Below are positions 1-64,000 of a DNA stretch of 64,000 nucleotides, piece by piece. The position numbers and the translations under genes are program-made. The stretch spans positions 25,048,001-25,112,000 of the forward strand of contig OZ004611.1 in assembly GCA_963924565.1 (NCBI GenBank). The letters are read 5' to 3'. The DNA comes from Ascidiella aspersa. Its lineage: Eukaryota. Below the pieces are notes generated by a model. That model was not told where the DNA came from, searched no databases, and saw nothing but the letters and a program-made list of their open reading frames with translations. Every line of letters begins with the position of its first letter. Position 1 is the stretch's first letter.

Positions 1-1108
1 GTAATTTGAAAATATTTCAAAACTGTTACAAGGAACTTTAAAAATCTCTTCAATTAAAAAAAAATTGTTTTTAAAATATGCGGAGTCCTGGAAGTCTCCT
101 ACAAATACATTAAACTAATTTCCTTCAGCCATGAAGATTGTTTGCTATGGAGTAGGGCGGAATTCCTGTTAAATTAGATTTTTTCAAGTTTCAGTAAAAA
201 ATGCGATGTTAACTTATTGATTTGGCTAAAAACAACTGACCGTCAGAAAATATGAAAAAACAATAAGTCTTCCTTGAAACCCGTGAAACCGATTTTCGGC
301 AATCGGCCTGTATAAAGAGTTTTCTTGAAATTTCGCACGATTAGCGATTGATATAAAGCGACTAATACTGTTAAGCAGTTACAAGAGACCCCCTTTTACA
401 AGAACAACCGTGATTCACCAACGGGGGCCCACCCACAACGATGTTGGCCGGGCAACCAAGCAAAGGCGACAAATCAAAACGTTTTCCTAGACAAGAGGAA
501 ACGCTAATGCGCGGCTCCGGTGACTGACAGATCGCCTTCAGTGGACGATAACAATGACGTAGGCTGTCTATTTTACGACCAATAGTGACGCAAGGCAAGG
601 TTTGGGCGCAAGTTTGACTGGAAGAGTGGAAGTGTAAGGACAGCACAAGCGCTGTAATTGAATTCGGTGGATTAGTGTAAGGGATTTGCATTATTCTTGA
701 ACACGATGTAGTCAGCTAAAACGCAATGCACGGTTAGTGATCAATGTGGGATCACATTTCCTGACAAATTCCTTGACTTTTAGGAAACTAGAAACACTTG
801 TTGGTCACCGTTAGAATGTTTCATTTTTTCAGGAACGTTTCGGATAAGAAATCCAAACTTTTCAAGAGATTTATTTCTATGTGGGCGCTGGTCTAGAATC
901 CTACTCCTTTTTTACAGTAACGCAACGAGTTGTGAAAATTGTAATTTCCAGGAAGAAATAAATATAATAATAATACTTGATCAACCCAAACCCAAACGCT
1001 AACTCACACCGTATTCCAAATAATGTTAGCAATATAAACGGCAGGAAGAAATTGAAATAGGATTCTATACCAGCGCCAAAAAAACAGTTTGACAAAAACT
1101 ATTCTCAC

Positions 1109-1171
1109 CTTCTTCATCAACGCCGGGAACTGTTGGTATTTCGACAAACTTTGGTCTTCTATTCACAGAAG
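1109..1171 (-). CDS. Internal coding exon (phase 1-1, 63 nt) of an unidentified minus-strand gene: (A)SVNRRPKFVEIPTVPGVDEE; the gene continues beyond the left edge
   Basis: Minus-strand acceptor ttttgtttattttgtag and donor G|gtgaga; open frame that joins in phase with the exon at 1308-1356. No family recognised. Confidence 0.6.
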
Positions 1172-1307
1172 CTACAAAATAAACAAAAAACATTTAAATC
1201 TGATATCCGTTAGTGTTATTGCAACGTTCTGAAAATATCTACAACTTATTAAATTGATAATATATTTCCAAGTAGTGTTCTAGGAAAGGTTTTGCAAACT
1301 TTCTCAC

Positions 1308-1335
1308 CTCTTGAATTTGTATCAAATGACGCCAT
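1308..1335 (-). CDS. Probable first coding segment (MASFDTNSR) of the same gene; the exon spans 1308-1356
   Basis: Acceptor ttatttaaag at 1357, ATG at 1335-1333, donor AG|gtgaga at 1307. Its phase-1 end matches the next exon. The 7 codons upstream of the ATG are also open, so the exon could be internal. Confidence 0.55.
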
Positions 1336-2209
1336 CGAATCTTGATTTGCTGTGTGCTTTAAATAATCCAAAATAATATTTAGTAAAAACAAATAAATAT
1401 ACTCAGCAGTTGGGTAACAGAAATTTCATTGTACAAGTTATTTTCTGCAAAAAAGGATAAACGTAATGGTTAAGACATAATCCCCTTTAAACTTCACTTA
1501 GTTCAAATAAATGTAAAAAAATTATATAAATAGCAGACAAAACTCTGAATCAATAGAATATTGCGACAAACATGATTGCCACATTGCACTACATTAGCTA
1601 TTTCTGTTCTGCTCGGCAGCGTACAGCGAAACTTAATTAAGGCTCAACAAACCCTTCCACAATCTTTGGCCACAGTTGTCATTCAAGAGAGCGCAAACAA
1701 AAAACGACAAACGACAGAATAACTATTACCGACGATAATTACCCGCTATTCAGCGCCCATTAGGCCCCGCCCGATCCTCTCCTGCCCTAAGACCTTGGCG
1801 CACACGTGTCTATGACGTCACAATTACATGGATGAGGCCTTCGCGATGCGCACACAGCGCCAGGAAACTTCTCGGCCGAAATCGTAGACGAATCAGCTGA
1901 AAAATCCCGTTTGCAAGTTGTGCTCGGGCCTCCTTGAAGCGGTCTGTTTCGGAAATGTACACGCGCACTATTGGCTGCCTTTTAAATAACCTTCCCGAGA
2001 GTGAGGTCACAATGGCGCCGCGATACGTTTCCTTTATTGCGTCACGCTGTGCGATATCGATGCAAACGCGAGCGGCCTGCCGACGTCCTCTTTGGAGATG
2101 ACTAAAAACTACTTCGAGAGCTGATTTCCGAAACCTCGTCCGATTACTTTTTGGAAGGATTTCCGACAAAACTAAAATTAGCATAGGAAGATGACTTAAC
2201 GTTACTCAC

Positions 2210-2870
2210 CAAGTCAAATATTTCCAACTAACTCCTACATATTGCTTGCCTCGCTACTAGCACTGCTCAGCAAGTAGCGTGAAGTGCCGACTGACCCGAC
2301 TCTTCTAAACCCATAATATTTATAAACATTGTCAAGTTTGTGACTCGCACACAATCCTTTCCAACTAATTGCAGTTCAACATAATCCTCTCCGCAATGCG
2401 TCCAAGCCACTTCAGCATAACCATTTAACCACTGTACAACAATACAATCAACTGCAAAGAGTCGTAAATCTGCTTGAATACTAATGCTGAAAACGTGCAA
2501 TCCCTGATTATACCTTTACTTTACAGCAATACAAACGACTCATTAGAGATTGTTTTGCAAAACAAACAACTGCAACTTTACTGTTACAAAGGGCACTTGA
2601 AAACGAAATACCAACTGCACAACAATACAGTCAACTGCAAAGAGTGGTAAATCTGCTTGAATACTTCTGCTGAAAACGTGCAACCCCTTATACCTTTACT
2701 TGGAAATACCAGCGACTCATTAACAACTTTTTTGCAACAAACCACGGTTGCAACATTACTGTAACCAGCAAGAGCACTTGAAAAAGAAACTGCCAGTAAG
2801 CAAGCAAACAACTGGCTGAAGCCAGTTAAGAGTCTAGAAAACCGCAGGGACCGAAGCAACAGCTTCAACA
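2210..2870 (-). other. Candidate non-coding 5' exon/leader of the minus-strand gene
   Basis: Consensus donor TTG|gtgagt at 2209-2204; G/T-rich sense strand; a GC-rich promoter-like block lies just upstream (2860-3060). The 5' boundary is a guess. Confidence 0.3.
2429..2790. repeat. Diverged tandem duplication, 2 x ~182 bp
   Basis: 2429-2610 and 2611-2790 share blocks tcaactgcaaagagt, gtaaatctgcttgaatact, tgctgaaaacgtgcaa, ttatacctttactt and gcacttgaaaa in the same order. Confidence 0.9.
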
Positions 2871-5800
2871 GCCTCGGATTTGTTTGCCTTTAGCGCCCAG
2901 CAATATAATCGAAGGCGGGCGAGCAGGCTGAGGTGCGACTTTTCGTGCCCGTGGCGCAATCGGCTCGAGGTACAAACGCTTCTTGGCGTCTCTCCAACGC
3001 TGGGGGCGAAATTAATTAGCAGAGGTTTTCTATTTGCGCGCCCGACAACTGACGATTCGCCGAAACATCAAGGTATGGGGAGATTTTTAGGAAAATAAAC
3101 TGCTGATTGATTTTTTAAACACACATTTTTCAAACTAAAAAAAAGCTTTGTTCAATTTGTTTCATATAAAAATAATCGTCTACTTATTTTCGATAAATTC
3201 AGTAAATAAAAAAGTGCTTGTTATTTAGTAGGTAGCAAAATTATTTGTTAATCTGTATATTAATCGGTAACGAGAAAAAACAACAATTGTAAATTAGAAA
3301 AAGTGGAAGTCTTTTAATTACATTCGTTTCAACTGAGGTGACTTGCACCTAAGCAATTACAGCTTTTCAACACCGTGGCACTACCAGTCGCTTTAAAAGG
3401 CGTAAATAGCCAAAACCACAAACTACTGGTGAAACATTAACCCAAACTCCGCGAGGGGGGCGCTCTTTTTACGTCACAATACTAACACGCGCGCGATTAC
3501 ATGGGAAATAAACTTCCAGGCGCATCCGGCGCCCGCCCTCCGCTATCTGATCGCGCCCGAGTAATTTACAAGCTGATACGAGGCCGGTCCGGTAAAAATA
3601 AAAGGCAACGTTCGACTTTCGACTTTCTTGTGTACTTAAGGTCACATTTGATAGATTCGGTCGTTTACCTTGTTACTGGCATGAGAAGAACTGAGTGCAT
3701 GTAAACCTTCAGAACCTAAAGGGATAACCTGAGCGGAATAATTGATAAACAACATCAGCAACAATAATTATTATTTTAACGACGAATACTAATTAAAATT
3801 TATAAGGGGTAATTAGTCACACGTTAAGAACCACGGCTCTACATATATGTTATCGCTTACCTTGCGTTAAAAGCCATATTTTAGTTCAAAAACTTGCAGA
3901 AACACAGCTGTTGTACAAAACGCCAATACTTTTTTTAATTTCTTTCTTTGAATAACGCTTTTCTAGTTTAATTTCGGCTGAAGTTCGCCTAAACGCAGTT
4001 TGAAGCGATTTAAATGCGAGTGATTTAATGCTTCTTTATTTGTACTGCCGTTTCCTATTCCCGTACGTTGGCGGATTAAGTCATGATCGTAGCGTCGCGA
4101 CCGACCGACTGATTCACAAAAAGTTTCCTGTTGACATATAAGCCCTATTTGCGTGGGATTCTCACCGGGGCTTGGGACTGGGGTTGAAGTTGTTCCCTGT
4201 ATAGTAGCCCCAAGTTAAAAAAACGTACGTGGTTGAGTTGAATTCCGCTTCAAAGCGATGGTGAAATCTTGAAATGTAAAGTTTGTTCGTTACCACTTCC
4301 GATTGCAACACAATGTAGCAAGTAATCGTTTTTGTTTTTTTTTGGTTAACATTATTTTTTGGGGGGGATTTTTGGTTAACATTAATTTACAAAAAGAAAC
4401 GGTTTAGAAAGTCGCAATTAAGTTGTTAAGTATTATTTCGCTATAAAATATTTCCGCTGAATTTATCAAAAACACATAAAACTACAAGTCAAACAAGTTC
4501 ATTCGATGCACCGGAGTCTCGCAGAGCCTGCCGGCAGACGACAAACATGCTCGACTTTAATTCGCCTAAATTGGCCGCAAAAAGCGCAAGAAGCCGCCTA
4601 ACCACGTTAAAGTGTCGGGACGTGTCAGCGCGAAAAGCTGGAATGTGACCTTGCAGTTTAAAGGCGGTAAACAGAGCAGCACCAGACTTCACGCCAAGCT
4701 CAACAAAATGACTGAAGACCACACACGGCCTATATAATGGCAACAGTGGTAGCCAGACAACAGTGTGCTCTGGGTGTTTTGACAAGCCGGCCATAAAAGT
4801 ACACACGTAAACGCCGGTAACGCCGGTTCAGGAATTCCTAACATTCGAAGAGGTTCTTCACTATTGCTAGCTTAGCACTCAGTAACGCGCACATATCCAA
4901 ACAAAGTAGGGTGACCGTAAAAACTACTTGTATCTGCTGCAAACAAAGTTGTAAACCGATGTTTCTCGAACAGGTGCCTGTTAACCTCATTAAGATTAAC
5001 TAACTGAAACTTACGAAGGTTAAACATCTTCTCATTGACTAAGAGCTTACCTGGTGAAGCTATCTCTAACACAGCTCTGCTTACAAAATAAAAACTAGCC
5101 AGTAACAGACAGAAATAATTGACGCTCAAATACACTATTTTGGAAAGTCAAGCCAACACCGCACACCATACTATAGAAAGTTTTTTTTTAGGCAAAATTT
5201 CTTTTCCCGATGTCAAATCACAGCCTTTACACGCAATCGCGACAAAGTTTCCGCGAAATGCCCAGAAAACTCGGGAACAAGTGCGAGCCTTGTGCGTGGG
5301 GCCGCTAATCACGTCGATGAATCAGCAACTCGACTCATCGCTGTTTTAGGTTTCAAACTAAGCGACGTAATTCGACACAGAATACGATTGTGACGCTTAC
5401 GAAATCCGTCAAGCCGCTTCGAGTTATTTTAATTCCAGCTGATTAAACACATTAACCTCCAAATCCAATCAAAGGCTAATATAACCGAACAAGTTTTAAA
5501 CGATTTTTAATTAGATTGACTATAATATTAATGAGAGAAGATCTTCATATTTAATCACATAAACCCAAGATTTGTAAAATAAAATATAGGTTAGTTGGCA
5601 ACACGTGGGTAATAACAATTTTTTTTTACGAAAGCGCAAAAATATTTACCTCCAGCGTTTTTACTAAACGTCAACTGCGTTTTTTCTTTACTTATTTAAC
5701 TAAACTATGAATGCGAAAGTTTCTCTTCTAAAAGTCTCGATGCAACCTCTCCCAATACAAACTTTTTACACTTTACTCGACAAATATATCTTTCGTCTTA

Positions 5801-8800
5801 GTTCACTCCCCAACTGTCATGCGGTTGACAAATGAAGAATAGTCAGGGCCTCGATGGAAGAGTTACAAGTTGCAATGCTCCAAATGCCCCCAAGGCACTG
5901 GTTTTGTTCGTATTCGTTCGGTACCAGTCAGCAAATAAGAAGGGATTTACGTCAATATACTTCGTAATTGGATTGGTTAATCGCCTTCATAATGATGGCA
6001 GGCGTAACGAATTGAACGCAAATATGTTTCAAAGGAGTGTCAATGTAAAGGCATTAGGGTTTGCTCAAGAGTGATATTTTAACACCGCTAAGTAACTTTC
6101 AGGCGGCATTTAGATACCGAAATAAATATAATTTCTACGGACTTTAATCAGTCAAAAGTGAAAGTCTTAAATCTGTTATTTTCATTGAAAAATTTGTGTG
6201 ACCTTCAAACACAGTCAACATACCGGTTTGAAAGATCGCAGTTTAGTTTTACACAATTAACTAGGTTTAATTCAAACATATAAAAATTAACTCGTTTCAT
6301 GAAAAGATTTAAAAATTGACTGGTTTTCTTGAAAATTCTCACGACTGGATAATGTCTTATCGCATCAACCTTGACAACTTTAAAGCAACCCGAGACAGTG
6401 TTTACTAACACGACCGAGAAACGATAACATTGCAACGTTTCGTGAGAAAAAATTCTTTCACTGTTTTATTTGAACCCCAGTATACTACCTAATGAGCTTG
6501 TTCTTAAGGCAAAGTAATTGCCCTGTATGACTTCGGTAGGATAAAAACACAGTATATAACCAACAAATGCATATCTACATCAATAGTCTATTTCTTTCCG
6601 ACAAACGATGTTATTGCAACAGACCGCTACAAATACCCCCTAGTGTGTATTTCTAGCTTAATACAGAAACAAATTGTTGTCGTAATACCCAGCCTTTCAA
6701 TTTGCTAAACCACTTGTTAAATCGTCTTTTTAGCACAGATATACGTCACGAAAAGCTTATGGTTTCCAGCAATGGTAGCGCAATTTCGACATGCTATCCA
6801 GTTACAACCTACGTCACTTTCTTCTGGCCGACAATAAAACAAATCGAAACATGATATTATTACGATAGCTCTACCAATTAGTTCTATTCTCGATTTTGCT
6901 GTGAATGGAGCCTGGGAAATTTTCGTTCCTTCGCTTGCACCACTTCTGAAAACAAACACGGCCGTCGTAAAGCAATCGAATCTCGCGACTTCTAAACCGC
7001 ACGTCTGACATGATACACGTTTCATCAAAACACGGCGCTCTTTAGTTGGACAAAGTGTCCCTACACAAAAGTCCCGTCGCGGGTTGCAATCGAGCAACGT
7101 AGGTCAGTAAAACAAGGGTTTGGTAAGGAGGTTTAAGCGCACTAAGCAGTACTCAACGTCGCCCGAAGCCCTTGGTTGATTCACGACCCCCGTTGGCTAG
7201 AAGTGTCATTCAACAGAGCAAAAGCAGAGAACAATGGGCTGCGGAGTGCGCGAGAGCTTTTATTTATTACGACATAGACGCGGGCTTAGCTTAAGCGGGA
7301 GGCACGTTGTTAGTTCATAACACTGTCCGGGATACAATAGGATTATCTGAGGTTACGTAGGGGCGTTTTTCGCCTCTGCTTGACAATTTTAAGATGAAGG
7401 ATCACACTGAATCCCGTGTTATTGATTATTTTCCAATAGATCGTTGCTATTGGTAGTGCCTTGTCGTTACAAAGGCTTAGGATTACTGACCATTTTTATA
7501 TTGTGATTAAATGAGGCTTACATATAACTGTAAAAACAAATATATAGCGCAATATTCTAAACTCGATTCACTTGATATCTGAAGTCAGTTTGGGTATTGA
7601 ATTGGCGCGAAAAATATTACCAAAGCCTCCTTTGACGTGAATTAGACAGAAAATGTACTTTCGACTGGCTAAGCTGTAAATCAATTTTAACTGAACTGAA
7701 AAGTACAAGTTGCCACACATAAGACTGACTCAATAAAAATGCCGAGCGCGTTACATCACATATAGTTACAATGCTGCAGGGCATTAAATACGGTTATGAT
7801 TACACAGTGCGGAGTACCTCTTGAGAGTATAGGCACCGCACAACGTTTGAATTGTGAGGCATCGAGCAATTGTTAAAGGTCAGATAACTCGTCTAATGTC
7901 GGATTATCGTCAAGTTAAAGCACCACAGATCGGTTATAACCACTTCTATTGAGACTTTATGTCGGTTTTCGTTATTCGACTAATCACAACGAACTAAAAG
8001 AAACTTGTAAAATACTACCTTTTCCAAAACTTTCTGTGATGAATTAAAATAAATTCGGTCCTTGGTAACTCTTGTTAATTAGATAATACAAATAACGGAT
8101 GAAAATATTTTCAATATCAAAGTCAGTGTTTTATTTTACTTATGTCTAACAAGGATCGCTAATCCTTTGATCGCAACCTCTCTTAAACATAATAAACGCC
8201 GCTTAGTCATATTCACGCACATGTCGTTCTAAACGCAAGTCACCGAATTAGACTTGACGACGCAGTGGAACAAATAGAGAGTTTCTCCCCACCTCACAAA
8301 CCACTCTATTTCCGATACAAAACAGATAGAGCACATCGTACCGAAGCGGATCATATCTGTCGCATCCGCATTGCCTTTTTCGCAAGGTAAATAAGGGCCG
8401 AGGGTTAACGACTTTCGAGTCCGTTGCTGTGCTGGTTCTGTGAATGGATCCTTTCATTAAATTTCTCGCAGGCAGCACGCGCTTGATTTTAGTACAAACA
8501 GGTTGCAAAACGAATCCGGATACACATCGAAGTTGTGATTTCACGTCTTGACAAAACCGCTTTCTGCAGAACGGACGAATTTAGTAAATGTTTACCGTTT
8601 TAACGCACGAAGGGCACGTAATTGAACTTTGATCGATTTTGACAATTATAGACTGCTTTGTAATTGTATTTTGGAGCTGGGTGTTTTCGTACTTATAAAA
8701 TTCCGTAGAGGTTTACACAAACTTTGTTACTTTTCAATGGTTTGGCATTGCAAATTCGACCAACGACCTAATACTACATTCTTAGTGCTGATCGGCTACA

Positions 8801-11800
8801 TTTATTTTCCTTAGGCGATCTAACAAAAAACCTGACTCGATTCTATACTGGAACACACATATAACGTTTGACATGTTTTCACTTTCTGTTACATATACGA
8901 TAAACTGACTGCTGAAAAGCTGTAGTCCAGCTAATCCTCGTCTTTCGCGACCCATATACCACAATGCATGCGCCACAAAGCAGAGCAGACCGGACTGGTT
9001 GTCCAAAAGGCGTCTTTTAAACAGTCGCCCACTCCACGGTTAAATATTAGCCATAAAAATGCTCCGACAAAGCACTGGAATGACGTAATGTTGACTCGAG
9101 TGTTAGTGGTCTATTTCAACACTAGCCTATTATTGCCTGGACCTACTCATGCCGCTTTACTGCTGGTAGTTGGCTCAAGGTAGTAACTTTTTATTTCTCG
9201 CTCTTTTATTGCTAATGATAAGAGGAGCTGGTATTCTTTTGTCCGCCTTTGCGTTTCCAAGTTCAATACCTCTACAATAAACTTTATAGACGAAGCGTAA
9301 CATCTACGGCTAGGAATGCTTCGATGTTGACAAGGAGTTTCCATTAGGTTGTTTTGTAGATATTACTGTTTTTTTATTATTTAGGCTGATTTAACACTAT
9401 GATAAACCTTTTACACTTTGGCGCATCTGATTAAAAACATTTATATTGCATATTATGTAACAGCGACATAACACTATAGCCTACCAGCATATTTAAATTG
9501 CCAAACTTTGTCAGTTGTCCTTACAAAGCGTATTTTTTTCTTGGGGACTCCAGAGACTTATTAACGAAGTTAAGAGAGGGGTTAGCCTACCGGTAGATCA
9601 TTGCAACACCTTATCTCCTCAAACCCCTAAGTGTTGAACAGCACCATGGGTACAGTTAAACATCAACTGACAAGCTAGGTTTATGCAAGTTTGTCTTGCA
9701 CTTGACACTTTCAAGGACACCCTCACGATCGCGATATTTAAAACACAAGAAGATCGAAACGTTATGCAGCTATGGCAACGCATCTTTTAACATGATTACC
9801 TCAGCTGGTAAATTAAAAGTGTGTTGACTAGAAAGAAGAAAAAGAATAAATTTGATGTTTCTCAGAGGAATGTTTAGGCCATTGGGCAATGAAATGTTCG
9901 CAACCTCACACAGCGTTTGTGTTTTAAAATTGATGACGTCCTTTTGCTTTTTTTTCAGAAGATAATATCGCACCATCCAATTACTGGGCGAGTTCTGCGG
10001 TTCGGACCAAAGCAAGGCGAACGTGTTTTGACTCCTTGAGCCTTGGGAGTGAATTGTTCCCGCCAACCACATTTCGCAACGTTGCAGCCAATTCCTTGTG
10101 GAGCAATTTGCCCGAATTCAACAAGGCTCTATAGCTTTTTAGCGAGACTCGAGGGAAATATCCAACGCCAAGACATAAACCAAACACAATTTGATAGCAC
10201 GTCGACGGAATTGTTTGAGCAGCTACAGTCTCCAAGGGCGTTAGTGCTAGGGATAAAACAGCGGGGGTTCATTTATTTTTCGTAGCGCTCTCGAGTGTGT
10301 GGGATATCCAGCTGTTATCGAAAGGTCTAATCCCTTCTGTACGGCCGCTGGTGAAAGTTCTTGACATTTGTTGTTGTTTTTTTCGGGCAAACTTTGCGCC
10401 TGTAATGTAAAGTCCCCGAGGAAATTCAATTTCTAACTTCATTAGCGTTTCGCACGGCCTCTTCACATTCCACTTGTCAACCAAAGGCTGTTCGTAGTTC
10501 AATAACTAAACATTTACCCAGATTATGTAAGGCATTTAAACATACTTAACGGCTTACCCTAATGAGTAATGACATTGTAAACCGCTGTATTTTATCACGA
10601 CAAAAACTGGCCAAAACTTTAAATTTTTGAGTGGCAGAAAATATTTCCGATTGCATGGATTAGTCGTTCGCCAAAAGAGCCAGAACCTTGCATTGTAAGT
10701 TTGTTCCGTTTTTCAAACTAAACCCTTTATTTAGAACTAGGTAAATGACACTTGACTCGCCGCCAAATGAGTAAAGGACAACTACTAATCGCTCTGCAAA
10801 CATTTCAAGTCTCGGACTCCCCGTTTAAGAAAAAAACACAACAACAAAAACGCTCCGGTCGAGTGTTGCCGTGTTTATGTTGCGACGCAAAAGCAAACGA
10901 GCAAGGCAAAGAAATCGGTTTCACGAGAACCCGACAGCTTACAGGGCCCTGTTTTCGCCAGTTTAGCGCCCGGCGAAAATGTGTCGAGCACACTTTGGAG
11001 TTGTCGAGCAAAGTAGAGCGCTTGCCGACCCAATGAAGAGTAGTGGAGCTTTTTTAACGGGCGATAAAGTCTTCGCGACTGCAGCGTGCGTCTTTACGGC
11101 CGCAATTGACACACAAGCGGAATTGGCATTGCTGTTGTTTTTTTTTCTTCTTGCGTGGCAACTGAACCGTCTCGTAGCTCTGTACGGTTAACGACATCAA
11201 TTAAATAATTTTACAACAAAAGTCAAATACAGATACAATTCCTGCCTGGTGCACTGTCCAACACACGATTGTGTTTGTTTTTGAAACTGTTTTTTTTTTC
11301 GCATTTAGCCCAAGATAAAATAATGCGTTAACATTTTAAAACTCAATCTGAGCACTTATAAAGGCACCTGATATATTACAGTCAGCATACAAGCTCCAAC
11401 ACACTTATCCTTTTTTCTATTGACAGCTTTAACTTGAATTAAAAGTATTTTCGTGTCGCAAATAAGTTCTGGGAACTTCCATCCTTCCTTCGACTAAAAA
11501 TCTAAATTTTAATTACGAATGTCATAAAAAATAATCTGAGTCTGAGTGAAAGTTACGTTAATAGGGATCATAACGTGCTTGACAGAAATATCGCACTGGC
11601 GCCGCATCGAGTTTTCTCCTTCAAGACCACGCGGCGCTTATCTGTCACCTGCCCCACGTCCGTCATGACGTAACAGTGAAAGTGCGCGATCGCGTCGAGC
11701 GTTGTTGCGAAACACCGCGCGTCACGGGGCGTACATGTGGCGCTGGAAGCTTTTAAGGCTCACTGATCCAAAAACGAGATTCTTTCCAGCCGCCTTTGCC

Positions 11801-12529
11801 GCTTTTGTGGGATTAGGAGGAATTTGCCGTCATCGGCTGACAACGCGAAAGCCGGTATTTTAAACTTGCCAAAAAGCCTAAAAATCAGCCGAGAGTCAAT
11901 TGCAGTTTACAACCAATCCCTGCCCACGTGTTTACAAGGTTTTCGCACTGTGAAAAGTTGTAAAATCAGTACTTTAAAAATATTTAAACAGTAGTTTATA
12001 TAAAAGCGAACGAATACTACTTAAAATTATAACTACTCTCAAAAGTCACTCATTGGTTGTTCAAGGTTAAATATATTCTCCCAAGGTCAATACAAACCAC
12101 AGGTCGGCGTATTTGCCATCCACGGTCGCAAATAGAAACGCAAGGTCATCCAGAATTCAATACGCGCGAATCGAAGTGTCAATTAAAGTTATTTCTGTTG
12201 TTTTTTTAAAGTGCTACCGGTCCGAGCGAGTTAATAATGACCAGACTTGGTTCAGGCAGGCGAAGTTCGGGCGTCAAAAAGCAATCAAGAACGCTGGATT
12301 TAGCCACTTCAGTACATCCTCACTTCGCCTGTTCGACCCGCATCGAATTCCCGCTATTTCGCTTCAAACTTGTACCTTACAAAACAGTCTCGAGAGCCTT
12401 TGAGTGCTGCATTCAATGTCGAGTCTGGCTTTACGGAAAATAAGGCACGAAGGCCTTCAATAACGGCCAGCCGGAAAGGTTATTAAAATGAACAATACTT
12501 TTATGTGAATGTTTTAGTTTAAATGGCTT

Positions 12530-12645
12530 TCACTGTGTTAAAAATGAATAAAGAGTTATTCGAAACGTTCAAAATGATACCTACTTCTGTATGGGCTTTG
12601 ATATTCTTACTACGTCTTACTACAAGCTCCAACGATTATGCCCCG
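12530..12645 (+). mobile_element. Family P copy 1: 5'-truncated 3' end of a Penelope-like element (direct arm plus tail)
   Basis: Matches the 57159 copy (aagagttattcgaaacgttcaaaatgatacctacttctgtatgggctttgatattctta plus a ~35-nt tail); degenerate flanking direct repeat 11/15 (12515-12529 vs 12646-12660). Confidence 0.7.
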
Positions 12646-14204
12646 TAGCTTAAGTTGTTTATTAAAGTTTCAGCTACGACTTTAAAACCTTTAAAGTTAT
12701 ACTATGAGTGATACAAGGCTGGCACATTATAAACCATTATGTGGAACTTGAAACACCGGCCTTAAGGAAACCTTAACGTCTGAACATATCGCGTGGGTTA
12801 AATGGTGTTTCTAAATCGAGACATGAGCGCAATTATAGTCTGGAATGTAAAAATACGGAAGAGTAATTTCACATTAACAGTATGAAGTTAGTTTAGTGAA
12901 AAGTAAACTAAACTGGTATTTTTCGTTTGCAAGAAATTTAACGTTACTGTATGGACATTAAATGTAAAATACCTTGACAATAAACCAACGATACCGATTA
13001 AAGAACATCTGCGCTCTTCGCAATTCCTACCAATTTACGCCCGAGAAGTGTATTTAACGCAAGTTCTTTCTCCAATCTCGAAATTTCTGTGGCGAGCCAG
13101 AAATTACACGATAGAATGCGTCTCGTAACACTCGATTGCATTGGTCGGAGAGTTACCCGGGCCGTCGAACCCACAATTAACATACTTGGAGCCCGGGCTG
13201 GAATTGTTTTCATAAGCGAGAGAGGCCTCGATAAGCCGACGCTACTTCAAAGCCGTACAAGGCAAGCTATGTAGAGGCAGCGAAGCGAATATTATGTCTA
13301 AATGTGCCGCCCCCATTGCGCAATGTCACTGAAAGATTGCATTGCGTTCCTTAGAAAAGCTGTGCAAATGGTAGAATACGATAATTAAGTTTGAGTAAAA
13401 GTTGTAAAGTTTTCAAACTAAAACAGTCCATCTGATTGGTTCTGTTTTATCTGGCAGATTCTACTTCAACCTTTAACAAGTTAGTTATAAAAGACGGGTT
13501 ACCTGTATATTACATACAATATAACACTAAATATGTTCAATTTGTAGACAACACAATGTTACTCAGCAACAACTCAAATATTTCATACAAAGCCCAATAA
13601 AACACTAAACTCTAATCTGTAAAGGCAAACTACCTTATTCGATGGTTTATTCCTCTATCAATATTTCGCTGTAGCAAACACCTTTCAGCTAAACATCAAT
13701 AGTTAAAAAACCTTAACGCTAATCCGAACAGAATCAAAATAAAGCGTACTAGACATTTCTTTCGGGTTAAGTTTTTTGGAAATAAAACTATACAAAGCTT
13801 CTGACATAACCGGTCCTTTCTGTACCTTTCGGAATCCAAGGCATTCAGACACCTTTCGCGTAAATCACCGACCAAAAAGCGGCTGAGGAAAAATCTCGAC
13901 TAAGCCGTACAACGCACGAGGATAAATCCAGTATCGAGTTTTGGTGCGCGCACATACTTGGACTGAAACAGAGCGGAGCCGCGATGATGGCAGAGAAAAA
14001 AGGGGCCCCGCGGCGAGCCACTAAGATCGTAACTCGAGCGTACGCCTTTCGCCTTTTTCTCGCGCCCCCTTGTACTTTCATTGTTACGAAAGAATGCGGC
14101 GCTTTTTTGGCCCTTTTGAGGCGTGTCGTCATCGATAAATAGCCCTCTATGCGCGAATAACAATGCGGCTGCGCGCTGAAGGCTGCGAGATTAAAGTGCT
14201 TCGG

Positions 14205-14650
14205 AAATTAATTAACGGAAATTAATTTCGTTCAATTTTAAAGTTATTGATTGTTTTTTTGTGTGAATGTTTCATCCAAACTAACCCGAAACCATAGTTT
14301 CATTTTAACCAAAAAACTCCTTACACAAGTATTTTTATTTTCTATAAAAATTGAATAAAATTAATTAACGCAAATCTTTTTGCTAAATTTTAAAGCTATT
14401 GATTGACTTCTTGTTAAGTTTTTAATTCCCAAAACCCGCGGACACAACGGTTTTATTTTAACCAAAAAGTACTTATACGAGTATATTTATTTCGGTTTTC
14501 TTTAAAATTGAATGAAATTTAATAACGCAGTTCCTTTTGTTAAATTGTTAAATAAGTTATTGATAGACTTCTTGTTAAATTTTTTTCCGAAAACCCTACA
14601 CGACGGTTTTATTTTAACCAAAAAAGTACTTAGACGAGAATATTCACTTC
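14205..14650. repeat. AT-rich tandem repeat, 3 x ~150 bp
   Basis: Three copies of aattaa(t)taacg...aag(t/c)tattgat...ttttaaccaaaaa...ctta(c/t/g)ac. Confidence 0.85.
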
Positions 14651-17600
14651 TATTTCTTGTTTATTTATCTTTGGCCGGGCAAATATTTAACGAAGCAAAC
14701 CCCGACAAAACGATAAATTTTAGATGTTTTTACCACCCTTACCAGTCTCTGCGGGTCAACGTGAGTTTACGATAGCGTAAAGTAGATAGTGATCTATCGC
14801 TTACGAAAGGCGGTTTGCGCAAATTGGTTGACGCACTACCAACAGAGAATTCGAAAAACCTGGCCTTAAATGCGGAGTTTGAGTCACACAGCCTGCGTAA
14901 TTGGAAAAGGGCTTGACTTTTTAATTAAAGCACCGATTTCTTTTAATCGCGGTTTGATTCGCACCAACAAAATAGTTTTCCCTCCTACTCTGATTGCGAT
15001 TTGGAGTGAATGACAGCGATTGATTACCAGCCACACATTTTTTGTTTGCTTTTCAAACTTCCAAGACAAGAACACGTTTAAAAATACTTTGTTTTTTGTC
15101 GTAAACGACTAATAAACTAAGGACAAGGCAATTTATCCAATTTTAAAATGCTCTGTTTTTGATTGAAAAAAACTTTTAACGCCATTTTTTTCGAGATTGT
15201 TTTGTGTTAGCCTCGGCAATAGAAAGCGGTTCAAGCCTGTTAATCCCAGTAGACGACAGCAAAAAACGCCAACAAATGCAACGAGGACAGCGCCAGAAAT
15301 GCGATTAAGCGAAAAAGAAGGTGCGTACTTTCCTGTGTACACACCAAGACATTAGAACCGCGTTGTTGCCACTCGTAGCAAAATCCCGTCCACAGCAACT
15401 TAACGGGTCAACGCAAGGCCGATGGGCATAGAGCGTTAACAATTAGGAGAATATTTCGACGCACTCCATACTGGCTTGGACAAATCGCCTTAACAAATCG
15501 AAAACAAAACGTCTTGACACGTATTCGAGCTTAGGCCGATTAGTTGGCAAATTCAATACCAGGAAAGACATTGAATTTAGGTTTGCGAGAGGGTGTATAG
15601 ATGGCAATCCTGAACGATAAGCTGCCTTGACATACACACACCCCTATAATAACCCTGCCAATAAACATGTTTGTCTCGCAAGTGCCAAATATGCATTGTC
15701 ACACCTTCCAATGCTGTAATACGAATACTGAATGCAAGTATAAAAAGACACGTTTAAAATACGCTACAAATTTTGTAGGACAGAACATGACATTTTTGGA
15801 GGATTAACTTCAAGGAGTTAGGACCAGAGTTTTTATTCGGAGACCGTATACAAGGTAAATTTAAATTGCATTTTTAGGTTATTGCTGCATAAAAATTAAA
15901 ATAACATCAACTAAAAAAGCCATGCAAAAAGAAAGAGCTATCACTGAAGGGTCAAAACGTTGTTTTAAGCCACAAACCTGTGGTACAAAAATGGCTATTT
16001 TTGAATTCCCGGAACGACTTTCGAACAGAAAATTGCTTGCTTTGAACTTCAACTTACTTGTAAAAGTTAATAACTGCAAATCAGAATTATAAAGGATTTC
16101 TAAAGGTCTGCTACGTTCCTTTACACTTTTAAAGTTCGCATCAGCGGGTAAGTTCGATTTTAATCCGACATGAAATGCATAAACACGCCGGGATTAAACT
16201 CGCACTGAACCTCGGGTTTTCTTCTAAGACGATTTAACTATAGTCAAAGGACCTCCAACGAGACTACCTAGCCAAACCACTGCTGTGCTGCAAACGTGAC
16301 AACTTACATTTAAATTTCTACACAACCACAACGAAGTGGAAAAAGTTGATTAAATATGTCTTTTATCGTATTTATAAAAAGCCAGATATTTTCACAGTAT
16401 TTTGTAGCGGAACAGATGATCCTTTTTGGCTTAACTGTGATAATATATGTTAAAAGAATATATTTTTTGAAAACTTTTTCATTTTAATTTATGTTTCAGA
16501 AACGAGTGAACAACCGCTTGAAAGTCTCAAGTGTAGCCGCACAGCAAAATTTAATATCTTGCTGTTTTCCTTAGAAACGCGGGACCTTTGAAAAGCCTGG
16601 TCAGTACTACAAGTTAAGTAAGCTCCCTATAGAACCCTAGACATCGTCCATTTTATCAGGGCGTTTCCTCTGTACAAGCGCGATATTTTTGTGAACTTAA
16701 TAATGTGAGTAGTATCGCAGTAAAGGCAACGTGTGATGGGCGTTTCCAGATGAGCATACTGACGTGTTACCTCTCTGTAAAAGCATACAGAAGCAGTAGA
16801 TACGACGTTCAGTCGAGAGAGGTGCGTTACTGCGAGGGCCATAAATCCCTTTGTGGGTGTTTACCTACGAAATGAAAACCACGTTATCTGCTCGAGGAAT
16901 GTTTATACCTTTCACGCGCCTCGCCGACCTTATCCAGTCACAATATATCACCTTTCATTGTTGTAATAGTGACGACATAAACGCGTGGTGGGCCGGTGCG
17001 TGGTTTGAATTTTAAACCGGTTTTAACAGGTATTAAGCAATGAGACTGAACTAATTGTTATAGAGTTGCTTCTTTTGCTTACAACAATCGCTTACTGAAA
17101 CTTGCCAAATTCAACCTTCACTTTCTCTAAAACTGTTGTAGTTCTATATTATTATAACTGGTCCGAGTTATTGATTTTAATTCGTGATTCCGAGCTTTAG
17201 AAATGTAGAGCTAAATTTAAGCATAATATCGATGTTTCGATTGCCACCTTCGTCGGTTTAATGACAGCCCTGTATCTAGGAATTTCGAATAATATGGTTT
17301 AATATTTAGGTGGTAATTTGACCCCGGGCATCCAAATTCATTTTAATCGGTCTTTGATCCAAAATATTTCAATCAAATGCTGGATAACACCTATCCCTGT
17401 ATTTTTGTCGAAATGTAAAATAGAATCTTTGGAATGTTTTTAAGTAGGAAAAAAAGTAAAAAAAAAACGTTTTTTAATCCTAAAAAGTTGACTTTTTGCA
17501 ATGAATTTATTGTTGCTGCCAGGTATTGTATCAGTTATCAATTTCAAAATTGATCGTCCAGCAAATAGTTTTTATTATTAAATGCACCGACGTTTAAAAA

Positions 17601-20600
17601 ACTTATACGGGAAATCTTCATTATCGTAACGTCGGTACATTTATGAAAATGTATATATAGCTTAGCTATCCTCGGCAAATAACAGAACCATTCGTCAATT
17701 TTATTGCAAGAGTATACCGGCCTAAAAGTGACGACTCTCTAAAAAATGACTTCACACATCAAAGCTCCAGTGTAGCAGCCGAACGGCGGAAAGAGGCTTT
17801 CCAGGATTAACTTCGGGACAATATTGACAGGTTTATGTAACGTTGGCGCAAATGCAGACTTGCTGTCTCCGGCCATTCGGTCCAGTTTCGAGAAAGACCA
17901 GAGTGCTCTTCTCAGCAATAAAAACCTAACCCGGGGCCACGTTATAATTACGCAGGCTGGTAAACAAGCAATTTGAGCACGTACCACTTCATAGTTAAGG
18001 ATGACGCAGTGGCAACGTGCAAAAACAACAAGCAATAAAACTTGACTGCCCTTGACCGCATAAAACTGATCAGGCAGTAAATTTAACTGCCTGATGACCT
18101 TAGCTTTACAAAAGGTTCTCAAAATTTTCTGTGTGTATAGCGCCCGTACAAAAATCCCGGTACAACTTTTACTAACAAGGTGATTAACCTTAACTGTCGG
18201 CCAAGACATTAAACTAACACCATAATGTTACCAGTTATATTCAAATAAACAGTGTGCATTTGGGTTTAGTATGCTGCCTGCAAGACTTATATGCCCATTT
18301 GCATTACGAATTGGATAATATAAAAAAATACAATATATTTACACAGTTTGAGAACCACTGGCTAAAACTACCCTGTCTTGGCAGTATTATTCTACCTCCC
18401 AGAATCAAATTGTCAAAACAGCACTCCGTAAAGTACGATCAACTGTGAGATAAACACTCTGGCAAAATAACATCGGCAAAACCTCACCACCTATCTCAAC
18501 CCGAATCAAACACGTGCGCTTCATGGGAATATATAGCCTTAACGGGGTTTTGTTGGCAGATTTGCGTCAGCTGTATAATGCAGTGGAAAAACAACGGCCG
18601 AACATTCTCCAAAGTGAAATATAAACTAAATCAGTCACAAGAAGCACTCGGTGACAGGTTTTCAAAGTTTTCGACGCCCTTTAGTACACTTCGTTGACAC
18701 CTTTGTTTACACAAGTATGAATTATTAATTTTAAATTTAGAGAAATATAAAGGACCTAAGATCGTAGAGTTTTCTGCAAGAATCAAACATTAAATCTTAA
18801 GAAACGTACTCTTATGTAAACTTTAGAAACAAATCACAAAAACAAAAAACATATACGTTATCTTGGATCAATAAATTTTGAAGAAACCGTTCGCAATTTT
18901 TTATTTAAAAAAAATATCCGCACGAAACAAGCACAGTAGGTTTGCAACTTTCAGTTTTCCCTATCTGTGAAATACCAATGAATGAGTTTGTGCATTAAAA
19001 GTTAAAACCGTGAGCCTTGATCGATATTAAATTGATGTCTTAGGCTGCAATAAACCACTGAGAGACTATATTACTGTACCTGTAACGCTTTATTGAGCGC
19101 ACTTATTTGATTACTGTATTATACATAATGAAAAATAATAATATGCACCATTTTTATCCACATTACATTTTTTTCATCCGCACAAGTGCGTACCACTCAC
19201 GGGTTGTAAAGCACTGACCTACACCAATGCGACAGCGACTTGCGTTTGCCAGCTTCACTGCACGAATGGTGCGATATAACACGAATCAGTCGTTAAAAAC
19301 CCCACGCGAAAAAGGTTAGGATTGATATAATGCTATATGCTGCTTTCATAGGTCGCGCTCTTAATTCTTCGCTGATCTATCACGAACTCGATTACTTTCT
19401 AACGCAGCAGGCTTTGGCAGGTGACTGGATGAAATGCCTGCCACTGTGCCTTTCAAAAAAAGTCTAAAACATCGCAACGCCGTTGTAAGAGCGAGCAATT
19501 AGGCGATGATAGAAATCGGCACCACAATAGACACAGGAGAAATAGCAGAAGAAAAAAAGTTGGCCTCTCTGAATAGCGTTAATGGACACAATAAAGGCGC
19601 GGTTTCTCATTGACAACATCAGCTGGGAAAGTAAGGATAAAAGAACCTCGTGTTTTCGTTTCGAGTTGAAGCCGCCCGGGCCGGTATTGTCCGCCGACGT
19701 GATCTTTTAAACGGTGTTACGCGACACTGTGGGAGTGCGATAGGTTAACTGGTTAGTTGTGTTTGCGTCTCGAAACTGAATGGTAACTGAAGACTGATTT
19801 GCCATTCGGAACATCGCATCATTGCTGAACCGACCGAATCCCGATGATGCACACCCCCAGTTTGATTTTCAGTTGACAAACAACTTTCTCGAAGAGCGTG
19901 TTTCCGTTTTACGTATTAAGTTCTGTCGTAAACGCGATTTCGTTTGTTCAAATCTACCAGTGATGTTTAGATCACATCGTGGTAACAAGGTTCCTGTGGA
20001 TATTCCACGACACTACTTCGTTTCAACGAAAGCTTGTGAACAGCAACTATGTTGACGGAAAATAACTTTCGAAAACAAGATTCCGCTTTCACTTGAATAA
20101 TGAAAAGCAAACCGCCCTAGACCATTCAATTATAAGCCGAATTCAAGGCCTAACACTGGTTATGTTCCAATGCTTGACAAGGCCATGTTACTGCAAGCAA
20201 TAACTAATAGCAGATTGCAGTATGTTTGCTATAAAACACCGTTGTTGATGATATTGAAATTAAACCGAATTTCAAAAACATAATTATTACATAATTTTAA
20301 AGGAAGATTAACACACAGTAATGCCTTTTCTTAAGGTTTATCCGCATGTCGCTTGCTATCGATTTGTTGTACCTTATCAGAAGGATCACCGCCATATGAC
20401 AATGTTTGCAAAGTCAAACCAGGAATGCCGTATCGATTATTTTGCGGCACCGTGCTATGAGATGCAACGCAGATTTCCTCGCCAACAATTTATAATCCAG
20501 CGTTAATATTAATAGCAAAGAAATAGATTGATCGATCGGGTACATGGAAATCAATGTAACTGTAAAATGTGTTGCGTAACATGTAAAAACAAACCATTAA

Positions 20601-23296
20601 AATGACCTGAAATGCATCAATTGCTTGTGTGAAATGTATTTTTAAATAACTTTTACACGCGGACAACAGATTGCCCACAAATAGCCTAAGCAAAGGCATT
20701 TTTTTAGGAGAACAATGCGCAGTTTTCAATAGACAACAATCACGAATATCGCTAACAACAACGTGTTAAACACTCGAGGCTTTATTCAATTCAAGACAGG
20801 AAAATAAACACAATGGTGTCGGATCGATGTTCTTTCCCACAATTTTCTTAAGGCGGCCGCATTCCATTCCCATAGAGGGCTAAGTACAACTTTCAAAGCC
20901 GCGCTTTGCTCGGTGCGTGGTTCAACCTAGCTCTATTGTACCTGGACCTAGGCTAACAAGTGGCCTAGCAGCATTCACACACACACAAACACATTGGCTC
21001 TGGAATGCAGCCAATTCAGTCGTCACAATTGCCATTCAGAGCCGACTGTGGCAACAGTCGTTTTATTGTTCCGCCATAAAGCCTAACTGACTTCCGACAC
21101 AGGCCGCCGGGCGCAATGTTTATGTTGGCGCTTAGTGGTTTGGCCTTGTAAAGACCCAGCGGTGGAAAGCAATGCCGGGCGAACTCGATATCAAGTTTTA
21201 AATTGATCCTAGCCTTTAAAATAACACAGTCACATTCCACATGGGCCTGTAGCACCAGGCCCGTCCACACCTGCTCAAGGGAGTATATTTAGCATTTGAA
21301 ACCCAATATTTTGAACAACGCCGGTTTATTGCACGCAGGCCTCGAGCGTGGAAAGATAAACAGTCGACTTTAAATTCGTTTGCGTTGTATAGCAATGGAA
21401 AGAAACGCTTATTCTCGTAGTCAAACTCTCACATTTTTTTACCTAGAGGAATCATTTTGATTTTCTGAAATAATGCAGGACCATAACAACTTTTAAAACA
21501 GGGCAAATCAAACATAACATCGCAATAATTACAAGAACATTGAAATCCTTACTTATAAAATCTGCTTACTATACACAAGCTGCCAAATATTTTATTATGG
21601 TAAAACTTGGCCTAACTTGGCCTAATTCGAATAGTGTGCCACGGGATGCGGCAAATATAATTTATTATTATTAGTTAATGAATTCAAAACGATGTTTTGC
21701 AGACCGCATAATTTTTTAACAAGACCCATCTTGAGAACGACTGATCTAAGGTAAAGATAGTTAGCGGCAATATTTTCCTACGAAATTAGGTGACGTAAGA
21801 ATTTGTCGATGAATACAATTATATACAACTCTATAAACAGCAATTGAATGTATGCCAAGCATATTTGGAATCGACGAACTTTCACGTAACATGCAGTCAA
21901 TGATGTCTGGTGCTCATCGTGTTTTCAATTCTATGCATTCCAAAACAGCATTCGCTTTTAAATCGATACCTCAAAATTTTCCATAATCAACCGAATCAAT
22001 AAAACAAGATTTGGCGAAAATTACGGGTGGCTCATTCCTTCAGGTGTTAGTTTAAAATTTTAGATCATCAATACCTTATCAAATAATAAATTATTTCTGA
22101 TTTCCAGGCGAACCAAAACTCTTAACATGCATATAACATAAGTGCACAATTTTGTCAGACATTTTGTTCTCTTCAGCTTTTTAGGGGCAGCAACATGGCC
22201 CTCCACACCATAAAATAAACTTATTATAAAATTAAAGGACTCTGAATAAATCAGACGTTTATTGTTTTTGTTTAAAAAAGTTAATTGTGGCAGGGTTAGA
22301 AATTTTCGAGAAAAACAATAAAGGTATTAATGTTCTTTATACACAGTTTTGAGTAAATTTGAATTTCCATTTTCATCTTTATTTAATTCTGGGTTTGATT
22401 TTAGCTTAGAATTGTATAAAAAAAAGTAAAATACAAATAAAAAAGGCAAATGTAACTGATACCCCCAAAAAATAATCATACAAAAACATACCGTGTAATG
22501 GTGGGAGATCCAATCACTTAGCTCTTTCGGCGGCCCTGGTTAAACTCTTCCATAAAATCAACCTTCAACTTCTAACTAACGCCTTATTCCACGGTGAATC
22601 ATAGTCGGTAAGCGAAATATCACGTTCGCGCGATCAATACGCAAAGCGTTCCATGCAAACCTCAGGTTGAACGCAGGAATCCACCCTTGCCTTTGATCAG
22701 CCCGGGGAGTCTGCCAAGCGTCAGGAAAACCAACGGAATCCATAAAATCGAAGCTGATTAAGAGCCGAGCCCCGGCGCTCGCGCGATGAAATCATCACCG
22801 GATTGTGACGCGCAAATGATCGCGAGGTAATCGAGATCCTACATTAACTTGAAAGGGTGAAACGGGTTGAACCTCATGTTGTTTTCAATACAGACGGAAA
22901 TAATATATATAAATGGAATAGCTCTATATGTAATTTAAACCTATTGCTTAATACACTATTATATTTAAGCGTATAGGGTGAATATTGAAGTTTATATATA
23001 CGTTTGGTAGAATGTTTTGAACTCTTTAATTATTAAAAAAAATTAAAACGTTAAAAAAATGCCACCTTTAACTATAGAAACTTAGACTGATAACAATTGC
23101 GCCCCACCTTTTATAAGTGATGCTTGAATTACTTCTCAGTCACAATAACTGAAGATGATACAAGCTCGCATCGAAACGTCTTAATTAAGATTATGTCAAT
23201 CAACTCGACCTTTTTCGCTTTGCAATTCATTATCAAGCTGCATTACAGATCCGTGCATAGTGTACCCAATGCTACCTTTGTTGGTGCAATACATTC

Positions 23297-23330
23297 TACG
23301 TCTAACTACAACCTTCAACCAATATGCGCT
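23297..23330 (+). mobile_element. Family P copy 2: tail-only fragment
   Basis: tacgtctaactacaaccttcaaccaatatgcgct matches the family tail tacgtcttactacaacctccaaccattatgctcc. Confidence 0.55.
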
Positions 23331-26154
23331 AAATTGTTTTGCGTTTACTTTTATTGTTTATTTTACTTTTTGTAAAAATTGTTTTGCTTTTAATTTATAT
23401 GCTTAGCCTACTGCCTGGAATTCGGTTAAAAACTTCCACAGCAGAATAAGAGAAGCAACTCTTAGTTTTTAATCAAATTATTAGCAATTGAAATGTCAAG
23501 GCTATGTTTAAGTATTGCCATCTATGTCGCTTAAATTGCATTTGAAAAATAGTTTGCCTATATTAATGCACTAGAAAGTTGAATAGATAGGTGAGTGTTA
23601 CACAGCTGCAATTTCATCGAATTAAGAACAGATGTGAAAAGGGGCGTTTACGAGATCATAGTGTGATCTTGCGTTGTGCACATGTTCGACAATCGCTAGT
23701 CACTTATACGTAGTTTACTTGCAATCGGCTTTATGCCAACCGGCTGGCGACTTAATATTGCACCTATTTCCGTTCGCGTGAACACCCAAATAAACACGCG
23801 TTACTTTCCCGAGTCTGAAGTAGTCTGTCTGTGCAGTGTCCAACCTGTTGACGTTTTTTCGGTAGCGTTGTATATTAGTCGATTTTATTGCAAGTAAATG
23901 TAACGCGCTAAACTCAACTTTATACCATATTAGTAATGATGTCCGATGCTTCGTTTTTTATCCCTATATCGAAGTCCTTTTCGGGAAAATGTATAATGGT
24001 CTGATCTATACCCAATAACTTCGTTTCTATGCCAAAATAAGCGAAATTAATGAAACTAAAGCAAGTGCAATATTTCATGTAAAGAAAAAATACTTTAGCC
24101 CTGATAATTATTTAAGTTAACTGTTAATAATAGGTTCTTTTCTCGAAAAATCATATAAACAAAAAATCACAATTTTTTTGAATGCTTAAAACGCCAAATT
24201 GTGTTAGTTATTTTGCCAATGCCTACCCTGTCCACGGCATTTTGTAAGTTTTTTTATTTAGCGAATTCCTTGGCAAAGTACATGCGTGGACAATTTCAAC
24301 AACAAGCGACTTAGTGTTTGTATATTCCTTACCGCGTGACGCGTCATTTAATGCTATTGTCGGGTATTAAGGCGCAGTTTGTTTAGATATTGCGGAAGGT
24401 ACAACTTGAAGACACAAACAGTTCGCTGGAAAGGCTTGACATCAATTTACCTGGAAGTTGAATAAATAGAAAGGAGAAATTCTGCAACCAAGCATTGTCA
24501 ACAATTGAATAAAAACAATAAAACTGACAAATGAACCGATCTAAATATTCGCCCTGTAAAACTGAAACTGGATGTCAAATCTCCATTTTATTATATTTTT
24601 GTACAACCCCTCTAATCCCAATAAAAGATTAGATCAAATATTGAAACAAGAAAAAACTTTATGAAACTTTGATTACAAAAGTGTTGAGTGCCTTACTGCA
24701 AAATGAGTCATCACATATGTCGGTTCATCAAAAATTTTAGACGCCCAAATTTACGAAATGGCGAGTCAGCAAAACATAAGCTCTCAAACGCAATTAGGAG
24801 CCGCGCACAACCCACAGTCGCTTGGGGAGTCTATTAGAAATCCTCACGCGATGCATACCCGGATAGTTTCCGCGCCTTTAATCTCTCAACACACGACCTT
24901 CAAGCCTTTGCGGCGCACCTAACATGGCTCAGCAAGGAGCAACTGTAGAATGCGGTCTTTTTATCTTGCCAACGCAAGGCAGCAGCCCGCTAGAATGTCA
25001 AACTGTTCTCCGCAAACCAGTTGGTCGGTCTGTGTGCATTCTTTCAACACACGCGCCCGCAAAGCACCCCCGGTTCGAGTAAATTCAGATTTTGAACTAT
25101 AGGCGGGTTGTAGAATTTTTCTAATTTAATTGGTGGTCGGGCAAAATTTTTACCAATTAAGACGCTGGTTTCCATAACAGTTAAGTTATATCGGCGTCGT
25201 TCATTAGTTAGTTATGTAAATTTCCCAAAATGAATGGACTTTACGTGTGACATTTAGGCGATAAATGGTTGGAAATATTACATAATCAAAACGAAGCAAA
25301 AACGTTTGTCAAAACAATGTAAACTCTGTTAATAAACCAAAGTCATCTATTATACCAGTCATAGCCAATTTTTAATTTATTATGCCCTTCATTTAATTAA
25401 TTTTGTTTTTCAGTTAGATAATTTCGATTCCAAAACAAAATCGCGTTTCACCAAGATTGCCTACCAAAATGTGCTAAAGATAAAAAGTCAACATTTTGAT
25501 AATGGTAAATTTCAACTGTTGGTGCTTGCGTTAAACCACCTTGAGCATATATTCCCTAACTAAAAGAGATCTCACACCAGTTGAATTTTTATTCGTTTAA
25601 AGCAGCAATTCGTAAACTGTGCCACCCCATAGCAAAGTGCCCTGGGACATTCCCAAGAGGGACGTGAAACATTCCAAAAAACTATTTGTATTAGAAATAG
25701 GCAAACAACAAGCACGCAAGACTTATACCTAAAGTCCTACATTATCGTTTAAAATAGTGGATAATATGATGCTGTGATATTTACATGCTGCCTCGCCTGC
25801 GGTCAACCCCCTTGTGCAATTACTTTCAAACCAATGAAAAAATCTAGCCTCGCGTGCAAACCCTAACTTTGCATTAAACACCAGAAACCAGTTTCCCACA
25901 GAATCCCAACAACGATTCGGGGAATCCCCTTTGCTGTGCTCCCGGGGTAATAACCGCTCGACCGTGACGCGCGCGTGACTTGTTGCAACACGAGGGCGAA
26001 ATATTTCGGATTCTCGACGTTTCTACGGTGACGTAACACCGTCGCGTGTCCGCCATTTTTCAGATGGCAAAATATTGGCGAAACGGTTTTGGAATAATGA
26101 AAAATCGTGATTTCTTCGACGGGTGTATGTCCGATATAGTGGATGTTTTGTAAT

Positions 26155-26186
26155 GATACCGATACCCGATATACCGATACCCGATA
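26155..26186. repeat. Short (CCGATA)n-type array, typical of MITE subterminal repeats; related remnant at ~44285-44375
   Basis: gataccgatacccgatataccgatacccgata. Confidence 0.6.
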
Positions 26187-29100
26187 TTTTGGATGAAACG
26201 TACCTCGTCCGATTCCATACAAAATATGACGTCACTTCTTCAGTCAACCAAAGATGAAATTAAAAAGTTCAAAAGCAATTATATTTTTCAGGTAATTTAA
26301 AAAAAGCCGAAAGAACAGTTGTTAGCCTACTAACTTTTATTAAATTTACTTTTGAAGGGAGAAATAACTCCGTTTAATCGCAAATCATTTGGTTAAAATT
26401 ATCTTTTATTTGATTTCGGATCAACACCGACATCACCCTCGTATTTTACGAGTAACATACTACCACTTTACATCCAATATGGTCTGGTAACCGTTGTTAC
26501 AGAGTATCCATAGTTTCCATTACTTAAATTTTTCACAAAAGGCAGTAAGTTTAAAACTTTCTTAGTTTTTTTTTATACCGGTATTTTGTTAGAAAACATT
26601 TGTCGTTAGGTGAAGCATTAAAAATAGAGCATCCTTGTGAGTTGTACGAATAAAACCGAGCATCGTTGCAAGGCAATTACGTTTGGAAAACAACAACCAT
26701 AATTACAACGACACTTAAAGTTTTTTGGATGTTTTCTTAGTTTGATTATGTTTACTTACAACAATTCTTCATCGAACATCGTTTGATTTCTTGTCGCATC
26801 AGTATTCAATCAATCAAACTATAACATATCCGGGTACCGCCTATCAGCATTGAACTGTTCAAAAAGCCACGTTCGGAAACAACCTGTAATGCTCCCTCAG
26901 AGGTCAAGCGCGCTCTTTGCCATTCGGGGTTTAAAAAGCTGAGTACAAAACCGGCTTTGCCTCGCTTGAACGGGTCTCAAAAGGTCGGTTGTAACGCGAC
27001 CCTCACATCGGCCGTGTCGGTTCACGCCCCCGGAACGAAATTTTGTTTAGCCGTGGACACGCCCTATTCCTGTGACGTAACGCCACTGCTGGATTTTTTT
27101 ACGCAAGGCTGCTACTACTATACAAATAGAGTGACGAAACACATGCGTAACATTGATTTGTAGCAAAATCTATGGAAATAGAACCAAGAGCAAATAACAT
27201 TTTAATTAATATTTTGCCGAAATGATCAAGCGTTGTTTAACTAAACCTTATGTGCTGCCTTATAAAACAGCAAAGTGGACAAATTTTAGGTTTAAGGCAG
27301 TAATTCTCAAACTGTGTGCCATAGATTCCCGCGAAACAATTATTAATTTTTGTAAAAAAATGCTGTACTAAAAATAGGCATACGAGCAAGCATGTAAGAC
27401 ATCCACACTTTCAAACTACTCATAATGTCATATTACAATATTTACATATTTTTCTTGTGGGCGATTATCAAACTGTAAGTTGTGACACCATTCTTTTGTA
27501 AAAAGAGTATCACTTTTTAACCACCTTTTTTTAAAAAAGAGTAATGACATTTTCTCAATTTTTGCCAAGTGTGCTGCAAGCTAAAATACACTGGTTTAAG
27601 GACAGTGTATAAAAAGTCAATACGAATTTAGAATTTGTGACCCTAAAAACATAGAGGAAGAATAATTTCATTTGGCAACATTTTCCAGGTAAAATCAAAC
27701 CGAGTTTATTAATTGTCAATATGCATTGATATCTACGCGGCAGAGTGAAATAAATCGAGTCAGAAATCGATTTCATATTTCCGCGCATGAGCGATTGGTT
27801 GTGTATGGTTGTCGAATTTTGTTACATCGGTATTCGATTGAAAAAAAATTAAAATTGGTTTCAAATACGTCTACCTTTGCGCCAGTGAACTTAAATCACA
27901 ATAACCCTGATCATTTTTTTCAACAAAGGAATGAGTTTTATTGAAGGTCAGCGTTGCGCTCACGAACGTATAGGCGTAATGAGCTCCAAATTGGCAGATT
28001 TCTTTATTCCGAGGCAAAACTTGGCAGAAGTTGGCGCAACGATCGGTGGGAAAATTTGTTTTTGCGCAATGGAGGTGGCGGCAACTTTACACAATGGCGG
28101 AAGTCAATAGGAAACCTTTATTAATGTTGAGCGTGTGAGGCGCGTTTATGCTTTGTGCGCATGCTTTCCTATGCGGAGAATGACGTAATAAAATTACGCG
28201 AAAAACCTGTAAATTCGCCTCAACCATTTTCTTCATACATGACTTCAAATCTAATGAACCTGAGTAATAAAAAAAACAAATTTGCTGTTTTGTCTTCCTT
28301 TTTGAACCATGCGCAAAGCAATACAATTTTTATGTCTTACGATTTTAACCATGTGTAAAAATTGTGCTTTTATGAATATACTATTGCTTCTATAGGCATT
28401 GTATTAATTGTAAAATTGTTCTTGCAATTTGTATTAAATGCACCGATGTTTCGTTGTTGTTGTTCTATCTTACGAATATAGGCATGTGTAAAGAATACTA
28501 CATTTTGTTTCAAAAATTAATAAAAGCGAATTTTTTTTGTTTTAGGCAATTTGAAAATAGGCGACCACTATATAAATATAAAAAAAAACATTCTCTCTAA
28601 AAAGTTTGGAATGTCTTATTCGAGTTTCAATTCTTGCTGAACCTCGAAATCGAATTAAAATCACAGTATTGGTGCGGAACACACAACAAAACCATGTTTA
28701 ACTTCTACACAGTAATCCCAAACACACGTAACACCGATACACATCTTACAGATTAAAAATGGAAGCTCGTAAAACCGCAAGCAGGTGCCGAAAAGTCAAA
28801 GGTTTAAGCTGGGCCTCTTACACGACGAGGTTTGACAGCATTCCTGTGGTATTGCACCATCACGATACGCGCGAGTGTACGACTCATTTAACCTCGACCA
28901 CCCCTTGTGCTAGAACAATGTTTGCCGAAGTCAAGAGGGTTTTGTGGGAATTAAACCCACTAAAGTTAACTGTAAAACTTCCGTAAAACAAAGATAAGGG
29001 CAGGGATGAAGTGAGCATTGTTTAGAGGTTTAAAAACATAAGTTTCTTATTATATCTATAAAAATAATATATATGGTTTTAATCTTCTGTGTAGTCAATT

Positions 29101-31272
29101 ATTGCCAATGCAGGACAACTCGGCACCACTGTAAGTTCCGTAAAATAAATACGAAAAATCCTATCAACAGTTGTTGCTAAAATAGTTTTATAATATTTTA
29201 GCGGGATCATACAATCTAACAATGAAAAATCACAATTATTCCCAGACCCAAACACACAACAAATCTAAGACACTCTTTTTGCTGATAACACGTTCGGCAA
29301 TAAATTCAAGAAATTCTTTAGGTTTTTCGTACAAAATCTAGAGGTTTAGAGCAAGACACATCAGTCAACGCATGCGAGGCATGAAACAAGGCACCAACCT
29401 TTGATATAATCCACTCCACTCCATTAGCGCGTAAAATTTCGTCTCCTTTCCCACCTATGCCAACGCACTGACCGTCGAAAGCAATTCCCATCACTCTTAT
29501 ACATGCTGATCTGATTCCCTCCGCTTAAGATGAATGGAACCTCTCGACAAAAGATGGGATGCCTGAGCAATCTTTAAGTGGTCGACATACTTCGACAAAC
29601 TTTGGGAACAAAAATGCGGTTGTTGTATCGCAATATTCAAATATCATTTGGCTTATGTAGACAAGAGATTACAAGTTGATATTGTGCTCAATAACTTATT
29701 ACGTTAAATTTTGATTGATCGTGGTTTGAAGTATATTGAGATGGTTTATGACATCAAGCACTTGCCGTGTTCACTTCACCAGGAGTGATGCTTCTGTGTT
29801 TAATAAGGAATTTTAAAAGGTTCAAGTTTACCCAACACGTTTTTATATGAAAGGACTTACATAAAAATGTTATCACGTGTCCTCTACTGTAAACATAACC
29901 GCTTTTTAAGTTTACATTTTGATTATTGTCCTTGCATATAGTTTTATAAATTTGATAAGTTATACCTCAACCTAAATCAATTACAAACTCATTTAAGTTT
30001 ATTTTAACAGTTTTTGTTTAAATGGGTATTGTGAAAAGCGTTTCATTATTAAATAATTCAGTCTTTAATTAGGAAAATATTCGAATAAAATTTATATGTT
30101 TTTGTTTGAATTCAACCAGGTTTTTTGTATCTCCTATAAGTACATTCTGTGAAAAAAACCTTGAAGCAATTCAAGTAGGAAGAACGCAAAACCGAACGAT
30201 TGCGCAATATTTGCTCGGGGTGGCATCGTGACGTTTTTGCTTAAACGGCATTTCAGTAATCCTAGAAAAGTAGCAAATTGATCCAATTTCGGGCACGCCG
30301 CAAAGAGAAGTAGCACGTGTCAAGCATCTTGGCAAAACAATGCGGTGTACGGCTTGCCTGGGCTTGTCCTGTCTCGCCTCTGGCAGAATATTTTGCCAGT
30401 TTAAAGCAGCAAATTCGAAACGCGCCTGAAACCGGTTTTAACAGATGTTTTTCTATATATTTTTACTGGCTTTCAAAACATAAAGCAGTGGTTTAAAAAT
30501 TCATTGGAACAATCTAGAGTTACAATATCACGAACGACTGCAATGTAAAAAAGGTCGAATTGGTTTTACACTGCCTTGAAAATTTTCTAAGTTTGTTGCT
30601 TTTTAAGAACGTTAAAATAGCAATTTACAAAATACATTAAAGCACGACAAAAATCCGACGAATTTATTAAATATCCCGATTTTATATTTTAACCAAATTG
30701 CTCCTGAAACTTATGAACTGTTTGGAAACAAACGAAGCAATTTACAAAAAATCAACAAACACAAATCGTCCATCTATTTATTTAGTATTTATATTTTCAA
30801 ACAATCGATTATGCTAGTACTATTTTTATCTAAATTCAACAAAAAAAATTTGATAACTATTTTAAAATAAATAGTATAAACTCCGTAATACATGTTTTCA
30901 TTTTTTGTTCCTGTAGATTTGTAGCCTACACCTTTTTCAAGTCTGCAGTTTGGCGCTATCTATACGTAGAATTTACGCAAACAAGACTCGGTTAATCAAA
31001 TGTCATAATAAACAATGTGTTTGGGTCACATCATATTAAGTGCAGGTTGCCGTAAGGCATAAAACAATTTACAGTCAGGCATAGAACAAACATTCCACGT
31101 ACAGTAGTATTAGGTAACATTTTGCAGCGTTTCAACAAAATCTTTATTTCTCTTTTATCCATAAAACCAGGGCTGCGGAGTCGGTTAAAAAAAACCCGAG
31201 TCCGAGTCCCGAGTCCGACTCCGGCCAAATGTAAGATTTTGTCGAGTATCGGGTCCAGCTCTGAATCTACAG

Positions 31273-32429
31273 TAGGCCTACCATATGTCCTCTTTTGGGA
31301 GGATTTGTCCTCTTTTCTTAAGAAAACTGAATGGTCCTCCGAGGATGCTCAAAAATGTCCAAATGTCCTCTTTTTCAGCATTTCGAGTTAGTTGATCATA
31401 CTTTTTTTGCGCTAGCTCTAAGTTAATATTTAATTTTTGCAATGATTCCAATGGTTTCGCTGTGTTGTACACCATTCCTACAGCGCTGTACAAACTCTGT
31501 TTTTGCCAACTTTAACATTAAAACGGCAAACAATTTTTTTCGCGAAATCTTTTCTACATGTTAACTTTGTTTTGCACAAAGTCTCTTTGAGTGTCATTGC
31601 ATGTTTTCATATCATTAAAGGTATAACGGCCCCATTTAAAATTTTGCTAACTTATAGATAAACGATAAAATTCATCCACCGTTCGAACTATTTTTTATCC
31701 ATGTTTTATTTAATTGGAAAACAGGCTAGCAACAGGGGACTCAAACTTTTTCGCGCGAATCGATAATGTTTTTGCAATATTGCTGCTGTTGTTGTGGGTT
31801 ATCACATCTTTTGAAACACGATAACGCAAAGTTAAATTTTTGCGCTTACATTTTTATTTGCGCTGACATCGCAGCCTTACAACTGTGGAGTGAATGCCCT
31901 CACGACACGTTTGTCAAAATCAACTCGTGCACGAGCAATTTATTCTGTGTCCAATGCTAAAATCCTCCTGAATTTACAGATTAGCGCCAATTAAACCCAA
32001 TTTTTTTCGCTCTTTGCGCGACCGACGATTTTCAAGTTGTCTCAGTGATATTTAATTAAAAATGTCGAAGTGATTTTCGTAAAGAGGGGTGGCGCAAGGC
32101 ATGGGAAAATTACAAAGGGGGACACGGCTGAAAAAGATTCAGAACCACTTGTCTATGGCATCAGGTGGTACTCAGCAGACGCTTTCTTTAAATTTAGACA
32201 ACAACAAAGCAAAATATAAGCTATACATTATAATGCTGAAATAGAAAACTCTTTTTACTGATGAGCTACGCCAGAAGTATCCGTGTTTCAGAAAAGGACG
32301 TGTTAATTTCGAAGCTGAATGCAATACTTGGATATGACACGTTTTTCTCAAACGTAACAATTCTACTTTCGTTTTACTTGCAGGCAAGAAAATGTCCTCT
32401 TTTAAGGTGCTGAAAATATGGTAGCCCTA
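31273..32429. mobile_element. hAT-type non-autonomous element B (1157 bp) nested in MITE A
   Basis: TIR taggcctaccatat / atatggtagcccta (13/14); TSD atctacag / ctctacag (7/8), matching the single site ttctacag in the empty sister copy; tgtcctcttt subterminal repeats. Confidence 0.88.
31733..32150. mobile_element. Degenerate Charlie-like hAT MITE C inside element B
   Basis: Ends caggggactcaaactttt and aaaaagattcagaaccactt resemble the cagtggttctcaa-type termini seen elsewhere in the window; TSD is degenerate. Confidence 0.55.
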
Positions 32430-32989
32430 CTCTACAGCCTGTATTTTAACCATTTACGCAACTAAATTAAGGTGGATTTTTTGCAATCCACTCATATTAA
32501 TGTCATAATTGATCCAACCGCCCGCATTACATGGTTTAAAAATATTTCACCATTTGCTATTACACTTTTACAACTTACATTTTGCCGCCTTAACAGTTTT
32601 GAAATTTGATACTGCGCATGCGCACGTCGGACTCGGGACCCGGGTAGTTTTACGTGGTCTTACCCGAGTCCCGAGTCCCGAGTCCGACTCCGGCAAAACA
32701 AACCGACTCCGTCGAGTCCCGAATCCCGAGTCCGACTCCGACTCCGCAGCCCTGCATAAAACGACTTTAAAAGCACGTCTAATTTGTTTTTTTACCTCTT
32801 ATTTTTTTTAGAAAAACTTTGCGTTTATTTGGTTATTTAATATTAGGTTTTTGCTAAAATTAATAACCCCTTCGTTAGACATGCGCTCTAATTCTATTAC
32901 AGCTTTTGTCTTTTTTGCTATTAATCGCTGTTCTATAGCGCTCGTAATGGACATTCATTATATTATCCACTTTCCGCTACATGTCGCTG

Positions 32990-33310
32990 CTGGTCAACCC
33001 ACGTGACCAGCATCAGCTGTTGCAGTGGGGTGACGTCATCGGTAAACAACGGGCAATAATCGCCGCAAAGCGGAGATTCTCAGTGTGGCCAAAGTACATG
33101 CGCGCTTACTGAGAATCGCAATGCACATATCGCGTGCGTGTGACGATAAAAAAGTGCATGCGTAGCAAGTTGTAGCATTAGGCTCTTGTTGTTTTTGTGT
33201 AGTGCCGTGGTCGTTTGTTTGCCACCGTTTTTACACAGCTTGCAATTGTGGAATGAGTTTACTTTGTGCGCTAAGGCGGATTAGTCATAAAGCGTTATAT
33301 AGGAATGTAA
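32990..33310 (+). promoter_or_regulatory. Candidate GULP1 promoter and non-coding first exon
   Basis: CpG-rich block with CACGTGAC (33000-33007, USF/CLEAR-type E-box), full CRE TGACGTCA (33031-33038) and catgcgcgc; followed by G/T-rich sense sequence and a possible donor gtaagc at 33307. Confidence 0.45.
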
Positions 33311-34830
33311 GCATAGTTCACATAGCCGCAGTGTTGCAATCAGTTGAATGTAATATAGTCTCCTAACGAAGGCTTTTAAAGAAACGTTTTTAGTTTCCTA
33401 ACGTGTTCATTAGTTAGAGATGGGTTAGTTATTTCGCAAGATTTGACTTGTTGTTTTCTTTGAACGAAATATTATACACTTGTTGTATGGTGTGGTAAAT
33501 CAGAGATTTAACTTACAGTTCGGGATGTTTACTGGTCGCAGAAGCAGCACGCCGTAAGCGTTTCCCATTTCTTAACACGTTTTTAACGACGATTAACAAG
33601 TTGACTCAAGTTGCTCGAACAATAGCAAATCGGCAGCAAGAGACTTAGACTGGCGTTCAGCGTCATTTGGCATTTTCGTTCGTACCCCGTGCAATATTCA
33701 ACAGATGTCGAGCAAATGGCGTTTGGAGAGGTGGTCTCAGTAAACCGCAACACCAGGAAACACTTCGGGCGCTGGCGTTAGTTGCAAAACATTTGAATGC
33801 GAAGCTCGCCCAAATTGTCTGAAGGTCCGTTTTGACGAATTTTTATTAGCGAATGGCCCAGCGTGGAACATTTTCTAGTTGCTGCAATATCTTAGGTCGT
33901 AGCGTAGTATAATATCTATAGGCACAAAATTTCCAGCCTATTATGCTTTAAATTAAGGTTTACGTTACCGCTGCCACGCGTCTCGATTTTCAGTTAACCT
34001 ATAACTAGATAAGCAATTTTAACAATACAAGAAAAATTTGGAAGTCTTTCGCCCTGACAACAAGTGAAAATAAACAATTGACAGGTGTAGCTTTCGATGA
34101 TATAATGCCTTAATTACCGAAACGTACCGGAGTCGGCAGTATTTCAAACCGACTTTTCGCGAATTTAAAGCTATTTTGAAAGTTGATGTTTAACAAGTGA
34201 CTTTTGTGCACGGTAATTAAAATACTATGCTGCAAACGCTTACAATGTAGCACTACAACGAATTCTTGGAATGTTCACATATAGTGGGTAATGTTCGTTT
34301 TGTCTCGACGCGCGTCACCGAACATTGTAAGTTGGTGGACAAAGCTAAATATGTTACTCATAGTGCGCGGCCAACACGTTAAATACATGTCGATAGTTTT
34401 CTATGTCGTATTTAAATGTTCTATACTACAATAATAGTAGCAGGCTTATTTATATCTACGAGCTTGTGTGGTTCATTCTAAGTACAAATTTGTTTCTAAA
34501 GTGGTTTTAAGTTTGAATGAGTTCGCTGAATAACAGACATAGCATTATTGCAACCTTTAAAAATGTAAATTGCGTAGCATTTACACGATTGCATTTGTAT
34601 CACATGCGTATACGATATCGTCGGCCTGCTGTAAATTTTAGACATTAGCACGCTATCTCACAATTTAAGGAAAACTATCGCTGTTGGCAAGTTTATTGCG
34701 ATTCAGGGGTTTTCTTTAACTTTATTGTGGCCCGTTTGTGTGCCTAAACTATAAGATGTGGTTGGGATTGATGTTGTCTTTGGCGACGTATCTCATCATC
34801 AGATTCCGCGTTGCCTTGGTTGTATTAGTG

Positions 34831-35157
34831 CAGTGTTTCTCAACCTATGTGTCACGATCCAAACTTGGGTCGCTTTTTGACTTGGTTGGGTCGCCGTCTG
34901 TAGTAGTTCACATGGTTATATTTATGGAGATTGGTTCTCCGCAATATGTCTCCATAACCTGAGAGAAGTGCGGAAGCAATACGAAGGCATGGCTCATACT
35001 AATTGAATTTAGATTTAGTGACGCGCAAATTGTTTTATTGGTGTTGTGTTCACTTAGCTTACAAAAAGTTCAGCAAAGAGAATTGGGTCGCTAAAGCTTA
35101 GCTGTTATACTTACGCTTAGTATTTGTTGCGCCCCTTAAAAAGGTTAAAAAACACTG
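34831..35157. mobile_element. Charlie-like hAT MITE (327 bp)
   Basis: TIR cagtgtttctcaacct / aggttaaaaaacactg; TSD tattagtg / tattaacg (6/8); internal gggtcgc motifs. Confidence 0.78.
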
Positions 35158-35680
35158 TATTAACGCATTGAAAAGTAGGTGTGCATATTATCTCTGTAAG
35201 ATGTCGTGAAGATTTACTCGGGTGTGACTTAGCACCGAAATCGGACACAAAGACGAAAAATGCCTTATAACATCGTGTTGACCATCTGTATACATGTGGC
35301 AGAGCAGAATTACAGAAATATTCCAGGTTGCCTTATAGAGATCGGTGGTCACAATACGCCGAAGTTGTGCGCCGATACAACTTCCATACAAAGCGGCTGT
35401 ATATAGCGCGTGAAAATCAATTTACTATGTCACACGTTGGCGGAGTAAGCTTCCCCTTCGACGGCGTTGCGAGCCTTCTAAACGTAAACAGATGTTTGTG
35501 TATATACTCTGCCCCGTCGTCGCACCGTTTGGCGACATTGCAAGCCAGTCATCACCGATAGTAGTGTTTTGCTTATTCTAAAAGCCAGTATGGCAGCAAT
35601 TTGATTATTGGTTGATTACCTGATTTACGAAAGTAACTGTATTAGCGTATATAGATTGATTATATTTTATTTCCGATATA

Positions 35681-35807
35681 AGACAGCAGTTTAAATAGTT
35701 GGATTAATTTAACAAAGGTAAGTTAAACAGCGTAACACTGATAGAGACAGCAATTTAAATAGTTGGATTAATTTAACAAGGTAGGTTAAACAGCGTAACA
35801 TTGATGG
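35681..35807. repeat. Tandem duplication, 2 x ~64 bp
   Basis: agacagca(g/a)tttaaatagttggattaatttaacaa(a)ggta(a/g)gttaaacagcgtaaca(c/t)tgat twice. Confidence 0.92.
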
Positions 35808-36772
35808 AGTGTATTCACTTTCAATGGTAATGTTTAACCGTGTTTTTGTTATGATATTTAGGATCCTGTTATATTGAAAAAAACATTACCAGAGCGTTTA
35901 GTGCTACAATTATATGGTATTGTAAAGGAAGGAGTTTAATTTTTCCGTTTGACATTAGCTGATTCATGTTTATCCTTATGCGTGGCAAATAAAACGTACC
36001 TACTTACTGTTTTTAGTGAATGGCATTATAAATTCAAATTATTGTTAGACATCCTAAGAAAGGAAGTTGTCTAAATATCATTTGTATATGCTTTACAATT
36101 CGTTCGTTTTGAGTGTAACACGACAATCGACGTGTTAAAAAGTTTAGTAGGCTTTTCTCTAGTGAGGCGAATGAGAAAATATCACATACAATAGATGAAA
36201 TATACGCCAGGCAAAGCGATTCAATAAACGCCAATATATTACGTTTGGGTTTATTTATTTATTTTTCTACATTGTCGTTGTAGTTTTCGCTGAACCTGTA
36301 ACATTGAAACTTTGTGGCATCAAAACAGGGTGATTTTGAACTTTTACCCAAACTCCGTCAACGATGCAAATGCCTTTTTTATTTACATCATCCAACGCAT
36401 ATAAATTATTTCAATAGAATTATTTCAATCTATGCGTAAATCTATTTTAGCATTTTATACAGTTGTCAAACTTTTCTATGACTCATAAAGGTTGGATGAT
36501 TGTATACGCGACATTTGGACTTCGTGTTTCATTTGCTTGAAGTTAAGGTTACTCGAGTTAGGTTAAACTTTTGTGCCTATACCAGCTGTTGACAAATTTT
36601 TACAGTACTTCTTATGAGGATACTGTTATTTATCTTCCAAATCAAACGAGTCTAATGTGTTGCCAATAATATAGGTTTGTTGTTTATTTCAGGCAGTTAA
36701 GTGTTTTTATTAGAATTAAATAGTGTTTGGCTTGACATTCTTCTAAAGAGTATAAATCAAGAATCGACAAAT

Positions 36773-36781
36773 ATGGTTTTG
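36773..36781 (+). CDS. GULP1: GULP1 start exon (MVL); exon 36693-36781
   Basis: Acceptor tttatttcag at 36692, aaatATGG context, donor TTG|gtgagc; phase 0 matches the next exon. Confidence 0.7.
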
Positions 36782-39700
36782 GTGAGCATTTATAATATTG
36801 TATTTTATAATATATATATTATATCTTTTTGATTTATATTTTATTTGCCTGTGCTTTTATTTTTGCTGTTTAACGTTTGTTAATTAAAACATATTATATT
36901 TTATTGTACTTAAGTTGTGTATAGAGGTTGTAAAAAGTGCCCCGTAAGGGCCGTTTGGCACTTTACGTAACTCTAAAAGCAAGTTATGTTTTATACAATG
37001 TCATTTGCAGAGCTGGAACAAAGGCAAATGGCTTCATTCGCACGAAACTTTGCTGAATTCGAAAGTCACCTACGTAGTAAAGGTATACGAATTTAGCAGC
37101 AGTGACATTGACGTGGTCGGTGCTTTTAAGAGATTCTGTAAATGTACAGTAATCTAAAATGTATTTCAGTCACAGCTTTTAATTACACAATATCGATTCG
37201 GAGAACGCGGATTGTTTTGCATTTAGGAAATATTTTTTGTTCGAAACCTTTACCGCGCGATAACTTTTTGGAAGATAATAATCGCGGGTCTGTTCAAGAT
37301 TCAAAATAAAAATGGTCAACAGTTAATTTAAATTTAAATCATTGTTTGTATGTCGAAGTTTGTATCGATGGCTGCTTTTCGAATTGAATCAACCGCAGCT
37401 CAGTTAACCAGGCCCTATCTAGGGAAGGCTTAGAAAAGCTAGTACACCAATTCAACAATAAACCTGGGCAAAGTGTATCAACATTAACAAGAAAAAAATA
37501 AACACATAATATATAAATAAATTGATCAAAAAATGAAGTTAATCAGTTCAAAAAGCTTTTCATTAGGTCCAACTAAATATTTTTTAGTTAAGCAGGACTC
37601 AACCGCCCTAAATATCCATGCTAACCACTAAAAATCTTGTGTAGAAATTTCTTAGAGGGCAAGTCAATGACTTGAATTAATTGCACTTAAGTTACTGTTT
37701 TCAAATGACTTGACTTAAGTCTTTTGGGTAAAATAACTGACTTTTTTGGACTTGGGTTTGACTCTAATCGAAAAAGACTCGACTTGAAACAGAGTTTTTT
37801 CAAATGACTTGACTGGAACATCATTTTAAAATGACTTATTTACAACACTGGAGCACAGCACTGCATGTGTCTATTTTGGTTTATATTGTTATACTTAACA
37901 ATTCTGCCGTGTATTTAGCTTGTTGGGGTGGTCGAGGTTAGCGATTCGCGCGGCATGGAAGTGGTTAAGGAGGCGCTGCAAAAACTCAAGTTTTCCCGCC
38001 ATATTAAGCGTTCAGAGGGAACGAAGCCACCAAAGGTGGAGATAAGCATCAATATCCAGGGAATGAAGATTTGCAACCTAAGGACGAAGGTTAGTCTGAA
38101 GATTTTTCAGCACATTTGATAAAGAAAAAGGTCCAAAGATTCTTTTATCTCATTAAGGTTTAATTTAATTAGTAGTCCTGTAAATCTATATTTGACTATT
38201 TACCCTTATTCGGAATCAGGATTACTGACGTTAGTGATTACTTTCCTCCATGATGTGTCTATCAATAATCAAATTAGAACACATATATAGCTATTCGGTA
38301 TTTTATATAACTTATTATCATTTTATTATTGAGATCGATCACCGATCTTTTTTTTCACTGAACAGTTGATTCAACAATGTAACGCAAAAAGGTTATCTAT
38401 CTTAAAAGAATGTTAATGGTTAGTTCAGTACATTTGATAAATAATTTATAGCACGCGCCAATGGTTGCCCGAATCAAACGGCTACATTTTGTTTTTTGAT
38501 CATTGAACCTTTTATAAATGGCTTTGTGAAATAAGTTAAAAAAAAAATATAAATTGGCTGTTATAAACTGCATTTTCTCAACAAGGTTTTGTTTACATAT
38601 GTAAACAAATGGGCTAAAATCACGTTACCAACGTCAGCTGCCTCAGTTATGCGTTGTGAATCAATTTCGTTCCATTTTAAAAGAGACGATTCAACTTAAA
38701 CAGTTTCAAGTTCGCCAAACCATTCAATAGCAAAGTTCCTGGTCCTCAAACGTGCTTAGGCTTCAGGCTGTCAAACATACGAAGGGAAGGAAGTTGTCTG
38801 ACTGCGGATATCAATGCAGCCCTGAAGGACCATTCCTTACACGAGCACGCCATTGAGCAAATTCGACCGTTCGTTGGATCAAATTTCGGCGAACCATTTA
38901 TGCATAATTCAGTCAGGATTGAATTCGTGGAATGAAAACCACATCGAGCGACTGTGGTTTTGTTTGCCTTGCGAGACAGATTCCTCGAGTGCTTTGAAAC
39001 ATATAGTATATAAGAGAAAATGCAAATCATTCTAAATAAGAATAACAAAGCCCATACGGAAGTAGGCATCATTTTTTTACTCTTTATATAAACGTTCAAA
39101 ATGATACCTTTACCTACTTCCGTATGGGCTTTGATATTATTGTTACATCTTACTGCAACCTCCAACCATTATGATCCAAAATTATAAATAGTGTATCAGT
39201 TTTATCAATTCACAACAAAAACAAACGGTCGGTTAGTTTTGCAGCTTGGTTTCGTTTGCCTAACAGGTCTTTGAATTGAACTGGGATAAAGATTTATTGC
39301 ACAATATTAACGCTAGCACAATTTGAAATATTTTGTAATTGTTTTACCGGTCCCGGTGTTTTTGCTAATAATTTGATTTTCAAGCTACTCAAAACACTAC
39401 TTTTAAAATAGACAAAGAGTTTCGGCCACCTTTGATAAATGAGTATTAGTTCCATTCACCCAGCAATGAAAAGGTTTGAAGTTTCAGCCTTGACGATCCA
39501 AGAAACTGATGGTAAAATGATGTAAACGCTTTATTGGCGTTTTAAAAGAAGCACCAGTTTGATTTAGTAGGCTACCCTTCCGTGTTCAACCGCTGTGCAT
39601 ATATCGCCGTATCCACATACCGCCCAATTACCACGTTGTTATGCCCACGGGACTAGATAGGACGTCTTGGTTATTCCAACGGTTATGTTAACTAGCAGAC

Positions 39701-42700
39701 CTCGCTAAATAAGCCCAATGAACTATCGACCTATAATATGGCGTGCTCTTGTTTTCCAATGACAACAAAGCTGTAATCTAATCTTGTTTAGACGAATAAC
39801 ATTGCGCGGAATTACCAACGTTGATATAAATTCATTTTCGAAGAAGGTTCAGTCTAATAAGTATGGCGCCTTTTAATAGATAGGTGTTCAAAATTAAAAA
39901 TGTATTGATTAAAATAGCAACGTATCCGCTAGAAGTTTAACACCAAATAAAACCCTGCTTAAAATCAAGTTATATTATTGTAAGCCATAAACAAATATAT
40001 CTAAATAAAACCCACGTGCTTTGTGCACTTTAAGTTTAAAAACACAAAGATGGCGACTTGTTATGTATGTGACGTAAACCTCAAACCACAATTGAAAGCG
40101 GCAATTTGCTGGCTTGATATTATGAGTGTTTATCCTGTTCTATACACTAAACGTGGGATGCCACACGATTCAATACGCTGGATGGCGGTTTGTTGTTAAA
40201 TTAACAATAGCTTTTTCGTGGAAAAGCTGTTTAGGAAAAAAAAAAAATTTCCAACGCTTGCAGGCTGTTGAGAATATGCTTGCAAGACCATGTCAGCTTA
40301 ATCATTTTAAAAAACACTTAAACCAATCCGTAACTAAGCATTTTAAATTTGAATGAAAGACAAATTTAATTTTGAATTGGCTCTTGTAAATGCACGAAAA
40401 TTAGTGAGCTTTCTGAACATATGCAATGTATTAACACGAGATCTATCTTTTTGTCAGTAAAATAAATTCCAGGATTTCATTTTTTAGTTACTGCCCAAAC
40501 CACCGTAACGTCAAACATACATTGTAGCCCGATCAAGAAATTCATCAGCTATGTATTACCCACAGCTGATGGTTGATACCCACAGAAATAGATTAAAACT
40601 GTCAAAAAAAGTTTTATGGGCTATAACCTTAACAGGTTTAATCATGTTAGCTAGTTGGTTTGTCAAAGTGGTATTTAAGAGCCCATATAGAAGCAGGTAT
40701 TATTTTAAATGTTTTTTTTGAAACGTTAAAAATGCTATACTTCTGTATGGGCTTTGAAATTCTTACGACGTCTTACTACAACCTGCAACCATTACGCTCC
40801 AAAGTTTGTCAAAGTGTTTTTTATTATTTGTTTGACTGGTAACCGCGTCTCGCAATTGAAGCAAAACAGGCTTTAGTCACGTATACAATGGTCTACACAT
40901 CGTTAAAATAACAGTTGAACTTTGAACCATAGAAAATCGTATTATACAGTATGATTGCCGCATTTTAGCGTGACGCACAGATTGATTCCCACTGGTTACG
41001 ATACGATATGTTTTTACGCATGCAAAGCAAATTCTTATCGACAGATGAACATGTTAAGGGCATTAGCGCAGAGCGATGAAATCGCATTATCAAATTTCAT
41101 ATTCAATTACTGCAGTTGTATTGTAACGTCTGATGTTTCCCGTTTCACCAGCACTACTGAAATTTTAATCGATTTCATGCAATCGTGAATTCAGTCATAT
41201 GTGTTGGAATGAATCAACTTGGCTACAACAGGCTAACAGTATTTCACGATTTGACTTTGATTTACTATTAGGACTAATTCGAAAAGCGAAAGCCACATCG
41301 CAAGTTAATGAATTACATTAGGCCGGTATTCAATGTTGTTTAATGGCAATTCCTTTTTTTGGTATTTCATCTCCCCGAAAACCGGTAAAACAGATACACG
41401 TTTTGTTCAGCGCGTAGCCCACAATCCTATAAAACAGGGATGGGCAAACTTTTCCTAGTAGCGGGCCAACACTGAGAGAAAAAAGTCTAAGCGGGCCGTT
41501 AAATTTTGACTGACAAATATGTTGTTAAAATGTGTAGTTTTTGCATCCAAACACAGTGAATGCATGAACACGATATTTGCGCAAATCGAAATATTTTCGC
41601 ATTTATGTAGTAGAAATAGACCAAATAATATATCGTATGGACTCGTGCCCGGTTTAAAAATGAGGTGGCGTCCCGGATGAATTATATTGACGGGCCGTAG
41701 CTTGCCCACCCCTGCTGTACAAAGTGCGGCTTTCAATTGCCATTGAAAACCACGCTTATAGCATTACGCTTTAAATTATTATTACCTGTTGCGTGGGATA
41801 TTGTGATCGATATGACATGAAACTAATTGGCCATTACATAAAGGAGAAACCTACCCGCTTAGAGAATATATTACAAATGTGTTGCACCTATGCCGACCCT
41901 GTTATACCACACTGCACTTCGTTGCAAAGCTATACTTTCTATTACTTTGAAAACTTTACTTGCGGGAAATACAGTGATTATTTTTTATCTGCGATTCGAC
42001 ATTGATAGATGTTTGATGATTTGCATTCGGACTGTTAGAAAATTTTCGTTTACTTATTTTTGGATAGTTAGCGCATATACAGCCGAAGTAACAGTATACA
42101 AAACGACAGACATGGCAAAACTATTTGGTACATCCGCACCATGAATATTTGTTGTTTTCCTTATTTTTTTTTCAATGAGCAGCATTGATAGAAAAATGAC
42201 TAGGCCAGGTTGCATATGCTTTCGCCGAAATGTCATTTCACCTAACATAGCTTGATTTGATAGGTCACAACAACATATTTTGTTAAAATTTTTGTTGAAA
42301 AAAAATTTTGATTAACATTTTGTTAAAAACAATAAAACTGCAAAATAACGCCAATTGAGCGTTTATTAGTGTGCTCTATAAACCAATTGTTTTTATTTCA
42401 AAAAAGGGGGACACAAAGCACATGCTAGCCCAAGGTAAATAAACCAAAAAATCAGCAAAGCAACAGTTCTATCCACAGAAATCCAGTTTTATGTTATCCG
42501 ATAAAATATCCTAAGCGTGCGATTTTTATATTTAAATCAGTTTGTTTTGGTTTATGCTGATTCCGCTTGTATTTCCTACGCTCAAATCGATTTTGTTTTT
42601 TCGATTCAAACAAGCCGCCTTTACAATAAGAGAAATACTTGCCTATTATGTAAAGGCAATAATCGCAACGCATATCACAAGCCCATCCAGCATGTAATGT

Positions 42701-45700
42701 TGTATTTTAATACAGGAAGTGTTACATGACATCAAACTACATCACGTCTCGTTTTGCGCCGAAGATAAGGAGGACAAGCGCATGTTTACCTTCATTGCAA
42801 AAGGATCAGATGGAAAGCATTTCTGCTACGGACTGGATTCTTTGCACGAAGTGGGTATATTGTTGGAAAATATTTTACGCTGTGTTTTTAAGCAGTTTGT
42901 TTTTTAATATAATGGTCTTAGTTGATGCCTTGTATTTCTTTAGATGTTTCGCCTTAAGCATACAAAAAGCGCTATAAGATCTAATTTAAGATTCTATTTA
43001 GATAAGATACTGAAGATGCTTTTAGTAGCGAAATATATCTATCATATAACATCCAACAAACTGATTTTCGTTTTACTACGTTCTGTACTGTGTTCAATCT
43101 TTATCATTGATGTGCAACAAGAATTGTTTGTTTTTACCATTCAGATTTAAGCAGACTCTGTTATTTAAAAGAAAATTTTGTTTAAATTATTAATATTTTT
43201 TAGGAACTCACGCAAATGTAGTGTTTTAAATAGACATAAAATCGCAAAATGCCTCTTCCCAAAACTGTTATCATTTGGGTATGATATTTTAAAGAACAAG
43301 TGTTCGCAGAACATAAAGGTATTATTGGGTTGTTTGATTTATCAGTCGACTTGTGGGCACTGGGCACGCATTGTAGTGGGCGTAGTTCTATCAGCAGTAG
43401 ACAGATAGTTACTTAAAGTCAGTTTATAGACAGGTGTAAATATCGTTGAATTTTAAAACTTTACATTTAAACAATTTATTGCCAGAAATACAGATAATGC
43501 AGCTACATTACTTAATCTTAGGCTAGCTAGAGGTTTGCTTTGTACTAACATTGTTATAATACTGTAGTAGGCCTTATAGTTGCAACGCATTTTCACTGCT
43601 ATTGCATTCATGCATTTATGGTGTGACTCATATTGATTGGAGCTTGTTCTAAACGTAAAATAAACCAATTTAAAAAAAATATCACTGCAATTTTGATTTT
43701 AAGATTTTAAAAACTTCTTGCATAACGGTTACTCTTTTGTAAAGACTGTTATGCAAAAATTATTGTTTGACCTAAAAACAAACGTATTTAGTATATTGGA
43801 TTGACGGTTAACAATATAACAAAATTGTTGCATGATAGACTTATATTTGTGTTGTGGAGTTTGGCCCGTTATTTTACAAATTTCAAGAAAAACCCGCCGA
43901 ATTTCTTGAAAATGTCACTTCATAATACATAGGGCTACATACCTTATATTTCTCTATTAAAGTAACGTTTGTGAGGGCAAAAAATGGTGACAAAGTGACT
44001 GACATAATACCTTATTGTAACAAGTTAGAGCCGTATACTCAGTCGCATAGGAATTTGCGCCATTTCTGTACGATGATAAAATCATACGCGAGCGCTAATA
44101 AGTAATGACGCACTTTGGTAATTACACCTAACGAGAAGAGAAGGGCGATATGTACGTATACTGTATGCCACTGGTAGGCACTACCTTGCATCAAAAAACG
44201 TCAAAGTAATTATCGGGTAATTCGCAAATAAAGCTTCTAAAAGTATATGTTCATAAATAGAGATTCTCGATTATTTATATTTTGTTACGATACCGATATC
44301 CGATATATCGACCAAAATTAAAGAGCGACAAAAGTGATACCGAATGACGTTTGACCTATAGCCCGATAACTGATATGAAAAAAATTGTAACTTGCAAGGT
44401 GCAAGCGTATGTTTTGGTCTCTAGGTTCTTAGTGCCTAACTTGCTAATACGCTAGAAAACGTGATTATCTTTAATTGCAAAGAAAGTATTTTATACAAAC
44501 ATACAGTTGCAAATTGTTATAGGCCACGTTATTGACTTTCATCCGATATTATCGAATATCCCTAGTTTCAAGTAATATATGTGTTTGTTGGCCCAATACC
44601 GGTATACAAATTCAGAACTGCGGACCAATTGTGTATCGATATTTTTATTCAACTAACCTGATTTTACCTATAAAAGAAAAACCTACCAAACATTTAGTGC
44701 AGCATGTATATATTATAGCCGCACGTAAGTGGGCTAGGGTCGTTCGTGCTTTCCAAATACGGTTCCCTTGAGGCACCGAATTTAACGTCCCTTTTTGTCC
44801 CTACATTATAACACGGGTATAGACACTGTGGCATTTAAAGCGCAGTAAAGGTTTAGGGCCACTGCCAAAACAAGTTTACTGCATAGGCGAGTTTATGTAT
44901 GGGCTTGAATTGAACCAACACTTGACAACTATAGGTATGGAGTTGTACAAGATTGTCTTTCGAAATGCATAACGTAAAGATGTCAGCTATAGTTTTTCAA
45001 GTTATAATCTATAAAATACGTATAAAAACTTTTTGTCAGTGTTTCCAGGCCTATAGTTATCTATGAAATAAACTTACTTTGATATGATGCTCCTGAAAAT
45101 AAATTAACGGTGGTAAAAGACGTATGTAAACGTATTTTACGGTGTTTCCAGCCCTAGTTGTCTAAGACATAAACGTTCTTTGATATGATGCTATTGAAAA
45201 TATACTGACAGTGATTCTCTCTCAAAACGTCATTATTAATTCATATCGCCGAATGCATATTTTACTGTACGTGTACGACCATGATCAAAATGTGCGACAT
45301 GAAAGGGTGGAATTCGCACGGGAAGAAGGCCGGCTTTATTATGCCTGTGCTCATTAATGTGCATATGTCAGCAGACGACATGTTGGCATCTTGGAGAGCG
45401 ACTTTGTATTGTACGATGGCCTGACGGGGTCGATGCTGTAGTTTAGACACATAAGAGAGTATGAAGTTTTCCATTTATTGAATGTGAAAGGAAATGTGTA
45501 CAGGCATAGTCAGCAGAAAATTTAAGTGTAATGGGTTAGCAGGATTAGTTTGAGTCCAACATAGATAAAGAACTTTCTCCATTTAATGTTAAAAAGCAAA
45601 ACTTCATGGTTTGTAGCATAATGGCTGGAGGTTGTAGTTAGACGTATATTGAGTAGCAAAGCCCATACAGAAGTGGGTAGGAGCTTTCGAACGTTTCAAA

Positions 45701-48700
45701 TAATCGTTTGTTTAAAATCAATAATAACTTGTAAAATAAAAATATATAAAAACGTCAGCTAAGATATTGAATTTCGTTACAGGTTGAAACATTATAGCAT
45801 TTAGGCTCACTGTTAATCGTGGAAAACGACAATGAGTTTACAATTTCCTCATGTTGTTGTGTACACGTTAAAAACACATTTATTATGTAGAAAGGCTTAA
45901 TTGCAAATTCTATAAAGCTACATATTGTGAAGACTTTTTGTTTTTTAAAAACGTTTTAGCTTTACTTGAGTCAGTGGTTTTAAAGTTTTAACGGATCGGC
46001 ATAACATATTAAAATTAATTGTTTGAACATATTAGCCGTAGCACAGTGTTGTAAGGATAACAAATCATTTGACAGCCTGTGTGCAGCGCAAATAGCGTTA
46101 TAAGTGATTTAAATCGTAGAATAATGATTACTGTGGTTGTAAAGTTTTTCTTGTTTCAAAATTAATACGGTCCTAGAGTATTTCAAGGTGGCAAATAGAG
46201 TAAGCCAGGTGAAATGTTTCAGTACAATTGACCTAACTCGATGAGTAGGAAACCTATTTTAAACGAGAGTTTTTGAACTTCTTGACCTCTCCGTAGGGTT
46301 AAACCGCCTTTGAGGTCTGGCGCGAATATAGTGTTGACAGATTTGTTTACGTTCGAAAGGCCAACGACATCACTCTGACGATCGGACAAGCCTTTGAACT
46401 TGCCTACGACAGATACTTGAAGACCGACAAAGGAATGGCCACTTCAAAACAGGTATGGCTCGTCGGGGTTAATTGGGGTTAACTTCGGTTCGTCCATCCG
46501 TCGCATTTATTCCGAGAATGAGACATTGAAAAGGATCTAGTTAAAGTTTATAACGGCATTTGATTCAATTTTATTCTTTACTGCGACCTAAATATTAAAA
46601 TCAATTCTCGTACTAAACAAAACGTTTTTTTGAGATGCATTTTTTGCTCTTTTTCATATGTTACGTTTTACGTTATAGAAAATTTCCTTACTTACATTTA
46701 TACAATAAAAGTGAGACTTTGGTTTTAATAATAAAAAGAGTAATGAAAGCTCTTAAAAGTGTTTCGGTCGCAAGGTTTTTTAATTCTTACTAAGGAAACG
46801 TTCGCAAATTTAGGGCTACAACAAACCGCAAACTTGGATGGCACGTAAAAAGATTTAATATTAATGACATTTTCTGTTTAACCTGATAGATTTACTTCTC
46901 ACTCCAAAATGCAACTGTTGCGCCTCTCCACGCAATAATGACTCACCATCATTATAACGATGACGTAAAAATGAAAAGTCACTTCAGGCGATATAATGCA
47001 ATTTACGCCAATGCGGATGATTAATAGTAATTAGTGCAGCTGCAAATTAGTATTTCAAACCAAACTATGATTCAACATCAAAGCGATTTGTTTTTTGATA
47101 AGCACTTGCAACATTTCATTTTTTAAAGGAGTTGTTCAATCAAAATATTTAAAAACACCTTTTTTAAATACACACTAAGCCAAGCGCTAGACCGTAAAAA
47201 TGTAAATGCAAGGATTTACAATGTGTAAAACATGACTTCATATGGAGGCTTGGCTTTCTAATGGATACAACAATTGATTACAAACAGTTACAATTTAAGA
47301 AGGGTGTTTTGTGTGTAAAGAATTTCTTTGGATAAGTCAATTCTCTCGGCACTATCAAATAGGCGGATAGTTTTCAACGTTGTGATAAACAATTGCGAAT
47401 AGTTTTCAAATGAAATACAGCCCAGTTAACGTCGGATGTTGTATAAATGTTCCATCTTCACTTTGTGTAGTTTTACTATTTAGCAAACATAAGTGTTTTG
47501 ATTTTAATATAACTTTAATTCTAATGAAATCGAAACCTTTTGGTGTTAACGACCAAAAACAGTTTTGTAATAAACAAGATTTTACGCTTGTTGCGGAAAG
47601 TTCCTCGAGTAACTAAATAGACGCGCAATTTCGAAAGGAAATTCTGTCGGCGTTTGCATCGCCTGGCCTCGCCATATGCTTTTTAATTGGCTGTCGCAGG
47701 CCTTCAGCTTGCAGTAGAGAAACAGACAGCTGCCCTAGGACAGCCAAGTTAGCGATTAAACAAGTATCGACTGCTGCGGTGTGCCTGGTGGTCCCAAGCT
47801 CAGTTGACCTTGTTTATAAGGGTTGGGACTTCCGCCAATAATCCTCACATGACCTGTACGGTTTTTTGGCCTGCGCCACAAAAAAGACTAGAAACCCCCG
47901 ACATGTTGGAAATAAAACCAAAACGAAAGCTAAAGTAAACGTAACTTTAATTTATACAAACCATTTTGCCTTTCAATATATTGTTCATTAATCTGGTTTC
48001 CTTTTTTCTTAAATGGCAGTTTTTCAACATTCAAGGATCAGTCCCCTATCCAATTGGTGGTCCCACCCGTTGCTATAGACATACCGAAATCATAATATAA
48101 CTAATAAATTGAATCGTTTTAACCCTTCAGAGTGATTTTCTAACCCCTTGCTGTTCGCTTTCAAACGGACCAGGACTAATATGTTGCAGCAAATAGACAA
48201 AGATTCGCAAAAAACAAAAACAGGTAAAAAAGGACCAGAATGCGTGATCTGGTCAGTAACCGCAAGTCTTTTAATATGTAAAGCCAATTAAGAAAGCAAT
48301 CGTGCAGCTGAATGTTTCAAACACCCCATTTATTTTGTAGTAATATTTCAAACGCAGTTATTAGGAAAATATATTTTAACCAAATGTTAGAAATATCTCA
48401 GGCTGGTCAAGGCAGGATAGGGTAATGCGTACTGCGTACTGCAGCTATTTAGTTGGGTTAGGAAGCACGTTAGCGTTTTGCTTAGGGTAGGTCAAGTATT
48501 TTTATATTTATTCTACTAGGTCAATAGATGACTAAGAAATACGTCATATTATTTGGTTGCGATAGCTACATAAAGCATTACGCCATACCCTATCCCGCCT
48601 TGGACTCAACATTTGATCAAAGTATTTTCCCAGTAATTACGGTAAAATTAAACGCTGGCAAAAGGCTAGCATGCTAAGTCGAAAAGTCGTCTTTTGGCTG

Positions 48701-51700
48701 CCAGCACGTACTGATTTATAACCGGCCAGTATGGACATACTAATGGCGTGTACCGGACACACTAGTGGATGTGGTAAGAATTGATCAATTATAAATAGCA
48801 GCGGATATTGAGTTGCGTGTACGCGCCGTGAGTATGTTTAAAGCCCGATAAGCTTGTGAATTTAAATTATAGCATCTTCTATTAACGCCAAATCAGTTTT
48901 ATATTTAAAACTTGGTCTAAATCATCGCGCCCACCTTTCTTTTCGTTGCAAGGCAGTAATTTTGTTTCATTGGCAATCCTAAAACACAACATCTTAATAT
49001 TAGTTATTTGCCTTTGCTGTCTGCGTGTTTGCAGAACAAAACCAAAGATAATTTTTTCGGCAACATTAAAAGACCTATATTGTGACTTCACTGATCTTAA
49101 AAGGTTAAGACCTTGCTGACTGATTGTTGTTCGAAGCGGTGCGCTACTCAAGTTAATACAAAAATAACATTATTATTATTACGTATTTTAAACAGCAGTC
49201 AATCACCAACCTGGCAAATATGACTCCTTAAACATGGTCTTATACAAACTTACACTCAAATCTTTTTTAGCATTTTTAAATAGTATTCATTTGATGAATA
49301 GTTTTGGCAAATTAATGTATTTCATGATGTGAAAGTTTACTGGATGGCGGATCCGTGTCAAATCTGTAAGACTAAACGTTTAATTTTCTTAAATAAGCTC
49401 AAAATCTCTCACTGCAGCAGAGAGATTAAGATCCGCAGGTTGCCGACCTGTCATATTGTTTTTGGTTTATACTTTATAGCTTTAAAAGGTTTAACAAAAC
49501 CTGCACTAAACACGTTTAAAACAGGTTTTTACTTCTCATGAAGGTTTCACGTTTCAATTCAGACCATGTTTGTACCAATATCATAGTAAACATGTGTGGG
49601 GATTGTGGCACTTTTGACGCACAAGTTGGTAAATTTACCTTTCAAGGTCACATGTTGCATTAAACATTAACAATATGTAATCATGACGCCTCTGATTGAC
49701 AACTCTATTCAGGAATTTTTGACAAACGTCCGTTCGAACACTGTGAGGCATTTACTCAGTATTTTGCAGATTTTGAGTGGGTGGCGTATCGTTAAACCAC
49801 AAATCCCACCGTCTGTGGGATTGCTTTAGTAATTAAATTATCAGGCATTTCTGAGTTGAATAAGTAATTACGATGCACTGTGCACAAATCTGTGCGATAT
49901 ATGACGCATTTAAAAACGCGGTAATATCAGTTCAAGCAACTATGATACATTTACTGGGTGAAGTACTGAAATCTACTCTGATCTAATAGTTACCTATACC
50001 ACCATTTTATTTAAGTTAGTTTAGCTGTTCGCATTTACATTGTTCTGTTTTTAAGATTGTCTTTATATAGTAAAATGCCAAGTAATCTCTGTAGGACCAA
50101 AACCCTATGTTCATACACCTATCAGTTAAAGCTAGCTGGTATTTTTGCAACGACGCAATTAAATTAACCAGTCACTTTATGGCGCTGTACATGCACTCCT
50201 GTTTAGAGCTTTAGTTAAGCTGTGTCCATTGCTGTTAATGCGACAAGCAGCGAGTAAAAAAAACCTGCTACTACGAACGTAAAAATCTTAACTATTAAAG
50301 CAGTTGCAATACAAAGTTTTATTACCTTTACTTTTTAAAACATTTCAAGATATTTGTAATTAAAACAATTTTAAACTTACTGATGATTTTATAAGGATTC
50401 TGTGATGCATATAATTAGTTTTTTTTTAATTTTAAATGAATGGCGATTCATTAAGCCAACAAGTACCAAAAACCTATGACGATGTATGGGTTTGCTTTGA
50501 TATTTATCAGGCATTTCTGAGTTGAATTAGTCATTACAATGTACTCGGCGCAAATGCGTGGGATGTGACAAATTTTGCAAAGCGGTAATATCAGTTCAAG
50601 CAATTACGATAAGGTTACTTTTTGTAATCTGGACGAACTCCGATCTAGTATAGTTACCTATATACCACCATTAATGTTAGTTTACATGGTCGTATTAACA
50701 TCCTTCCATTTTATCATTCATATAAGGTTTTATGTCATTAACCTGTAACACTTCAAGGAAACCGACTTAAAACACACTTTTGTTCAAATACGCATTTGTT
50801 TAAGATAACTATATCCATTTGTTTGCAAATAAACAATCAAATATACTTGTCAACTTGATTGCAATTTAAGCGTAGTTTAACGCTTGTCATTGCGTAATCA
50901 GGGCGTGTAAATAAAAAGGGAATTTTGTGTTTCTAGGTTATGGAGCTGAACAAGCGAATCGAGCAACTGGAAAAGGAGAATACCACTCTTAAGCAGACCA
51001 TTTCTGGTCTCACCCAAAAAGCGAACCGCAAACCTACCGCCATTGTGAGTTTCAACATCGCAATTCGGCCGCCCACAAAACTTGATTCTTTGCATTGGGG
51101 TGTTAAATGCAACGCTTTTTATTTTAACGTTCAATTAAAAAACGATCAATGTTAAACTTTAGACGCTATGTTAGAAATTGTCTGTTTTTTAAAAAAAACT
51201 TAAAATCAGCATTTGTTTCCCAGCTTATTGCATTTCTATTTAGGCGTTCTCTATCTTTCTATTCTTCTTTGTGTGTTAAAATTTAACTGTGTTTTCAAGC
51301 TTTCTACTTCTCGTTATAATCCTTCTCTTATTTTCCCTGAACAAGGATGCTGTTTCTCTGAAAACCCCACAAGCCGAACATGACAAGCCTTCTTCAAGTG
51401 GTTTGAAAACCTCCCAATCAGTTGATTATCAACGTCTTGATTCCAAAAGTCTTGCAACATGTGAACAAATCAGCAAAAGTGAAGAACAGTTGACCTCGAG
51501 TAACCTCTTAACCACGCTGTTCCAAGACAACGCCCTTTCCCACTCACCAAACAACAAGCGCTATTTACAAGCGAAGATCGGTTCTTCTTCCACAGAAGGT
51601 TCTGGAAGAAGGAGACTGCAAAAACAGGCCTACATCGATCAAACCATTGCCTCAGTAGAACGTGCCAAGGCTTCGTTGAAAAATCTAAAGGACTACGTGC

Positions 51701-54700
51701 ACCAGCGTAAGTTGCGAAAAAAACAGAGGTCCAATAGTGACACTAGCGTTGGTCCGAAAGTGAAGCAAATTAGACAGGCAACGTCGGTGGACGACGAGGA
51801 CATTAACTACGCCAAGATCTCCGACATCCGCGACGTGGTTAAGGATTACAAGGCCAATCTCAAGAGCGACACTTCCAGCCTTAAAAAGCCTGAAGCGAAA
51901 CCGCCAACTCCGACTAAATCGCGACAGGCAGTTAAACGCCAATCAGCGGTTACTTCCTTGCCTGCGATCCCGGTTGAAAAGAAGAACTCAAACCAGAAGT
52001 TGGTTCGACGCAACAGCGCAAACAGTCTGTACACTGGCTTCGACGAGGTTATCAGCACGCTGAAAACAATGATGGTGTCAGACGAGAATACGAAATCTAA
52101 AACGCTTCCAAAAGATCAAAAGATTGAGAATATAACTGATAACAAAAAGCAGCCAAATAGTGACCCCGTAATTCCACTGAATCTGCCTGAAACGATAATA
52201 GACGATTCGGCCTGTATAACCAGCAAGCAGAACTACATTAACGTTCCGTATGCCTCTATACAATCCAAATACAAGCATCTGTGGAAGAAAGGTGAAGACG
52301 GGAATTCTTCTCCTCCAGCATTGCCTCCACGAGATCACCCCTTAATACCTCCAAAGCCTAAACACCTTCTTCAGTTGGACGACGCCAGCTTTAAGTCATC
52401 TTCAATGGGTTCCCTTAATTTTTCGGTTACAAGCAGCGAACTTAGCGCTTCCACCGATAGACACGGCGACCATTCTTACTCATTTGATTCTCCAGACGAA
52501 TCTATTTACATGAACAAAATACCTGTTCCTCCACCAGCAATAACAGAAGCAATAAACAAAATCCAAGAGGATCCCATACGAATTAATCCACTCTACAAAT
52601 TCAATGAAACCTCTGATAGGCAAAATGTGGCCAGAAAACGCTACAGCAATCCTGGAAAGCTGAATGTCGCTACCATGCCAGACAAAAAACGATCGAGCAA
52701 CGTTGCGATGGAATCTGTAGGCCAGACTGGCAAATCATATCCGAGCAAAATGGTTTTGGATTCAACATTGGAGCGCTATTCTGGACAAGACGGTTATCTT
52801 TTGCTAAAAGAGGCCAGCAAAGTTGCTCAGTCCTACCTTCAGAGCGACGACGGTACAACGAATGTCGATTCGACTTACGACAACGTTTACAACTTGATGA
52901 AATCGGTTCGCAAAGACGCCAGAGAGGCCAGTCGAGTTAAAGAGCAGAGCTACAAAGCACAGTACACATCGAATACGGCGGAAAGCCTGGCGTCAGCGGA
53001 TGTGCTAGACGCGCGAGACCTCATAGAAATTTTGCAGCAAGCGGAAAGGTTGGATTCGAAACATTCAAAGGCCCCTGGCAAGCAGCAGCGTGACTCCGGA
53101 AGCAATTCGATGCAAGGTTCTTCTAAACAACTTGCCCCGGCCTTGCTCAAACCACTACCATCGGTACTTTACTCTATACTTTCATTTTCCTTTTATTCTT
53201 TTTTTCTCTTAGTAAACAATTTTACTATTTCAACATGTCTTTTTCTTTCACGTCAACAGGTTGTGATGGATTACTTAATACAGCTAAACACCATTTAGTT
53301 ATAGCAACCTTTTTGTTTCTACAGTTTTAAATAACAACAATTTGGTCGGCGTATTGCACTCGTAAACACTTTCATATCCATTTTATTTTTTAAACTTGTT
53401 TAGAATGGCAACTTCAAATCATAACGCCAGTATGGATATATGTTTAACTTTGTGCAAATTTATAACCAATTGCTAACGTAAAGTCGAAGATGAAACGTTT
53501 CTTTTTTTAAGTTTGTAGGTGATTTCTATGAATCTCAAGCATAGGCTTTATAACAGGCATTTAAACGCCTGTTTTTTAACCTTCGTCTCCGTCAAGGTCA
53601 ACGCCCAGCCCACTTTGTCGCGGGACGCCTTCGACATGCGCCCCTTCAACGGAACCCAATCCTCCGGGGAATCCCCGGTCGTTCGACTGCCCTCACCCGA
53701 CGAGGTTCACCCCAAAACCCCGCACCGTCGAAGGTCGATGGCAAAGAAGCAAGAAGGTAAATTTTACTTACTGTTCTAGTGTTGCGGTGGAAACAGTCAT
53801 AGACGGAAAGTCGCATTTCTAAGTTGGTTTTAGTCATTAAGGTAAATGCAAAATAGGAAAATAAATTAAAGCGAAATGAACCCAACTAAACCTCGCCAAA
53901 TATTATTGTTAGTTTTTGTTTAGTATGTGTTTCCACAACATGATCTTGCCCTTCAATAGAATACATAATGCCGAAGAAAAATGTTGTAAAATTTTATAAA
54001 TTTTTATTTAAATAATCGCAAAATAGCTCGAAGATTTTTAATTTGAATGTGTTAAGACTGGTGTAGCGTATTTTGACACAGCAAAAACTTCATAAAACTG
54101 ACTTATATAGTAAAATAATTGACATATCCACCTCTAAAAAGGGTCATAGTCGCCGATCTTGACAAAATATGGCTACAAACTCAAACGACAAAACGTGTTT
54201 CGCTAAAATGTGTGGCGTACATACTCCTCAAAAACATGTGTTCATGTTGATACGGGGACTTCCACGATAGTCAGCTAAGTAGTTAAATAAATCATATCGT
54301 TCGTAGGGAGTAAATTTAGAGGGAGCGCCCAATAAATCTGAACCACATGTTGAAAGATGTTTAATTAAATTCACCTTGCAAAAATTATTTTCCACCTCAG
54401 CACTACTTTAAGCAAAAAAACATACTTTAAGCAAAAAACATATAATATATTATTGATTCCGAATGTTGGGTCACCGTTTTATTTTTTTCTCTAAATTATG
54501 AAAATATAAAAATATTTTGTAAACTGGTATCTGGCCCTAAGTATGTCTATAACCTGTAACCTTACTTGGGCTTTTTTCTTCTAGTTTACAGATTTTGGAC
54601 TTTTTTTGCTATTATATATGCTTTTACTCAAAAGATACAGTCTAAACAAGTATTTTAATAACAACCTCTGGGTCCAAACATTTTTGATTCGCATTGAATA

Positions 54701-56973
54701 TTGTGTCGCTCACGCCCATTTTGACCGACCTCTCATAATGCATTTTTGTTTAGATCTTGCGAGGCAACTTTTCGATGATCCGCTTGGAGAGCTGACAAAA
54801 CTGGACGAACAACTTCAGCACAACGAGGTAAGCCTTGGACCAGTCTTGTAAAAAAGTCATTAACAAATAACTTAAATTCCAGTAAGATCATTTATTAGTT
54901 GTCCACGTTTACTCAGGTATTATCGTAACGAGCTCGGCCGAATTACGCCATTGATATACAAATATATTGTTACTATAAAAATGAATAAGTGATCCTGAGC
55001 AAATATTTTGAATAACAAACGACCCGTAACATATAGAAAGCAAACTATAACTTTACCAAAAAAGATTTCAGTGAAAACAATTAGGTCGAATTCAAGGCGT
55101 TTGCCTTAATGCTTTTGGTTAACCTCGGTCATTTATTAAATTAACTGAAATTATGTCAAGTCATTATGTGTAAAATTCTAAAGTCAAATCAAGCCATTTG
55201 AAAACAGTGACTTAATTCAAGTAATTTGCTAAAAACTGGTATATTTCACATTTTCAGCATACGGTACAGAATTTTTGTCGTGTAGTTTAAGGAGTTGCAA
55301 CATTTAACTGTCGTAACAAAATATAAATAAAGAGCACATGTAAGCTATCGCAATATCTGCCCGCGATACGCGGTTCAAAGTCGTTTATTTAGTGAAACTT
55401 ATTGTCGGCGAAGCTCACAATTCAGAGTTGATCATATGTCAGCATTTAAAACTGCGCATACAGTGACTCAAAGTCTATATATGTTTCTTTAGATACGTAA
55501 TTTCCGTGTGGGCCACCGGGCGTTATGCGCACCAAACGGTTAAATTACCGGGTGTTTATCAGTAATCTCTGTTAATAATACGGAAATACTGTTCAAAGGA
55601 TATATGTCACTGCGACTGTAATTGAATATTTTTTAGATTAATAACTCTTGCCATGATTTGTAACCTGTTTTGTCGAAATTCTGAATTAGTTATTGACAAA
55701 CGGAATGCATTAAAATATATAGGCAGTCAGTTTTGCTTTGTTGATTGCAATCAGCACGTGCTTGATGTTCTTAAAGGATATCTACACTTGACAAAACTTG
55801 AACAGATCGGTCTTCTTAATATAAAGAGCTTAATGAAGAAATCTTTGTAAGTCATTAACCATGTCATCAACCAATTTTGTATTTTCTTGAACAAGCAAAC
55901 CTCGAATTATTTGAAAAAAATGTCGCATTACTGCCACCCAGCGAGCGCGTTCAAAATATGCCCTACCATTTTTACACTGACCTTCAGACAACAATATGGT
56001 TTATTACGTTCAAAATAAAAAAAATATTTTATTAATCAGTATGTTGGAACAATCTCTAAAGGTTATAACGCTTTGCGTTACGAAACGAAAGGTTTCTATA
56101 TAACTATAGTATAGTTTTATCTTTGGTTGCTTTACAACCAATTCACCATTCTTATTTCTCTGTTTCTTATACCTTTATTAAACACTATCTATACGAACTT
56201 TTGCAGGATTATTTTCTGATCTATTTTTTATCCTTTTTTTTCATCTTTCCTTATTTTCCGCCCCTTTTAGACTGTTTCTGATTACGAAAATCACAGTGAA
56301 ATCTTTCGGAAAATAATGCGCTCCTCAAAACTGTCCGCTCTTCTTCAACAACACGTGGCAGACGAAGGTCATGTTCAAGGTCAGACGGCGGAACAAGTTC
56401 AGTCCTTCTTTAATCCCCTAATCGACGTCGAAGGCAATACATCCAACGAGAGAAACACAGATTCTCAGGAAATTAAACATCGAAGGAGTTTAAAGACGCG
56501 GGAAGTACGACAATATATTCTTGACCACCATCTTCTCCTTTTTATTTCTTCTACTTTTCGTTTATACTTTTTCTTCTTTGTGAAAGATTTTTCTACAAAG
56601 AGTGTGTTTTCCTGGTGGTACACAATATAATGTATTTTGGTACACAATATTCGTATTTTAAACGTTCTCTTTTTGTTAAGCCCCGAACTTGCTGCTTTTA
56701 ACCAAACTTTGGTAAAAGATACAAGCACATTTTGTTCATATACTTTTATGAACTAATGAAATCAGCATGGTAAACGTTTATATCAGTGGTTCTCAACCTT
56801 TGGTGGCTCGCGGTACCCTACAGAAATTACAAATGTGCAAATATATTTTCTACTTCTACAAAGTGTGAACGTTACATTAAATTCTTTAGGGTGGACATTT
56901 GCAATCCAGTATGATGGTAGACGACACCGATGGGTCGTTGGACGCCTTCGACCCTCTCAAGAGCCTAATCTAA
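36773..56973 (+). CDS. GULP1: GULP1 / ced-6 PTB-domain engulfment adaptor. Spliced CDS join(36773..36781,37011..37082,37919..38089,42716..42850,46360..46452,50937..51044,[51346..53163],53597..53756,54754..54827,[56271..56504],56890..56973); ~301 aa without and ~985 aa with the bracketed exons
   Basis: All introns are GT-AG with consistent phases. Translated exons closely resemble GULP1/CED-6: [78 protein letters not shown], coiled coil LNKRIEQLEKENTTLK, DAFDMRPF and C-terminal LDAFDPL. Confidence 0.93.
37011..37082 (+). CDS. GULP1: GULP1 exon [24 protein letters not shown] (start of PTB)
   Basis: tttgcag acceptor, AAG|gtatac donor, 24 codons; similar to the GULP1 W(M)H(T)PEAL...Y.AK segment. 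Confidence 0.9.
37656..37850. repeat. (TGACTT/AAGTCA)n-rich DNA-transposon remnant (family D)
   Basis: Multiple tgactt/gacttg units ending acaacactg; the same units and terminus occur at 59812-60308, with similar units at ~55155-55225. Confidence 0.65.
37919..38089 (+). CDS. GULP1: GULP1 PTB exon LVGVVEV...CNLRTK
   Basis: tatttag acceptor, AAG|gttagt donor, 57 codons, strong GULP1 similarity. Confidence 0.95.
39037..39178 (+). mobile_element. Family P copy 3 (inverted arm, direct arm, tail)
   Basis: aataacaaagcccatacggaagtagg ... cctacttccgtatgggctttgatatt plus tail ending attatgatcca. Confidence 0.75.
40676..40801 (+). mobile_element. Family P copy 4 (inverted arm, direct arm, tail) with a 13-bp TSD
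   Basis: Perfect flanking direct repeat gtttgtcaaagtg at 40658-40670 and 40804-40816. Confidence 0.78.
41435..41714. mobile_element. hAT MITE (280 bp)
   Basis: TIR cagggatgggcaa / ttgcccacccctg; TSD ctataaaa / ctgtacaa (6/8); cgggcc subterminal motifs; related fragment at ~63198-63270. Confidence 0.8.
42716..42850 (+). CDS. GULP1: GULP1 PTB exon [18 protein letters not shown]...LDSLHE
   Basis: tacag acceptor, GAA|gtgggt donor, 45 codons. Confidence 0.95.
45039..45215. repeat. Diverged tandem duplication, ~102-bp period
   Basis: gtgtttccag...tagtt.tcta...ataaac....ctttgatatgatgct...gaaaata twice. Confidence 0.8.
45615..45700 (-). mobile_element. Family P copy 5 (reverse orientation)
   Basis: Reverse complement of tail plus arm; flanking direct repeat tcatggtttgt / taatcgtttgt (9/11). 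Confidence 0.7.
46360..46452 (+). CDS. GULP1: GULP1 exon [31 protein letters not shown] (PTB C-terminal helix)
   Basis: AAG acceptor (the upstream CAG at 46340 is out of frame), CAG|gtatgg donor, hallmark ITLTIGQAF motif. Confidence 0.95.
48408..48602. mobile_element. MITE-like element with 28-bp imperfect TIRs
   Basis: caaggcaggatagggtaatgcgtactgc vs reverse complement of gcattacgccataccctatcccgccttg (24/28); internal ggttagg-like units. Confidence 0.65.
49838..50713. repeat. Spaced direct duplication of ~210 bp (49838-50053 and 50504-50713)
   Basis: Shared blocks ttatcaggcatttctgagttgaat, gcggtaatatcagttcaagcaa, atagttacctata and accaccatt in the same order. Confidence 0.88.
50937..51044 (+). 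CDS. GULP1: GULP1 leucine-zipper/coiled-coil exon VMELNKRIEQLEKENTTLKQTISGL...TAI
   Basis: tttctag acceptor, ATT|gtgagt donor, 36 codons, heptad leucines as in GULP1. Confidence 0.93.
51346..53163 (+). CDS. GULP1: Giant 1818-nt (606-codon) phase 0-0 exon encoding a disordered Ser/Lys/Pro-rich segment; probable alternative exon of GULP1
   Basis: Core of the 669-aa ORF. Pyrimidine tract plus AAG at 51345; donor TCG|gtactt at 53164. The hydrophobic ends of the ORF correspond to translated intronic pyrimidine tracts. Confidence 0.8.
53597..53756 (+). CDS. GULP1: GULP1 exon VNAQPTLSRDAFDMRPF...AKKQE
   Basis: AAG acceptor, G|gtaaat donor (phase 1); DAFDMRPF resembles the GULP1 FDMxPF motif. Confidence 0.88.
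54754..54827 (+). CDS. GULP1: GULP1 exon DLARQLFDDPLGELTKLDEQLQHNE
   Basis: tttgtttag acceptor, GAG|gtaagc donor, phase 1-0; KLDE as in the GULP1 C-terminal region. Confidence 0.88.
56271..56504 (+). CDS. GULP1: Second probable alternative exon (234 nt, phase 0-0) TVSDYENHSE...RRSLKTRE
   Basis: Very long pyrimidine tract plus TAG at 56270; open 78 codons; weak donor GAA|gtacga. Confidence 0.68.
56890..56973 (+). CDS. GULP1: GULP1 last coding exon GGHLQSSMMVDDTDGSLDAFDPLKSLI*
   Basis: ttctttag acceptor, TAA at 56971-56973; terminal DPL motif as in GULP1/Ced-6. Confidence 0.87.
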   Translation, partial: GGHLQSSMMVDDTDGSLDAFDPLKSLI

Positions 56974-57158
56974 TGACGCTGCAGTGACGTCATTCCTCTT
57001 TTCTGACTTCAGTCAACACTCTTTTCCTCAACACCTAGGTGCAATGACATGTCAGGCAAATGGTCGGATATTGAACATTGATATTTTAAAGTGTCGGTAA
57101 TGTTGCGTGTTGTTTGTTCTCAAGGCTTCTTTATTTTGATAACTGTGTATCGTTATAA

Positions 57159-57333
57159 TAAGAATATCAAAGCCCATACAGAAGTAGGTATCATTTTGAA
57201 CGTTTAGAATAACTCTTTATTCATTTTCAACATAGTGAAGAGTTATTCGAAACGTTAAAAATGATACCTACTTCTGTATGAGCTTTGGTATTCTTAATAC
57301 GATATATTACAACTTCCAGCCATTATGCTCCAA
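57159..57333 (+). mobile_element. Family P copy 6, best preserved: 59-bp inverted arms plus ~36-nt one-sided tail
   Basis: Arms 57159-57217 and 57238-57296 are 55/59 complementary; flanking direct repeat tgtgtatcgt / tgtttatcgt (9/10). Confidence 0.85.
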
Positions 57334-57573
57334 TGTTTATCGTCAATTTGCTGTTTTTCTTGTGAAAAATGCAATATAAAATGTGCTGAATTAAGATTGG
57401 CCCATGCACATCCTGATGCTTCAAATCGACAAAAATCTAATTTCCTGTCTTTACAAAAATCAAGGCCATAAGCTGCAACTTGCACCCAATTACTTGATCT
57501 AATGCAACACGCTCAGTCGCTTACATGTTATTACACCTCCGTTGTTTTTTGAAAGTGATAGGTTAGTTTTGAC

Positions 57574-58043
57574 CAGGGATGCGGAGTCGGTTAAAAATAA
57601 CCCGAGTCCAACTCCCGAGTCCGACTCCGGCCAAAAAAATAAACCCGAGTCCGACTCCCGAGTCCCGAGACCGACTCCGGTCAAATGTGCGATTTTGCCG
57701 AGTCTCGAGTCCGGCCGAATTCTACAGCCCGTGTTTCGCCAATTTACGTAACTAAAATAACGTGGCTATTCAACAATCCACTTATAGTGGTGTCAAATAA
57801 TTCATTCCACTCACATTACATGGTTGGAAAATGTTCCACCATATAATATTCCACCTTTACAATTTAAATTTGGCGGCCATATGAGTTTTGAAATTTGGTA
57901 CCGCGCATGCGCATGTCGGACTCGGGACTCGGGTAGTTTTACAAGGTCTTACTCGAGTCCCGAGTCCCGAGTCCGACTCCAGCAAAAACAAACCGACTCC
58001 TCGAGTCCCGAGTCCCGAGTCCGACTCCGACTCCGCAGCCCTG
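57574..58043 (+). mobile_element. hAT-type MITE family A copy 2 (intact, 470 bp)
   Basis: TIR cagggatgcggagtcgg / ccgactccgcagccctg; perfect 8-bp TSD gttttgac (57566-57573, 58044-58051). Confidence 0.95.
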
Positions 58044-59811
58044 GTTTTGACACAATCGTGTTTGGCTGAATTTTGTTTTTACAACACTAAGTATACTCTT
58101 CTTTCTTCCTTACCCTTTTTGCTTTTCTTTGGTGCCCTTGATTTAAAGTGTTGCTGTTTTTGCTATTTTCTTTATTGTGTTTATTTCGAACTAAGCTGCA
58201 GTATTTTTAACGTTTTTTATTAACGTTAAGCTGTAAGTAAAATAGTGACATTTTACAAGTTTTGGAAAAATGCTTTTATTTAGTTTGACAAAATTGATTT
58301 CAAAATTAATAAAAATTTAAAACAAAAAAATTACCCCAATAAACTAAGAACTAAATAAGTATTAGATAAGTATTATTGTAATGAAATATGATCAAGGCAT
58401 TTTAGGTTTTCCTAAATTGAACACGAAAACCAATTTGTGAGGTAACGTATAATATTGGTGTAAAAACTGGTTTTTGAGTTTCTTGTATTAACCTTTTCGA
58501 TTTCCACAGTCAACATGTTACTCCTTTCGTCTTCAACTTTTCTTTTTGCGCTATTGCTTCAAGTATTGATCGCTTTTCGCAAACAAGTATTTTGCGTTTT
58601 TTGGCAGTTCGTATGTGTTGTTACCGATATTTTTAATGTTGGCCCGGGTAAAATAATGTTAGCATATGCGCTGCGGAATTTTAACTTAAAGGCTTCGTGT
58701 TCAATATTAATGAAGTTCACCTTGGACAAAACATATCGCCATGGACTTAGTCAGCAGTTGAAACTATTTTATTTTTTACTACGTAATATTGTAAGTCGGT
58801 CAGAATTAACCTAAAGGTGAACGTTAAATAACAAGTAGATAAATGTAGAGTTTGAAGTTCATTTCCGTGTCAATAACGTTTACGTCATTGCCTGATTGTA
58901 AATAAATTTGTTACTGCATTGGTGACTGGTCAATGTTAGTGTAGCAGTCGAGAAAAGATTAGTTATTACTGTGCATAGTTTTGTAAAAGTATGTTTTCTT
59001 GCTAATCTATGTATTTTTCTTGCTAAATGGACAAAACACTATTCCTTATTGATTGAAACGAGGGGACGGTAATAGATATAGGTGATAGAATAATATCGAA
59101 AAAAAATGTCTTACGTATTTGTCGTCATCTACACTGCCAACACGCACAATATACTTCCCTAGGGTTTTTCTAGCAATGAAATAACAATTTACCGATCGGA
59201 CAATCATGCTTTTTTACCCTTAATTTATTGTATTTGTTGTATAAACGGCTCGGTAAAATGCGATTTTCGTTATAAATGTTACACATTAGTCACATGCTAA
59301 TTTATTTTTGTTAGTTACTGTGATCTAAAATAGGCTGGATACGCACTTACACACTGTCCATTTTAGCCAGAAAGATTACATATTGGGCTACTATATTTTA
59401 AAAGTGTATAGACAATTGATATTCAGCAACAATACAAAAATCGTTTAGTACAAAAGTTTGCTGTGACAGTAAAAAAAACACATTTAAATGTCTTGTCAAA
59501 TTGACGAAGAAGGTTCATTCCATATTGCTTTCAATCGGAGTTGCTTAGATCGAAATTTGTGGATTTTACATTTGGCAAATAAGCTTCGAAAGGAAAGCGT
59601 CATCTGGAAACTGAATAATAAATTAAAATATACTTTGCTTTTTGATGAGGCAAGGCGTAATAAATCTGTCACCGACCGTTCTTGCGGTAACGCACCCCAC
59701 ACAAAAGTATTTCGGCTGCATCAGTATTCTCTTCAACGGTAGTAGCTTTATCATCAGCATAAGTCGTTTTGAAAACCTAAGTAGGCCTATAAGTCCCAGA
59801 CCAAGTTATCA

Positions 59812-60308
59812 ATTGGCAAAGTCAAGTCTCACACAAGTCATTTTCAGAGCAAGGCAACTTTAAGTCAAGTCACATTGTGGATGGTCCGTATATATTCCAA
59901 CTAAACAAAAGTTGTTTTGGCACAATGACTTCAGTCAAGTCAATTCATTTGCAAACAGTTACTTAAGTGCACTTATGTCAAGTCTTTGACTTGTTGTAAA
60001 CAAGACATTTGAAGTCACTTCTAGTCCCAGTCGAGCAATAACTTATGTCTAAGGCTCTAAGCAAAGGAAAAACTTTTAAAATTGGTAACTCGTCCGATTA
60101 TAATCTATAACTAAATAATAAAAAAAAAACATGGAGAAATATAATCGTTTTACGTAAACCATAAGAGATAAATTGATCAATTTTATTAAAAAATGTTAAA
60201 TAAAATTACTTAATTAAAAACCCAGTCCTTTGACCCAAAGACATTTAAAAAAAACAGTGACGTAAGTGCACTTAAATTAAGCGTTTGACTTAAGTCACAA
60301 CAACACTG
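59812..60308. repeat. Family D (AAGTCA/TGACTT)n transposon remnant
   Basis: Dense aagtca/tgactt units; ends acaacactg as at 37850. Confidence 0.65.
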
Positions 60309-60528
60309 CATTGCTTCATGTTTTCCTAGACTTATAGGTAAGTTTTTTTTAGTCTACTCTGGAAGGGAAATTTAGGTTTCGTTGGGACAGTCTGTTAGTA
60401 CAAGCAACCTCATAGAAGGGGATCCAATACCATATAGTTTGTTCAATGAAACATTCACACATATGTGTGTTAATAACTGAGATCTAGCCCTTCGAAGCTG
60501 CTTTTTGACCAACGACTACGGCTTACGT

Positions 60529-60797
60529 ATAATTAGTACACCGAAAGCCATCGCAGACTCACCGAATCTGTTGATCTATGATGCAAGCAGATTGAGCAAG
60601 CATTGGCGCATGGTTGTTTCTCGACTCGTTCCCTTCTGAGCCTGCATAGCTCAGTTGGTAGAGCGACGGCCCCGGCTTGACCGGAGGTCGTGAGTTCGAA
60701 CCTCACTGCAGGCTAGTTGTTTTTCTAGTCTGCTCTGCGTGCATCATAGATCAACTGATTCGGTGAGTCAGCGATGGCTTTCGGTTTCTCTAATTAT
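60529..60797. mobile_element. 269-bp inverted-repeat-bounded element enclosing a tRNA-like gene
   Basis: Arms 60540-60585 and 60740-60785 are 44/46 complementary; outer ataattag / ctaattat; no long TSD (a TA or AT dinucleotide is possible). Confidence 0.8.
60640..60714 (+). ncRNA. tRNA-like Pol III unit with non-canonical anticodon arm (not a decoding tRNA)
   Basis: Perfect 7-bp acceptor stem GCCTGCA/TGCAGGC; D arm GCTC-AGTTGGTA-GAGC (A box); T arm GTGAG-TTCGAAC-CTCAC (B box); AGGTC variable loop; T5 run at 60720-60724. The anticodon arm is 19 nt instead of 17 and cannot form a 5-bp stem with a 7-nt loop. Confidence 0.8.
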
Positions 60798-60862
60798 TAA
60801 TATTTAAAATTTTTTTATAAAATTGTGAACATTGACTCTGCAAATACAAGTTGTGGTGTCAT

Positions 60863-61052
60863 GCTGGAGTGAACCGCTTTCGTTTACAGGTTCGGGTTCG
60901 TTTAAGGTTCATGTTCTTTTAAGTTATTCGGTTCAGTTCCGGTTCGGCTCCTTAAAATTTTACAAACACGGTTCAGTTTCCGTTGCGGGTCGGAAAAAAC
61001 TTGCCCAAAACCGGTTCATAAAGTTTCGGTTCGGTACCGGTTCGACTTCCTG
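60863..61052. repeat. (GGTTC)n-rich MITE-like remnant
   Basis: About ten (c)ggttc units, ending ggttcgacttcctg. Confidence 0.6.
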
Positions 61053-61352
61053 GGATCAATTCAATTTATTCAAAAAACCCTTCGGGTGAATTGCAAAACA
61101 ACTCTTCGGGAAAATAATTTCTCTGCTCAACAAAACATGTTTTAAAGCACTGGATATGAGTGTGGTATTATAAAAGTTCAAGGTCCCTGATTAGGAAATT
61201 GTTCTTAGTTTAGTTCGTTTGGATTGTCAAAGTTTGAATTGGCTTAGGTTTTTAGGGTATCGCAAAATTATTTTTTTGCAATTTTGCCCTCGAAGGCATC
61301 CCCTCGTTGCTCACACAGGATAGTGTAAAGTACGTCCACGTTTAATCCTCAT

Positions 61353-61560
61353 CAGGGCTGCGGAGTCAGAGATTCGGGACTCGGAACTGGAGTCGGTTTA
61401 TTTTGTTGGAGTCGGACTCGGGACTCGAGTAGGATACGTAGTACCAAATTTCGAAATCGATAGTGCCGCAGTCTGTAAGTTGTAAAGGTAGAATAGAATA
61501 TATCATTCAATATTTTTCAACCATGTATTGTGGGTTTGTGAATTATATGACACCCCTATG
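61353..61560 (-). mobile_element. MITE family A copy 3, truncated and inverted
   Basis: Begins with TIR cagggctgcggagtc and follows the reverse complement of the right half of the 57574 copy (ggagtcggactcgggactcgagta, gtaccaaatttc, ttgtaaaggt, caaccatgta). Confidence 0.8.
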
Positions 61561-62656
61561 CCTGTGTTTTTAAACTTGTCAGAAATTTAGTGTGAATTTG
61601 GTTTGTGTCCGGACTGTGATGAGATTGTTAAATTTCGGCCTGAAACAGCCATTCCCATTCCATATCGGGACAACTGCCGACGCTCTCTTTCAGCCTTGGG
61701 ATAGTATTTCGCTTCGTGTGGAGTTAGTGTAATTTCACGATATCACACTCTTTGTAGTTTAAATTTACACCATTTTAACCTTCGTCGAATGAAATTAAAA
61801 CCTCCGGATGAATATATAAAAAAGGCGATTATCACGAAATACAGAACCAATTTGAAAAAAAGGATGGTAATATCCAGCTCAGAAGCCCCTAAATTTTGTA
61901 GAACGACTTCCAACGTTGTGTTGTCTTACTAAATATATTTAATTAGTCCATTACAGTAGTAATGCTATAATCTGGACAAGAGTGATAACTAATCAAATCG
62001 ATCCCACCTCATTTTAGTTGTATTTTTTTAAATGTTAGTTAAGGGAAAAGCAAATAAGTCATATTGGTTTGGAAAGTAATTTTTAGTCTGCTGTTTATAA
62101 GCAGCTGGGCTACAGTTTGTATTATTAGGATGTCTGTTATTGTATTCGATTTTGTCGGCTTCCTGTGCAATATTCATCCCATATATATCCCAGACGACAG
62201 TAGCGTACGTAAGTGGGTGGTAACCAGTGTAAGCCTGCCAAATCCATAACAGCCAAAATATTTTAAAAATAATATTTTTAAGTAAAACTCTTTTAACTCT
62301 CGTTAACCGAACTATTTCGCTATGTCATGCATTCCACTATGTCATGCATGTTCAATGTTCATGGCTAAATAAAAGAGAAACATGTAAATCAATTATCTTA
62401 CATTGATAAACCGTGACATATCTAATAACTAGGTTACTAGGACTAGTATTTTTTGATCTAAAAAAGAAATATTTCGACTTTTTTCATAAACTTGGCCGAA
62501 AAATACTGTTTTACAAACTTTCGATCTTTTAGGAATGTATTGATTTAAACAACGGGTTGTTGTATGACGATGTATGTGTACTGTGTTAGTGTCTTACTGT
62601 CATCAGTAATTTGATTTTATTGACTTTGACTTGAAATAGTTTGAAAAATACCCCTT

Positions 62657-62862
62657 CTAATAGCACACGGCGTTTTTAGAATGCAATTAGTAACTTAACT
62701 GTTATAAATAGGACAATTAAAAGTTTGGCAAAGAAGTTAAATCTTTCGTCAAGATTTTAGCGGTAGGTCAAATTTTTTATTTTGACTTTTTGCAGTATTT
62801 AACTGCCCTAGTTATAACTCTTAAGTTACTATTTGCATTCTTAAAGTGCCGTGTGCTATTAG
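62657..62862. mobile_element. Foldback/MITE with 65-bp inverted arms
   Basis: 62657-62721 vs reverse complement of 62798-62862: 56/65 identical (ctaatagcacacggc...agaatgcaa.tagtaacttaa..gttataa). Confidence 0.8.
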
Positions 62863-63546
62863 CAGTGATACCATTTGCTGAGGCCAAAAAAATATTTAGC
62901 CGGATTTTGTAATACCGTAGCAGTTTACAAATACTAGCGCATCTTATATTGACGAAGTAGCACCGCAAATCTTTTAATGCAAGGTTTTAGTTGACTCCTC
63001 TTGCAATTTTTTTCGGTTTAGAATTCGGAAAATGCCACAGTTTTAAATCATACCTTTTAAAGGGCTCGTTATGCTTAGCATCAAGGTAAGTTTTTGCTTC
63101 AGCGAAAACAATGTTCATTTTTAAATTTGATTTGCGATTAGCAAGTATATTTTTCTAATCGTCACAAAAAAAACTTGCTTACGTTTACTCTCTATATGAG
63201 CGGTAGGCAACCTACGGCCCGTTGGCCGGATCTGGGCCGCCAGTGTAAATTATCCGGCCCGCCGTTTTAAACTGGGCAAGAGGCGATTCCACATAATTTT
63301 TTCTATTTTCGCGCGTATCTTATTTACATATATATTATATGCTTAAGTATTGCGGGAATCTTTTCAGCCTTAGCAGTCGTACATAACCTTGAATTATTAT
63401 CAACAAAGAAAGATTCGCCAACTTAGTATAACATAACTGAATGCATCTTATTGTGTTTTGGAGTAGTTCATCTCGTCTTTTAAATACAAACATTATATCG
63501 AGAGTTTAACTGTAGTTTACGGCGTAATTTAACCTAGTTACTAGAC

Positions 63547-63590
63547 AGGGGTTCTTAAACTGTGGTCCAACTAGTTTTAGGGGGTCCTGG
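63547..63590 (+). mobile_element. Charlie-like hAT terminus fragment (similar single ends at ~18347, ~21731, ~27298, ~56783)
   Basis: caggggttcttaaactgtggtcc...ggggtcc preceded by an nnctagan-type target. Confidence 0.5.
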
Positions 63591-64000
63591 CTATATTAAG
63601 ACTCCATGTCACAATTCCATTTTTGAAGCGAAATCAACAGATTTATGAAGTCTAAAAAAAATTAATAAAAAAAAAATTATTCAATCGGTTATATGCAACT
63701 CAAAGCTTATTTAACTGTAATGATTGGTATTGTAAAGCGTCTATCAGTATTAGGTCCATAATCTAAGTCTATTGTTTCATCACAGTTACATCCATAAATA
63801 TACACCAATGCAGGTATTTTTACATGGTATTTTTTTACAGGTATAACATTAATACCTACGTCATACGTTCAAACAAACTCAACTTTCAGATAATTAACGC
63901 ATCCAATTTTTGCAAAAAGTCTTGACTTTTGGCGCAGTAGTGTCTTATTGCAGCTTTACTGTTTTTAATTTTGACGATTATTTTCCTGTAGGTATGATTT

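What the first reader, a model, noticed from the sequence alone, without database searches (positions are those of the whole stretch)
51346..53163. A 606-codon frame-preserving exon turns compact GULP1 into a large scaffold carrying CED-1-tail-like NPLY and YASI motifs
Seen: skipping this exon and the 56271 exon gives a 301-aa protein, essentially canonical GULP1 length, with conserved motifs on both sides. The insert is phase 0-0 and low-complexity. It contains NPLY (52585-52596), VPYASI (YASI 52249-52260), ITIM-like VDYQRL and INYAKI, YxN Grb2-SH2-type sites (YINV, YMNK, YDNV), SH3-type PPALPPR and PLIPPKPK, and basophilic kinase sites (RRNS, KRQS, RKRYS, KKRSS). Known: the CED-6/GULP PTB binds NPxY motifs, and the C. 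elegans CED-1 tail signals through NPLY and YASL. Inference: the long isoform carries a ligand for its own PTB domain (autoinhibition or oligomerisation) plus a phosphotyrosine docking platform, making splicing a switch between a simple adaptor and a Gab/IRS-like scaffold.
Basis: partly seen in the sequence, partly recalled or inferred. Interest (0 to 1): 0.8.

Follow-up and report, generated by a model that had tools for sequence, protein, structure and literature searches.

The report
Sea-squirt GULP long-isoform cassette exon
This is a real 606-codon coding exon in a sea-squirt GULP/CED-6 engulfment-adaptor gene; an optional exon at the same position is already annotated but unstudied in Ciona and Clavelina, and the NPLY and YASI motifs that made it look special are not conserved, while a YxN site, a PPxPPKP motif and a helical tyrosine-bearing module are.

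Summary
Window 51346-53163 is an uninterrupted 606-codon, phase 0-0, AG/GT-flanked exon. It lies between the coiled-coil exon (50937-51044) and the DAFDMRPF exon (53597-53756) of a GULP/CED-6 orthologue (36773-56973, + strand). All listed motifs are at the stated places.

It is not new as an annotated object. Ciona intestinalis carries an 848-aa form with the homologous insert and a 308-aa isoform X2 that lacks exactly this insert and a second cassette. Clavelina lepadiformis has a 757-aa and a 293-aa form. A profile search of 1.84 billion proteins found only eight relatives, and no family or paper describes the insert.

NPLY lies in a segment present only here and in the nearest relative, which has no NPxY. 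The YASI tyrosine is conserved in 0 of 9 relatives. The conserved features are:
- an amphipathic helix followed by a basic cluster;
- LPETxIGD;
- one YxN;
- PPxPPKP;
- a helical module with invariant GYxxL and YDxV.

The protein is mostly disordered, so a docking-scaffold role is plausible but untested.

In this species the exon is transcribed. However, the only RNA contig reads through the upstream intron, and no inclusion or skipping junction was seen.

The parts
36773..36781 (+). Probable first coding exon, ATG GTT TTG (M V L), followed by GTGAGC
   Evidence: Pattern search and reading. It matches the MVL start of the Ciona and Clavelina proteins. Inferred; no RNA evidence.
37011..37082 (+). 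Exon, 24 codons (SWNKGKWLHSHETLLNSKVTYVVK), phase 0-0
   Evidence: tblastn with the Clavelina protein P0002, 58% identity. Splice sites read.
37919..38089 (+). PTB/PID domain exon, 57 codons
   Evidence: Pfam PID positions 6-65. Best solved relative is the GULP1 PTB 6itu, E 5e-14, against Dab2 at 8e-4. 67% identical to P0002.
42716..42850 (+). PTB/PID domain exon, 45 codons
   Evidence: Pfam PID positions 71-115, 26 bits, above the cut-off. The only solved hit is the GULP1 PTB 6itu, E 1e-11. 71% identical to P0002.
46360..46452 (+). Last PTB exon, 31 codons (ANDITLTIGQAFELAY...)
   Evidence: Pfam PID positions 118-139. Its 3' end is joined to 50937 in an RNA contig of run X3 (loose end at 50935).
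50937..51044 (+). Coiled-coil / leucine-zipper exon, 36 codons (VMELNKRIEQLEKENTTLKQ...)
   Evidence: Aligned to P0002 residues 159-183. RNA contig depth 40.7 in X3. Donor ATT|GTGAGT.
51346..53163 (+). The finding: a 606-codon phase 0-0 cassette exon, orthologous to the optional insert of Ciona and Clavelina GULP
   Evidence: ORF and splice sites. Homologues found, aligned. Ciona and Clavelina isoform pairs. Single copy in its own genome. Transcribed in X3, contig 51017-52852 at depth 7.5.
51604..51738 (+). Conserved long helix (residues 87-131, QAYIDQTIASVERAKASLKNLKDYVHQRKLRKKQ) ending in a basic cluster
   Evidence: Most conserved block in the alignment. AlphaFold2 helix with pLDDT 89-97.
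52006..52077 (+). RRNSANSLY...EVISTLKTMM block (residues 221-244): basophilic Ser site followed by a helix
   Evidence: RRxSxxSLY is kept in 3-4 relatives. Helix 224-244 has pLDDT about 78.
52183..52206 (+). LPETIIDD, a conserved short motif (LPETxIGD) of unknown partner
   Evidence: Present in 7 of 9 relatives.
52234..52245 (+). YINV, the one conserved YxN site (Y297, N299), in a disordered stretch
   Evidence: The tyrosine is kept in 8 of 9 relatives and Asn is nearly invariant. pLDDT below 50.
52312..52362 (+). PPALPPRDHPLIPPKPK, a conserved proline motif (core PPxPPKP = Px[LVI]PxK)
   Evidence: The core is kept in 8 of 10 sequences.
52585..52596 (+).
   Evidence: The segment is absent in 8 of 9 relatives. 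The nearest relative has no NPxY. Chance expectation 0.08 per protein.
52765..52911 (+). Most strongly conserved module, TLERYSGQDGYLLLK ... VDSTYDNVYNLMKSVR (residues 474-522), with invariant T474, G480, G483, Y484, L487, D508, Y511, V514, M518 and R522
   Evidence: Invariant columns in the 10-sequence alignment. Predicted helices 468-500 and 509-547, pLDDT 86-92.
53597..53756 (+). Exon with the GULP-type DAFDMRPF motif, 160 nt
   Evidence: The 3' end is fixed by the RNA joint 53756>54754 in 4 raw reads of X4 and one X3 contig. The acceptor at 53597 is inferred from frame and orthologues. RNA also covers 53235-53596 upstream.
54754..54827 (+). Exon, 74 nt (LARQLFDDPLGELTKLDEQLQHNE)
   Evidence: RNA joints on both sides. 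Sequence read.
56271..56504 (+). Second cassette exon, 78 codons, phase 0-0, either included or skipped
   Evidence: X3 contigs join 54827 either to 56271 or directly to the last exon, and join 56504 to the last exon (joints and loose ends; sequence). A cassette at the same position is missing from Ciona isoform X2.
56890..56973 (+). Last coding exon (…GSLDAFDPLKSLI, stop TAA)
   Evidence: Loose-end sequence of X3 contigs matched. The C-terminal LDAFDPLK is shared with Ciona and Clavelina.

Best explanation
The stretch is the large optional coding exon of the sea-squirt orthologue of GULP/CED-6, the PTB-domain adaptor of the CED-1/MEGF10/LRP1 engulfment pathway. The short form has 301 codons: PTB domain, leucine zipper and a DxFDMxPF/LDAFDPL tail. 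Including this exon inserts 606 residues between the zipper and the tail, and with the second cassette the protein reaches 985 codons.

The insert appears to be specific to tunicates and evolves fast (about 21-36% identity between species). About 60% of it is predicted to be disordered. It keeps a fixed series of elements:
- a long amphipathic helix ending in a basic cluster;
- an RRxS..SLY-helix block;
- LPETxIGD;
- one YxN;
- PPxPPKP;
- a Ser-rich acidic stretch;
- a two-helix module with invariant GYxxL and YDxV.

The most likely role (inferred, not shown) is an isoform-specific interaction platform. It would let receptor-bound, zipper-dimerised GULP recruit SH3/SH2-type or other partners through the conserved disordered motifs and the helical module. 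The NPLY and YASI motifs are lineage-specific and are not part of the conserved design.
For: Gene identity. Three window exons cover Pfam PID positions 6-65, 71-115 and 118-139. Their best solved relative is the human GULP1 PTB domain 6itu, E 5e-14 and 1e-11, far ahead of Dab2. All exons are collinear with the Clavelina protein P0002, whose PTB also matches 6itu at 2.6e-44 against 1e-15 for Dab2 and Numb.

Exon. It has 606 open codons with AG/GT flanks in phase 0-0.

Orthology and optional use. P0003 (848 aa) and P0137 (873 aa, 'uncharacterized protein LOC100182079 [Ciona intestinalis]') carry PTB + zipper + insert + tail. P0017, 'isoform X2 [Ciona intestinalis]' (308 aa), is 99-100% identical to P0003 but lacks exactly the insert and a second cassette. 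Clavelina has P0002 (757 aa) with the insert and P0019, isoform X4 (293 aa), without it.

Restricted distribution. A profile search of 1.84 billion representatives gave 8 hits. There was no Pfam family, no solved relative and no second copy in the own genome.

Conserved elements and the non-conservation of NPLY/YASI.

Order and disorder. AlphaFold2 gives 380 of 606 residues pLDDT below 50. Helices 87-131, 224-244, 468-500 and 509-547 have pLDDT 78-97.

Transcription. A contig from the RNA run X3 covers 51017-52852 at depth 7.5, against 40.7 and 24.4 for contigs on the flanking exons. This is compatible with minority inclusion.
Against: In this species no read or contig shows the junctions 51044>51346, 53163>53597 or 51044>53597. 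The one RNA contig on the exon runs unspliced through the upstream intron 51045-51345, and another runs through 53235-53596. Inclusion and skipping here are therefore inferred from orthologues, not seen.

The docking function rests on motif resemblance only. The two invariant tyrosines sit in confidently predicted helices and may be structural.

Eleven polymorphisms listed inside the exon are 8 non-synonymous to 3 synonymous. That shows no overall purifying signal, although none hits a conserved block and none breaks the frame.
Confidence: 0.72

Rival explanations
1. One reading: the long isoform carries in NPLY (and YASI) a CED-1-tail-like ligand for its own PTB domain. This would give autoinhibition or head-to-tail oligomerisation, switched by splicing.
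For: NPLY and YASI are really present at 52585-52596 and 52249-52260, in regions predicted to be disordered and so accessible. CED-6's PTB binds the NPXY of CED-1 without needing phosphotyrosine, and the CED-1 YXXL is a separate SH2 site (PMC9388098).
Against: NPLY lies in a segment missing from 8 of 9 relatives, and the nearest relative has RIDGSPVHPAI there. None of the seven clear orthologues has NPx[YF] anywhere in the insert. The YASI tyrosine is kept in 0 of 9. The chance expectation of one NPxY is 0.08 (P = 0.077), found among about ten motif classes inspected. A ligand central to the isoform's function should be at least as conserved as YxN or PPxPPKP.
Confidence: 0.05
2. The conserved tyrosines and helices form a small folded protein-protein interaction domain, possibly extending the zipper-mediated dimer. 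On this view they are not phosphotyrosine docking sites, and the insert is a structural or oligomerisation module with disordered linkers.
For: Y484 and Y511 lie in helices 480-500 and 509-547 predicted with pLDDT 86-92. The invariant residues around them (G480, G483, L487, D508, V514, M518, R522) have a helical spacing typical of a packed interface. Helix 87-131 is the best-conserved block.
Against: pTM is only 0.23 and no tertiary packing is predicted with confidence. No fold or family relative was found. YxN and PPxPPKP lie in disordered sequence and are conserved as short linear motifs.
Confidence: 0.3
3. In this species the exon is constitutive or nearly so, and there is no splicing switch.
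For: No skip junction 51044>53597 was seen.
Against: Short isoforms lacking exactly this insert are annotated in Ciona and Clavelina. RNA contig depth on the exon is about one fifth to one third of that on the flanking exons. The contig on the exon starts at 51017. For a 31-mer graph, that is where a path sharing GT after 51044, as the 53597 exon does, would branch off. This is my inference.
Confidence: 0.08
4. The interval 51045-53596 is simply a retained intron in this species, or the ORF is an independent nested gene, and it is not translated as part of GULP.
For: The X3 RNA contigs read through both flanking introns.
Against: Six hundred and six open codons at 38% GC cannot persist by chance. 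The reading frame is conserved as protein in at least eight other sequences, and in two species it is modelled in frame with the PTB exons. It has no in-frame ATG until about residue 242 and is bounded by AG/GT in phase 0-0 on the gene's strand. There are no frameshifts or stops in the other haplotypes, whereas the introns carry indels.
Confidence: 0.05

Closest known systems
Ciona intestinalis 'PTB domain-containing engulfment adapter protein 1' long form (P0003, 848 aa; P0137, 873 aa, 'uncharacterized protein LOC100182079') and isoform X2 (P0017, 308 aa)
   Same: Same gene and same architecture. A large insert lies between the leucine zipper and the DxFDM exon, and a second smaller cassette lies before the EGFSKGL/LDAFDPL end. 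The short isoform lacks both. The same conserved blocks occur in the same order.
   Different: Only 28% identical in the insert. The Ciona insert is about 455 residues against 606 here. Ciona lacks NPLY, YASI, INYAKI, YMNK and the PPxLPPR duplication.
Clavelina lepadiformis GULP models (P0002, 757 aa with the insert; P0019, isoform X4, 293 aa without it)
   Same: Collinear exon by exon with the window: 58-71% identity in the PTB exons and about 28-31% in the insert.
   Different: Shorter insert. It has no NPxY, a single PPLPPKP, and YDSV instead of YDNV.
Vertebrate GULP1 / C. elegans CED-6 / Drosophila Ced-6
   Same: PTB domain of the GULP type (6itu), a following leucine zipper and a C-terminal DxFDMxPF-type tail. 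The short 301-codon form matches the size of human GULP1.
   Different: No detectable homologue of the insert outside the eight hits. Fish and invertebrate GULPs of 400-526 aa exist, but the insert profile does not match them.
Docking scaffolds with an N-terminal PH/PTB domain and a long disordered tail (IRS, Gab, Dok, FRS2, Shc CH1 region)
   Same: Works-like resemblance only. A membrane or receptor-targeting domain is followed by a disordered region with a YxN (Grb2-SH2 type), a Px[LVI]PxK/PxxPxR proline motif (SH3 type; the Lys form is Crk-like) and YDxV (Nck-SH2 type). These motif specificities come from general knowledge, not from a test here.
   Different: No sequence homology. Only three conserved tyrosines, two of them in predicted helices. 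Phosphorylation is unknown.
CED-1 / Draper / MEGF10 cytoplasmic tail (NPxY + YxxL)
   Same: The window's exon happens to contain NPLY and YASI. The whole family has an invariant GYxxL. The CED-1 motifs and their partners are described in PMC9388098.
   Different: NPLY and YASI are not conserved. The invariant YxxL is a different site, and it lies in a predicted helix. There is no homology to receptor tails.

Membership tests
GULP / CED-6 PTB adaptor | N-terminal PTB/PID domain of the GULP type, closer to GULP1 than to Dab, Numb or ARH | tested here: met
   Tested exon by exon. Pfam PID positions 6-65, 71-115 and 118-139. Best PDB hit is the 6itu GULP1 PTB, E 5e-14 and 1e-11, against Dab2 at 8e-4 or no hit. 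The orthologue P0002 gives 2.6e-44 against 1e-15.
GULP / CED-6 PTB adaptor | Leucine-zipper / coiled-coil segment directly after the PTB domain | tested here: met
   Exon 50937-51044 (MELNKRIEQLEKENTTLKQTISGL) aligns to the zipper of P0002 and P0003. There is a faint bZIP_1 hit on that stretch of P0002. Dimerisation itself is not testable here.
GULP / CED-6 PTB adaptor | C-terminal tail with DxFDMxPF and LDAFDPL-type motifs | tested here: met
   RDAFDMRPF lies in exon 53597-53756 and GSLDAFDPLKSLI in the last exon. Both are shared with Ciona and Clavelina.
Alternatively spliced cassette exon | Both inclusion and skipping junctions present in RNA of this species | tested here: inconclusive
   The single read-laying run showed neither kind of junction. 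The raw RNA run gave only 12 reads on the 5.9-kb stretch. The RNA contig on the exon is unspliced at its 5' side. Inclusion and skipping are annotated in Ciona and Clavelina.
   Present only in the window. It is absent or gapped in all 9 relatives at that position, and there is no NPx[YF] anywhere in the seven clear orthologues. Chance P = 0.077.
   Tyr302 is kept in 0 of 9 relatives. A different YxxL (G-Y484-x-x-L487) is invariant but lies in a predicted helix.
PTB/PH-domain docking scaffolds (IRS/Gab/Dok/Shc type) | Several conserved SH2/SH3-type short motifs in a disordered tail | tested here: inconclusive
One YxN and PPxPPKP are conserved and lie in disordered sequence. YDxV and GYxxL are invariant but helical.
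PTB/PH-domain docking scaffolds (IRS/Gab/Dok/Shc type) | Tyrosine phosphorylation and phospho-dependent partner binding | not testable with these tools
   This needs phosphoproteomics or pull-downs.
PTB/PH-domain docking scaffolds (IRS/Gab/Dok/Shc type) | Sequence homology to a known scaffold family | tested here: not met
   No Pfam family, no PDB relative, and only tunicate-type hits in 1.84 billion proteins.

The most novel reading that the evidence does not exclude
A chordate lineage (the tunicates) evolved an optional 400-600-residue cassette that turns GULP from a simple receptor adaptor into a signalling hub. The conserved Px[LVI]PxK (Crk-SH3 type), YxN (Grb2-SH2 type) and YDxV (Nck-SH2 type) sites would physically couple the CED-1/CED-6 engulfment branch to the Crk-DOCK180-Rac branch and to the actin machinery. 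Splicing would decide in which cells this coupling exists, for example in phagocytes during colony take-over or metamorphosis.
Probability: 0.2. Interest if true: 0.55.

Novelty: new member of a known kind. Interest (0 to 1): 0.3.

Why it matters
GULP/CED-6 is the conserved adaptor of the CED-1/MEGF10/LRP1 corpse-clearance pathway, and what it recruits downstream is still poorly defined. Sea squirts, the sister group of vertebrates, keep a second, three-fold larger isoform with a fixed set of short motifs and a helical module. This gives a natural gain-of-parts variant in which partners of GULP could be fished out. It is also one more example of tunicate genes hiding long disordered optional exons that databases hold but nobody has studied.

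For the scan, the main value is corrective. The eye-catching NPLY/YASI pair is a lineage-specific coincidence. The conserved features are elsewhere: Y297-x-N, PPxPPKP, GYxxL...YDxV and the 87-131 helix.

Tried and rejected
- Pfam on the exon gave nothing: the best hit was Cwp8_D2 at E 0.19.
- PDB sequence and profile searches found nothing beyond the PTB domain.
- The ESM Atlas was closed for new sequences, so two attempts returned nothing.
I therefore could not fetch the Ciona or Clavelina loci to check exon boundaries, phases or dN/dS, or learn which organisms P0001 and P0004-P0009 come from. The listing of cluster members gave no names.
- A search of the own genome for a paralogue of the insert, to test an exon-shuffling origin, found only the window's copy.
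- A polymorphism test gave 8 non-synonymous to 3 synonymous among the 11 listed SNPs, too few to be informative.
- RNA junctions: the only read-laying run gave 12 raw RNA reads after sampling 6% of the run, none on the exon. The contig evidence is unspliced. Both read tools were then at their caps.
- Literature searches for GULP in Ciona or ascidians, and for GULP1 isoforms, found nothing on this insert.
- The nested-gene and retained-intron readings were considered and rejected (see the rival explanations).
Exons were searched apart and isoform lengths were obtained by adding exon lengths. For that reason no PTB-plus-NPLY complex was modelled.
- I did not run fold search on the AlphaFold model. 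It has pTM 0.23 and consists of isolated helices, so matches would be meaningless.

Full report
**What is in the sequence**

Window 51346-53163 (+) is an uninterrupted run of 606 codons. It is preceded by a pyrimidine-rich tract ending in AG and followed by GTACTT. The open frame extends a little into both flanks (51280-53295). It is by far the longest ORF in the 64-kb window, which has about 38% GC, so it is a coding exon and not a chance ORF. No ORF longer than 86 aa overlaps it on the opposite strand.

**The gene around it**

The + strand carries a GULP/CED-6 gene from 36773 to 56973. I read the exons apart and did not join them.

| Exon | Codons or length | Content |
|---|---|---|
| 36773-36781 | 3 codons | MVL, inferred |
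| 37011-37082 | 24 codons | N-terminal segment |
| 37919-38089 | 57 codons | PTB domain |
| 42716-42850 | 45 codons | PTB domain |
| 46360-46452 | 31 codons | PTB domain, last part |
| 50937-51044 | 36 codons | Leucine zipper |
| 51346-53163 | 606 codons | The finding |
| 53597-53756 | 160 nt | DAFDMRPF |
| 54754-54827 | 74 nt | LARQLFDD... |
| 56271-56504 | 78 codons | Second cassette |
| 56890-56973 | 27 codons + stop | ...LDAFDPLKSLI |

Splice sites and sequences were read.

- The three PTB exons cover Pfam PID positions 6-65, 71-115 and 118-139.
- Their best solved relative is the human GULP1 PTB domain 6itu, with E 5e-14 and 1e-11. Dab2 scores 8e-4 or does not match.
With both cassettes the total is 985.
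- The genome has 308 Mb in 75 contigs. It is a tunicate's, because the nearest named relatives of the gene are from Ciona and Clavelina. Two earlier notes of this scan on other windows also call it a sea squirt.

**Relatives of the exon**

- The word-based search found two proteins. One is an ORF-only call, P0001 (701 aa, 34-36% identity over 84%). The other is P0002 from Clavelina lepadiformis (757 aa), which has PTB, zipper and the homologous insert in one model.
- A profile of these three was run against 1.84 billion representatives and found only eight proteins.
- P0003 (848 aa) is a complete GULP with the insert.
- P0004-P0007 are single-ORF calls on megabase-sized contigs.
- P0008 and P0009 are more distant and of unknown origin.
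- A further search identified P0003 as Ciona intestinalis. P0017, 'PTB domain-containing engulfment adapter protein 1 isoform X2 [Ciona intestinalis]' (308 aa), is identical to P0003 except that it lacks exactly the insert and a second cassette.
- P0137 (873 aa, 92% identical to P0003) is listed as 'uncharacterized protein LOC100182079 [Ciona intestinalis]'.
- Clavelina also has a 293-aa isoform X4 (P0019) without the insert.
- The two-cassette layout in Ciona is the same as in the window.
- The insert occurs once in the window's own genome.
- It matches no Pfam family and no solved structure.
- I found no paper on it.

The exon is therefore the orthologue of an optional exon that already sits in public annotation of two other tunicates, unnamed and unstudied.

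**Test of the headline motifs**

In the 10-sequence alignment:

- NPLY (residues 414-417) lies in a segment that exists only in the window and in P0001. P0001 reads RIDGSPVHPAI there.
- None of the seven clear orthologues has NPx[YF] anywhere in the insert.
- Tyr302 of YASI is kept in 0 of 9 relatives and Tyr417 in 0 of 9, with 8 gaps.
- VDYQRL is not conserved.
- INYAKI and YMNK are shared only with P0001.
- RKRYS and KKRSS are not conserved.
- One NPxY in a 606-residue protein of this composition arises in 7.7% of shuffles, and it was one of about ten motif classes inspected.

The background it rests on is correct: the CED-6 PTB binds the CED-1 NPXY, and the CED-1 YXXL is an SH2 site (PMC9388098).

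**What is conserved instead**

Mean identity to the window is 21-36%, but a fixed series of elements recurs:

1. Residues 87-131, QAYIDQTIASVERAKASLKNLKDYVHQRKLRKKQ. This is the best-conserved block.
2. RRNSANSLY...EVISTLKTMM.
3. LPETxIGD, in 7 of 9 relatives.
4. Y297-x-N299, with Tyr kept in 8 of 9.
5. PPxPPKP, which fits Px[LVI]PxK. The window and P0001 add an upstream PPxLPPR.
6. A Ser-rich stretch, SSSDLSSxDxMSGxSF.
7. TLxRFSGEDGYMxLK...(Y)IDSTYDxVxxLMExIR, with ten invariant residues including Y484, L487, Y511 and V514.

AlphaFold2 with this alignment gave a mean pLDDT of 51 and pTM of 0.23.

- 380 of 606 residues have pLDDT below 50.
- Confident helices lie at 87-131 (pLDDT 89-97), 224-244, 468-500 and 509-547 (pLDDT 86-92).
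- YxN, PPxPPKP and also NPLY lie in disordered sequence.
- The two invariant tyrosines lie in helices.

**Likely mechanism (inferred)**

The PTB domain and zipper are unchanged, so the long isoform should still bind receptor NPxY tails and dimerise. The insert would add an isoform-specific interaction platform.

From general knowledge, and not tested here, pYxN is the Grb2-SH2 preference, PxLPxK the Crk N-SH3 preference and pYDxV the Nck-SH2 preference.

An equally serious alternative is that residues 468-547, and perhaps 87-131, form a small folded interaction or oligomerisation module in which the tyrosines are structural.

- Run X3 behaves as RNA. It has spliced contigs (53756>54754 and 54827>56271) and no coverage of the long introns.
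- It confirms the downstream exons. It also shows that the 56271-56504 cassette is either included or skipped.
- Exon 46360-46452 is joined to 50937.
- The big exon is covered by one contig, 51017-52852, at depth 7.5. Contigs on the neighbouring exons have depths of 40.7 and 24.4.
- That contig runs unspliced through the upstream intron 51045-51345. The downstream contig starts at 53235, right after an allelic 5-bp indel, and so also covers the 'intron' up to 53596.
- No junction 51044>51346, 53163>53597 or 51044>53597 was listed.
- The raw RNA run X4 was sampled at about 6% and gave only 12 reads. All come from + strand RNA if the library is of the usual stranded kind. None lies on the big exon.

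The exon is therefore transcribed at a lower level than its neighbours. Its splicing into or out of the mRNA in this species remains unproven and is inferred from the orthologues.

The other haplotypes carry SNPs but no indel or stop in the exon, whereas the flanking introns carry indels. The 11 listed SNPs are 8 non-synonymous to 3 synonymous, and none falls in a conserved block.

**Limits**

- The look-up of encoding contigs and the protein Atlas were closed. I could not look at the orthologous loci, their transcript support or their source organisms.

**Verdict**

The optional big exon in GULP is real. The NPLY/YASI self-ligand is not supported. The docking platform is plausible, but on other residues.
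- Novelty: this is the orthologue of an already annotated but uncharacterised tunicate-specific isoform.
- Interest is modest, 0.3.

Noticed in passing
window 56271-56504: A second cassette exon (78 codons, phase 0-0, TVSDYENHSEIFRK...SLKTRE). RNA contigs of run X3 show it both included (54827>56271, 56504>56890) and skipped (54827>56890). A cassette at the same position is absent from Ciona isoform X2.
   Followed up: partly
window 53235-53596 and 56507-56700: RNA covers sequence that the gene model treats as intron. An X3 contig and two X4 reads lie just upstream of the 53597 acceptor, and two X4 reads lie just after the 56504 donor. All are from the + strand. This could be intron retention, nascent RNA or an internal start; it was not resolved.
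   Followed up: no
window about 55134-55330: A short high-copy repeat in the intron. DNA k-mer depth is about 2900-3300, against 65-120 for the surroundings, and contigs of all runs break there.
   Followed up: no
window 32509-32811 and 57888-58223 (also 31056-31388 and 57503-57748): A repeated intronic element gives near-identical ORF translations (…AHAHVGLGTRVVL.GLTRVPSPESDS…SDSDSAAL…).
   Followed up: no
proteins P0001, P0010-P0015: The nearest relative of the exon occurs on contigs filed as JGI/IMG and ENA metagenomes and on Logan contigs. DNA of some other tunicate is therefore present in 'metagenome' collections, called there as a stand-alone 691-701-aa ORF.
   Followed up: no
proteins P0023-P0086: Many teleost GULP1 isoforms have 360-460 aa, against about 300 in mammals. 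Bivalve, insect and copepod GULPs reach 420-526 aa. Extra coding sequence after the zipper is therefore common, but the tunicate insert profile does not match it.
   Followed up: no

What the first reader, a model, noticed from the sequence alone, without database searches (positions are those of the whole stretch)
60529..60797. tRNA-like Pol III cassette enclosed by long inverted repeats: neither a standard SINE nor a standard MITE
Seen: a 75-nt cloverleaf with intact acceptor, D and T arms and A/B boxes, but a remodelled 19-nt anticodon arm (ACGGCCCCGGCTTGACCGG). It ends at a T5 run and sits in the loop between 46-52-bp inverted arms. Known: SINEs have the tRNA head at the 5' end, with a body and tail downstream. 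Here the terminator comes right after the cloverleaf and element sequence lies on both sides, so a Pol III transcript could not copy the whole element. MITEs do not normally keep an intact Pol III gene. Inference: a mobile unit that preserves a tRNA fold for a non-decoding use. Options are an RNase P/Z processing signal in a longer transcript, a small RNA, a TFIIIC-bound insulator, or part of the terminal repeat of a Penelope-like or tyrosine-recombinase element.
Basis: partly seen in the sequence, partly recalled or inferred. Interest (0 to 1): 0.85.

Follow-up and report, generated by a model that had tools for sequence, protein, structure and literature searches.

The report
tRNA-bearing Penelope-style retroelement, fold-back copy
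The "tRNA gene between inverted repeats" is one rearranged copy of an abundant 345-base non-coding retroelement that carries a tRNA look-alike and inserts the way Penelope-like retrotransposons do. The inverted arms are a by-product of insertion, not the ends of a new kind of transposon.

Summary
There is a tRNA-like cloverleaf at 60640-60714 (Rfam tRNA 52 bits), a T5 run at 60720-60724, and 52-nt inverted arms that are 94% complementary.

The 269-bp stretch is not a mobile unit. It is the junction of two pieces of one insertion of a 345-bp repeat unit with about 2,950 first-look hits in this genome. One piece is inverted (60388-60591) and one is direct (60588-60798). Both arms are the same unit segment (u289-340) in opposite orientations.

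Across 28 independent insertions:
- Half carry an inverted piece, with junctions at different positions.
- Insertions span 0.7-3.3 units, and most are flanked by 9-14+ bp target duplications.
- 81% of outward-facing ends fall at two fixed sites, while 5' ends scatter.

True RT+GIY-YIG Penelope-like elements (PLEs) in this genome show the same two-armed structure. No hammerhead, no ORF and no autonomous partner was found.

- The tRNA body is identical (0 of 74 differences) between two subfamilies that differ by 12-27% elsewhere.
- A covarying 9-bp hairpin around the T5 run competes with the acceptor stem.

The scan had already found this family on other DNA of this genome, with at least four follow-ups reaching the same reading. 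Verdict: a new variant of a known kind; this locus is an ordinary, older copy.

The parts
60388..60534 (-). Inverted piece, distal part: unit positions u149 down to u1 (the 'tail' region of the unit). Its outer end at u149 overlaps by about 7 nt the start (u143) of the direct piece.
   Evidence: blastn against the unit gives 90.6% identity; 95.3% identity to the 345-bp consensus.
60535..60591 (-). Inverted piece, proximal part: u345 down to u289. It contains the left inverted-repeat arm (60540-60591).
   Evidence: 100% identical to the family consensus.
60588..60591 (.). Inner junction between the inverted and direct pieces, with 4-nt microhomology (CAGA).
   Evidence: The two blast segments overlap here; sequence read.
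60588..60639 (+). Direct piece, leader u143-194 upstream of the tRNA-like module. It includes a 27-nt block that is conserved between subfamilies.
60640..60714 (+). tRNA-like module (u195-268 plus the discriminator base). A-box-like sequence at 60647-60658, B-box-like at 60692-60702. Non-decoding anticodon loop. This copy has a T>C change in the anticodon stem.
   Evidence: ARAGORN; Rfam tRNA 52 bits; folds; pair counts; 0 of 74 differences between the two subfamilies.
60708..60733 (+). 9-bp hairpin GCAGGCTAG[TTGTTTTT]CTAGTCTGC. Its 5' strand includes 6 nt of the acceptor 3' strand, and the T5 run (60720-60724) lies in its loop.
   Evidence: -14.4 kcal/mol with z -5.7. Kept in subfamily 2 by one compensatory pair and two wobble swaps.
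60734..60785 (+). Right inverted-repeat arm, which is the 3' arm of the unit (u289-340). It contains the 7-bp hairpin at 60755-60771, which here carries a compensatory A-U to U-A change at 60756 and 60770.
60786..60798 (+). Diverged 3' end of the direct piece (u341-345 plus about 6-7 nt of the next unit). No target-site duplication was found for this copy.
60799..61074 (.). Neighbouring unrelated repeat rich in CGGTTC motifs. It is not part of the element and marks the element's right boundary.
   Evidence: 80% identity to L012:175-419; direct repeats D1.

Best explanation
Window 60388-60798 is one older, inactive insertion of an abundant non-coding retroelement family. The family unit is 345 bp, in the order tail, leader, tRNA-like module, T5 hairpin and 3' arm.

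The family spreads through an RNA copy by target-primed reverse transcription of the kind that Penelope-like elements (PLEs) use. cDNA synthesis starts at one of two preferred internal sites and often runs over more than one unit. It stops at variable 5' points, and in half of the insertions a second piece is laid down in the opposite direction.

In this copy a contiguous template of about 1.2 units (u289 through u345, then on to the next u345) was split at u143-149. Its 5' part was fixed in inverted orientation. That places the same segment, u289-340, on both sides of the leader, tRNA-like module and T5 run, and this is the 'inverted repeat with a cloverleaf in the loop'.

The tRNA-like module is a constrained part of the element, not a passenger. 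Its most likely role is an internal Pol III transcription unit that also makes a tRNA-shaped small RNA. The adjoining hairpin would mask the acceptor stem in longer template RNAs.

What is shown: the family, its insertion architecture, the structure of this copy, the conservation of the tRNA body, and the predicted hairpin. What is inferred: the enzyme that moves it, the polymerase that transcribes it, and the role of the tRNA fold.
For: Family and copy number
- 2,953 first-look candidates in the own genome, and 148 matches among the 40 scored.
- Tandem period of 345 bp.
- A cloverleaf is found in every locus that was checked.
- The sampled copies are 89-99.6% identical to a 345-bp consensus, most of them 96% or more.

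Insertion architecture
- 28 independent composites: 14 direct and 14 with an inverted piece, spanning 0.73-3.27 units.
- Of 42 outward-facing 3'-type ends, 21 lie at u340-345 and 13 at u87-100. The 14 outer 5' ends scatter from u1 to u224.
- Target-site duplications flank whole composites. The best flank match is 12 nt or more in about 16 of 29, with a control median of 7.

This copy
- The same few-nt overlap signature is seen in L006 and L015.

Penelope-like elements in the same genome
- RT plus C-terminal GIY-YIG elements are present.
- They show the same head-to-head, 5'-truncated structure. In L064, 4631-5073 is inverted against 5065-5905.
- PMC8557442 lists 5' truncation, partial tandems and an adjacent inverted 5'-truncated copy as hallmarks of these elements. 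It also describes non-autonomous derivatives that give multicopy head-to-tail insertions.

Constraint on the tRNA module
- 0 of 74 differences in the tRNA body between subfamily 1 and subfamily 2, against about 27% in the tail, 17% in the middle, 12% in the leader and 5% in the arm.

Hairpin
-.
Against: - No autonomous element sharing the 3' arm was found. Two RT+GIY-YIG families were sampled, and their 3' regions show no similarity to the unit.
- The Penelope-like assignment therefore rests on insertion architecture alone.
- This copy has no detectable target duplication.
- The RNA-seq shows only low, two-strand coverage. 88% of laid reads run on into unlike sequence, and there are no start or stop pile-ups. 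There is thus no evidence for a transcript of its own, and short RNAs were not assayable.
- The T5 run directly after the module should stop Pol III before the 3' arm.
- Many copies begin far upstream of any Pol III start, so Pol III cannot simply make the template.
- The sample of loci is small and biased toward sequences resembling the query.
- Covariation rests on one subfamily split and one single-copy change.
Confidence: 0.75

Rival explanations
1. A tRNA-derived SINE mobilised by a LINE, with the inverted pieces produced by L1-type twin priming.
For: - Variable 5' truncation, 9-14+ bp target duplications and fixed 3' ends.
- Three composites (the window copy, L006, L015) have the inversion-with-small-overlap signature that is classic for twin priming. 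That comparison rests on my own knowledge of L1 biology.
Against: - There is no poly(A) or microsatellite tail.
- The tRNA module is not at the 5' end.
- Insertions of up to 3.3 head-to-tail units lie inside one target duplication.
- In 11 of 14 inverted composites the second arm also ends at a canonical 3' site, which is the Penelope-like pattern (PMC8557442).
- No LINE partner was looked for or found.
Confidence: 0.12
2. A retrozyme-like element in which host tRNA enzymes take the place of the hammerhead ribozyme. In this reading RNase P, RNase Z or the tRNA splicing machinery cut multimeric transcripts to unit length. The products, possibly circular, are then copied by rolling-circle reverse transcription.
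For: - Unit size, GC content (46%) and tandem organisation match metazoan non-LTR retrozymes (PMC7229834).
- Multi-unit insertions have scattered 5' ends and two alternative priming sites per unit.
- No ribozyme is present.
- The whole unit RNA is unusually structured, with z -3.9.
Against: - None of 42 3' ends lies at u194 and only one lies at u273.
- None of 43 5' ends lies at u195 or u270, so tRNA-processing sites do not define the ends of copies.
- RNase P and RNase Z leave ends that the RtcB ligase does not join (my own knowledge).
- Circles cannot be told apart from genomic tandems with the reads available.
Confidence: 0.08
3. A DNA-level fold-back or MITE-like transposon bounded by terminal inverted repeats that happens to carry a Pol III gene.
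For: 52-nt arms, 94% complementary, enclosing the cloverleaf.
Against: - Most copies match only query positions 60-257 or 60-269 and so lack the left arm.
- Arm length (33-164 bp) and junction positions differ between loci.
- Element sequence continues 150 bp beyond the left arm.
- Target duplications are variable in length.
Confidence: 0.02
4. A chance tRNA pseudogene that landed inside an unrelated repeat.
For: The module comes with a leader and a T-run, like a genomic tRNA gene.
Against: - It is present in every unit of every copy examined.
- It is the most conserved part of the element between subfamilies.
Confidence: 0.02

Closest known systems
Non-autonomous derivatives of Penelope-like elements, for example the Chlamys-dependent MRC1 of Chlamydomonas (PMC8557442)
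   Same: Both are non-coding and frequently 5'-truncated. Both give partial tandem or multicopy head-to-tail insertions, an inverted 5'-truncated piece at the upstream end, and variable target duplications. Hammerhead-less lineages (Naiad/Chlamys) are known.
   Different: No 3' similarity to an autonomous element has been shown here. This family carries a complete tRNA-like Pol III-type module in the middle of the unit, which that paper does not describe.
Metazoan non-LTR retrozymes (PMC7229834; bioRxiv 10.64898/2026.07.22.740005)
   Same: Both are roughly 150-450-bp non-coding units of low GC content that occur as monomers up to multimers. Both have target duplications longer than 4 bp. A Penelope-like origin is proposed for retrozymes.
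   Different: The defining type I hammerhead is absent: Rfam finds none at E up to 10, and there is no CUGANGA core on either strand. No circular RNA has been shown.
Sm-alpha / Sj-alpha SINE-like retroposons of Schistosoma (PMC2770079, citing Ferbeyre 1998 and Laha 2000)
   Same: Both are roughly 335-bp units found dispersed and in tandem. Thousands of Sm-alpha copies are called as tRNA (Gln-TTG) genes by tRNA finders.
   Different: Sm-alpha also carries an active hammerhead, which this family lacks. There is no sequence relationship, and the host phylum differs.
Classical tRNA-derived SINEs
   Same: Both have tRNA-derived A-box and B-box sequences, are non-coding, have high copy number and carry target duplications.
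   Different: Here the tRNA part is not at the 5' end, and a T5 run follows it directly. There is no LINE-type or A-rich tail. Copies start upstream of any Pol III start and can span several units.
L1 twin-priming inversions (my own knowledge: Ostertag and Kazazian 2001)
   Same: In this copy, a contiguous template is split with its 5' part inverted, and there is a few-nt overlap at the break.
   Different: Most other inverted composites of this family end at a canonical 3' site on both sides, which is the Penelope-like pattern rather than the L1 pattern.

Membership tests
tRNA (Rfam RF00005), decoding tRNA gene | Cloverleaf with acceptor, D, anticodon and T arms, scoring above the gathering threshold | tested here: met
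   52.1 bits against a threshold of 29. ARAGORN calls it. 94.6% of cells pair across 8 copies. The consensus-like 75-nt RNA folds as a cloverleaf.
tRNA (Rfam RF00005), decoding tRNA gene | Canonical 7-nt anticodon loop with U33 and standard spacing, giving a usable anticodon and identity elements | tested here: not met
   The loop is CCGGCTT, with C at position 33. ARAGORN places the anticodon at position 36, so there are two extra bases. Pair 3:70 is C:G, not the G:U expected for Ala (sequence; identity rule from my own knowledge).
tRNA-derived SINE | Internal Pol III promoter (A and B boxes) | tested here: met
   A-box-like sequence at 60647-60658 and B-box-like at 60692-60702, by sequence only. 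Transcription was not tested.
tRNA-derived SINE | tRNA head at the 5' end of full-length copies, with a body and a LINE-related or A-rich tail downstream | tested here: not met
   5' ends scatter from u1 to u224, upstream of the module at u195. A T5 run follows the module. There is no A-rich or simple-repeat tail.
MITE / fold-back DNA transposon | Terminal inverted repeats at the ends of all copies and a target duplication of fixed length | tested here: not met
   Most copies lack the second arm. Arms and junctions vary between loci. Target duplications vary in length.
Penelope-like element, non-autonomous derivative | 5' truncation, partial or multicopy tandems, and an adjacent inverted 5'-truncated copy | tested here: met
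   The same architecture is seen in this genome's RT+GIY-YIG elements. The criteria come from PMC8557442.
Penelope-like element, non-autonomous derivative | 3'-end similarity to an autonomous RT+GIY-YIG element of the same genome | tested here: inconclusive
   No similarity was found to 30 GIY-YIG loci covering two RT+GIY-YIG families.
Penelope-like element, non-autonomous derivative | Hammerhead ribozyme in the repeat (typical of the Penelope, Neptune and Nematis clades; absent in Naiad and Chlamys) | tested here: not met
   Rfam finds none at E up to 10 on a tandem array. No CUGANGA core is present on either strand. The genome's own family 'A' does have one, at about L061:6795-6830.
Metazoan non-LTR retrozyme | Type I hammerhead in each unit | tested here: not met
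Metazoan non-LTR retrozyme | Expression as unit-length circular RNA | not testable with these tools
   Only poly(A)-type RNA-seq was available, and circle joints cannot be told apart from genomic tandems.

The most novel reading that the evidence does not exclude
The tRNA-like module and the covarying T5 hairpin together form a two-state RNA device that stands in for the hammerhead ribozyme of Penelope-type elements and retrozymes.

Transcripts that end at the T5 run fold as a tRNA and are handled by RNase P, RNase Z and the CCA-adding enzyme, giving an abundant tRNA-shaped small RNA. Longer transcripts pair the acceptor 3' strand with the sequence beyond the T5 run. They lose the acceptor stem and so escape tRNA processing, surviving as templates for reverse transcription. 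Alternatively, they are cut to unit length in a controlled fraction.
Probability: 0.15. Interest if true: 0.8.

Novelty: new variant of a known kind. Interest (0 to 1): 0.45.

Why it matters
What hammerhead ribozymes do for Penelope-like elements and retrozymes is still unknown. A young, abundant family that inserts in the same way but carries a strictly conserved tRNA fold instead offers a natural comparison. It can help show what such elements need from a structured RNA module: a promoter, end formation, RT recognition or protection.

It also matters in practice. Thousands of these units will be called as tRNA-Ala genes or pseudogenes, and their two-armed insertions will be called MITEs or fold-back elements by annotation pipelines.

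Tried and rejected
1. Hammerhead or any other Rfam ribozyme. None was found in the window region at E up to 1 or on a tandem array at E up to 10. No CUGANGA core is present on either strand.
2. A coding unit. Although 345 is a multiple of 3, all six frames of a trimer are full of stops, and the longest open stretch is 69 codons.
3. Spliced leader at the 5' ends, a lead from earlier scan notes. That is chance level, with 11 such hits in 308 kb.
4. An autonomous partner among 30 GIY-YIG loci. There is no tail similarity. The two loci with unit sequence nearby (L036/L061 and L039/L063) hold separate unit insertions; the L061 one has its own target duplication. L032 turned out to be bacterial UvrC.
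5. A target duplication for the window copy. None was found above control level.
6. Ends defined by RNase P or RNase Z. These were not seen.
7. Relatives in other organisms. Two metagenome pattern scans gave 0 hits, and earlier-findings look-ups by sequence were blank.
8. Clustering of 5' ends at the foot of the T5 hairpin. Six of 43 fall in u273-292, where 2.5 are expected (P about 0.04). The test was post hoc on a biased sample and is too weak to use.
9. More genomic copies or longer flanks.

Full report
**1. Observation**

The described features are all present.
- ARAGORN finds a single tRNA in the window, at 60639-60715 on the plus strand.
- Rfam's tRNA model matches 60640-60714 at 52.1 bits, E 6e-10.
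- A T5 run lies at 60720-60724.
- Arms 60540-60591 and 60734-60785 are 52 nt long and 94% complementary.

**2. It is a family, and the family unit is not the 269-bp cassette**

- The 269 bp give 2,953 first-look candidates in the window's own 308-Mb genome.
- Most scored copies match only query positions 60-257 or 60-269. They have the leader, the tRNA-like module and the right arm, but no left arm.
- The left arm matches the right arms of other copies in reverse.
- Many hits lie 345 bp apart. Tandem Repeats Finder gives a 345-bp period with 3.3 copies in L028.
- ARAGORN finds the cloverleaf in every one of the 28 loci checked, once per unit.
- A majority consensus of 42 copies is 345 bp long with 46% GC. 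The sampled copies are 89-99.6% identical to it, most of them 96% or more.
- In consensus coordinates the unit is laid out as follows:

| Part | Unit positions |
|---|---|
| Tail | u1-98 |
| Middle and leader | u99-194 |
| tRNA body | u195-268 |
| Discriminator base | u269 |
| T5 run | u275-279 |
| 3' arm | u289-345 |

**3. How copies are built**

Across 28 independent composites, after excluding segmental duplicates:
- 14 are direct and 14 contain an inverted piece. Sizes run from 0.73 to 3.27 units.
- Whole composites, including multi-unit arrays and two-armed ones, are flanked by target-site duplications. Examples are L005, L010, L016, L018, L022, L023, L025, L029 and L030.
- The best flank match is 12 nt or more in about 16 of 29 composites, against a control median of 7.
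- Of 42 outward-facing 3'-type ends, 21 lie at u340-345 (...GGCTTTCGGTGT(ACT)) and 13 at u87-100 (...GTTTCATTGAATA(A)).
- The 14 outer 5' ends scatter from u1 to u224.
- Each preferred end lies about 16-20 nt downstream of a hairpin. One hairpin is CACACATATGTGTG and the other is CAGATTCGGTGAGTCTG. Both ends follow a similar ATG..TTTC..TG motif. This is my reading of the consensus.
- There is no poly(A) or simple-repeat tail, no ORF and no hammerhead core.

Fixed 3' ends, variable 5' truncation and variable target duplications together indicate target-primed reverse transcription.

Multi-unit insertions, and inverted pieces that usually also end at a canonical 3' site, are what PMC8557442 describes for Penelope-like elements (PLEs) and their non-autonomous derivatives.

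**4. The window copy**

Three blast segments describe it.

| Window position | Strand | Unit positions |
|---|---|---|
| 60388-60534 | minus | u149 down to u1 |
| 60535-60591 | minus | u345 down to u289 |
| 60588-60789 | plus | u143 to u345, continuing degenerately to about 60798 |

- Read as a template, this is one contiguous stretch of about 1.2 units, from u289 through u345 and on to the next u345.
- It was split at u143-149 and its 5' part was inverted.
- The two pieces meet at a 4-nt microhomology at 60588-60591. About 7 nt (u143-149) are present at both the outer end of the inverted piece and the start of the direct piece.
- L006 and L015 show the same signature.
- Both 'arms' are therefore u289-340 of successive units, and the 'loop' is u143-288 of the direct piece.
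- The left arm is identical to the consensus. All three arm mismatches lie in the right arm.
- The direct piece is 93% identical to the consensus and the distal inverted part 95% (the arm segment is identical), so this copy is older than most of those sampled.
- No target duplication is detectable.
- The right end abuts another repeat, 60799-61074, which is 80% identical to L012:175-419.

**5. Penelope-like elements in the same genome**

- Pfam GIY-YIG gives 211 candidates.
- ORFs from two families carry RT plus a C-terminal GIY-YIG domain.
- Family 'A' has a canonical hammerhead (CTGATGA...GAAA at about L061:6795-6830). Its copies are 5'-truncated and head-to-head. In L064, 4631-5073 is inverted against 5065-5905.
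- Neither family shares its 3' region with the unit, so the partner is not identified.
- No more genomic DNA could be cut out.

**6. What is constrained**

A second subfamily, with a unit of about 353 bp (L061, L063), was compared with the subfamily 1 consensus.

| Region | Differences between subfamilies |
|---|---|
| Tail | about 27% |
| Middle | 17% |
| Leader | 12% |
| 3' arm | about 5% |
| tRNA body | 0 of 74 |

- At the 12% rate of the adjacent leader, 74 unchanged positions have a probability of about 1e-4. This is my own calculation.
- The differences begin within 6 nt upstream of the tRNA body and 1 nt downstream of it, so a recent exchange of the module is unlikely.
- The module is therefore selected at the level of the active elements.

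**7. The T5 hairpin**

- Directly after the tRNA body, GCAGGCTAG[TTGTTTTT]CTAGTCTGC (window 60708-60733) forms a 9-bp hairpin. It uses 6 nt of the acceptor 3' strand and holds the T5 run in its loop.
- Folded alone it gives -14.4 kcal/mol with z -5.7.
- Subfamily 2 keeps it through one compensatory pair (U-A to C-G) and two G-C/G-U swaps.
- The 75-nt RNA folds as a cloverleaf (-32.8 kcal/mol).
- In RNAs that run 23 nt further, and in the whole 345-nt unit, the minimum-energy fold forms this hairpin instead of the acceptor stem, in both subfamilies.
- The whole unit RNA is unusually structured, with z -3.9.
- These are predictions only. Covariation support is modest, with a score of 0.21 against 0.157 for shuffles and 7 of 500 shuffles reaching it, on 8 related rows.

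**8. RNA evidence**

- One RNA-seq run of the likely source species covers the unit thinly and equally on both strands, in proportion to DNA copy number.
- 88% of laid reads run on into unlike sequence, and there are no start or stop pile-ups.
- This looks like passive read-through. Short Pol III products would not be captured by this library.
- Family words occur in runs under four organism labels, with shares from 0.07 to 0.49.

**9. Mechanism**

Shown:
- A retroelement family whose insertion structure matches that of Penelope-like elements.
- The inverted repeat as a by-product of an inverted 5' piece.
- The tRNA body and 3' arm as the conserved parts of the unit.

Inferred:
- Mobilisation by an RT+GIY-YIG enzyme. 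I put this at about 0.65, against about 0.15-0.2 for a LINE.
- The tRNA module as an internal Pol III unit or tRNA-shaped RNA, with the hairpin protecting longer templates. This is the best guess, at no more than about 0.4.

Against a simple SINE model:
- The T5 run sits directly after the module.
- Copies start far upstream of the module.

Against a processing-signal model:
- The ends of copies do not coincide with RNase P or RNase Z sites.

**10. Known relatives**

- The closest described things are non-autonomous derivatives of Penelope-like elements (PMC8557442) and metazoan non-LTR retrozymes (PMC7229834; bioRxiv 10.64898/2026.07.22.740005).
- Schistosome Sm-alpha is also close. More than 2,300 of its copies are called tRNA-Gln by tRNAscan-SE, and it also carries a hammerhead (PMC2770079).
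- I found no description of a hammerhead-less unit of this type carrying a tRNA-like module. The library searched is incomplete, and Repbase and Dfam could not be checked.

**11. Earlier work in this scan**

- The same family was already followed up at least four times on other DNA of this genome, with the same reading.
- My analysis was done before reading those notes and agrees with them.
- As far as those short notes show, three points are added here: the subfamily comparison, the acceptor-masking hairpin, and the dissection of this copy.

Noticed in passing
window 60756 and 60770: The two arm mismatches A>T (u311) and T>A (u325) turn an A-U pair of the 7-bp arm hairpin into U-A. This double change is unique among the 43 sampled copies with sequence at these positions. 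It may be chance in a dead copy (roughly 0.02-0.1, post hoc) or a minor master lineage. Another finding of the scan (s1-802067) addresses it.
   Followed up: partly
window 60799-61074: An unrelated repeat rich in CGGTTC motifs starts exactly where the element ends. It is 80% identical to L012:175-419. Its type was not determined.
   Followed up: partly
L032 (G000:C11:2088-5303): The ORF at 1438-3147 is a bacterial-type UvrC (GIY-YIG plus UvrC RNase H domains, E 5e-49). Contig C11 of the assembly is probably bacterial, either a symbiont or a contaminant.
   Followed up: no
L046, L047, L051, L048 (G000:C2:30627252-30640808): RT+GIY-YIG elements of a second Penelope-like family (RT shown for family member L056) lie head to tail with an exact 3,422-bp spacing, in at least four units.
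   Followed up: no
L016, L026, L027 (G000:C2, 6.42-6.59 Mb): The same composite insertion with the same flanks occurs three times within 170 kb, once in the opposite orientation. This is a segmental duplication carrying the element.
   Followed up: no
L010:1736-1775 and L014:1840-1880: These composites contain a third short piece joined at the repeated motif AGTCTGC, which occurs at u282-288 and u321-327. This suggests template switching at that motif during insertion.
   Followed up: partly
L013:2385-2872: An old, decayed relative of the unit (70-82% identity) lacks about 34 nt between the T-run and the arm hairpin. It therefore lacks the 9-bp T5 hairpin. Its anticodon loop reads AGTATGA, a variant also seen in RNA and DNA reads (GGTATGACC).
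   Followed up: no
G000:C5:25192690-25192963: A second copy that matches the whole inverted-repeat-containing query (positions 1-257, 87%) lies only 84 kb from this locus on the same chromosome. It could be a local duplication or an independent insertion, and it could not be fetched.
   Followed up: no
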